Shown here piece after piece: positions 1 to 49,754 of a DNA stretch of 49,754 nucleotides. The notes under the pieces are model-generated. The model did no database searches and was not told where the DNA came from. It worked only from the letters and a program-made list of their open reading frames with translations. Positions within the stretch are counted from its first letter, which is position 1. Each line of letters starts with the position of its first letter. Location of the stretch: NCBI RefSeq assembly GCF_001194135.2, contig NC_069000.1:41114870-41164623 (forward strand), read 5' to 3'. The position numbers and the translations under genes were made by a program. Source of the DNA: Octopus bimaculoides. Its lineage: Eukaryota.

Positions 1-289
1 TGACACAAATTGCTGGTGCTCAGCGCGTAACTCTTTACATAAGCTTTCGTCAGATTCGAATATTTTCAGCATTTTCCTTCCTCAAAGAAAAAAGATGAGG
101 TAAGTCTGAGCAAATGTGTTATGAATTGTTTCTATGTTATTGTTCGTAATCTTTTACTCATTTATTAGTTGCAGTCGTAAAAAGTGTGCCCATGCCGGAA
201 CACAGACTTCGAGAATGTAATCGTTCTTATTGATCCCAGTTAATTATTACAGACATCGGTTTCTAGACCAGTGTGAAGAAAATAGTAAG

Positions 290-320
<31 letters not shown>

Positions 321-699
321 TGTATGTATGTATGTATGTATGTATGTATGTTTGAATGTATGCATGTATGTATGATATTGACCTTCACCACAAGACTGGA
401 AAAATATCAGAAATATACAGGATTGAACTCATCTCAGAAAAGAGCAGGATCCTGGTTAATAGTAACAGCTAAAATACAGCAGCCAGAATCATGTTGAACG
501 GAGAGAGACATCACAAAGTGGACACATTCAAGTGCCAAAAACTCATTTCGACGAAGCAGGGGAGATCTCAAAATAAGATGANNNNNNNNNNAAGTGGACA
601 CATTCAAGTGCCAAAAACTCATTTCGACGAAGCAGGGGAGATCTCAAAATAAGATGAGAACAAAACTCAATTTGGCCTCTGCTGCCATGACGAAGTTCA

Positions 700-703
<4 letters not shown>
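1..703. repeat. Left outer arm of inverted duplication (pairs with about 10270-11051)
   Basis: Position 1 onward is the reverse complement of 11051 backward, with few substitutions or indels up to 581. Confidence 0.9.
95..99 (+). CDS. Gene A coding exon 1 (ATG AG), secreted peroxidase-like paralog
   Basis: ctcaaagaaaaaagATGAG|gtaagt; the same ATGAG|gtaagt layout occurs at 10953-10957 and 26891-26895 (both minus); joins in frame (AG|G) to the exon at 4250. Confidence 0.75.
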
Positions 704-738
<35 letters not shown>

Positions 739-1039
739 GAGAGAGAGTGTTAAGTGTGATGTACAGAAATTGAAAAACGAACGAAAGCGCTAATAATTAT
801 TTGTTTCTTTATTGCCCAAAGGGGGCTAAACATAGAGGAGACAAAAAAAGACAGACATAGGGATAAAGTCGATTACATCGACCACAGTGCGTAACTGGTA
901 CTTATTTAATCCGAAAGGATGAAAGGCAAAGTCAACCTCGGTGGAATTTGAACTCAGAATGTAACGTCACTTGTCACTGACGTAAAATACACTATCAGTA
1001 CTGTTCTGAACTCATCTACAGAATTCATATTTTTTCCAT

Positions 1040-1717
1040 CTAATGATTTGGAAAACTGAGGAATAAATGATAATCAGATTGGGCAATGTCCAACGAATAT
1101 GGTAGGTTGGGCATCGCTTCCCATTCAAACTGCTCCAGCCTTTGGAATGTCATCCGCTTTGTATGAGGCCAAGTATTATCCCGATGGAAGAACAACTTTA
1201 GTCTTAAAACCAAAGATGGTCGTTTTTCTTGTAGCGCTAACTTAATCCGCTCAAATGGCTTGCAGTAGATCTCATTTGCTATCGCTTGGTTTCGGTTTAA
1301 AAGTTCAAAGGGAACTAAATCTTTCATATCCCACCAAACAGATAATAACAACTTACGTGGGTGAAGACCTTCTTCAGCCTGGGGTGCCAGTGTTTCTCCT
1401 TTCCCAACACACTGTCTTCGGCGCTTGACATTTTTATAGAGAACACATTTCTCGTCACCGGTTACTATTCGGTCGAAAAAAATTCGTTCGTGACATGTGA
1501 CAGCAAAGAAGAGCACATATTCACTCTCTGCTCGCGATTAGACTCAGAAAGTTTGTGAGGAACTCATTGACCCAACTTGTTCCACCAGGGTTTGCAGGAC
1601 GTCCTCGTCAAGCTCTCCAGATCTTCCAGGGCGAGGCTGTATTTTCCGGCTCGGAATTTCTGCAACCACCGTTGACATTGTCCAACGCTTATTGTCCAAT
1701 CCCCATATAATGCATTA
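1040..1717 (-). mobile_element. Mariner (DD34D) transposase remnant
   Basis: IVTGDEKCV, LLSVWWD, HRDNTWPH and YSLDIAQSDYHLF are degenerate mariner motifs. Confidence 0.9.
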
Positions 1718-2082
1718 NNNNNNNNNNNNNNNNNNNNNNNNNNNNNNNNNNNNNNNNNNNNNNNNNNNNNNNNNNNNNNNNNNNNNNNNNNNNNNNNNNN
1801 NNNNNNNNNNNNNNNNNNNNNNNNNNNNNNNNNNNNNNNNNNNNNNNNNNNNNNNNNNNNNNNNNNNNNNNNNNNNNNNNNNNNNNNNNNNNNNNNNNNN
1901 NNNNNNNNNNNNNNNNNNNNNNNNNNNNNNNNNNNNNNNNNNNNNNNNNNNNNNNNNNNNNNNNNNNNNNNNNNNNNNNNNNNNNNNNNNNNNNNNNNNN
2001 NNNNNNNNNNNNNNNNNNNNNNNNNNNNNNNNNNNNNNNNNNNNNNNNNNNNNNNNNNNNNNNNNNNNNNNNNNNNNNNNNN

Positions 2083-2138
<56 letters not shown>

Positions 2139-3719
2139 TGTGTGTTCGTATAATTGCATAACAAAAAAATGAAATGATAAGTGCTCAGAATTGTAATCAC
2201 TTTATTTTGAGAAGTAATACATTTGTAACGTTGGATTTGAAGCATGAACGGTGAATCATTGTTCGTCAATTTTGCTGAATTTAAATATTTCTGTGTATTT
2301 TACATAGACATAGAAAGACCAAGATATATCGCTCTCTCACACCACAGTACTTTTATTTACATTACCATACATTTTACAATATACTTACATTTATCTGTCC
2401 CCCTTTTATAAACTCAATTTATCGCACAAAATCACGTAGACAGAAACACACTTTCATCAGACTTAAATTCTTTGCTTATTTCTTGCATAACTCAACGGTC
2501 TTCTTCCAGCAATGCTTTGCAGTATCTTAATCTCCTAAATCGCCCTCAATCCCTATTTGTAAGTCACCTAAGATCTTATCACCCTTTATTATCCAGGTGG
2601 TTGTGAGGCTTACTAAAAATAACAGCTAATTAAGATTTTTGGGATGAATCTTTGAAATGAACATGAACATTTATTTATATGAAAGAAAATTACTGAAGAA
2701 CTTTCACTAATTCTTCCAAATCTTTCTACTAATAATTGTAATGCGTTTATCGTAGATCGTGTTTTGTTTATCGCATTTGCCCTAAATGTATATTGAATGC
2801 TTAAATGTTTGTTTGTTCCTTTCTTTTTGTCATTGGGCACTGAGGTGGTTGTGAGGTGTTCTAAAAATAACTAAGAGTTTTTGGAAAATATTTTAAATTA
2901 ATTTAACACATTCACCGGTACAATTTCCACTTATTCCTTATTTTTATTTTCCTAAAATTTTCGTTGCGTCTTGCAACCTTTTCAATAGTCTTGACTGTCT
3001 TTACTGGTGAGTGTGTTAAATTATAAGGCACAAAAAGAAAATGACTCTCCCCAGACACAACAGAATATGCTTTAACACACGAACTCACATAAAGAATCTT
3101 GCAAACCAAATCCAAAAACGAAATATTTTAAATTAATATAAACATGAAATAAAAGTACCAGAGACCTTTCATGTAAATTCTTTCAAATCTTTCTGTTAAA
3201 AATTGTAATGTGTTTATCGCATGTAACATGTTGTTTATTGCATGAAACACTGGTGGTTGTTAGATGTGCTAAAAATAGCAGCTAAGTAAGATTTATTTAC
3301 ATGAAAGAAAATTACTAGAGACATAACACGTGTTATTTACAAATATTGACAACACTTGTTATTTTCAGGATGTTGACGATAACATGTGCAGTCACGCACA
3401 GAATGACAGCTTCTAAATCCTGTTTCCTGCCTGGGTGAAAATAATCAAACTTTAAACCTGGTTGTACTGTTCAGGTTGTACACGATGTTCTACATGTAAT
3501 ATGCAGTAGTGACACACGGTCAAGAGTTGTGTCGTATCGCTGCGCCTCTACGTAATATTCTTTTGTACTATAAGAGCAAGGCATGACATTTTTGTGGGAG
3601 TGGGTAGTCAATGACATCGACAAAATATGCACCAAGTTGATTACATCGAATTGGTACGTATTTTATCAACCGCGAAAAGTTGCAAGGTAAAACCAATATC
3701 AATATCGGTGGCACAAGGC

Positions 3720-4160
3720 TAACAGTTTCTAGTGGACAGGTGGTGGTGGAGGTTGGGGTGGTAAGCCGATTACATCGACCTCAATGTACTTGTATTTATT
3801 AGTATATCTACCCCGGAAGGAAGTAAGGCAAAGTCGACCTCGGCGGAATTTAAACTTAGAACATTCAGAGGCGAACGAAACGCCGCTAAACATTTTGCCC
3901 TTCTTTTTAACGTCTCTTTCAATTCGCCGCCTGATCTCAATGTAATATTGGTTTGAAAATTTTGGTACAAGATCAGCAATTTCGGAGAGAGGGAAAAACG
4001 ATTATATCGACCCCAGTGCTTAACTGATGGTTATTTCATCGACCCCTAAAAGATGAAAGGCAAAGTCGATTTCGGCGGAATTAGAAGTCAGAACGTGAAG
4101 ACGGACGGAGATGCTGCTGAACATTTCGCCCTGCAATTCTGCTAGCTCGCAGCCTTATCT
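3720..4160 (-). mobile_element. Two tandem SINEs of the dominant family (other copies about 800-965, 7650-8370, 18310-18535, 20812-21130, 22200-22410, 22860-23040, 34970-35175, 42755-42945)
   Basis: Recurrent core ggcaaagtcgacctcggcggaatttgaactcagaa and gtcgattacatcgacc. Confidence 0.85.
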
Positions 4161-4249
4161 CAATGTAATATTAACATCGATAAATTCTTCGTTGTTTGTC
4201 GCGCGTATTTGTATTACAGCTTATTTTTCTTCCTTACTTTCTCCCCCAG

Positions 4250-4296
4250 GATGTTTGTTGCATTGCTATTGACTGCTCTAGCTGTCATTCTTCAAG
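4250..4296 (+). CDS. Gene A exon 2, signal peptide (R)MFVALLLTALAVILQ
   Basis: Polypyrimidine acceptor ctttctcccccag| and donor CAAG|gtaagt; 47 nt, hydrophobic; homologous to gene C exon 23404-23450. Confidence 0.85.
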
Positions 4297-4834
4297 GTAA
4301 GTATTTTTCAATTAATTAAAACTTCAGTCTTAGAGACATTTGGCTCGCATTTCACAATGTTTTTTTAATCGGTATTTTTATTCTGTAACTAATGTTTATA
4401 TGATGCCGAATTGATAGACTTTTGATCTCACAGCCGCAAAATTTGCTGTCGTTTGGAGAGAGAACGAAGTAGAAAGAAAAAGAAAATAAAGTACCATGGA
4501 AGCATACATATCGAACAAGAGACTATTGTGTAGTATATTAGGTCAACAAATTGAAACTGGTTAAACACTACCATTCGAAATACTGTGTATGAGTTTTCTA
4601 CAGATCATCAGATTATTTTCAGTAGAATTTATGGTATCGCGTTTGTCATATGGATTAATATTTCCAAGGCAGAAAAAATAATTGAATAATATATATATTT
4701 TCCAGAAAAATTAATTAAAAAAATATTTTTCTTTTACAGAAATGTTTATACTCATTATACAAAACACCAGTAATAAAATAATAATGTCTATACATTTTTT
4801 TTCTTTCATTCGTTCATTTCGACTGGTATTGCAG

Positions 4835-4850
4835 ATTGCCGTGCAGACGA
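4835..4850 (+). CDS. Gene A exon 3, 16-nt microexon (D)CRAD, signal-peptide cleavage region
   Basis: tcatttcgactggtattgcag|ATTGCCGTGCAGACGA|gtaagt; acceptor context identical to gene C exon 22581-22596; same length and phases (1 to 2). Confidence 0.8.
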
Positions 4851-5444
4851 GTAAGTAGATTATGTCAATACATTCATATCAAGGGTTTTGTATGTGTCTA
4901 TAAGGGATACTAATTTATTAATATCATACAGCTATACGCTTGTATAACGACAATGTTTTGTGGATAGTGGGGTACAAATAGATACGTCCATTGTATTAAA
5001 GAAAAAAACCACGGTAATTTCGGGGATAAAAGGTTTTCATAATATCAGGACCGACCTTGCACTTTTCTTAAAAGATTCATGATTGAAACTCTTTTGTTCA
5101 TATCTTTTATCAAAGGTTGTCAATAAGCAAATTGAGGTACCTTTCAAAAGCCTTAAAGGATACTTTGGGTTTATTTCATAATATTTTTGAGAGATACTCG
5201 GATATTTATGGGATTTAAGTTCAAAACTGGTTCTGTATAGGTTTCTGATGCGAGAATTGCAGGAAAAGTGTGGTCGAGATTATTATCTTCAGTTTCGGGT
5301 CTCCCGTAGTAAATATCTTAAATGTATGTGCAAGTGTGTGTGTGNNNNNNNNNNNNNNNNNNNNNNNNNNNNNNNNNNNNNNNNNNNNNNNNNNNNNNNN
5401 NNNNNNNNNNNNNNNNNNNNNNNNNNNNNNNNNNNNNNNNNNNN

Positions 5445-5483
<39 letters not shown>

Positions 5484-5837
5484 TTCACATATATTACTAC
5501 GGCACTCCGTCGGTTACGACGACAAGGTTCCCGTTGATACGATCAACGGAACAGGCTGCTCGTGAAAATAACGTGCTGGTGGCTGAGCATTCCACAGATA
5601 CGTGTACTCTTAACGTAGTTCTCGAGGAGATTCAGTGTGACACAGAGTGTGACAAGGCTGTCCCTTTGAAATACAGGTACAACAGAAAGAGGAAGAACGA
5701 GTGAGAGAAATTTGTGGTGAAAGAGTACAGCAGGGATCAACACCACCCCCTGCCGGAGCCTCGTGGAGCTTATAGGTGTTTTTGCTCAATAAACACTCAC
5801 AACGCCACTGGGCCATTGCGCCCCCCACACACACACA

Positions 5838-5904
<67 letters not shown>

Positions 5905-7517
5905 ATACAAACACACTGATATCTATTTGTAGTATGTATGTATATATGTAAGTACGTACATACGTACGTACGTATTTATGTATGTAAGCATGTACGTATG
6001 TATAAAGAAATTACAAAATTTTCTCACTTACGAAAAGTCAGAGATGTCAAATATCGTTTAAAGGGTGATGCCTCACTGCCTGCACGTGGCTCATCAGCAT
6101 TGTTACAGTAACCACTGACATTATAACATGTTGGTAATGGACTACAAACTGGTGGAGGACAATGACTACAGAAAAATAGAGAAAAAATTAAATGGAAAGG
6201 TAAGCTAAATTTCCATCTTTGTGTATAATTTTTATATATTTATGATACATTCTTATTATTTTCAATATTTCTTTATGCAAGTATTTTCAGTATACAAATA
6301 ACAACTAAATAACTAAACTGTGCAAGCCTAAATGTGCAGTGTAGTTCTCAAAAATAATTTGTTAACGCGTGTATCTCTCAGTCAATAACTCACACACAAA
6401 CACAGACACACACGAACNNNNNNNNNNNNNNNNNNNNNNNNNNNNNNNNNNNNNNNNNNNNNNNNNNNNNNNNNNNNNNNNNNNNNNNNNNNNNNNNNNN
6501 NNNNNNNNNNNNNNNNNNNNNNNNNNNNNNNNNNNNNNNNNNNNNNNNNNNNNNNNNNNNNNNNNNNNNNNNNNNNNNNNNNNNNNNNNNNNNNNNNNNN
6601 NNNNNNNNNNNNNNNNNNNNNNNNNNNNNNNNNNNNNNNNNNNNNNNNNNNNNNNNNNNNNNNNNNNNNNNNNNNNNNNNNNNNNNNNNNNNNNNNNNNN
6701 NNNNNNNNNNNNNNNNNNNNNNNNNNNNNNNNNNNNNNNNNNNNNNNNNNNNNNNNNNNNNNNNNNNNNNNNNNNNNNNNNNNNNNNNNNNNNNNNNNNN
6801 NNNNNNNNNNNNNNNNNNNNNNNNNNNNNNNNNNNNNNNNNNNNNNNNNNNNNNNNNNNNNNNNNNNNNNNNNNNNNNNNNNNNNNNNNNNNNNNNNNNN
6901 NNNNNNNNNNNNNNNNNNNNNNNNNNNNNNNNNNNNNNNNNNNNNNNNNNNNNNNNNNNNNNNNNNNNNNNNNNNNNNNNNNNNNNNNNNNNNNNNNNNN
7001 NNNNNNNNNNNNNNNNNNNNNNNNNNNNNNNNNNNNNNNNNNNNNNNNNNNNNNNNNNNNNNNNNNNNNNNNNNNNNNNNNNNNNNNNNNNNNNNNNNNN
7101 NNNNNNNNNNNNNNNNNNNNNNNNNNNNNNNNNNNNNNNNNNNNNNNNNNNNNNNNNNNNNNNNNNNNNNNNNNNNNNNNNNNNNNNNNNNNNNNNNNNN
7201 NNNNNNNNNNNNNNNNNNNNNNNNNNNNNNNNNNNNNNNNNNNNNNNNNNNNNNNNNNNNNNNNNNNNNNNNNNNNNNNNNNNNNNNNNNNNNNNNNNNN
7301 NNNNNNNNNNNNNNNNNNNNNNNNNNNNNNNNNNNNNNNNNNNNNNNNNNNNNNNNNNNNNNNNNNNNNNNNNNNNNNNNNNNNNNNNNNNNNNNNNTAT
7401 CAATTCGGCATCATATAAACATTAGTTACAGAATAAAAATATCGATTAAAAAAACATTGTGAAATGCGAGCCAAATGTCTCTAAGACTGAAGTTTTAATT
7501 AATTGAAAAATATTTAC

Positions 7518-7564
7518 CTTGAAGAATGACAGCTAGAGCAGTCAATAGGAATGCAACAAACATC
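7518..7564 (-). CDS. Gene B exon 2, signal peptide (R)MFVAFLLTALAVILQ
   Basis: Inverted near-copy of 4250-4296 with one coding change (TTG to TTC, Leu to Phe) and donor gtaaat. Confidence 0.75.
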
Positions 7565-8379
7565 CTGGGGGAGAAAGTAAGGAAGAAAAATAAGCTGTAA
7601 TACAAATACGCGCGACAAACAACGAAGAATTTATCGATGTTAATATTACATTGAGATAAGGCTGCGAGCTAGCAGAATTGCAGGGCGAAATGCTCAGCAG
7701 CATTTCCGTCCGTCTTCACGTTCTGACTTCTAATTCCGCCGAAATCGACTTTGCCCTTCATCCTTTAGGGGTCGATGAAATAACCATCAGTTAAGCACTG
7801 GGGTCGATATAATCGTTTTTCCCACTCTCCGAAATTGCTGATATTGTACCAAAATTTTCAAACCATTATTACATTGAGATCAGGCGGCGAATTGAAAGAG
7901 ACGTTAAGAAGAAGGGCAAAATGTTTAGCGTTGTTTCGTTCGTCTCTGAATGTTCTAAGTTTAAATTCCGCTGAGGTCGACTTTGCCTTACTTCCTTCCG
8001 GGGTAGATATACTAATAAATACAAGTTGTACATTGAGGTCGATGTAATCGACTTACCACCACTCTAGAAATTGCTAGCCTTGTGCCAAAATTTGAAGCTA
8101 ATATTATATAGAGGTAAAAGGCAGCGAGGTGGCAGAATGATTAGCACGCCGGACAAAATTCTTATCAACATTTCGTCCGTCTGAACTTTCTGCTATTAAT
8201 TTACGCCGAGGTTGATTTGCAATTAATCCTGTAGAACACTGTTGTTTGTCGTAATCGACTTACTTCCTCATTCACAGTTGCTGGTGATGAGTGAAAATTT
8301 GAAACCAATTTGAAATCATAGAGGCGCTAAATCGCCGAGCTGGCAGAATGGTTAGCGGAATTTTGTCTTTACGTACCCA

Positions 8380-8590
8380 GTGCCACCGATATCGACAAGG
8401 GAACTGGCAGAGAAAATGGAATGCTCCTACACCGCTATAGAGAAGCATCTCCACTTGATGGGAAAGGTTCAGATGTATGGAGCATGGGTTCCGCATTCTT
8501 TAAGTGACTACAACAAAAATCAACGAGCCATAATCTCTGCTGGTTTGCTTGCTCGTCACCGCTCAACTCATGGTCACAAGCAACGATTTT
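8380..8590 (+). mobile_element. Mariner transposase N-terminal remnant
   Basis: STRELAEKM...GAWVPHSLS (WVPHEL motif). Confidence 0.8.
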
Positions 8591-9185
8591 GGTCTGCTAG
8601 AGGGCGACCCCACCTTAGCTGTCAGCCAATATCTTATTTTAAGTTTTCCTTTACCAAACCTCATGAGTTTATGACTATACCAACCATGATTTCTGTCTGC
8701 TCTCTCACCCCTACCCCTAACAGATAATGCTCTTTATTCTCTTAAGCATTAGATATACAAGGTTTGATGTGATAGTCTATAAATCTAAACTATAAAAAAA
8801 ACAAATAAAATCAGTGACAGGCAGAGTCTTCTTTGACATTTTATTTATTAGCTTCCATGGTGTGGCTAAAGCAAGATGTTCTCTGTCTGTTTCCTTAACT
8901 TCTTGGGCATTTTAGGTATTATTAAACTAATGTGTCCATCTGATCTAATTTAATTAAATTCTATGTTTGTGCAGCTGAGGATTGCTCAGCATTTTAAAAT
9001 TGATGTAATAATTACATTGTTCAATTAAATAGAGTTGCATGAAACGAGCGTACTGCATTACCTCTGGGTATTCTTGTTGCTTATTTTGATTTTAATCACC
9101 TTATTTTGAAATTGTATGGATAATACCGTACTAAATTTTGGTGCCTAAACTTAAGCACCATATTCACCTATATCTAAATTTTTTG

Positions 9186-9228
<43 letters not shown>

Positions 9229-9849
9229 GGTAAAAGGTGAAAACCCCCATTCGGTTATGAATGACCATGGGATTGTACCTAGAAAGATACCCTCTGAGAG
9301 ACAAGTCCGGGCAAGGTTGTTTATGGAAAAGCAACAGTCCCCAAGCATACCAGCCTCCCCTCTCCACTCCAACAATGTTATCCAAGGCCATATTCTCATA
9401 TTGTTAGTATACATCTGATGAAATAACCTGCTAACCTATACTATTCCAGACTGAAGCAAACGCCAGTAACAGCATGTTGAACACCCCCTACTAAACACTG
9501 TTTGCAAGACAGTCGGGGTGTTTGGAAGCTTGCTATGCAATAAAGTTCTCTTTCTCGCGGGCACAAGAGGTCAGGTAAAGCAAGATTACTGGCAACCTCA
9601 TGATGATTCTTTTTATTTTCTTACAGCAGGGACATCATCTACACTCACTAGGTTTGTGGAGGTTTTGAGGTAGTTCAGGAAGAAATTTTGTTGCAAAAGT
9701 TCGAAGCCCCTACCACATGACAATGCATCAGTCTACATTTCCATCCTAATCAACTACTCGGCAGAGAAGGGCATCAAAACATCCCTCATCCTTTGAAAAA
9801 CCACTCAAAACGCTTTTTGTAGTCTGCCGACGCCACTGGCCTTTGATTT

Positions 9850-10420
9850 GTATCATGATTAGCAAGATCGCGGTTTTGTACTTGTCCAATCCTTTTACCT
9901 GTTTGTCCAATCCTTTTCTCTGTTTGCCTCTCTTTCTGCCATTTTTAACTCAGGCCTGAAGGTTGGGTTTGGACAGGGAGTTGTGGTGGAATATCTGACC
10001 GTACCAGGCAAGCTTTCGTCTTTTTACCTGCTCAGTGAGTGATTATTGTTTACCAGCGCGTTTGTTGACTTGTTGGCTGAGGCAGCTGCTCGTTTTGTGT
10101 TTTGTGTATGCGATGCCTATTAGTCTCTTGTTGCACTTGTACTCAAATGCCTGGATTCTTCGTTCAATATCAGCTGGAAGAGTTCACCTTTTACACCCAT
10201 ACAGAACTCACCAGAGACTTGTACATTTTATGTCTCGTTCGAAAACTAATAGAGTTGCCTTTCCGTATGGTGTTGAGCTTCATCATGGCAGCAGAGAGCA
10301 AATTGAGTTTTGTTCTCATCTTATTTTGAGATCTCCCCTGCTTCGTCGAAATGAGTTTTTGGCACTTGAATGTGTCCACTTTGTGATGTCTCTCTCCGTT
10401 CAACATGATTCTGGCTGCTG
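9850..10420 (-). mobile_element. RTE-type LINE 3' remnant (partial inverted copy at about 500-700)
   Basis: KLNTIRKGNSISFRTRHKMYKSLVSSV resembles the RTE post-RT region; many stop codons. Confidence 0.65.
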
Positions 10421-10565
10421 TATTTTAGCTGTTACTATTAACCAGGATCCTGCTCTTTTCTGAGATGAGTTCAATTCTGTATATTTCTGATATTTTTTTC
10501 AGTCTTGTGGTGAAGGTCAATATCATACATACATGCATACATTCAAACATACATACATACATACA

Positions 10566-10596
<31 letters not shown>

Positions 10597-10952
10597 CTTA
10601 CTATTTTCTTCACACTGGTCTAGAAACCGATGTCTGNNNNNNNNNNNNNNNNNNNNNNNNNNNNNNNNNNNNNNNNNNNNNNNNNNNNNNNNNNNNNNNN
10701 NNNNNNNNNNNNNNNNNNNNNNNNNNNNNNNNNNNNNNNNNNNNNNNNNNNNNNNNNNNNNNNNNNNNNNNNNNNNNNNNNNNNNNNNNNNNNNNNNNNN
10801 NNNNNNNNNNNNNNNNNNNNNNNNNGAACGATTACATTCTCGAAGTCTGTGTTCCGGCATGGGCACACTTTTTACGACTGCAACTAATAAATGAGTAAAA
10901 GATTACGAACAATAACATAGAAACAATTCATAACACATTTGCTCAGACTTAC

Positions 10953-10957
10953 CTCAT
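10953..10957 (-). CDS. Gene B coding exon 1 (ATG AG)
   Basis: Reverse complement reads aaaaaagATGAG|gtaagtctgagc; inverted copy of 95-99; TATA-Inr promoter directly upstream. Confidence 0.75.
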
Positions 10958-11068
10958 CTTTTTTCTTTGAGGAAGGAAAATGCTGAAAATATTCGAATCT
11001 GACGAAAGCTTATGTAAAGAGTTACGCGCTGAGCACCAGCAATTTGTGTCACTGATGATGAGTGAAGT

Positions 11069-11120
11069 ACTAAGACCGTGAGGACTCTCTATATTTATAG
11101 GCATAACAAAACAAAAGTGT
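11069..11120 (-). promoter_or_regulatory. Gene B core promoter: ACACTTTTGT element, TATAAATA, initiator-like TTAGT
   Basis: Minus strand acacttttgt..TATAAATA (11099-11092), 18-nt spacer, TTAGT (11073-11069); identical spacing in the gene C promoter. Confidence 0.65.
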
Positions 11121-12288
11121 ACGACATTTTAATTGTTGCCTTTATGTTCTAACACAATGGAATAACAACAACAACAACTACTACTACTACTACTACTTGC
11201 GCTGCTGCTGTTCCTGCTGCACTACTTCTATTCTCCTTTTCTCCTTCCTCTCTTTTTACATCACTTTTGCATGCGATTTATTCAACATTGTCGGTAACCA
11301 TTTTCTAATTTCTAAAGATTTAAGATAGTGTATTCTTTTTCATTCTTTTCTTGAAAAAAATAACAATGTGAGACTGGTTTTTCAAGGGTTGACTATTCAT
11401 GTTATTATTATTAATTTTAATTCATAAAAACTGCATCGGGTTATTGGGTACAAAAANNNNNNNNNNNNNNNNNNNNNNNNNNNNNNNNNNNNNNNNNNNN
11501 NNNNNNNNNNNNNNNNNNNNNNNNNNNNNNNNNNNNNNNNNNNNNNNNNNNNNNNNNNNNNNNNNNNNNNNNNNNNNNNNNNNNNNNNNNNNNNNNNNNN
11601 NNNNNNNNNNNNNNNNNNNNNNNNNNNNNNNNNNNNNNNNNNNNNNNNNNNNNNNNNNNNNNNNNNNNNNNNNNNNNNNNNNNNNNNNNNNNNNNNNNNN
11701 NNNNNNNNNNNNNNNNNNNNNNNNNNNNNNNNNNNNNNNNNNNNNNNNNNNNNNNNNNNNNNNNNNNNNNNNNNNNNNNNNNNNNNNNNNNNNNNNNNNN
11801 NNNNNNNNNNNNNNNNNNNNNNNNNNNNNNNNNNNNNNNNNNNNNNNNNNNNNNNNNNNNNNNNNNNNNNNNNNNNNNNNNNNNNNNNNNNNNNNNNNNN
11901 NNNNNNNNNNNNNNNNNNNNNNNNNNNNNNNNNNNNNNNNNNNNNNNNNNNNNNNNNNNNNNNNNNNNNNNNNNNNNNNNNNNNNNNNNNNNNNNNNNNN
12001 NNNNNNNNNNNNNNNNNNNNNNNNNNNNNNNNNNNNNNNNNNNNNNNNNNNNNNNNNNNNNNNNNNNNNNNNNNNNNNNNNNNNNNNNNNNNNNNNNNNN
12101 NNNNNNNNNNNNNNNNNNNNNNNNNNNNNNNNNNNNNNNNNNNNNNNNNNNNNNNNNNNNNNNNNNNNNNNNNNNNNNNNNNNNNNNNNNNNNNNNNNNN
12201 NNNNNNNNNNNNNNNNNNNNNNNNNNNNNNNNNNNNNNNNNNNNNNNNNNNNNNNNNNNNNNNNNNNNNNNNNNNNNNNNNNNNNNNA

Positions 12289-12700
12289 AATAAGGTAAAG
12301 GATGACTCGTCCGAGAAAATAACATTCTTCCACTGATCTAGGAACCAATTCTGTAGGTTTTTACTCCGCTATAAACGCTTTGCAACGTTTGTTTTTGAAA
12401 GTAGTGGTTTTCTGATTGCAGCCCTCCCGTGAAATCCAGCTTTGTGCAGCTCCCGGCGAACAGTTTTTGTGGAAACTGGGTTCTCGAAGTGGTCATTAAG
12501 CTCTGCAGTAATTTTGGGAGCTGCACTTTTGTGATCCTTTCTAACAATTCGCGTAAGAGTCCGACAGTTCCTATCTGAAATTTTTGGTTTTCTTCAAGAG
12601 TTTTGTTTCGTCGAGGAGGTTTTTCCCTCTTTCTCAAAAGTTGTCATTGCTTTCGAGATAGTATTTCTTGATACACCAAACATACCCGTTTGCTAAAATT
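12289..12700 (-). mobile_element. Tc1 transposase remnant
   Basis: FGVSRNTISK..KITAELNDHFENPVSTKTVRRELHKAGFHGRAAIRKPLL..VIFSDESSFTL. Confidence 0.9.
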
Positions 12701-12996
12701 GCTGTTTCTTTTCAGTAATCATCAGAAAAAGGTAATTCAAATTCATTAAAATGACACGCGCGCGTGTTCTTGAGTCCTATTCAAAACTGTGTGAATCTGT
12801 GTGCATGTGTGTATGTGGTGTGAGTAATGATTTAAACCATGTAGAGGTGTCGGTGGGGTAGAAAAAGGAGAAAGAATTGGAAGGTAGGAAGCGTGTAGCG
12901 TATATGTGCGTATAGGCACACGCACACACACACACGCATATATAAATATATACAAATGTGTGTGTGTGTGTATATATATATGTGTGTGTATATATA

Positions 12997-13028
<32 letters not shown>

Positions 13029-13125
13029 CATGCACATATACATACATTCATGGATATATATATATATATATATATACACGTAAACGCACACACACACGCA
13101 CACACACACACACACACACACATAA

Positions 13126-13158
<33 letters not shown>

Positions 13159-13279
13159 CACACGCACACACAAGACAGAAGTAAATAGACACCCTTATGA
13201 TCGTTAAAATTTGTTTAAATCTGAAATTATACATTCAAATTATTTATTATTATAATGTGAATATCTAATATTTAGTAGA

Positions 13280-13850
13280 CACGCCCTTTGCATTTTTAAA
13301 TGTAAGGACCCTATTGGGCCTGCTACTGGTCACAGAGTCTTGATCAGAGAGTCTCCAAACTCACACCCGACCACTGTCGAAAAATAAAGTAAATCTGGAC
13401 TCATCAGTGAATATGAAAGTGTTCCAAAATGCTAGCAGCCTCTCCGCCTTCACACTGGCCCAATCTTTTCTCTGCTTAATATTTGGTCGAAGAAGTGGCT
13501 TCCTTCTTGCTGCTCTGTCATTGTAGCCAAGTCTGTGAAGATTCCTGGCAGCTGTACCGGGACTGATAACAACTTGTCCTGTTATGTCAGATGCCTTGCA
13601 ACGAGGATTATCCTCAATACTTCTTTTAACAAAGTGAAGGGTCTTGTCACAGGACTCTGGTCGATCTGGCCGAGCTGATGTGGAATCCTTCTCTCTCTGG
13701 TGAATTGCAGAATTACTCTATTAACTTTAGAAAGTAGGGTCCCTAGGTTTTCTGCGATTTTATGCTAAGTACACCTTCAGATAGACCCACAATATGGCCT
13801 CTTTGAAATTCGGACAGTTCTATGTCTTCTTTTGTACGTAGCATGATTAA
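13280..13850 (-). mobile_element. Tc1 transposase remnant (second family)
   Basis: ELSEFQRGHIVGL, GYNDRAARRKPLL and FIFTDESRFTLF. Confidence 0.85.
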
Positions 13851-13885
13851 ACAGTCACATATAGAACCTAAAACATAAAGATGTC

Positions 13886-14108
13886 GGGGAGAGTCATTCT
13901 CTTTTAGTGCCTTATAATTTAACACACTTACCGGTAAAATTTCCACTTATTTCTTTTTTATCTTTGTAAAACTTTCGTTGCATCTTGAAGCGTCTTGCAA
14001 AGCTTGCAAGATGAAATGAAAATTTTAGAAAAATAAAGAATAAATAAGTGGAAATTTTACCGGTGAATATGTTAAACTATAAGAAAATAAAAGAGAATGA
14101 CTCTCCCC
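13886..14108. repeat. Foldback/MITE-like palindrome; related copy at about 2890-3125
   Basis: ggggagagtcattctc...taccggtaaaatttccacttattt versus aaataagtggaaattttaccggt...gagaatgactctcccc. Confidence 0.7.
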
Positions 14109-14766
14109 AGATACAACAGAATATGCTTCAACACGCGAACTCACATAAAAAATCTTGCAAACCAAATCCAAAAACGAAATAANNNNNNNNNNGGGGGGGT
14201 GTTCTATTTACTTCTGTCGTGTGTGTGTGTGTATGTGTGTATGTGTGTGTATGTGTGTATGTGTGTGTATGTGTTTATGTATATCTGTGTGTGTGTGTGT
14301 GTGTGTGTGCATATAAACATGCATATATGCATGAACGCATAGATATATGCACAAACACATCAGGTAAAAGAAAATGCAAAGAGGATGCGTCGGAAAGACA
14401 TTATTTTGAAAAGCGGCAAAAAGTGCAAAATAATGTTGCCGTGAGAAGTGGAATCCCAACATTTTCGGCCGAAATCTTCAACAGGTTTGACATGATACAC
14501 GCGAAATAAAAGTAGAGAGAGTTTTAGATCCTTCCTGTTTAAACCATTGACTGCAAGTGATGTCGAAGGAAAACAACGTGAATAAGATCTGTTATTTCCA
14601 GTCTACCCACAGAAAGGAGAAAGAAACTAGGAAAGAAACAGGCGAAAGAAACAAGTGAGTATATGGGTAGGAAAGATTACCCTAAATCAAAAGAAGGAGA
14701 ACAGCGTGCAAGAATGAGGTGACGGGGAAAATTATTGAGAAGAAATCTAAATGATAAGGCAAGATT

Positions 14767-14804
<38 letters not shown>

Positions 14805-15129
14805 AGTAAAAATAAATACAAAAAAGGTGTTTTTTTTGTATGATTGTGTATAGAGGAATATATTATTTTGTTTAAAAGAGTTCCAACACTGTCTGTTTTT
14901 TATGTTTTATTTATATTCCTGCAGAACCAATGTGGGGTATAGAATATGGAATATACAATATATAATATAAAATAAAATAAAATAAAAATGGATGGCACCA
15001 TGAAAGAANNNNNNNNNNNNNNNNNNNNNNNNNNNNNNNNNNNNNNNNNNNNNNNNNNNNNNNNNNNNNNNNNNNNNNNNNNNNNNNNNNNNNNNNNNNN
15101 NNNNNNNNNNNNNNNNNNNNNNATATATA

Positions 15130-16260
15130 TATATATATATAGGTTATGAGACGTAATCGTGTTAATAAGACCCAAAGGTGTCAGGTAATGCTGAGTAAGT
15201 GCTATAGACAGACTATAGTTATATATATAGACAGGCATTATGATAGACTGGTATGAGTTGTGAGTGAAAGGATGAGAGAGGAGAGAGAGAAAAGAAAGAA
15301 ATGGAATAGGTGTGGGAAAGAATGAATAAGAGCGAAAGTAAAATAAAATCAAAAAATGAAAAGTAAAGATAAGGTGTCACTATTGTTCTTCGTAAGGGTC
15401 GATTAGGGGTGAGCGGTCAGACGTTAAGGTTTTGGTAAAGTGGAGGGGTAAGGTATTTATGTCCATTAATTAAATAAGTGAACTTTCGGTTCGGTGTAGT
15501 CAGAAAGAGAATTTAGTTCAATGGTTAATGGGGTTTTATAGTCTAGCCTAAGGAAGTATATATAAGATAAAATGCAATTAAATGGGTAAAGGATAAAAAT
15601 TAAAGAATAAAAATTGAACTTAAAAAGGTTATAGATTTAAAATAAAACTGAAAATTATAAATTAAAAGAAATTATTGCAGCTAGCTAGATACTTATGTTT
15701 ATAGAAAAGAAAAGAAAAATATGTACTATACTGTTGCGACCGTGGATACATATAGGCAAGTCTTATGTGTGTTGATTTCGCTTGCGTTTGGACCGACGGA
15801 AGAATCTAAAGGTGTGATAGAATTTATGCTTACATGTAGAGAACGCTTAGTGTTGTTTATGAGTAATTGTGGCGAATTATGAATTAATATTTTGAGGGCT
15901 TCTTTCAGGTAGAGTCCACGCGTGGAGTGCTTGCCTTGGTATAGGACTCCAGAATCGATTATGGCCTAGGATATCCTATAAGGTATTTTATTATTTATCA
16001 GACGGTGGATTTGCATTGCTCCTTATATTTAAATGAGTTTAAATGTACAGAATATCTCTGTTTAAAATCTATAGCAGACTCGATACATACTCACCTTGTC
16101 TCTGATGACGGTATACCCAGTGTAGGGACATATTAGCTTATCATTTGGGAAAGCTCAGAAACAGCTATAAAACTTCGAATTCATCTTACTCTTATTAAAT
16201 ATTCTAAATGACTTGACATTTCATGTCTGTTATGCAAACCATATGCTAGAAATATGTCTC
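15130..16260 (-). mobile_element. Penelope-like element 3' remnant (GIY-YIG endonuclease region)
   Basis: Degenerate SAIDFKQRYSVHLNSF and LYLKEALKIL GIY-YIG-like motifs; PLE-type terminal motifs nearby. Confidence 0.55.
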
Positions 16261-16486
16261 AGAGTACAAGGTCAACACACAAAGGAACAAGATTCCAAGG
16301 GGGTCTTGTTCCACATGAGACGACGTTTGCAACATTCCCAAAGTAGTGAAAGGTCCAACCTATAAACACATATATACATATATACACATATATACATATA
16401 CGCATATATAGATTTATATATATATATACACATATACATATATACTCATATATATACGTGTATATATACATGTATGTATGTGTGTA

Positions 16487-16525
<39 letters not shown>

Positions 16526-16627
16526 TAAGGTACTCAGAAATCTGGATGTTTATACATTTACAGATTTTTATTAATGTCACATATTAAATTAATGTCACAT
16601 ATTAAATAAAGCGCTTTTCACCTAATC

Positions 16628-16990
16628 GTGTATATATAAAAAGAATGAGATAAAGAGACCAATGTCATAAATAAATTTATATTTTATGTAGAATGTCTTA
16701 CAGCTGTTTCAAGGAAATTTCAATGTATCCCTTCATCGGAGACGGTAATAGTAGGAGATAAGGATTATTATTTCTGTATGATGAGATTTGCAGTAAGAAA
16801 TGAGAGCGATGAGGAGAAGAAGAAACAAAGAAGAAAAAGTACTTGGAGTACGGATTCTATATATGGATATTTACTTTTGGAATGGAACTATATATTGAAT
16901 TTTCTCTGAAACAGCTGAAAGACATTCTACATAAAATATAAATTTATTTATGCCATTGGTCTCTTTATCTCATTCTTTTTATATATACAC
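16628..16990. repeat. 95-bp inverted repeat (16628-16722 / 16896-16990), PLE-terminus-like
   Basis: Direct reverse-complement match with a few mismatches; overlaps a hammerhead-like motif. Confidence 0.8.
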
Positions 16991-17131
16991 ACGCTAATAC
17001 ACGACCCATGTTATATTCCCCATTCATGTTGCAACCACATCTGGGGCAAAAGTAGTCGGTATACAGCACTCACTCGGTATTACCTGTATCATTCGGGTAT
17101 GGTTGACTCCATTACCCTTCATAACCTTTAT

Positions 17132-17184
<53 letters not shown>

Positions 17185-17284
17185 GCATATATATACATAT
17201 ATATACATACGTATACATATATATATATGCATATATATACATATATGTATATATGTATATATATACATATATATGCATACATAC

Positions 17285-17368
17285 TAATTTTTGAAAATAG
17301 ATATATATACGGGAAGTTGCAACTTCCATGGCTTTCCAAATATGAACATTGGCATAAGTTATGTGAAA
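17285..17368 (-). CDS. Tentative gene C exon 6 ([28 protein letters not shown])
   Basis: atctcag| acceptor and gtatgt donor, 84 nt, phase 1-1, in frame; Cys pattern resembles the C..C...CFP segment that follows DHD in peroxidases; splice signals only moderate. Confidence 0.35.
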
Positions 17369-17460
17369 CTGAGATACACGAGATATTAAAATTTATTTAT
17401 TCTACTTTATACAACTGCATTGTGTGTCTGTATTTGTGTGTGTCTGAGAGAGAGAGAGAG

Positions 17461-17501
<41 letters not shown>

Positions 17502-17628
17502 TATATGTTTGTCTGCGTACAAAGAGTGTTAGAGCTTAAAAAAGAGAAGTAGAAAGAACGAGAGAAAAACAAATAGAAACACGAAATAGAAATAATTTCC
17601 AGAAAGAATATTATTTTGATTTACTTAC

Positions 17629-17808
17629 CTGTACTTCCTTTTTCAGTGAGAAACAAATCAAACATGAGGAGATTTCCAAAAATTGTAAAAAGATGAGTTG
17701 CATCTGATACCGTGGCATCTTGACAGGGGAACAAATCCATACTTACTTTTCTGGGAGGTGGGAGAACTTGACCGAACAAATTCTTATATGGAAGCGCACC
17801 AGTTCCAC
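17629..17808 (-). CDS. Gene C exon 5, animal heme peroxidase-like domain with degenerate distal pocket
   Basis: ttttccttag|...ACAG|gtaagt, 180 nt, phase 1-1, open: GGTGALPYKNLFGQVLPPPRKVSMDLFPCQDATVSDATHLFTIFGNLLMFDLFLTEKGST; matches the LPxxRxVS and WGQxxDHD regions of the family. Confidence 0.85.
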
Positions 17809-17899
17809 CTAAGGAAAAGAAGTATACGATAGTTACATTAAAATCAATATACTAGCAACTATATATGCTTTTCTGTTTATTCCAGTATATTTGTATGCG

Positions 17900-18215
17900 C
17901 GAACTTATTCTATGTGACAAAGTGGAGAGTAGTGGTTTTCTTTCACGACAATACATCTGCGCACACAGATAGTTTTTAACCAAAAATGGCAAGATCCCGC
18001 TTACCCACCCTCCTTATTCACCCGACCTTGCTCCCTGCGACTTGTTTTCCCCCTGAATGAAGAAAAGTCCTTCAAAGAAAACGTTTTGCAGATTTATACG
18101 AGTGGAAGAAAAAAAAACTACGGAGTTATTAAAAGGCATTACTTCGCAAGAGTTCTAGCACTGCTTCGATCAGTGGAAAATGCATCTGGACCGATGCATT
18201 GCTTCAAATGGAGAA
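17900..18215 (+). mobile_element. Mariner C-terminal remnant in gene C intron 4
   Basis: FFHDNTSAH..HPPYSPDLAPCDLF. Confidence 0.85.
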
Positions 18216-18277
18216 CAAACAAAAGTAAATGAATGAAATGATATTGCGTATGTTTGTATGTGTGCGTGCGTGTGTGT

Positions 18278-18308
<31 letters not shown>

Positions 18309-18533
18309 ATTTCTTTACTGCCCACAAGGGGCTACACACAGAGGGGACAAACAAGGACAAACAAACGGATTAAGTCGATTATATCGATCCCAGTGCGTAA
18401 CTGGTACTTATTTAATCGACCCCAAAATGATGAAAGGCACAGTCGACCTCGGCGGAATTTGAACTCAGAACGTAGCGGCAGACGAAATACCGCTAAGCAT
18501 TTCGCCCGGTGTGCTAACGTTTCTGCCAGCTCG

Positions 18534-18535
<2 letters not shown>

Positions 18536-18625
<90 letters not shown>
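18536..18625. repeat. (GT)n microsatellite, representative of dozens of (CA)n, (TA)n, (TATG)n, (GATA)n and (TAA)n tracts
   Basis: Directly visible; these tracts explain most low-complexity ORFs in the track. Confidence 0.95.
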
Positions 18626-18626
<1 letters not shown>

Positions 18627-18655
18627 GGAAAATTGCAAAGCATTCTCATACGTAC

Positions 18656-18846
18656 CTGTTGCCAGATATGTCATGTATCGACTCAAAGGTGAAGATGCAC
18701 TACCAGCGTATTTCGAAGCTACATTATTACATTGTCCGTCCGCTTGATAGTAGTTAATTGTCGGGCAATATGTATTATTACATTGTCCGTCCGCTTGATA
18801 GTAGTTAATTGTCGGGCAATATGTATTAGCGGTAAAAATGCAGCTA
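18656..18846 (-). CDS. Gene C exon 4, N-terminus of animal heme peroxidase domain
   Basis: Long polypyrimidine acceptor ...tttttcatctgcag| and donor ACAG|gtacgt; 191 nt, phase 2-1; SCIFTANTYCPTINYYQADGQCNNTYCPTINYYQADGQCNNVASKYAGSASSPLSRYMTYLAT matches YRTxDGxCNN...G....R. Confidence 0.88.
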
Positions 18847-19029
18847 CTGCAGATGAAAAATAGAGAAGAAAATAAAAGAAAAAGAAAAATATATTGCTAG
18901 GGTGGTTTGTATATCAAATTCATGTATTTATGACACATCCATATCATTTTTAGTTCGCACTCTCTCCACCAGCTTCATTTCCCATAGCCAGACTATTTCG
19001 TACTTAAGAGGGTTGTATCAATCGATCTT

Positions 19030-19450
19030 TCCGCCTTTCGTCTTGACTATTCGTGGGTGAGAGGGGCATGCAACATCAACTACATAGCATATCTGGTGCA
19101 CCATGTCCGCCACCACTAGGTTCTAGCACCTGATCTGTTTGGACTGTTAAATCCAAGAGGATTTTGCTTGTCTCCGACTCCGTCACTCTCTACGGTTTTC
19201 ATTCCACGTCCTGCTTCCCTCTAGCCCCCACTTTCCGCAATTTTCAATGTAGCCCTTTCGCTACCTGATCGTGTTGCCAGAAATTGTAGTGGTTTGAGAC
19301 AAGGCTAGGGCATTCGTTCGTGATATGGGCAATGGTTTCGTCAACTCTGTTAAAGATGCGGCACAGCGGAGACACTTGCTCATTCCTAAGGCTGACCTTC
19401 TAACTCTTGGCCAAAGCTTGGTCTTCGGCTGCATGTATAGTGCTCTCGGT
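19030..19450 (-). mobile_element. Older R4/Dong-like non-LTR remnant
   Basis: LCRIFNRVDETIAHITNECP..HDQVAKGLH..YVVDVACP (CCHC finger plus RLE region) with stop codons. Confidence 0.7.
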
Positions 19451-19460
19451 ATTATTATTA

Positions 19461-19519
<59 letters not shown>

Positions 19520-20815
19520 GCCTTTGCACAGCTTCTAACGCTGGAGATGTACTACAGTGAACTAAGGTAACACCTCTTATTTTTCGAGCACCTTCCGGAA
19601 TATTCGAGCGGTTCCAAGCAGTGCTGTTTTCTGCAAGTGCTCCACCCTTATTGCAGCCCCTATTTGTTCCACGTACTTCTTGAGATTTTTGCTCACTGTT
19701 CTCAGAGCTCCGACAATTATTGGTACTACTACCACCTTTTTCATCGACCATAACTGCTTAACTTCCCAAGCTAACCTGTCATATCTCTCGACTTTTCTTT
19801 CTTCCTTATCGCATACCTTGTTGTCAGCTGGGCATGCTATGTTTATGATCCAGCATAGCTTGTTTTCTTTCTCAATTAAGATTTTGTCTGGCTTCCTATT
19901 CTCTATCTCAAGGTCGCACTGAATCATAATATCCCATAAGATCTTTGCATTTCTATTTTCGACGATGCCTTCAGGTTTGTGGTCGTACCAATCTTTTGCT
20001 CTGTCAAGTCCATACTTGTTGCAAAGTGTCCAATGGACAAACCTGGCTATATTGTGGTAGCGTCTCTTATATTCCTTCTGGGCTAGTGGCCTACATTGGC
20101 TGGTAATATGCCATACAGTTTCACCATTTTGTCCACAGATTCTGCACTTATCACTTTCTGCTCTGTTGTCTATTCTGTATTTTATGTAGTTTATTCTTAG
20201 TGCTTGCACAGATTAGTTCTTAGCACAGATTAGATCCTCCGTTTCCGGTTTTAAATAACTTTTAGTCATCTACAGCCATCCTTTTTTCTCTGTCTCTCTT
20301 ATCTTCAACATCCCTATGAAATTGACCATGTATTCTTTTATTTACCCATCTATTTTCAGTTCCATTCGTTTTCAATTTCTTGTACAGTGCTTTATCTTTG
20401 CAATCTTTCATCCTACACAATACTGACCTTCTTACTTCTAATAGTAGCGGTTCTGCGGCATTTTTTACATACCATGCTATGATGTTTTCTTCTGCTCTAA
20501 TGCTGTGTTCGCATCCAATAAGTCCTCTTCTCCCTCTTTTTGTTGGAACATACAGACTGACTGTGTCACTTTTTGAGTAGATTGTCCCATATTTAGTTAG
20601 TAACTTCCTTGTCTTTCTGTCTAAGCTGTTTAGTTCGTCTACTGTCCATGCGATAACCCCTGTTCCATATCTAAGGAGTGAAACCGCCCAGATGTTGATA
20701 GCTTCGATCTTATTCCGTCCATTTAATTTCGATTTAAGGATTAGTCTCAGTCTATGCAAGTACTCCACTTTAAATTTTTCTGTCATTTCTTTTTCCATCA
20801 GTTTATCTATTTCCA
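19451..20815 (-). mobile_element. R4/Dong-clade non-LTR retrotransposon 3' part ending in a (TAA)n tract
   Basis: CRICGQNGETVWHITSQC, RKPDKIL..IINIACP and LQKTALLGTARIFRKVL; frameshift near 20230; (ATT)n at about 19451-19519. Confidence 0.9.
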
Positions 20816-21429
20816 TCGGCAAGCTAGCAGAATCGTTAGCAGATCAGGCAAAATATTTAGTGGTATTTCTTCCGGCTCTTTTATGTTCAAATTCCGCTGA
20901 GGTCAACTTAGCCTTCCATCTTTTCGCGGTTGATAAAATAAGTACCAGTTGAGGACAAGGGTCGATGTAATTGACTTAGCCTTTTCCCAGAAATTGTTAA
21001 CGTTGTTCCAAAATGTGAAGCTATTATTGTTGATGATGGCGCTGTTGTTGTTGCTGTTTTTAAGTACTTGGATCAATATTACAGACTTATCCCATCCTCT
21101 AAAATTGCTGGCCTTGTACCAAAATTTGAAACCATTATTATTATTTGCTGCCGACTCATTCAGAAATATGTTAGTCACACGTATACATGTATCCACACAC
21201 GCGCGCGCGCTCAATGACATTTACTAGGAGAGACCTGAAAGTGACAGTGACACTAGAACTGTTTGTTGATTTATTGCTAAGACCTCATCGACAAACTATA
21301 GAGACGGATGGTTTAAAAACTGGAAACAGCTTTCGGCATTACGTCTCTACTGTTTGATGCCTCCGGAAGCGTTAGCTAAAATATATGCAGAAGAGTCTTT
21401 GAATCCTTCCTCCGAATAATGTTGTTGTT

Positions 21430-21810
21430 GTTGGCACTCCGTCGCTCACGACGTCGATGGTTCCAGTTGATCCGATCAACGGAACAGCCTGCTCATAAAA
21501 TTAACGTGCAAGTGGCTGAGCACTCCACAGACACGTGTACCCTTAACGTAGTTCTCGCGGAGATTCAGCGTGACACAGTGTGACAAGGCTAACCCTTTGA
21601 ATTACAGGCACAACAGAAACAGGAAGAAAGAGTGAGAGAAAGTTGTGGTGAAAGAGTACAGCAGGGTTCGCCACCATCCCCTGCCGGAGCCTCGTGGAGC
21701 TTTAGGCGTTTTCGCTCAATAAACAATCACAACGCCCGGTCTAGGAATCGAAATCGCGATCCTATGACCGCGAGTCCGCTGCCCGAACCACTGGGCCATT
21801 GCGCCTCCAC
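21430..21810. mobile_element. Second SINE-like family (also about 5495-5825 and 43230-43500)
   Basis: Shared gttgatccgatcaacggaacagcctgctc..gtggctgagcactccacaga. Confidence 0.8.
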
Positions 21811-22580
21811 AACTCCGAATAATGTATACAAGTGACAAAAGACAAATATATATAATGTATTGGAATTACTGTCAGAAACCAAAATTACTCAATTCCTGAA
21901 GTTATCGCATCAGGAACGTATAAAGCAACAGTTATGTAATTGGGTAACTATATTTCAAAAAGTATTAAGAATTGAGTTGCCCCTAAAATATTTGAAAGAT
22001 ATCTTAATGCATTGAATGAGATAATTAGCCAAAGTATGAAGAAAAGCGTTCCAACAGTGGCAAAATAACCTTTTTAAGGAATTTAGTTACAAGGTCAGTC
22101 CTGATTAAGGAACCCTATTACTCCCGAGCATTCATCTTTTATTTTTGTTTCATTCAGGGGACGTAGTTGTTTTTTGACCTTCAATATCCATACAATATAA
22201 AGGCGGCTAGCTGGCAGAAACGTTAACACGCTGGGCAAAATGCTCAGCAGTATTTGGTCTGTCTTTACGTTCTGAGTTTAAATTCCGCCGAGGTCGACTT
22301 TGCCTTTCATCTTTTCGAGGGTTGATAAATTAAGTACCACTTGCATACTGGGGTCGATCTAATCGAATGTCCCCCTCCCCAAAATTTCGGGCCTTGTGCC
22401 TAGAGTAGAATACAATATAATATTGCCGTTATACAAACGTATAGCTGTGCGATAGCTATGGTTTAGTAAACTTATTGTATGTAAAATTATAACACTTCAT
22501 CAACTTAACGTTACATTTAGAACTCTTAAGAAAGCATGCAAAAGCATACATATGAATGTAGAAGTATTTGATCCATTTAC

Positions 22581-22596
22581 CTGCTTACAAGGCAAT
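22581..22596 (-). CDS. Gene C exon 3, 16-nt microexon (D)CLVS
   Basis: tcatttcgactggtattgcag|ATTGCCTTGTAAGCAG|gtaaat; homolog of 4835-4850; phases fit both neighbouring exons. Confidence 0.82.
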
Positions 22597-23403
22597 CTGC
22601 AATACCAGTCGAAATGAAGGAAAGGAAAAAGTACAAACATTATTATTTTTTTAATTGTTGATTAAAAAAAAACATTGGTTTTATAAAACGTAAAATTGTA
22701 TTATTCAATTATATTTTGAAAATATTAATTTAGATAAACACAGCATAATGAATTCTGCTGAAAAATATTCCATTGCAAATAGAAGAACCTTGGTCAATTT
22801 TCATTTCGATACATACAAATTCAATTAATTTCACTCGTATGTTACTACTCATTAAGGTGGCAAGCTGTCAACGTCGCTAGCACTACAGGCAAAATGATTA
22901 GCAATATTGCGTTTGTCTTTACGTTCAAATTCCAGCGAGACCGACTTTGTTCGATAAAATAAGTGCTAGTTGAACCCTGAGGCCGATGTAATCGACTTGC
23001 CCTCTCCCTCGAAATTGTTGTGCCAAAATTTGACACCAATATACTGCTCATTAGTCCATTTCTTTCTTTTCTCTTCCTCTCACTTTTATCCTCCTCTTTC
23101 TCTCTCTCTCTCTTTCTTTCTTTCTTTCGCGCGCTCTTTGATGAAAAAAAAAGACCTTCCTCACTTCTTAAGCATTGTGGGTCGAAAACATTATTATGTC
23201 TCCTACTCTTAAGAACATAGACTGTGGTTTGAGGGTGATTTGCTAAGTACTGAAAATATGCAAGTGGTAAGATTTTTCATTTTTTTCCCCTTCACTCGTT
23301 AGTTCAAAGATCTATAGCTTGGGCCATATGTCCCCTGTAATTACACAATAAAAATGTAGATCAAACAAATGACTGAAGTTTTAATGAATGAAATATTATT
23401 TAC

Positions 23404-23450
23404 CTTGAAGAATGACAGCTATGCCAGTCAATAACAATGCAACAAGCAAC
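23404..23450 (-). CDS. Gene C exon 2, signal peptide (R)LLVALLLTGIAVILQ
   Basis: ttttccctag|GTTGCTT...CTTCAAG|gtaaat, 47 nt; homolog of gene A/B exon 2. Confidence 0.85.
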
Positions 23451-23749
23451 CTAGGGAAAATGGAAAGAAAATGAGAACGGAATGTTATCAGAAATGTAAT
23501 TTAAAGATATTGTATCATACAGATTCGCACACATGCGACTTATACATGATCAAGTATCTCTTGTTTCCCGAAAGCTCGTATCAAACGAGTCTTGGAGTAG
23601 TGACTAAGTGAATCTTGATAATGAAGAGTGAAATGAAGGGTCTGTTACATGGAAATTGCAGGTCGATTGCGTGCTTGAATTTACAATGGAAGTTGTTGAC
23701 ATACATCTTTACTGCAATAGTATATGTTTACATGCTTCAAATGCTTCGA

Positions 23750-25080
23750 AATCAAGCAAAAGGGATGTAGAAAGGTTCTACATCTTTGCTATTGAAAAGA
23801 CGATCGCGAATGGCTGAAAATAAACGCCCAAAGAATTTATGAATTGCTTGGATAGACTTTACGAAAGCCTTTGACATGGTCCTACATTCGTGAAATATTT
23901 GTGAATGCTTGGAATGGTCGATTGCGTTATTAAAGAAATCGCATCTAGCATGCTCCTGTGGAAGACAAAACTGTATGTAAGAAATAAACACCTAGGTGCG
24001 GCAGATATAAGAAGAGTAATTTTCGAAGATGATTCATATTTGCTATTGTTCTTTGTAATCCTGTTACTATTTCCGATGATCTTGCGGGAGACAGGTATTG
24101 GCTATAAGATTGAAAACAGAGTGACTAAGATCGATCGTTTACTTTTCACGGATCATCTAGAGCTCTTTGGCAAGGATGAATTACAGATTGGTCCACTGAT
24201 CAGAACTGTTTACTGGTGCTGTAAAGAAATTGGGATGAAGTTTGGTATTGCAAAGTGCACTACCCTAACTATGGAAGAGATGGAGGCGTATGTATGGTAG
24301 TGAGAAAGAGTTACTTGATGGCGAGTCAATTGGTCACCGTCAGAATAAAGGGTACAAATATCTGGGAATTTTGGAACTGGACAAAGTACTAAGTGAGAAG
24401 ATGAAAAGTAATATGAAAGAATTCTATTCAAACAATTTAGAGTTGCTACTAAAAACTAAATTGAATTGGAAGAACTCGATTACTACAACGAAAAACTGAG
24501 CCGTGCGGGTTATTAGAAATAGTGCGGATATTTTGAATTGGACCAAAACACATACAGTTGGATAGGTTAACGCCAAAGAAAATAGTTGACAATAGCGCAT
24601 TGCACCCAAGAACGTAGAAGAACGATTTTTGAAAGATTGTGTGACTAGGAAATACTGGTCAGTAGATTTGTATTTGGCCAATAGTAGACAAGGACTCTTA
24701 AGGTGTGTTACCAAAAGCAAAGTTATGTACATTGACATTATTGAAAGTAAATAAAATTACAAACAGAGGTTGCTAGCTGAGAAACTGAGCAGAAAGGAGG
24801 GTCTGGAATAACACGGTCAATTCGAAAGACAAACAAAAGAAGTAAAAGCAGAATCTTCATGGAAGCTAAAAGGTGATAGTAAGATAGAGACAAGAAGTTT
24901 GTAGCTGTTCAGGATCAAGCACTAAGCACAAATCGTTGAAGAATATGCATAACCCAGATGAAGCAAATACATGTAGGTTATGTGAGAAACAGCTGGAAAG
25001 TGATACACATCATGAGTACGTGTGATGTGCTTACGCAGAAAGAATAAAATTAGGCTGATACAGACGTAAGAGAGAAGTTA
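23750..25080 (+). mobile_element. Degenerate R4/Dong-like RT remnant in gene C intron 1
   Basis: KAFDMVLHS, IRRVIFEDDS (IRRGIFQGDS), LLFTDHLELF (YMDDLKL) and IGMKFGIAKC. Confidence 0.85.
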
Positions 25081-25718
25081 TCAAATCTAAGTAGAACACA
25101 AGGTATTATATGGGTTAAAGTGACCGAGAATAAACAACGCACCAATTTCAAAATAGATCTGTTGAATACAACCTAAATTATACGCAAAACATTTTAAGTT
25201 TAAGAATACGACTAACTCAACACATTTTTGTATAATTCAACAACTACGAAACACGTTATCACCTAACAAAGCAACTTAATTTACATAGCAAGAAAGAAAA
25301 GCTAAAATAACACCAACAAACGCAAAACTATTCCCCGCTACTAATCAAAACAAAAATAAACATAAAAAATACTCTCTGAAAATGCAAACAACGTTGCTCA
25401 GTCATCTTTAGGAACTGCACCGGCGTTTGCACTTTCTGAAGTGAAATCGCATAAATGTGTTGTTATGTTAATGTTAATAATAATAGTTTTTACCATAGGC
25501 ATAATGTCATATTTTAGCGAACCAGAAAAGATTAAAGGTAAAGATGGCTTTGGTTGGGATTTCAAAACAAAAGGTATAAGATGCTACGAAATACAGCTTG
25601 AGGCTATATGTGATCATTTTGTGAGTAGAACTTCGCAGATAGAATCTTTTCAAAAACCTGTCGTCTATGTCGATATTTTCACAAACACACACACACACAT
25701 TATATGTGTGTGTGTGTG

Positions 25719-25752
<34 letters not shown>

Positions 25753-26890
25753 TGTATGTATGTATGTATGTATGTATGTATAAACAAACGAATGGATTAT
25801 ACTGTATCGTTACAATCACTTTCTTAAGATATTCTATTGAATAGAAAGATTACTAGATGTCAAAATGACCGATCACATTCTCGAAGAGAGGATCGCACAT
25901 GGCCTCATTTCTATGGCGAAAGCCAATAAAAGAGTTAACGATTAAAAACAGTAACGCAAGACCATTTTATAAAGGCATATATCAAGTACAACATTTATAA
26001 GGGTATCTTTCAAATTATCAGGCTGCACCATGTTGCATAAGAGCAAATATTGACGTGCTGCAGCTCAACGTTGCACTTCGTTCATATCTGTCTGCAATAA
26101 AATCTTTTAATGAAACGATTGTAGCGATACAGTATAATCCATTCGTTTCTTTTTATTGTTATTTCACAGCACTCTGAGTTGTCTTCTACTTTGGATACTC
26201 ATGGAACTGCAGATTACCAAACATCAGTGGACTTCCGTACATCGATGCTCGATGCTTCTTTCATAAACTGAGCTGTTTACCTGTTGGTTTGTGCTTTACC
26301 GTACAGTCAGTAATATTGTGTGGTTCACTTTGATACACTCCGATCTTAATTGATCCTCTTTATGTGTGCGTATGTGTGAAGGCGTGTGGCCCAGTTGTTA
26401 GGAGTGTTGCTCTCACGATCGCGTTGTGTTCTTGAGCAAAGTACTTCATTTCACGTTGCTCCAGTCCATTCAGCTGTAAATGGATACCCCTACGACGAAA
26501 TAGCCTTCCGATCAGGGGTAATGCTGGGCTGCTCACCCAGCCAGCGAGGTGATGTCATTCGAAAGCTAAAATGATGCGAAGTGGCCAGCGATGTATAACA
26601 GCGTCCGACAGTCTAATAAACCGTGCTGTATGTATATGCATTCATGCATACAGGTTTACATACATACGTTTTTGAGTTTGTGTATTTTTATCCGTGCCTA
26701 CGGTTTTGTTCACCCTGGTCTAGAAATGATTACCGGTCAGAAAGATTACTAGATGTCAAAATGACCAATAACATTCTCGAAGACAGGATCGCATATGTCC
26801 TCATTTCTATGACGAAAGCCAATAAAAGAGTTAAAGATTAAAAACAGTAACACAAGACCATTTTATAAAGTTTTACCGCAAAAAACTTAC

Positions 26891-26895
26891 CTCAT
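26891..26895 (-). CDS. Gene C coding exon 1 (ATG AG)
   Basis: ctcaaagaaaataaaaagaaaaATGAG|gtaagt; 5' UTR and intron 1 resemble gene A/B; exons 1-5 total 439 nt in one open frame (146 codons + 1 nt). Confidence 0.8.
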
Positions 26896-27013
26896 TTTTC
26901 TTTTTATTTTCTTTGAGAAATGAAAACGTTGCAAATATTCGGATACGACGTTGGTTTATGCAAGACTTGCGAGTTCAGTACCAGGGAATGGTACAATAGA
27001 GAATTAGCGAACT

Positions 27014-27067
27014 AGTAAGACTGCAAAATCTCCCGATATTTATACAAAAAGGGCTACACAAAAGTGT
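27014..27067 (-). promoter_or_regulatory. Gene C core promoter: ACACTTTTGT element, TATAAATA, initiator-like TTACT
   Basis: Minus strand acacttttgt (27067-27058), TATAAATA (27044-27037), 18-nt spacer, TTACT (27018-27014). Confidence 0.6.
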
Positions 27068-27549
27068 GAGACTTGGAATAATTATTGCTTTTGTTAATGC
27101 CCAGAAACAATGGAAATTCCTCAACTACGACCACCACTATTGCGACTACTGCTACGATAACTGCTAACGATGATGATGATTCTGTTATTTCTTTAAATTG
27201 TACCTTTTCTCCTTTCCTTTGTTTTCTTCGCCTTTTACTTTTTCTTCTCTTTTTTCCTTCTGCTTAATTTCCCATATTCTTGGTATTTCTGGGTCAAGAT
27301 TTAAAGTACATTTCTCTCGCCCTTTTCTCACTTTTCTCCCTTTCCTTCTCTCACTTTCTCTCTCTCCTTTTCTCTCTCGCCTTTTCTCTCACGCTTTCTG
27401 TCTGTCTCTTCTCTCTCTCCCTAAAGACACAGACACACTCGCAACCACACACCTCACAAATTGTTTTGCTTCAGTCAACAGTACTTAAACGGGACAGATC
27501 ATAATGTCTCAGTCTGTAAACATATAACCATAAACAGAAGCAAACACAC

Positions 27550-27580
<31 letters not shown>

Positions 27581-27626
27581 TGTATGTATGTATGTATGTA
27601 TGTATGTATGTATGTATGTATGTAGG

Positions 27627-27691
<65 letters not shown>

Positions 27692-28112
27692 GCAACACGT
27701 AAAAGGTAAAGTCGGCTTGAGGATTTATTAAAAGATACTTGCCGAAGGTACCATGCTGTAGGATTGCATTTGGCCTGATTTGAAAAGTAATATTAGTTAT
27801 CACACAGTCACGTCTTCGGTGATGTGTTTATTAGTTTATCTTTTAGTCAGGGAGTAAGACTATACCCACTACACATTCCAGGATGTCTGAAACTGCTGTG
27901 AAGGAGGAAGAAAACGTTTTCAAACCAGCCCGAATACTTGCAAGAGACACACTAAGTGCAAAATACATACAGAATGCCAGTTAGTGGTGTTAAACCGGCG
28001 ATGGTTAAGGGTACCACTCCAGTAGTCTATAGTAGAACTTGAAATAAGTCTGCAGAAAGATGCATAAAAATCCAAACACACACGCGCGCGTGCGCACACA
28101 CATATATACACA

Positions 28113-30400
28113 CTAGCAGTAGTACCTGGCGTTGCACAGGTCTTAATAAATTACGATTCAACTGCGAAAAGAAGAGGCTTTGCACTTGAGAAAATGTTTT
28201 GAGCCCTACCTCGGCTACCGTGTTTGCGCAATGCTCTTCTGATTTCAACATCTTACTCCTCAGCCCAGCGCAGATAAGAACCATACACTTGCGAATGAAG
28301 CCATAGAAGGAAGCACACAGATAAACGTATAGGAAGAGAACGAGTTGAACAATTTCAGCGTTTCCTAAGAGCGAACCATTTGAGCGATAGATTGCTCCCG
28401 GTTGAAGGAGGTTAATGGTTAATGGGTGACAGTTGGAATGTCACCCTCAAGAGGTTCATGCAACACGTAGCCGCCATACGTTTTGTAAATTGGTATCATT
28501 TCCGTTGAATTGGTCACTTTAATGTTGTGAATAAACATACTTGAGGTAATCGACCGCATAGAAGGCAGCAGAAATGTTCTCAAATATGCGATACCTAACC
28601 TGCCTTTCCGCTGGTCTGTTTGTAGCAGCTGTTTGACAACACCGTTTCTTCGCTTTATTATCGTGCAAATGCAACGAATCACCACCTCTTTGCCATCGTA
28701 GGAACTCCACACGAACGCCTTCCATAAACCCACAGAATATCAAGATGCAGGCGCCCTTTTCTGATGCTTCCGCCTGAAACGGGGTACGCTCAAATAGTAA
28801 AAGTATTTGAGCGTATCCGGTTATATGCATGGATAGCGATAACGTACCCACTTCAGCCTTGGCAAATACGTAACACTTCGTTGTAGACAATGTTTCTCGT
28901 CTTCCCCCGACGTGTTTATGCGAACAGTCTGTCTTTACTGCCGACTCTGGAGCATGCAACTTACAGCTGGCCATGCGAAAATCAAGGCTCTTCCAAGTCC
29001 GGCCACAGAAAGAATCTGGCCCTAGGACTTGTTGAGAGACATGGCGAAGCTGGGCCGGTGTGGGAATTGCAGTCTTCTGAAGGCGAAAGGTATGCGTCTG
29101 CTCCCGAGGGAGTAAGGGGAATCCTGTGACTGAATATATCCTCACCTTTTCCGCATCCGGATAGGATGGCTGCCTCGACAACATGCTTCATTTTTTTTTT
29201 ACAGCCAGACGTGTTCCGTTGCACAGTCTGGGGGGAGGGTGCTCCAAAGTGCGTCGACGCATNNNNNNNNNNNNNNNNNNNNNNNNNNNNNNNNNNNNNN
29301 NNNNNNNNNNNNNNNNNNNNNNNNNNNNNNNNNNNNNNNNNNNNNNNNNNNNNNNNNNNNNNNNNNNNNNNNNNNNNNNNNNNNNNNNNNNNNNNNNNNN
29401 NNNNNNNNNNNNNNNNNNNNNNNNNNNNNNNNNNNNNNNNNNNNNNNNNNNNNNNNNNNNNNNNNNNNNNNNNNNNNNNNNNNNNNNNNNNNNNNNNNNN
29501 NNNNNNNNNNNNNNNNNNNNNNNNNNNNNNNNNNNNNNNNNNNNNNNNNNNNNNNNNNNNNNNNNNNNNNNNNNNNNNNNNNNNNNNNNNNNNNNNNNNN
29601 NNNNNNNNNNNNNNNNNNNNNNNNNNNNNNNNNNNNNNNNNNNNNNNNNNNNNNNNNNNNNNNNNNNNNNNNNNNNNNNNNNNNNNNNNNNNNNNNNNNN
29701 NNNNNNNNNNNNNNNNNNNNNNNNNNNNNNNNNNNNNNNNNNNNNNNNNNNNNNNNNNNNNNNNNNNNNNNNNNNNNNNNNNNNNNNNNNNNNNNNNNNN
29801 NNNNNNNNNNNNNNNNNNAAAGTCACCTAAAAGCAAAGGCGTAACATCTCTCACGGGGGCTTCGCAACCCTTGATATCCTGAAGGGTTCTGTTTAACGTG
29901 TCGAAGGCTCCCCTGTGGGCCATAGTACACTTGTCCAACACAATAAGCTGACAGCGTTTCAGCACTTGGCCCTGGTCAGAGTTCTTGGTTATATTGCAGG
30001 TAAGTGTTTCTGACTTAGTTAAATTGAGGGGCAACTTAAAGGTGGAGTGGGCAGTTCTGCCGCCAGGCAGCAAAGTTGTAGCAATCCTTGAAGATGCGAC
30101 CTCAACCGCAATGCTCTTTTGCGTCTTGACCTTCGATAGGATGAGCTTCGTTAGAAAGACTTTGCCTGTACCCACTGGAGCATCAAGATAAACAAACCCA
30201 CTTTCCTGTGGTGCACATGATCAGTCACAATAGTATAAACATGCCGTTGATCCGGAAGAAGCTTGGGTTCAGTTTCTAGGACGAAATCGGCAAGGGCATC
30301 TGTGTCGTAGGACGTCTCTCGCAAAAGAGCTGTAGGAAGTAAATTTGACTCTGAACGCAGAAGAGAAGAGAAATTGTCCATATCTCTCTTGACAGGTTAG
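28113..30400 (-). mobile_element. Helitron 3' portion (PIF1-like helicase pseudogene plus 3' terminus)
   Basis: GTGKVF, LLPGGRTAHSTFKLPL, LLGDF and LCNGTRL; 3' hairpin acctg..caggt (28124-28141) then CTAG at 28113-28116 followed by T. Confidence 0.92.
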
Positions 30401-32132
30401 TTATCACCTTATGTCGACAGTAGAAATATTAGATATTTCTGGAAAATCTCTTTCCATCGAATACCATTTTTTCCATTGAAGTACGAATTTATATCGATTG
30501 CGAAATCAAAGTGGTGATATTATTGATATCTTTCCTGTAAAAGCTTGTTTTAAGAGACTCTGTTATTTATGCTGTCTACAGCATTTTGCATATCTGCAGA
30601 GAGTGTACACCATCACTCATCTCGATTAATACAAACCATTTTCAGTACAACTATCTTTTAATGACTATATATCATCTTCTGACGGTTATGGTGTTCATTT
30701 AGGAGCTGACACTGTCATATCTACTTGTTCTTTCTGATAAGAAACCGAACTATCTTTTTATTGCCTCCATCAAACTAATCTTGGAGCCTTGCTGTTTGGA
30801 ACTCGAAACTTTCAGTAAAAGCTTTATACAACAAGTTGTAAACAATGTCATCTGAAGGGGTATCTTTTGTGAGATAAAATTTATTAAAAGCAGCCTGAAC
30901 ATGCGAGCTTTATAGATTGACCACATTAACAAACCTAAGAATTTTGTTGACGTTTCTTCACAGCGTTTAGATGTATAACTATTATATCCGAATCAGTGAA
31001 TGTGATGTGTTCTCTTTCAATATTCTTACCTGTACTATATGGGCCATTGCTTCTTGGAGTTGGCTGGTTTCGTATCATATCCATTCAAGCATTCAGCTTT
31101 CTCTTCTTATCGCCGACCATATTGTGGTCACCTCTACCATAGGATTTGTCTTTACCAGATGATCACTTGTCCATGTTTTTCTGCAATCCTCAACTTTCAA
31201 CAGTTCAACATAGACGTTATCCAGATCACTGCTGGTTTATTTCAGAGTTTTTGCAAAGGCCACTGGAACAGCACTCTCACCCGGACGAATAAAACAAAGA
31301 AATCTCTACTACTCATTAACAATGCCACTTGGAATAAAAAATAATGCTATGTAATTTGACGTCTTTATGTGACCACATGATGAAATTGAAGTGTACAAAT
31401 TTGTATGCGTAGTTTATATTAACTTATATTTCTTTTTCTAGTGGATAGCTTACAACATGATGATGAATTAATTATCACGTTGTAAGCTATCTCTAGTAAT
31501 ATGTACAGCTATCATGAATTTCATAGGCTTAAGAGATTTTCAACTTTATTTTTAAAAAACAGTGCTATAAAGAAAGGAAGCTGAAGATGATTCTTGACAT
31601 TCATATATCAAGCGAATGCTATCCATATATGCTCGTACATGCAGAATTTTTTTAGTATTCAAATACTATTAAGCCCACTGAAAAATTTCATTACATTGAG
31701 AATTTAACAATCAGGCCCATACTTAAGAAAAATCTTGTGACATTGGTAAATAGTATATCTAGAATATTTTTACATGATGTATTATTGTAATGATACCTCA
31801 AAAACAGCAGAATCACAAACACAATATATTATATAAAAGATAATATTGATATTACTTTTAATTTAAAACAGGGAAAGAAATATTCTATAGTTTATACCTA
31901 AGTTCTCATATCATTATAAGATTTCTAAATTTATTAATTAAGCGTTTCTCCTGAAATGGCAAATAGCTCTAAATACACATTGATTATTCTGAATAAGTGT
32001 AAATTAGGAATAATTAGTAAACATATTTTATATCATATCATCTTTAAGAATCAAACCAACTCCGTTATGAAAATAATAGTAGTTTATCAGTATACATTTT
32101 AAAGAAAAATGTATTTATATTATTCACATAAT

Positions 32133-32253
32133 TTTACAATTGATGGATATTTGTCCTCATCTTGTTTGTTGTTAACACAACGTTTCGGCTGATATACCTT
32201 CCAGCCTTCATCAGGTGTCTTGGGGAAATTTCGAACCTGGATTCTCATTCCTA
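32133..32253 (-). repeat. PLE-type terminal repeat, inverted partner of 33725-33845
   Basis: About 120-bp reverse-complement match; contains a hammerhead core. Confidence 0.85.
32174..32219 (-). ncRNA. Minimal type I hammerhead ribozyme motif
   Basis: acac-CTGATGA-a-ggctg(loop)cagcc-GAAA-CGTT-gtgt on the minus strand. Confidence 0.7.
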
Positions 32254-32274
32254 AGGTATTTTTCGATGTTGTTG

Positions 32275-32313
<39 letters not shown>

Positions 32314-32375
32314 GTGGTGGTTAAGAGCGTGGGCTACTAACCCCAAGATTCTGAGTTCGATTCCAGGCAGTAACC

Positions 32376-32429
<54 letters not shown>

Positions 32430-33680
32430 GTAATAATAATAATAATAAACACTAGCCATAAACAAGGTGGCACCAATTATCATAAAATACATAGAGCACT
32501 CAATGAACAAATGGCAGACAGTGCTACAGCTCCAAACAAAAGAGGGACTTGTGAAAACGAAAGCCATCCCCATTAGAAGAGNNNNNNNNNNNNNNNNNNN
32601 NNNNNNNNNNNNNNNNNNNNNNNNNNNNNNNNNNNNNNNNNNNNNNNNNNNNNNNNNNNNNNNNNNNNNNNNNNNNNNNNNNNNNNNNNNNNNNNNNNNN
32701 NNNNNNNNNNNNNNNNNNNNNNNNNNNNNNNNNNNNNNNNNNNNNNNNNNNNNNNNNNNNNNNNNNNNNNNNNNNNNNNNNNNNNNNNNNNNNNNNNNNN
32801 NNNNNNNNNNNNNNNNNNNNNNNNNNNNNNNNNNNNNNNNNNNNNNNNNNNNNNNNNNNNNNNNNNNNNNNNNNNNNNNNNNNNNNNNNNNNNNNNNNNN
32901 NNNNNNNNNNNNNNNNNNNNNNNNNNNNNNNNNNNNNNNNNNNNNNNNNNNNNNNNNNNNNNNNNNNNNNNNNNNNNNNNNNNNNNNNNNNNNNNNNNNN
33001 NNNNNNNNNNNNNNNNNNNNNNNNNNNNNNNNNNNNNNNNNNNNNNNNNNNNNNNNNNNNNNNNNNNNNNNNNNNNNNNNNNNNNNNNNNNNNNNNNNNN
33101 NNNNNNNNNNNNNNNNNNNNNNNNNNNNNNNNNNNNNNNNNNNNNNNNNNNNNNNNNNNNNNNNNNNNNNNNNNNNNNNNNNNNNNNNNNNNNNNNNNNN
33201 NNNNNNNNNNNNNNNNNNNNNNNNNNNNNNNNNNNNNNNNNNNNNNNNNNNNNNNNNNNNNNNNNNNNNNNNNNNNNNNNNNNNNNNNNNNNNNNNNNNN
33301 NNNNNNNNNNNNNNNNNNNNNNNNNNNNNNNNNNNNNNNNNNNNNNNNNNNNNNNNNNNNNNNNNNNNNNNNNNNNNNNNNNNNNNNNNNNNNNNNNNNN
33401 NNNNNNNNNNNNNNNNNNNNNNNNNNNNNNNNNNNNNNNNNNNNNNNNNNNNNNNNNNNNNNNNNNNNNNNNNNNNNNNNNNNNNNNNNNNNNNNNNNNN
33501 NNNNNNNNNNNNNNNNNNNNNNNNNNNNNNNNNNNNNNNNNNNNNNNNNNNNNNNNNNNNNNNNNNNNNNNNNNNNGTAAACATAAGAGCACCACAGCAA
33601 ACCACAGCACATACCCAAGGTACACAGAGCTGCGCTCGGTAGTGAAGTGAAAGCACGTTATAAAAATAAAACTACTGAAC

Positions 33681-33726
<46 letters not shown>

Positions 33727-33758
33727 GGAATGAGAACCCAAGTTCGAAGTTTCCCCAA

Positions 33759-33804
33759 GACACCTGATGAAGGCTGGAGGGTATATCAGCCGAAACGTTG
33801 TGTT
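33759..33804 (+). ncRNA. Minimal type I hammerhead ribozyme motif
   Basis: acac CTGATGA (33764-33770) a ggctg gagggtatat cagcc GAAA (33792-33795) CGTT gtgt. Confidence 0.72.
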
Positions 33805-36800
33805 AACAACAAACAAGATGAGGACAAATACCCGTCAAATGTAAATAATGTAAGTAATGTACATAATTCCTCATCTCTTAAATATAGAACTGAAAAATAT
33901 ATTTGAAAGTGAATATGCATAGCTAAATTCTATTCCTCGATAGCTGATAGGTGCTACAGATATTTCTATGATTGTAGTGTCATATTCTTTTTATTTCAGA
34001 TATTTCTATGATTGTAGTGTCATATTCTTTTTATTTTATTTTGTTTATTTATTTATTTATTTATTTGTAAATTCATCGTCCTCTCAAATGAATAAGATGT
34101 TTAGTAGGTTTGCTTCATCTGTTTATAACTACGACATGACACTAATATCTAAATATTGTTACATAACAGTATCATTTAAGAAAAAGCTTGCCTAACTTAC
34201 ACGCAGAAAAGTGTCCCTTAGAATTCTTAAATTCGCTATCTACGTATTTAAATTGTCTTTCGAGATATGTTTATTAATAACAGCAACTTTACTTGGGTGG
34301 TGACTAAGAATACATAAAGAAATCCATAAGATGTACCACCTTTTCCAAAAACGTGACAATTTTGGCTTGTTTATTGATATATAAAATTGCTTTGTAATAT
34401 TACTTGAAGAAAAGAGCTTTTGTATAACCTGATAAATCACAATGAATTTAAACATTTTTGGTATATTTTCATAAAAAGTACACTGGAGTTAATATTTTCA
34501 CACGATAAAATTCACCAAATAAAAAATTGTATGATCTCGTAAACTGAAACAGACATATTCACACAAATACTAACACATGCATACACGCACATATATGTGA
34601 ATACATAATATATATGCACACATACAAAAATATGTATTTAGAAACACGCATAAAATAAAACAAACACTAAAAAACTTGTTTGTTTCTCACGTTCGTGTTC
34701 ACCTATGTCTTTCTCCCTTATAATTATGTTCTAATCTCCCTTTCCCATCTGACTTATACCAAGAAAACAAAAACAAACTCAACGAATTCTATCTTCACAT
34801 CAAAATATTGCTTTCTCATCATATCAACATGTAGAAATTTAGATAAGAATGTAAACCCCTTGCCTTTGGTTTTAAAGAACATCGTGGATATGTTTGTACA
34901 GAATTTTAACCGAAGATGACATATCACACATCATATATTCATTTATATATATATATATATATGCTTTTCTATTCTAGGCACAAAGCCCGAAATTTTTGGG
35001 ACAGGGGTTAGTCAATTAGATCGACTCCAGTACGCAACTGATACTTAATTTATTGACCCCGAAAGGATGAAAGGCAAAGTCGACCTCGGCGGAATTTGAA
35101 TTCAGAATGTAAAGACACAAAGTACAGCTAAGCATTTCGCCCAGCGTGCTAACTTTTCTGTCAACTCGCCGCTTTAATATACATATATATAGCATTCACT
35201 CCAAAACGCATATACAACACCATCTGTTGACGTTGAACTTTAGGTACAGAAACTTTGTTATTTGCTGAAAACAGTATATGCTTTGAAAACCTTCACTGAA
35301 CATATTGCACCTCGCTACTTTAGCTTTTGGCGTTTTGTATATTTATGTATTACCTCTTCTGTCCCGAATAATAACTATCACCAATTACTTGCCCTTAAAT
35401 TTTTGTAGTTGTTCATTCATTCATTCACAAACTTCTCCACATACAACACGGACTAAAATCTTCTTAAGAAAATACGAATTTACTATAGTNNNNNNNNNNN
35501 NNNNNNNNNNNNNNNNNNNNNNNNNNNNNNNNNNNNNNNNNNNNNNNNNNNNNNNNNNNNNNNNNNNNNNNNNNNNNNNNNNNNNNNNNNNNNNNNNNNN
35601 NNNNNNNNNNNNNNNNNNNNNNNNNNNNNNNNNNNNNNNNNNNNNNNNNNNNNNNNNNNNNNNNNNNNNNNNNNNNNNNNNNNNNNNNNNNNNNNNNNNN
35701 NNNNNNNNNNNNNNNNNNNNNNNNNNNNNNNNNNNNNNNNNNNNNNNNNNNNNNNNNNNNNNNNNNNNNNNNNNNNNNNNNNNNNNNNNNNNNNNNNNNN
35801 NNNNNNNNNNNNNNNNNNNNNNNNNNNNNNNNNNNNNNNNNNATATATATCAGTTTGTACAAAAACCATGATATTATAAGTAATAACGTGCAACTTAGTG
35901 CTTATAATGCCGTATATAATGTACAGTAAATCAAAGCAGTTATAGTTATATATCGAGAGTCGTAATGTAATTTTCCGTGCTTACGTAATTAGCAAATGCA
36001 TATTTAGACTTGGTATGAAAAAGTAAACTAGAGGTATTTCTCTCGGTGGCTGGAAAAAGACCTGACGAGTTGCAGTTTTTGTTAACACCTTATGAGAAAT
36101 TTGTCACTCTTTGTTGTCCAAAAAGACCTAAACAAGTTATAGATGTTTTTATTTGTGCACAATTGGATTGCACAAAATTCGATTACCTAACTTGGATAAC
36201 TAAAATCATTGGCAATATGAATTAATTAGCTTACATGAACTCGATCCTGTGAAAAGATAAGTGGAGCTATTAAATGTACGTACATGTCGTTTTAGTAAAC
36301 ATTTCACCTTTCAAAAAAGGCATGCTGAGTAGTTAAATCAATACAAGCATTCACAACGTCAATTTATTAATAGAAGCATATCGATCTCTGACGATACCTA
36401 AATAAATGTTGAAACTACGCAGTTCACATAGCTTAATATACATTTTAATGGCTACAGAGTGAAAGCTCAGTGGTTCCACCATGATGTATACTTTACACAA
36501 GATTAAATGACTGTTCACTAAAAGCAGACGATTATAAGTTTACTTTTGATAAAAATCATATCAAGATGATTTAGATGATGATCAACTAAAACTATCTAGG
36601 AAAACTGCAAATGCTATGATAATACTTAAATATCGCAGCAACAATGACAAGCAATGTGATGTTTGATTCACAAAGACGAAAGCTACGTCACTAACATTTC
36701 TCTCAAGAACTTAAAAAAGATTACAGCTCATCCAGGTTTTAGCCACTAAGAGGAATACCTGTACAAAACTTTTTCATAACAAAGATAAATGTGCATTTAC

Positions 36801-37298
36801 TAGTAACATAAGCTTGTAAAATTACATTAGATTCCCTGATATAAAACTGTTAAAATTTCATGTACATAGTGTAAAGCATTATACGTACTAGATTGCATGT
36901 TTTTGTTTATAATGTCTTACTTGATTCTGATTTAGCGTTTATTGAATTTATTATAAAGTAATTTACAGTCACTACACTGTAACTAACGGAGAAACACTTT
37001 CATGCTTCATGCGTCTTACAAAGTGTGAATGATGCAAGAACAGTAACAGCTGTGTCTGTATTTTTCTCTATCTTATACAAAAATATTACACAAATCTTGT
37101 ATTTCGACAATATGATCACCAAAGTGAAGAAATATTTAAAATATCAGTGATGAATGACAAGTTCTTGAATATACTTCTTTTATGCACACTTCTACGAGAC
37201 AACTAGGCACTATTATTGTCTTGAGACAAAATCTATAAGGAATCTTTATGGAATGAATAAATCAAGTGTTCAGTTATAACTCAACAATTGAAAGAACA

Positions 37299-37352
<54 letters not shown>

Positions 37353-38135
37353 TTCAAGTTCCTTTTGTGCTAGACTCTTGGTTAAAGTTACATTATAAGG
37401 ACATAACCAAAGTTACAAACTGAAAACAACACTATAATTTCTGACATTACACCTTGCAATACAAAACAATACATAATAACATTACAAAAACAAAAGTTGA
37501 AAAACCACAATTTCACGTTTAAGTAGTGAGTCACTTTTCAGCATAATTTTATTCAATAGAATTCTCACACATACAGCTACCACTAAATTTTATTCCCAAA
37601 TAACTTTCAATATTATTTCACGTAGAACGTAAAACAAATATAAGTTTCACACATATATTCTAAACTTTCATTCTTGGCTTTTACGCATATAAATTATATG
37701 AGCACACCCATATATATTCAAATGCATCTATCTATGCGTATGTATGAGTGTTTGTGATTGCATATGCGTATGTATGCGTGTTTGTGTATGTGTGTATGTG
37801 TATAAACATATTAGTTAATTTATTTATAGGTGAATACGTACCAGCGAGAAAGAAGTATGATTTGCAACTATGTACAACTAGTTTCAATCCCACTTCTTGG
37901 CACATTGGGCAAGTGCCTTCCCCCATCGCCTCGGGATAACAATCCTTTGTGAGGAAAATTCGATAGTCGGATAAATATGGTGATACATATACAAACACAC
38001 ACACATATAGTATATATATGTATGTTTATATAAACATATACATATAAGTGTCAGGTGTATGTTTCAAGAAAGATGGATAGATATAAGTTCCAGCTTATTG
38101 ATCGTGGTCATAATGGGGCACAACAGGAAGACTGG

Positions 38136-38169
<34 letters not shown>

Positions 38170-38397
38170 NNNNNNNNNNNNNNNNNNNNNNNNNNNNNNN
38201 NNNNNNNNNNNNNNNNNNNNNNNNNNNNNNNNNNNNNNNNNNNNNNNNNNNNNNNNNNNNNNNNNNNNNNNNNNNNNNNNNNNNNNNNNNNNNNNNNNNN
38301 NNNNNNNNNNNNNNNNNNNNNNNNNNNNNNNNNNNNNNNNNNNNNNNNNNNNNNNNNNNNNNNNNNNNNNNNNNNNNNNNNNNNNNNNNNNNNNNNN

Positions 38398-39217
38398 GCT
38401 TGGCACGGTTTGATCGTGAATCGTGAACTCTACTGCACATGCGCACTAAGTCTTAATTTTCTAGCTCACTTCCGCTGTTTACAGCAGTGCTTGGAAAGAA
38501 GGGATGTAGCGTGTAACATCGCATTGACCATGTCAGAGAAAGTTGAGCAGGGAACCTGCGTCAAATTTTGCCAACAACTTGCCTACGCAAAGATTTCAAA
38601 ACATGTTCATCGTTCTCGACACAATCAGGGAGATCTTGTGCAACTGACACCCTAGTGTCTCTGTGGTCAGCTGAAGCAGTTTTGGCACAAACTTGGCAGA
38701 CACGTGTCTCATACCCAAATCCTCAGTGATAATGAACTGAACTGAACCCTAACTAATCTCCACATCCTCTCATAACTCACGGATGGTGATTCGACGATAT
38801 CCCCTCACAGCTGTACGCACAACTGCGATGTTTGCTTTTTCTCAGTTCTACTGGTTGCGGGTCTCCCAGAACTTCCGTCAATATCAACATTTTTCAGCCA
38901 TCTTGGAAACGTTTGAACTGCACGTACACTTGTGTGCGGCTCATACACTCCGCTCCGGGCACTTTCTACAACTTTGCATAGGCCTCTGAACGGGTATCGC
39001 TATGACAACTTTCTCTTTCATGGTCAATTCGACGATCACACGTTACACAACTTCCTTCCAAGCACTGCTGTAAACAGCGGAAGTGAGCTTGAATGTTAAA
39101 ACTTTGTGCGCATGCACAGCATAGTTTTTAGTCAATCTTTGCCAAGCGACTTCACTTTGTGTGCTTTAGCTTCGTTTCTATGGCAACGGTCCTGATACTT
39201 ATTAAACAGACCTCGTA
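38398..39217. mobile_element. Mariner derivative made of two inverted 5' ends
   Basis: agctcacttccgctgtttacagcagtgcttgg occurs in both orientations; LGMRHVSAKFVPKLL on the minus strand; TIR TA-CGAGGTCTG ends at about 39215. Confidence 0.8.
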
Positions 39218-39450
39218 TATATATATATATATATATATATNNNNNNNNNNNNNNNNNNNNNNNNNNNNNNNNNNNNNNNNNNNNNNNNNNNNNNNNNNNN
39301 NNNNNNNNNNNNNNNNNNNNNNNNNNNNNNNNNNNNNNNNNNNNNNNNNNNNNNNNNNNNNNNNNNNNNNNNNNNNNNNNNNNNNNNNNNNNNNNNNTAT
39401 TTATAAAGGTAGATAAATAGATAGACAGATATACACACTCACACACACAG

Positions 39451-39507
<57 letters not shown>

Positions 39508-39539
39508 TATGTACGCTTGTTTGTATACATATGTATCCT

Positions 39540-39950
39540 TGATTTTATTTACCTTGATACCGCTTGAAAATTCGTTGCAAACTCTTGGAAAAATAGGTGC
39601 CAATAAAGTAAATACGAAACAAAAATATCTATTTCAGTCTTCACGGACTGACTGAACTCATGAAGACGGTATGCCAGGAAGCCCTTAATCCGATCACTGA
39701 AGCCCTTTAAGAAAAAAAAAATGGAAGACTATATGTTCATAAATATCTCCACATTGTAATATTATACACGAAACAAAAATAAATACAAAGAATTAGTGAA
39801 TAACACTGCAAAGCAAAATCTGAACATAAGAATAGAAAGTAAAATGAAAGTCACTATTAGAATAAAGAGTAACCTCCGAACATAGCAGCAACATTAATAC
39901 AGTAAGTTTGAAAGAAGAGCTATTTTCCCCCACCACACACACACACATAA

Positions 39951-39994
<44 letters not shown>

Positions 39995-40760
39995 NNNNNN
40001 NNNNACTTCAATACATAATAAATAATATTACATGTGTACACTAATATGTATGCTACCCATTATAGAATACAATTGTACATTTACAAATCAATGCAGACAG
40101 TGATGGCTGGTTCATCAGATTACCAGAATAGCATGGTTACATCAATGTTTCAAATCAGACTTGAATAAGAACACCACAGACGAAAAAGCTACTACAGCAC
40201 CAGTAAGATATCTAAGAAGGCGTAAATACGCCTCTTATTTCATTTGGACTCTACCACGTGAATACCCTTCTGTCAGATATATGAAGCAATCAAGAAAATA
40301 ATAGGACGAAGCTGACCCCAATTTAAGCACCTTTACTGCAAAATCAGCTTCAGCAGCAAGCATCTTTTGAAAACAATGGCTTGCACTCGTGATATAAATA
40401 GATCTTCTCGAAACACAGAGAACTGCTCAAAACCTGCCAGAACAGAGATCGAAAATAATGTATGCAAACTACTGCCGCCATAACTAAATTTTGGTGTTTC
40501 TCCAAAATATAGCTGAGTCATCAGAGACAACTGTGGAATATATTCAACATAGAAACATCCTGAAGCCCAAGTCCGTATATAACTTTTCTACTTTTTCAAA
40601 GCTATCGTTAAGCGACAAGCCATTCTAAAACAAGATTAAGAAAAAAATCCAAAGCTCTAATATTGAAAGTTATCGACGATGGGGAGGTTATCATTTATAT
40701 ACAAGGTCAGTTCATCCTTATCATAAGAAATTTCTCTCATTATTTCAGTGAACAGTGTTT
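39540..40760 (+). mobile_element. Highly degenerate Penelope-like RT/GIY-YIG remnant
   Basis: YLFQ...EDGMPGSP resembles PLE DGMPMGSPLS; downstream IPFCQIYEAIKKII and NCGIYS. Confidence 0.5.
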
Positions 40761-41405
40761 AGATCCCCTTTATAATGTAGTGGCAGAAGGAGAGAGAGAA
40801 AGGGAGAAAGGAAGAGAAAGAGAAAGAAAGAGGGAGAAAGAAAGAGAGGGAAAATAGGCAGATAGAGAAGAAAGAAAGTCATAGAAAGATGGTGCCTGGG
40901 TTTAGTTTCACTTTGCGGAACAAACAGAGAGAGAGAGAATGTCTTTGAAGTAAGCATGGCAGAGTTTTAGTTTCACTTTGTGGGACAAACAGAGAGACAG
41001 AATCTCTTTAAAGTAGCATAGCAGAGAGACAGACAGAGAATATAGAGGTNNNNNNNNNNNNNNNNNNNNGGGGGGGGGGGAGAACAGACGAGACATAGGA
41101 AGAAAATCATAGGTAGATGGTGCCTGGGTAAACACGAACCCAGGAACACAACTAAATGTGTGTGTGTGTGTGTGTGTTTGTGTGTACGACGACCCTAGGA
41201 GGAGCTTCTATGCCCAAATTTTACTCACAAAGCATTTGTTAATCCGATGTTATACCAGAAATCATTTCACCAAGATACTACGCAGTGAAACCAAACACAA
41301 AAACCCTTGAATGCAGAGTGAATTTCCTAACCATGTAGCCGTAATTATACACACAGATGGACAGACGAGCAAACCGATAGACAGACAGACAGACAGACAG
41401 ACACC

Positions 41406-41468
<63 letters not shown>

Positions 41469-42329
41469 GACTACTTGGTACAAAGGGAATTTCTTAGCCA
41501 CCGAACAAATACTCTCTCCCTCTCTCTCTCNNNNNNNNNNNNNNNNNNNNNNNNNNNNNNNNNNNNNNNNNNNNNNNNNNNNNNNNNNNNNNNNNNNNNN
41601 NNNNNNNNNNTCTCTGAACGGGTAACCATGTACATCCTTAACATTAAGACACCTGTTTATGTATTTCTGTCATACTCTAACCTTTCATTATCTGATACAA
41701 CATCACCTCCTCCAATACCCACTCCCCTGTCATAGATTCCTTGTCTTTCAACTTATGCATGTATGTATATGTATATAGGTATATATATGAAAGAAGGTTT
41801 GAAAATACAATTTTAAAGATGTTTATTCACTTGACCGGTTTCACTTTTTTAGAAAAAAAATTGTCAAAAGTAAAATGTAAAGCTTTGTATGAGCTTTGTA
41901 GTGTTAAGTACTGGTTACCACAAAAGTATTAAAATACAGATATACATTCTTTGATAATAATAAGAAAATGTTAAAAACAGTTTACGAGAGAGTATTTAAG
42001 AAAGTAATCAGAACGGGACTCCAAAAAGCATTTTGAGTTCAATAAAAATCACGTTTGCTTGGTAGTATATATATATACACACAGAATGAGATATATTTAA
42101 GAATTTACAAAAAACTGTAGAGGAATAACTGATCTGTCTTTCTGACATTTTGTCATGTGTGTGGCTAAGGAATGTTTGCTATCTTAAGTCCCTTAAGGGG
42201 GTTTGGTTGGTGGGAGAAGGAAGAGCAATGTGGAATCAAAAATAATTTTTTGTTTCTGGGCTAGTCTGTCATGGTTCAGTGGTTTTGGGGACTGGTCTTA
42301 GAGGTCAGAATGGTGTGAGTGTGTATGTC

Positions 42330-43180
42330 TCTCTGTGCATGTCTCCATGTGTGTATACATACATGTGCTTGTGTTTTATAACAGTTCTGCTTTATCTTTT
42401 GAGAGAGATAGGTCTCTGTGAAGGTCACTCAGTTCATCTTGATAAAATTTCTGAGGTTCAAAGCTATCGTTATCAGCCACGTAATCTTCCTCAGCATCAT
42501 TATCGTGACAGTCAGCATCATCATCTGATGTTTCAATACCATCTTCTGGTGGAACTGGAATTAGTAGACTTCCATTGTGAGGCACAGGTCTCATTGCAGA
42601 ATCCAAATTGGGATACACAATTTTGTGATTATTCTTCATAGAAAATCCCGTGACATTTACTTTGCAAAAATAACAGTCATTAAAATGGTCTTTCGGTTCC
42701 CTCCATATCATTGGAATTGCAAAAGGCATGGACTTATTATCATTATTGAGTCAATAAGGCAGTAAGCTGGCAGAATGCTTAGCGGTATTTCGTCTGTCTT
42801 TACGTTCTGAGTTCAAATTCCGCTGAGGTCGACTTTGCCTTTCATCCTTTCGGTGTCGATAAATTAAGTACGAGTTGCGTTCTGAGGTCGATCTAATCGA
42901 CTGGCCCCATCCCCAAAAATTTCGGGCCTTGTGCCTAGAGTAGAAAAGGTTATTATTGAATCATGCACATAAGCCATTTCAGCGAGCTGAACAGATAAAG
43001 TTTGGTGCCCATAACTTGTCCTGATCTCCAAGAGTACAGTCAAAGTATAGCTTATAAATCTTGTTGATCGCTGGTGTTGTTGTGCGTTTTTGAGCTTTCA
43101 CAATAAATTGTCCACAGATATAACAAAACACGTTAGGACGATTTCTGCACTGTCTTGTTAACACTGTAAAACAAGTAAGG
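42330..43180 (-). mobile_element. DNA transposon remnant, Chapaev3-like (CMC), split by a SINE at about 42755-42945
   Basis: FCYICGQF..GDQDKLWAPNFIC and PFAIPMIWREPKDHFNDCYFC..YPNLDSAMRPVPH; the superfamily call is from recollection of the motif. Confidence 0.65.
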
Positions 43181-43569
43181 AAATATGTGCAAACGGTTAT
43201 ACTTATATTGAATTTGAGATGATGAAATAATACGAGGACTCCAGTTGATCCGATCAACAGAATAGCCAGTTCGTGAAATTAATGTGCAAGTGGCTGAGCA
43301 CTCCACAGATACCTGGACTCTAAACGTAGTTCTTAGAGAGATTCTGCGTGATACATAAAGTCACAAGGCCAGCCCTTTGAATTATAACTCACTTTTGCCA
43401 GCTGAGTGGACTGGGGCAAGTGAAATGAAGCGTCTTGCTCAAGAGACACACACACCGCCAGGAATCAAATGCGTCTTTATGATCGTGACTTAAACACCCC
43501 TAACCATTAACCCACACACCTCCATATATACNNNNNNNNNNATATATATTCGAATACTACGAATAGCCC

Positions 43570-43880
43570 TGAATGGCAGTGGCGCAAGACCAATGAGCAT
43601 CTCTATGGAAGTCTTCCAAAAGTGACAAACAAGATTAAAGAAAGACGGTTCCGCGTATCAAGTCATTGTGTGTGGCACCAGGAAGACGAAGCATCAAAAC
43701 TTGTGCTCTGGAAAACACAGCATGTCACCGACAAACGTGAGAGCCCTCGTTTAACATGTATCGACAACCTGAAGGAGGGAACAGCATCGGATTCTATCCA
43801 CGGTCTGAAGATGGCGATTATGGATCGATATGCTTGGGGAAATGGCCTTGACTTCGAGAACCGGGTGGGAACTCGACGAT
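43570..43880 (+). mobile_element. RTE-like LINE 3' remnant
   Basis: RRFRVSSHCVWHQEDEASKLVLW..RESPRLTCIDNLK..MDRYAW. Confidence 0.7.
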
Positions 43881-45271
43881 AGAAAAGTGAACGTTGTATT
43901 CATTATTTCTCTTGATATTACTTTCGTATCCCACTCCAACTATTTTCGCCCATTTTTTTAATTTTTTGCAAATATACACTATACAAATATACAAAACTAA
44001 CGAATATACAAATATACGGATATGCAAATATACGAATATGCAAATATACAAAACTAACGAATCAATTAAAAAGTTGTTTTTTTTAAATTTCATGTCAGTT
44101 TTAGCTTTTCGAGTTCAATTCAATTTTAGGAATATTAATAATATGATTGCGTTTTAAACTGTGTTTTGGTAGTATTTTAATTTCTTACACGTGTGAAATT
44201 TTAATTTTCTAATTATCTTTCGGTAGAATTATTGCACATTAATGTCAGGAATGAAATCTCCAATTAATTATAATCTCTTTGAATAACATTTATGAAGAGT
44301 ATAATCTACATTTATAAAGCGAATAGTTTATTTCAGATTAATCATATTTCATTCCAAAAATTATCTAATTTCAAAAAATACTTCTGCCATAGTAAGAACG
44401 TGAAATCATAAGAACCTCAACTCAAATGCATGCCAAAACAACCATATGAAATTTTAAAGAAATTAACTCACACGCTGGAATAATAAAAAAGAGCATCATT
44501 AAACTACAGTGAAACAAGATATAAAAAATACCCACTAACCGAGTTTTCAATTTTCCATTGTTTACAACGCCAAACTTCCACGAAAACAGTCGCTCCTATT
44601 TCTCCTTTCTTCAGTGGCTTGTACATAAAAAAAGTATTTATTAGAAACCGAGACCGGTTTGATGCGAATGAACACCCGTTGACCTCATCCTTTTATTAAA
44701 ATATATTATTTATTAAGTTGAACTGTGTCTATTTTCCACACAATTTGGGATCAACTCTATAGTTAACAAACAATAGTGAATTTGAGTGTATATGTATATA
44801 TAGGCATTTAATATATGTGCGTATGCACATATTCATACAAAGAAAGAAAGAAAGAAAGAAAGAAACAAACAAATTTCTCTATCTTTCAATATATCTGAAC
44901 GCACCTAAAAAAAAAATTTGTTTACTTTCATCGTAAACAAATTTAAAATCCCTGGTTTGGTAAATCTGAAATAACCCGCGATCTTTGGTTCAGAAATAGG
45001 ATCTTTATGGTTTGACGGCCGACATTTTTTTTTTTTTTTTTTGTAGTGTTTTTGGTACCGAAACACTTTCAAACTTCGAATACTTGTATATTTTGTGTAA
45101 TAGAACAGATAAAAAATTTTGTATTCGGAGTTATTTCATGTAAAAAATTGTCGTATTTCGGTAATTTCAACCAATCACTGACGTCTATTGAAGTGAAAAC
45201 AATTACGCCGTGGAATGTAAACAACGGTGTTACGGTATTATCTGCACACCTAAACGTTATTTAATTGAATA

Positions 45272-46083
45272 CAGACTGTCCTCATTTAACGACCTACCTA
45301 TTTAACANNNNNNNNNNNNNNNNNNNNNNNNNNNNNNNNNNNNNNNNNNNNNNNNNNNNNNNNNNNNNNNNNNNNNNNNNNNNNNNNNNNNNNNNNNNNN
45401 NNNNNNNNNNNNNNNNNNNNNNNNNNNNNNNNNNNNNNNNNNNNNNNNNNNNNNNNNNNNNNNNNNNNNNNNNNNNNNNNNNNNNNNNNNNNNNNNNNNN
45501 NNNNNNNNNNNNNNNNNNNNNNNNNNNNNNNNNNNNNNNNNNNNNNNNNNNNNNNNNNNNNNNNNNNNNNNNNNNNNNNNNNNNNNNNNNNNNNNNNNNN
45601 NNNNNNNNNNNNNNNNNNNNNNNNNNNNNNNNNNNNNNNNNNNNNNNNNNNNNNNNNNNNNNNNNNNNNNNNNNNNNNNNNNNNNNNNNNNNNNNNNNNN
45701 NNNNNNNNNNNNNNNNNNNNNNNNNNNNNNNNNNNTATAATCCTGAGAAAAGTTTATTAGGCATCCTATGTACTCGGCCTGGAATCACAAACATACTTAC
45801 GTTGTCTGAGCTACAATAATACAGTATCCATATCCTAACTTTTAAGGTTTTCCTTGTGATAATCTTACTGTTACTTATTCCTTTTTCAACAATTTATGTT
45901 AGTGATTCTTGGCCCTGTACTGCATATACTTTATACAGTACGGTATTCTGTTTTTATATGTACGTACAGTACACTATACTTATATAAAAAAAAAACGTAC
46001 CCTATGAATATTCGTTTAACGACGAATTTGCTTAACGACGGGGCTGTTGGAACGTAACTCGGTCGTTAATTGAGGACAGTCTG
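45272..46083. mobile_element. Tigger/pogo-like non-autonomous element
   Basis: 23-bp TIRs cagactgtcctca(t/a)ttaacgacc at both ends, flanked by TA. Confidence 0.8.
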
Positions 46084-47172
46084 TACTGAATATCAAAATA
46101 CTGTGCAGGAGTGCTTGCACTTGATATTCTTTCCGTGTATGCAGACAACGCAACCCAGCTGCGTGAAGATATCCGTTCTTGGTAGTTCAGACATGTACTT
46201 TATATAAAGGTATTTTCTATAGTATTTCCGAAATGCAGATTCCAAGGTAGGTGAATAAAATGTAGATGAGTAACAAAGATGTACAGGTATCAATTTACTA
46301 CGGCCGTTTCAGCGACTCCTTGAATTGATTAATGAAAACATAACATCATTTGAAACAAACCGTCTCTCGTCAGATAACCGCATAGACTTCAGACATAACA
46401 GATACGATCACTGCCTTAACATATTCACTTCAATAATGGAACTCAAAATATTTACATTGTTTCTGCTGTCATATCTCTGGCAGAATGAGTTTGGAAAGTA
46501 AAGCATACCTTGTCAGGTCTACTATAATTTAGAGAGTAGCAGAGGAAATAGTGGGGTCAGGATAAAAAGGGTGGTGACCTAGTTACTTACACTTGGAAGA
46601 CAATATGTAGAATGTAGTCTCCAACAATCTAAAGTTAAATCCATTAGGATTTGTGTTTTAGTTAATGGTGATAAATCAATTAACGTCAAACAACCTACTA
46701 AACTTTCAATGTACTGGAACTAAATATCCAGCTTTAGCTTCACAAAAGTGTAGGGAGTGGGGAATGTCGGATGGGGAAGGGATGATAATCGGAAGAAAGA
46801 AGGATAAGAATGGCAATACTTATTTTGATTATCATATTAAAGGGGAATATAATGAATATAATGAATATAATGAAATCTATGAATGTGAGCAATACCCCGA
46901 ATGACGACGATAAAAATATTAACAAGAGCGCAAACCTTCGCCAAGGCAACACCAACATCCTCGCAACTATTAGCCGGAGGTGATTTTTAGAATTAGAATA
47001 TCTGAAATAAATTCGACTACTCTCACAAACGAAAATACTAAAAATGAACCTGACTACTCGAATGCATATAACTATAAATGCTCGAAATTTATGTATGTAG
47101 GTATGTATGTATTGAGTGTTTGAAGTGATGTACAGATAATGTACATTAAGGAAAAGGAGGCAATCAGAATAT

Positions 47173-47215
<43 letters not shown>

Positions 47216-47232
47216 NNNNNNNNNNNNNNNNN

Positions 47233-47283
<51 letters not shown>

Positions 47284-47539
47284 GTATATATGTTGGTCGG
47301 TAGGTTGGACGATCGGTAGGAAGGTAGGTAGGGGAAGAGTTAGGGTTGCGTTATTGGTAGGATAAGCAAAAATTTCTCCATCCAGTGAGCGATATAACTA
47401 TTATTCAATATATCACAGGATTTAAATGCAAGCTACTATGAATTTCATATCTATGATAATACAATAATCAGATAAGCTTGTATAGAGTGTCGTGTTTCAT
47501 CAATCAATGTGTGTATATATACATGTGTGTATGCATCTA

Positions 47540-48035
<496 letters not shown>

Positions 48036-48341
48036 AAACAAGTAATACAATAAAAGAAAAGAATATATATACGCGCGCGCGCTACCTAATGAGCACGTAC
48101 TGGAAGCCTTTGCAAACACGTATTCCCTGTATTAAATACATTTTAATTAAATGTGCATAAGCTAGTACCAAACACAAAGCAGCAATAATATTAGATATGC
48201 GGCAAAACTTTAATAACATCACTTTCCAAGTGAAATGAATGAATTGAATTCAGATTGCCAATACTGCATATGTTAATGAAGCTACGCTAATTATGCAATG
48301 TAGTTAACAAACGCCCTGTATAATAAAGGCAATTTAATGCG

Positions 48342-48624
48342 TGTGGTGTTATGGGCTGTGATGAGCTGTGTGTTGTGGTGGAGAGGGGTGAGGCAAACAG
48401 AGGTGAAGCCAGACCGGAAGGGCCAGACCGGAAGGGTCAGATCGGAAGTCGGCGACACGCGGTCGAAGGCTAGCACGTGGGGCCAGCGAAAAAACAGCGA
48501 CGTTACGAGAAAGACGTGTTCTGATTAGGAGCGATCGTGTACCTCGCTGCGGTCGGCAAGGTAAGGTCCAACGCTTCATTCTGTCCTTTTGCTTCTTGTT
48601 GTCTTCTTCCTCCATCTCACCACA
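48342..48624 (+). mobile_element. Probable LTR (283 bp)
   Basis: TG...CA with 7-bp terminal inverted repeat tgtggtg/caccaca, upstream of an RNase H fragment. Confidence 0.65.
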
Positions 48625-49409
48625 ATNNNNNNNNNNNNNNNNNNNNNNNNNNNNNNNNNNNNNNNNNNNNNNNNNNNNNNNNNNNNNNNNNNNNNNNNNN
48701 NNNNNNNNNNNNNNNNNNNNNNNNNNNNNNNNNNNNNNNNNNNNNNNNNNNNNNNNNNNNNNNNNNNNNNNNNNNNNNNNNNNNNNNNNNNNNNNNNNNN
48801 NNNNNNNNNNNNNNNNNNNNNNNNNNNNNNNNNNNNNNNNNNNNNNNNNNNNNNNNNNNNNNNNNNNNNNNNNNNNNNNNNNNNNNNNNNNNNNNNNNNN
48901 NNNNNNNNNNNNNNNNNNNNNNNNNNNNNNNNNNNNNNNNNNNNNNNNNNNNNNNNNNNNNNNNNNNNNNNNNNNNNNNNNNNNNNNNNNNNNNNNNNNN
49001 NNNNNNNNNNNNNNNNNNNNNNNNNNNNNNNNNNNNNNNNNNNNNNNNNNNNNNNNNNNNNNNNNNNNNNNNNNNNNNNNNNNNNNNNNNNNNNNNNNNN
49101 NNNNNNNNNNNNNNNNNNNNNNNNNNNNNNNNNNNNNNNNNNNNNNNNNNNNNNNNNNNNNNNNNNNNNNNNNNNNNNNNNNNNNNNNNNNNNNNNNNNN
49201 NNNNNNNNNNNNNNNNNNNNNNNNNNNNNNNNNNNNNNNNNNNNNNNNNNNNNNNNNNNNNNNNNNNNNNNNNNNNNNNNNNNNNNNNNNNNNNNNNNNN
49301 NNNNNNNNNNNNNNNNNNNNNNNNNNNNNNNNNNNNNNNNNNNNNNNNNNNNNNNNNNNNNNNNNNNNNNNNNNNNNNNNNNNNNNNNNNNNNNNNNNNN
49401 NNNNNNNNN

Positions 49410-49754
49410 TTGGAAATGGGAGGCACCGTGGTGGAAGATGCAGCCTGGCTCAGGAAGATGGATGACTGCAACCATATCAACGTGGCGGAGTTGGATGCCG
49501 TGCTGAAGGGGGTAAACCTGGCCTTGAAGTGGGGGCTGTGCACCATCGAGATTAGAACCGATTCGGCCACTGTGATTGGTTGGGTGACGACAGTCCTCAC
49601 CAATGAGCGGAGGGTACGAACCAAAGGGGCTGCGGAGATGCTGGTAAAGCGCTGATTGGGAATATTGCGGGAGCTAACCGCTGAGTTCGATCTGGAGCTG
49701 AGCGTAATCTTCCGAAAAGAACAGGGCAGACGTCCTAACCAGGGTAAAGCGAGC
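49410..49754 (+). mobile_element. Gypsy-like LTR retrotransposon pol RNase H fragment
   Basis: HINVAELDAVLKGVNLALKWG..IRTDSATVIGWV; stop codon at about 49653. Confidence 0.85.

What the first reader, a model, noticed from the sequence alone, without database searches (positions are those of the whole stretch)
17629..26895. Secreted pseudo-peroxidase: animal heme peroxidase fold with the distal catalytic residues replaced
Seen: five GT-AG exons splice into one open frame: MRLLVALLLTGIAVILQDCLVSSSCIF..YYQADGQCNNVASKYAGSASSPLSRY..GALPY..VLPPPRKVS..THLFTIFGNLLMFDLFLT. Established: in myeloperoxidase the aligned motif WGQLLDHD holds Gln91, Asp94 (heme ester link), His95 (distal catalytic His) and Asp96 (Ca ligand). 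Here Q is N, D is M and H is F, while the Ca-binding Asp is kept. A-to-I editing cannot restore His from TTT or Gln from AAT. Inference: the intact frame, splice sites and TATA promoter suggest a functional secreted non-catalytic protein (structural, adhesive, pigment-binding or gland secretion), analogous to enzyme recruitment as cephalopod crystallins. It could define a lineage-specific pseudo-enzyme family.
Basis: partly seen in the sequence, partly recalled or inferred. Interest (0 to 1): 0.85.

Follow-up and report, generated by a model that had tools for sequence, protein, structure and literature searches.

The report
Truncated octopus heme-less peroxidase gene
The five exons are real and belong to an octopus-specific family of secreted peroxidase look-alikes that have lost every heme-binding residue, but this copy holds only the first sixth of the protein and splices out of frame into the next gene, so it is most likely a gene remnant.

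Summary
On the minus strand, five GT-AG exons (26891-26895, 23404-23450, 22581-22596, 18656-18846, 17629-17808) give the 146-aa frame. It matches Pfam An_peroxidase (E 2.7e-11), and Gln/Asp/His of the distal motif are Asn/Met/Phe.

The organism is Octopus bimaculoides (LOC106874155). The match covers only profile positions 1-88 of 530. The O. sinensis ortholog (638 aa, 14 coding exons) has the same first five exon lengths, but orthology stops about 340 bp after exon 5. Exons 6-14 are nowhere in the window.

RNA contigs from three runs join exon 5 to exon 2 of a paralog 10 kb downstream. The join is out of frame and stops after 7 codons (153 aa). NCBI's model ends instead in a Tc1-transposon-derived exon. 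Expression is about 0-6 reads, against 570-960 for the neighbour. Substitutions look neutral.

So this locus is most likely a truncated 5' remnant, not a working pseudo-peroxidase.

Full-length relatives in O. sinensis, O. vulgaris, O. bimaculoides and Argonauta lack Gln, both heme-ester residues, distal His, distal Arg and proximal His, yet keep the fold, the Ca loop and a signal peptide.

The parts
27037..27044 (-). TATAAATA box about 145 nt upstream of the ATG
   Evidence: Conserved in position in gene 1, the O. sinensis ortholog and the downstream paralog (alignment). No transcription start site was mapped.
26891..26895 (-). Coding part of exon 1 (ATGAG, donor gtaagt)
   Evidence: Identical ATGAG|gtaagt in O. 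sinensis. The paralog's equivalent junction is seen in 478-830 raw reads. No direct RNA evidence for this copy.
23404..23450 (-). Exon 2, signal peptide (RLLVALLLTGIAVILQ)
   Evidence: Present in NCBI model P0001. One raw read lies exactly on the exon. 97.8% identical over 45 nt in O. sinensis.
22581..22596 (-). Exon 3, 16-nt micro-exon
   Evidence: Identical in O. sinensis, with the same splice sites.
18656..18846 (-). Exon 4 (start of the An_peroxidase match, YYQADGQCNN...)
   Evidence: RNA contigs and reads join it to exon 5. It is 140 nt in O. sinensis and O. vulgaris.
18723..18828 (-). Perfect 51-bp in-frame tandem duplication (2.1 copies; TYCPTINYYQADGQCNN twice)
   Evidence: TRF reports 100% matches. 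The copy junction is present in an independent O. bimaculoides DNA run and in RNA. Two related species 'skip 51', and it is absent in O. sinensis and O. vulgaris.
17629..17808 (-). Exon 5, last exon with peroxidase homology; ends in phase 1
   Evidence: RNA contigs cover exactly 17628-17810.
17657..17680 (-). Degenerate distal-site motif FGNLLMFD (canonical W/F-G-Q-x-x-D-H-D)
   Evidence: Unchanged in three related species.
17135..17290 (.). End of orthology with the O. sinensis gene, at a (TA/TATG)n microsatellite in intron 5
   Evidence: Colinear alignment runs from window 29140 to 17286 and then stops. Micro-exon 6 and exons 7-14 are not found.
13743..13867 (-). Alternative terminal exon of NCBI model XP_014777265.1, derived from a Tc1/mariner transposase HTH (…SEFQRGHIVG…, stop 13743-13745)
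   Evidence: No RNA evidence was obtained here.
10953..10957 (-). ATGAG first coding exon of the downstream paralog ('gene 2'), which has its own TATA promoter
   Evidence: 84-86% of raw reads on exon 2' come from it (478 of 570, 830 of 962, 577 of 680).
7518..7564 (-). Exon 2' of gene 2, the acceptor used by gene-1 exon 5. The fused frame stops at TGA 7542-7544
   Evidence: The loose end of the exon-5 contigs equals window 7534-7563. Contigs of three runs carry exon 5 -> 2' -> 3' -> 4'. Frame computed.
6032..6165 (-). Exon 4' of gene 2 (…CYNVSGYCNNADEPRAGSEASPFKRYL…)

Best explanation
The region is the 5' remnant (promoter plus coding exons 1-5) of the O. bimaculoides ortholog of an O. sinensis 14-exon gene. 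That gene encodes a 638-aa secreted, heme-less peroxidase-fold protein, one member of a tandemly arrayed, fast-evolving octopod family.

In O. bimaculoides the gene body from intron 5 onward is missing. The likely cause is a deletion or unequal exchange within the tandem cluster, with a breakpoint at a microsatellite (inferred).

The promoter and splice sites still work at a low level. With no exon 6 available, exon 5 is spliced to the next good acceptor on the same strand. That acceptor is exon 2 of the next family member 10 kb downstream, or, in NCBI's model, a Tc1-derived exon. The phases do not match (phase 1 onto phase 2), so the frame stops after 7 codons (153 aa), or after 41 codons (187 aa) in the Tc1 exon. 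Many exon junctions lie downstream of the stop, so the transcript should be a target for nonsense-mediated decay (inferred).

The replaced catalytic residues are therefore not decay of this copy. They are the ancestral state of the whole family and were inherited by the fragment.

Shown: exon structure, homology, loss of colinearity, the RNA junction, the premature stop, low read counts.
Inferred: the deletion mechanism, nonsense-mediated decay, lack of function.
For: - Identity: the only database match is XP_014777265.1 of O. bimaculoides. The closest full-length relatives are octopod 'peroxidase mlt-7-like / chorion peroxidase-like' proteins.
- Orthology: the window and the O. sinensis locus are colinear over about 12 kb. 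Exon lengths are identical (5/47/16/140/180), with 86% nucleotide and 77.5% amino-acid identity.
- Truncation: colinearity ends at window ~17286. There is no An_peroxidase signal in the three minus-strand frames of 10958-17628. There is no hit to P0056 residues 130-638, to the other family proteins tested, or to the exon 6-14 DNA anywhere in the window. O. vulgaris keeps all 14 exons.
- RNA: contigs from runs dated 2015 and 2020 join exon 5 to window 7534-7563, and one runs 2.2 kb further into gene 2. The junction is out of frame, with the stop at 7542-7544.
- Expression: 0, 6 and 0 reads on exon 5 in three raw-read runs, against 570, 962 and 680 on gene 2's exon 2'. A contig made only of gene-1 sequence has depth 7.7.
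- Relaxed constraint: a perfect 51-bp duplication adding two cysteines is specific to this species. About 14-15 nonsynonymous against 4 synonymous changes separate it from three close species. Omega against O. sinensis is 0.85.
- Family state: the octopod clade lacks all six heme and catalytic residues but spans the whole Pfam profile and models as an LPO/MPO fold.
Against: - The assembly is short-read, with 20 N gaps in the window. The loss of colinearity falls at a microsatellite, a typical place for a contig misjoin. The neighbouring 11 kb contains an inverted near-identical copy that looks like an assembly artefact.
- I could not search the rest of the O. bimaculoides genome for exons 6-14.
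- The exon 5 -> exon 2' junction is known only from assembled contigs, not from raw reads. Contigs show presence, not proportions.
- The frame of exons 1-5 is intact in four species, with no frameshift. That is mildly unexpected for old neutral sequence: about 4 indels would be expected in 388 nt at the non-coding rate over the full divergence from O. sinensis. P(no stop) is 0.33 for 27 random substitutions.
- dN/dS near 1 is not diagnostic, because the intact O. sinensis / O. vulgaris orthologs differ by 19 nonsynonymous and 1 synonymous change.
Confidence: 0.68

Rival explanations
1. One reading: this locus encodes a complete, functional, secreted non-catalytic peroxidase-fold protein. Its exons 6-14 exist in the animal but are missing or misplaced in this gapped short-read assembly.
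For: - The ortholog is complete in O. sinensis and O. vulgaris.
- Promoter, splice sites and frame of exons 1-5 are intact in four species.
- The break in colinearity lies at a microsatellite, and the window has many gaps and a suspicious inverted duplicate.
- Other O. bimaculoides family members are annotated only as 5'- or 3'-less pieces, so the cluster is poorly assembled.
Against: - In three RNA runs the contig leaves exon 5 straight into exon 2' of the paralog without a branch. That would not happen if an exon 5 -> exon 6 junction were comparably abundant.
- 2.5 kb of gap-free sequence downstream of exon 5 lacks the micro-exon that sits 1.9 kb downstream in O. sinensis.
- The total N between exon 5 and gene 2 is under 1 kb, against more than 20 kb needed.
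- The annotated O. bimaculoides paralogs are only 50-60% identical to the ortholog's 3' part.
- Expression is very low.
Confidence: 0.12
2. The fragment is a working gene in its own right. It would make a 153-aa (or 187-aa) secreted mini-protein made of the signal peptide plus the N-terminal module. From my own knowledge, that module corresponds roughly to the myeloperoxidase light chain.
For: - The open frame, signal-peptide-like N-terminus and splice sites are kept in four species.
- It is transcribed and correctly spliced at exon 4-5.
- No frameshift has occurred, although about 4 indels would be expected at the neutral rate over the full divergence from O. sinensis.
Against: - This segment is an integral part of a 530-position domain, and nothing suggests it folds alone.
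- The recent 51-bp duplication adds two cysteines to a conserved Cys-containing motif.
- Nonsynonymous changes occur at about the neutral proportion.
- The stop codon lies far upstream of many exon junctions, so nonsense-mediated decay is expected.
- Read counts are 0-6.
- Keeping the frame is not very improbable by chance (P about 0.3 for stops).
Confidence: 0.08
3. The five exons act as an alternative, tissue-specific 5' leader and promoter of gene 2. The upstream transcription start adds a long overlapping upstream ORF that silences or tunes translation of gene 2, whose ATG lies 20 nt before the upstream ORF's stop.
For: - The chimeric exon 5 -> 2' -> 3' -> 4' RNA recurs in three runs from two studies.
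- Gene 2 has an in-frame ATG at the start of exon 2'.
- In the runs with raw reads, gene 2 uses its own exon 1' in about 85% of reads. A few unlisted minor forms remain.
Against: - The arrangement is absent in O. sinensis: no gene-2-like sequence lies within 10 kb downstream of the ortholog. It is therefore recent and need not be adaptive.
- Reinitiation after a 153-codon ORF is inefficient (general knowledge).
- Abundance is very low.
Confidence: 0.1

Closest known systems
O. sinensis 'peroxidase mlt-7-like' (P0056, 638 aa, CM016876.1:7.94-7.98 Mb) and its O. vulgaris counterpart (P0059)
   Same: It is the ortholog: colinear flanks and introns, the same five exon lengths and splice sites, 77.5% amino-acid identity. 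The degenerate motif is of the same kind (FGRLLKFD against FGNLLMFD), and the signal peptide and TATA box match.
   Different: The O. sinensis and O. vulgaris genes run on through 9 more coding exons to a full An_peroxidase domain plus a Cys-rich tail. The window copy stops after exon 5 and carries an extra 51-bp duplication.
Other octopod heme-less peroxidase-like proteins: O. vulgaris CAI9737355.1 (P0002), O. bimaculoides 'peroxidase mlt-7' (P0055, P0060), O. sinensis 'chorion peroxidase-like' (P0058), Argonauta hians GAB1602081.1 (P0003)
   Same: They are paralogs, 46-58% identical. All show FG-x-LL-[KM]-[FA]-D, distal Arg replaced by Ile or Leu, the Glu-ester residue lost and the proximal His lost. 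The Ca loop T-H-V-I-D-A-S is kept.
   Different: They are full-length, or are annotated pieces of full-length genes. None is the missing 3' half of this gene.
Human peroxidasin-like protein (PXDNL), and the peroxidase-homology domain of mammalian dual oxidases
   Same: These are members of the same superfamily that keep the fold but have lost catalytic residues and peroxidase activity. PMC8533639 states this for PXDNL and shows that mutating the motif Gln and Asp abolishes peroxidasin activity. DUOX1 appears among sequence and fold matches of the ortholog. That the mammalian DUOX domain lacks the heme histidines is from my own knowledge.
   Different: They are single conserved vertebrate genes or domains inside multidomain proteins. 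They are not a tandemly expanding, fast-evolving family of stand-alone secreted proteins. No specific relationship to the octopod clade is implied.
Catalytic cephalopod heme peroxidases (Euprymna light-organ halide peroxidase cluster; Sepia ink-gland peroxidase)
   Same: Same superfamily, also in lineage-specific tandem clusters with high gene gain and loss (PMC6386654; PMC10142993).
   Different: Those are reported as active enzymes. The clade here lacks the residues needed to bind heme. O. sinensis P0006 keeps distal His, Arg, Glu and proximal His, and looks like an intermediate.

Membership tests
Animal heme peroxidase domain (Pfam PF03098, peroxidase-cyclooxygenase superfamily) | Significant match to the family profile | tested here: met
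   E 2.7e-11, 43.2 bits against a 25-bit cut-off, residues 55-143. Exhaustive HMMER finds 46 relatives, all of those examined being peroxidase-domain proteins.
Animal heme peroxidase domain (Pfam PF03098, peroxidase-cyclooxygenase superfamily) | A complete domain (about 530 profile positions) | tested here: not met
   Only profile positions 1-88 are encoded. There are no further exons in the window. RNA leaves exon 5 for another gene's exon, out of frame.
Animal heme peroxidase domain (Pfam PF03098, peroxidase-cyclooxygenase superfamily) | Distal Gln, heme-ester Asp and distal His in the motif G-Q-x-x-D-H-D | tested here: not met
   Asn, Met and Phe stand at these columns, and the Ca-ligand Asp is kept. 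The codons are confirmed in independent DNA and RNA.
Animal heme peroxidase domain (Pfam PF03098, peroxidase-cyclooxygenase superfamily) | Distal Arg, Glu ester and proximal His | tested here: not met
   The exons that would carry them are absent from this locus. In the ortholog and paralogs they are Ile/Leu, Asn or a gap, and Met/Leu/Val/Gly.
Animal heme peroxidase domain (Pfam PF03098, peroxidase-cyclooxygenase superfamily) | Heme binding and peroxidase activity | not testable with these tools
   This needs recombinant protein, Soret absorbance and activity assays.
Octopod heme-less peroxidase-like clade (P0056, P0002, P0055, P0058, P0003) | Closest relatives by sequence, with orthologous position in a sister genome | tested here: met
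   52% identity to P0002 and P0003, E 2e-25 and 7e-24. Colinear with the O. sinensis P0056 locus.
Octopod heme-less peroxidase-like clade (P0056, P0002, P0055, P0058, P0003) | Clade motif F-G-x-L-L-[KM]-[FA]-D after T-H-L-F | tested here: met
   THLFTIFGNLLMFD.
Octopod heme-less peroxidase-like clade (P0056, P0002, P0055, P0058, P0003) | Full-length architecture: signal peptide, whole peroxidase fold, Cys-rich C-terminal tail | tested here: not met
   Only the signal peptide and N-terminal module are present. The ortholog has all parts.
Truncated gene remnant / transcribed pseudogene | Loss of a large part of the coding exons relative to the ortholog | tested here: met
   Exons 6-14 are absent from the window, and colinearity ends at ~17286. 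Caveat: this is a gapped short-read assembly, and the rest of the genome was not searchable.
Truncated gene remnant / transcribed pseudogene | Transcripts carry a premature stop | tested here: met
   Exon 5 -> exon 2' gives a TGA after 7 codons. NCBI's alternative end stops inside a Tc1-derived exon.
Truncated gene remnant / transcribed pseudogene | Neutral substitution pattern | tested here: inconclusive
   Omega is 0.85 against O. sinensis, and about 14-15 nonsynonymous against 4 synonymous changes separate it from close species. The intact O. sinensis / O. vulgaris pair shows 19 nonsynonymous against 1 synonymous, so the test does not discriminate. No stop or frameshift is present in exons 1-5.

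The most novel reading that the evidence does not exclude
Octopods carry a tandem family of secreted proteins that keep the animal heme-peroxidase fold and its calcium site but have lost all heme-binding and catalytic residues. They change at the protein level at or above the neutral rate, and would have been recruited to a non-enzymatic role such as a structural, adhesive, ligand-binding or reproductive/defensive secretion. In that picture, the window holds two members: the highly expressed 'gene 2' and this recently truncated copy. The truncated copy's N-terminal module would still be made as a 153-aa secreted peptide, or would serve as a switchable leader of gene 2. The family part alone I put at about 0.6. 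The probability given here is for the full reading, including a function for the truncated copy.
Probability: 0.12. Interest if true: 0.55.

Novelty: new member of a known kind. Interest (0 to 1): 0.3.

Why it matters
For genome annotation, LOC106874155 should not be read as a peroxidase or as a complete pseudo-enzyme. It is a 5' fragment whose annotated 3' end is transposon-derived and whose real transcripts run into the next gene.

For biology, the useful result is one level up. A clade restricted so far to octopods (Octopus and Argonauta) consists of full-length, secreted, heme-less peroxidase-fold proteins. It sits in tandem clusters with rapid gene turnover, and at least one member is strongly expressed.

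My paper searches found no description of it. The proteins are labelled only 'peroxidase mlt-7-like' or 'chorion peroxidase-like'. It would be a clean case of an enzyme fold recruited to a non-enzymatic secreted role in cephalopods, next to known inactive relatives such as PXDNL.

It also warns that functional inference and counts of 'peroxidases' in cephalopod genomes are inflated by non-catalytic and fragmentary members.

Tried and rejected
I used short stretches instead.
- phmmer of the 146 aa against PDB sequences found nothing at E<=1. Only the Pfam profile and the ortholog gave alignments.
This was later repeated with real family members, with the same result.
- The word-indexed protein search with gene 2's N-terminus found no relative. 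Gene 2's 3' part and its catalytic motif therefore remain unknown.
- P0001 is not on record for the look-up of encoding contigs.
- A-to-I editing or sequencing error at the motif was considered and rejected: no alternative bases in DNA or RNA.
- P0055 or P0060 as the displaced 3' half of this gene was rejected. They are only 50-60% identical to the ortholog, and P0055 has its own exon 5.
- The contig 'depth 360' as a sign of high expression was rejected. It is a mean over a contig that includes gene 2 exons; the gene-1-only contig has depth 7.7, and raw reads number 0-6.
- dN/dS near 1 as proof of a pseudogene was rejected, because the intact orthologs behave the same way.
- Read laying is exhausted, so the exon 5 -> exon 2' junction could not be counted in raw reads. 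The minor loose ends were not listed.

Full report
**1. The observation**

The gene is on the minus strand. Pfam An_peroxidase matches residues 55-143 at E 2.7e-11, but only to profile positions 1-88 of 530.

The motif FGNLLMFD (17657-17680) sits on the canonical G-Q-x-x-D-H-D column set in a family alignment. The near-identical ortholog aligns residue for residue with lactoperoxidase 'wgqivdhd'. Gln, the heme-ester Asp and the distal His are Asn, Met and Phe, and the Ca-ligand Asp is kept.

An independent DNA run and two RNA runs show no alternative base in exon 5.

**2. Whose gene it is**

The only word-indexed database hit is XP_014777265.1, 'uncharacterized protein LOC106874155' of Octopus bimaculoides. 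That 215-aa model uses two far-upstream exons (46591-46644, 44540-44574) instead of the ATGAG exon. It ends in an exon at 13743-13867, which is a fragment of a Tc1/mariner transposase HTH. The window is a gapped short-read assembly with 20 N runs and is full of transposon remnants.

**3. There is no rest of the gene here**

- A Pfam scan of all three minus-strand frames between exon 5 and the next gene (10958-17628) finds only Tc1/Tc3 HTH domains.
- tblastn with the closest full-length relatives and with the ortholog finds only exons 2, 4 and 5 plus pieces of a paralog.
- The exhaustive HMMER search and the follow-up search identified the O. sinensis protein P0056 (638 aa) as the ortholog.
- Its locus (L003) is colinear with the window from 29140 down to 17286. 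The first five exon lengths (5/47/16/140/180) and splice sites are identical, with 86% nucleotide and 77.5% amino-acid identity.
- The O. sinensis gene has 14 coding exons, including a 25-nt micro-exon 1.9 kb after exon 5. O. vulgaris has all 14 intact.
- In the window, colinearity stops about 340 bp after exon 5, at a (TA/TATG)n microsatellite.
- Neither the micro-exon nor exons 7-14 occur anywhere in the window.
- The 2.2 kb of gap-free sequence after the break matches nothing in the O. sinensis, O. vulgaris or two other O. bimaculoides loci.

**4. What the RNA does**

Exon 5 is covered exactly (17628-17810) by contigs of a 2015 run and a 2020 run. Upstream these contigs continue into exon 4. 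Downstream they continue into TAGAGCAGTCAATAGGAATGCAACAAACAT. That sequence is window 7534-7563.

This is exon 2' of a paralog ('gene 2') with its own ATGAG exon (10953-10957), a conserved TATA box and signal peptide, and an exon 4' at 6032-6165. Three runs carry exon 5 -> 2' -> 3' -> 4', and one contig continues 2.2 kb into gene 2.

The junction ...ACAG|GATGTTTG... is out of frame. The ORF reads ...TEKGSTGCLLHSY and stops at TGA 7542-7544, giving 153 aa.

Read counts in three raw-read runs (about 12 million reads sampled from each):

| Run | Reads on gene 2 exon 2' | Of these, from gene 2's own exon 1' | Reads on gene 1 exon 5 |
|---|---|---|---|
| X11 | 570 | 478 | 0 |
| X12 | 962 | 830 | 6 |
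| X13 | 680 | 577 | 0 |

. The 6 reads in X12 all cross the exon 4-5 junction. Exon 2 of gene 1 got one read.

The contig 'depth 360' is a mean dominated by the gene 2 part. The contig made only of gene 1 sequence has depth 7.7 (this reading of the depth is my inference).

**5. Evolutionary signals**

- Contigs of three closely related species keep the frame and the FGNLLMFD motif. They lack the 51-bp duplication, which is nevertheless real in an independent O. bimaculoides DNA run and in RNA.
- The listed differences amount to about 14-15 nonsynonymous and 4 synonymous changes.
- Against O. sinensis, dN is 0.145, dS is 0.171 and omega is 0.85.
- This looks neutral, but the test is not decisive. 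The intact O. sinensis and O. vulgaris orthologs differ by 19 nonsynonymous and 1 synonymous change in 1917 nt, at about the intron rate.
- Keeping the frame is only mildly informative. P(no stop) is 0.33 after 27 random substitutions. The non-coding indel rate of 0.0106 per nt predicts about 4 indels in 388 nt over the full two-lineage divergence.
- Together these suggest the truncation is not ancient.

**6. The family**

The closest relatives are:
- O. vulgaris CAI9737355.1 and CAI9737356.1
- O. sinensis XP_036366834.1, P0056 and P0058
- O. bimaculoides P0055 and P0060
- Argonauta hians GAB1602081.1

They are labelled 'peroxidase mlt-7-like', 'chorion peroxidase-like' or 'peroxidase-like protein'. 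The full-length ones cover An_peroxidase positions 3-530.

In the alignment, this octopod clade has:
- F-G-[RTKN]-L-L-[KM]-[FA]-D at the distal site;
- Ile or Leu for the distal Arg;
- no Glu ester;
- Met, Leu, Val or Gly for the proximal His;
- a changed R-D-H-G motif;
- an intact calcium loop T-H-V-I-D-A-S.

O. sinensis P0006 still has the distal His, Arg, Glu and proximal His, and looks like an intermediate. An AlphaFold model of P0056 (mean pLDDT 67.6, pTM 0.64) finds lactoperoxidase and myeloperoxidase as best PDB matches (E about 1e-18, TM about 0.6).

The replaced residues are the family's ancestral state, not decay of this copy. My paper searches found no description of it. Tandem, fast-turnover peroxidase clusters are known in cephalopods (PMC6386654). 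Inactive superfamily members are also known, for example PXDNL (PMC8533639).

**7. Interpretation**

The best reading (confidence 0.68) is a truncated 5' remnant of one family member. Its promoter and splice sites still fire weakly. Lacking exon 6, its exon 5 is spliced to the next acceptor available on the same strand, which gives a premature stop and probably nonsense-mediated decay.

The deletion mechanism, the decay and the lack of function are inferences.

The main caveat is assembly quality. The break is at a microsatellite. The adjacent 11 kb holds an inverted 95-100% identical copy of gene 2's 5' part. The other annotated family members in this species are all partial. I could not search the rest of the genome.

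Rivals:
- A complete gene hidden by misassembly (0.12).
- A functional 153-aa secreted mini-protein (0.08).
- An alternative regulatory leader of gene 2 (0.10).

**8. Verdict**

Interest is modest (0.3). The locus itself is an ordinary gene remnant, while the undescribed heme-less octopod clade and its highly expressed member next door are the lead worth following.

Noticed in passing
window 1-4416 versus 7398-11051: An inverted, 95-100% identical copy of gene 2's promoter and exons 1-3 faces the first copy, so the two 5' halves converge on each other. This looks like a mis-scaffolded haplotig or a very recent palindromic duplication. The single difference in exon 2' (7549 G against C, as at 4266) appears in 15-24% of RNA reads, so both versions are expressed.
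   Followed up: partly
window 18723-18828: A perfect 51-bp in-frame tandem duplication in exon 4 adds TYCPTINYYQADGQCNN, including two extra cysteines. It is present in independent O. bimaculoides DNA and RNA. It is absent in two sister species, O. sinensis and O. vulgaris.
   Followed up: yes
L003 (O. sinensis) versus L004 (O. vulgaris), the 14 coding exons of the ortholog: The two intact orthologs differ at 20 of 1917 coding positions: 19 nonsynonymous and 1 synonymous. The one-sided binomial P is about 0.05 against the neutral 3.6:1 expectation, and exon divergence is about equal to intron divergence. This suggests positive selection or very weak constraint across the family.
   Followed up: partly
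window 12300-13900, minus strand: There are two decayed Tc1/mariner copies (HTH_Tnp_Tc3_2, E 5.6e-14 and 4e-4). The last coding exon of NCBI model XP_014777265.1 (13743-13867) is made from one of them.
   Followed up: yes
L001 (O. bimaculoides CM046620.1:41.08-41.11 Mb), 1-6640 minus strand and 10001-24798 plus strand: Two peroxidase-like 3' halves, both starting at the 'NPLVMALYHVFLREHN' exon, lie head to head 3.4 kb apart with no 5' exons. P0055 also lacks exons 1-4. The whole cluster seems fragmented in this assembly and its annotation.
   Followed up: no
window 6032-6165, 7518-7564, 10953-10957 (gene 2): Gene 2 is strongly expressed in three 2026 RNA runs (570-962 reads on a 47-nt exon in about 12 million reads). 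Its N-terminus has no annotated relative in any database searched. Its 3' part and its catalytic motif could not be recovered.
   Followed up: partly
window 804-969, 3762-3932, 3999-4157, 7657-7815, 7882-8055, 18309-18536, 20817-20985, 22200-22366, 35010-35176, 42774-42902: A roughly 170-230-bp SINE-like repeat occurs at least ten times in the window and more than fifteen times in the O. sinensis locus, including tandem runs at L003 47100-48560.
   Followed up: no
window 28982-30175 (-), 1040-1516 (-), about 49410-49655 (+), 19577-20822 (-): Other mobile-element remnants are present: a PIF1-like helicase fragment (Helitron-like, E 6e-29), a mariner Transposase_1 fragment (E 4e-17), an RNase H / RVT_3 fragment, and two long ORFs in intron 3 with no Pfam match.
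   Followed up: partly
P0056 residues about 520-638, and the same region of P0055, P0058, P0060 and P0003: After the peroxidase domain, the family carries a conserved Cys-rich tail (C-S-x-I-x-E-I-D-F-C … W-[ST] … C-P-C-x-G-x-P-F … C-P) followed by helices. The model has pLDDT about 75-88 there. It resembles a thrombospondin-type repeat by eye, but Pfam found no domain.
   Followed up: no
window 7563, run X11: Seven reads on exon 2' continue into exon 4' sequence in the opposite orientation (loose end GTTATAATGTCAGTGGTTACTGTAACAATG). This could be a strand-switch artefact or reflect the inverted twin copy.
   Followed up: no
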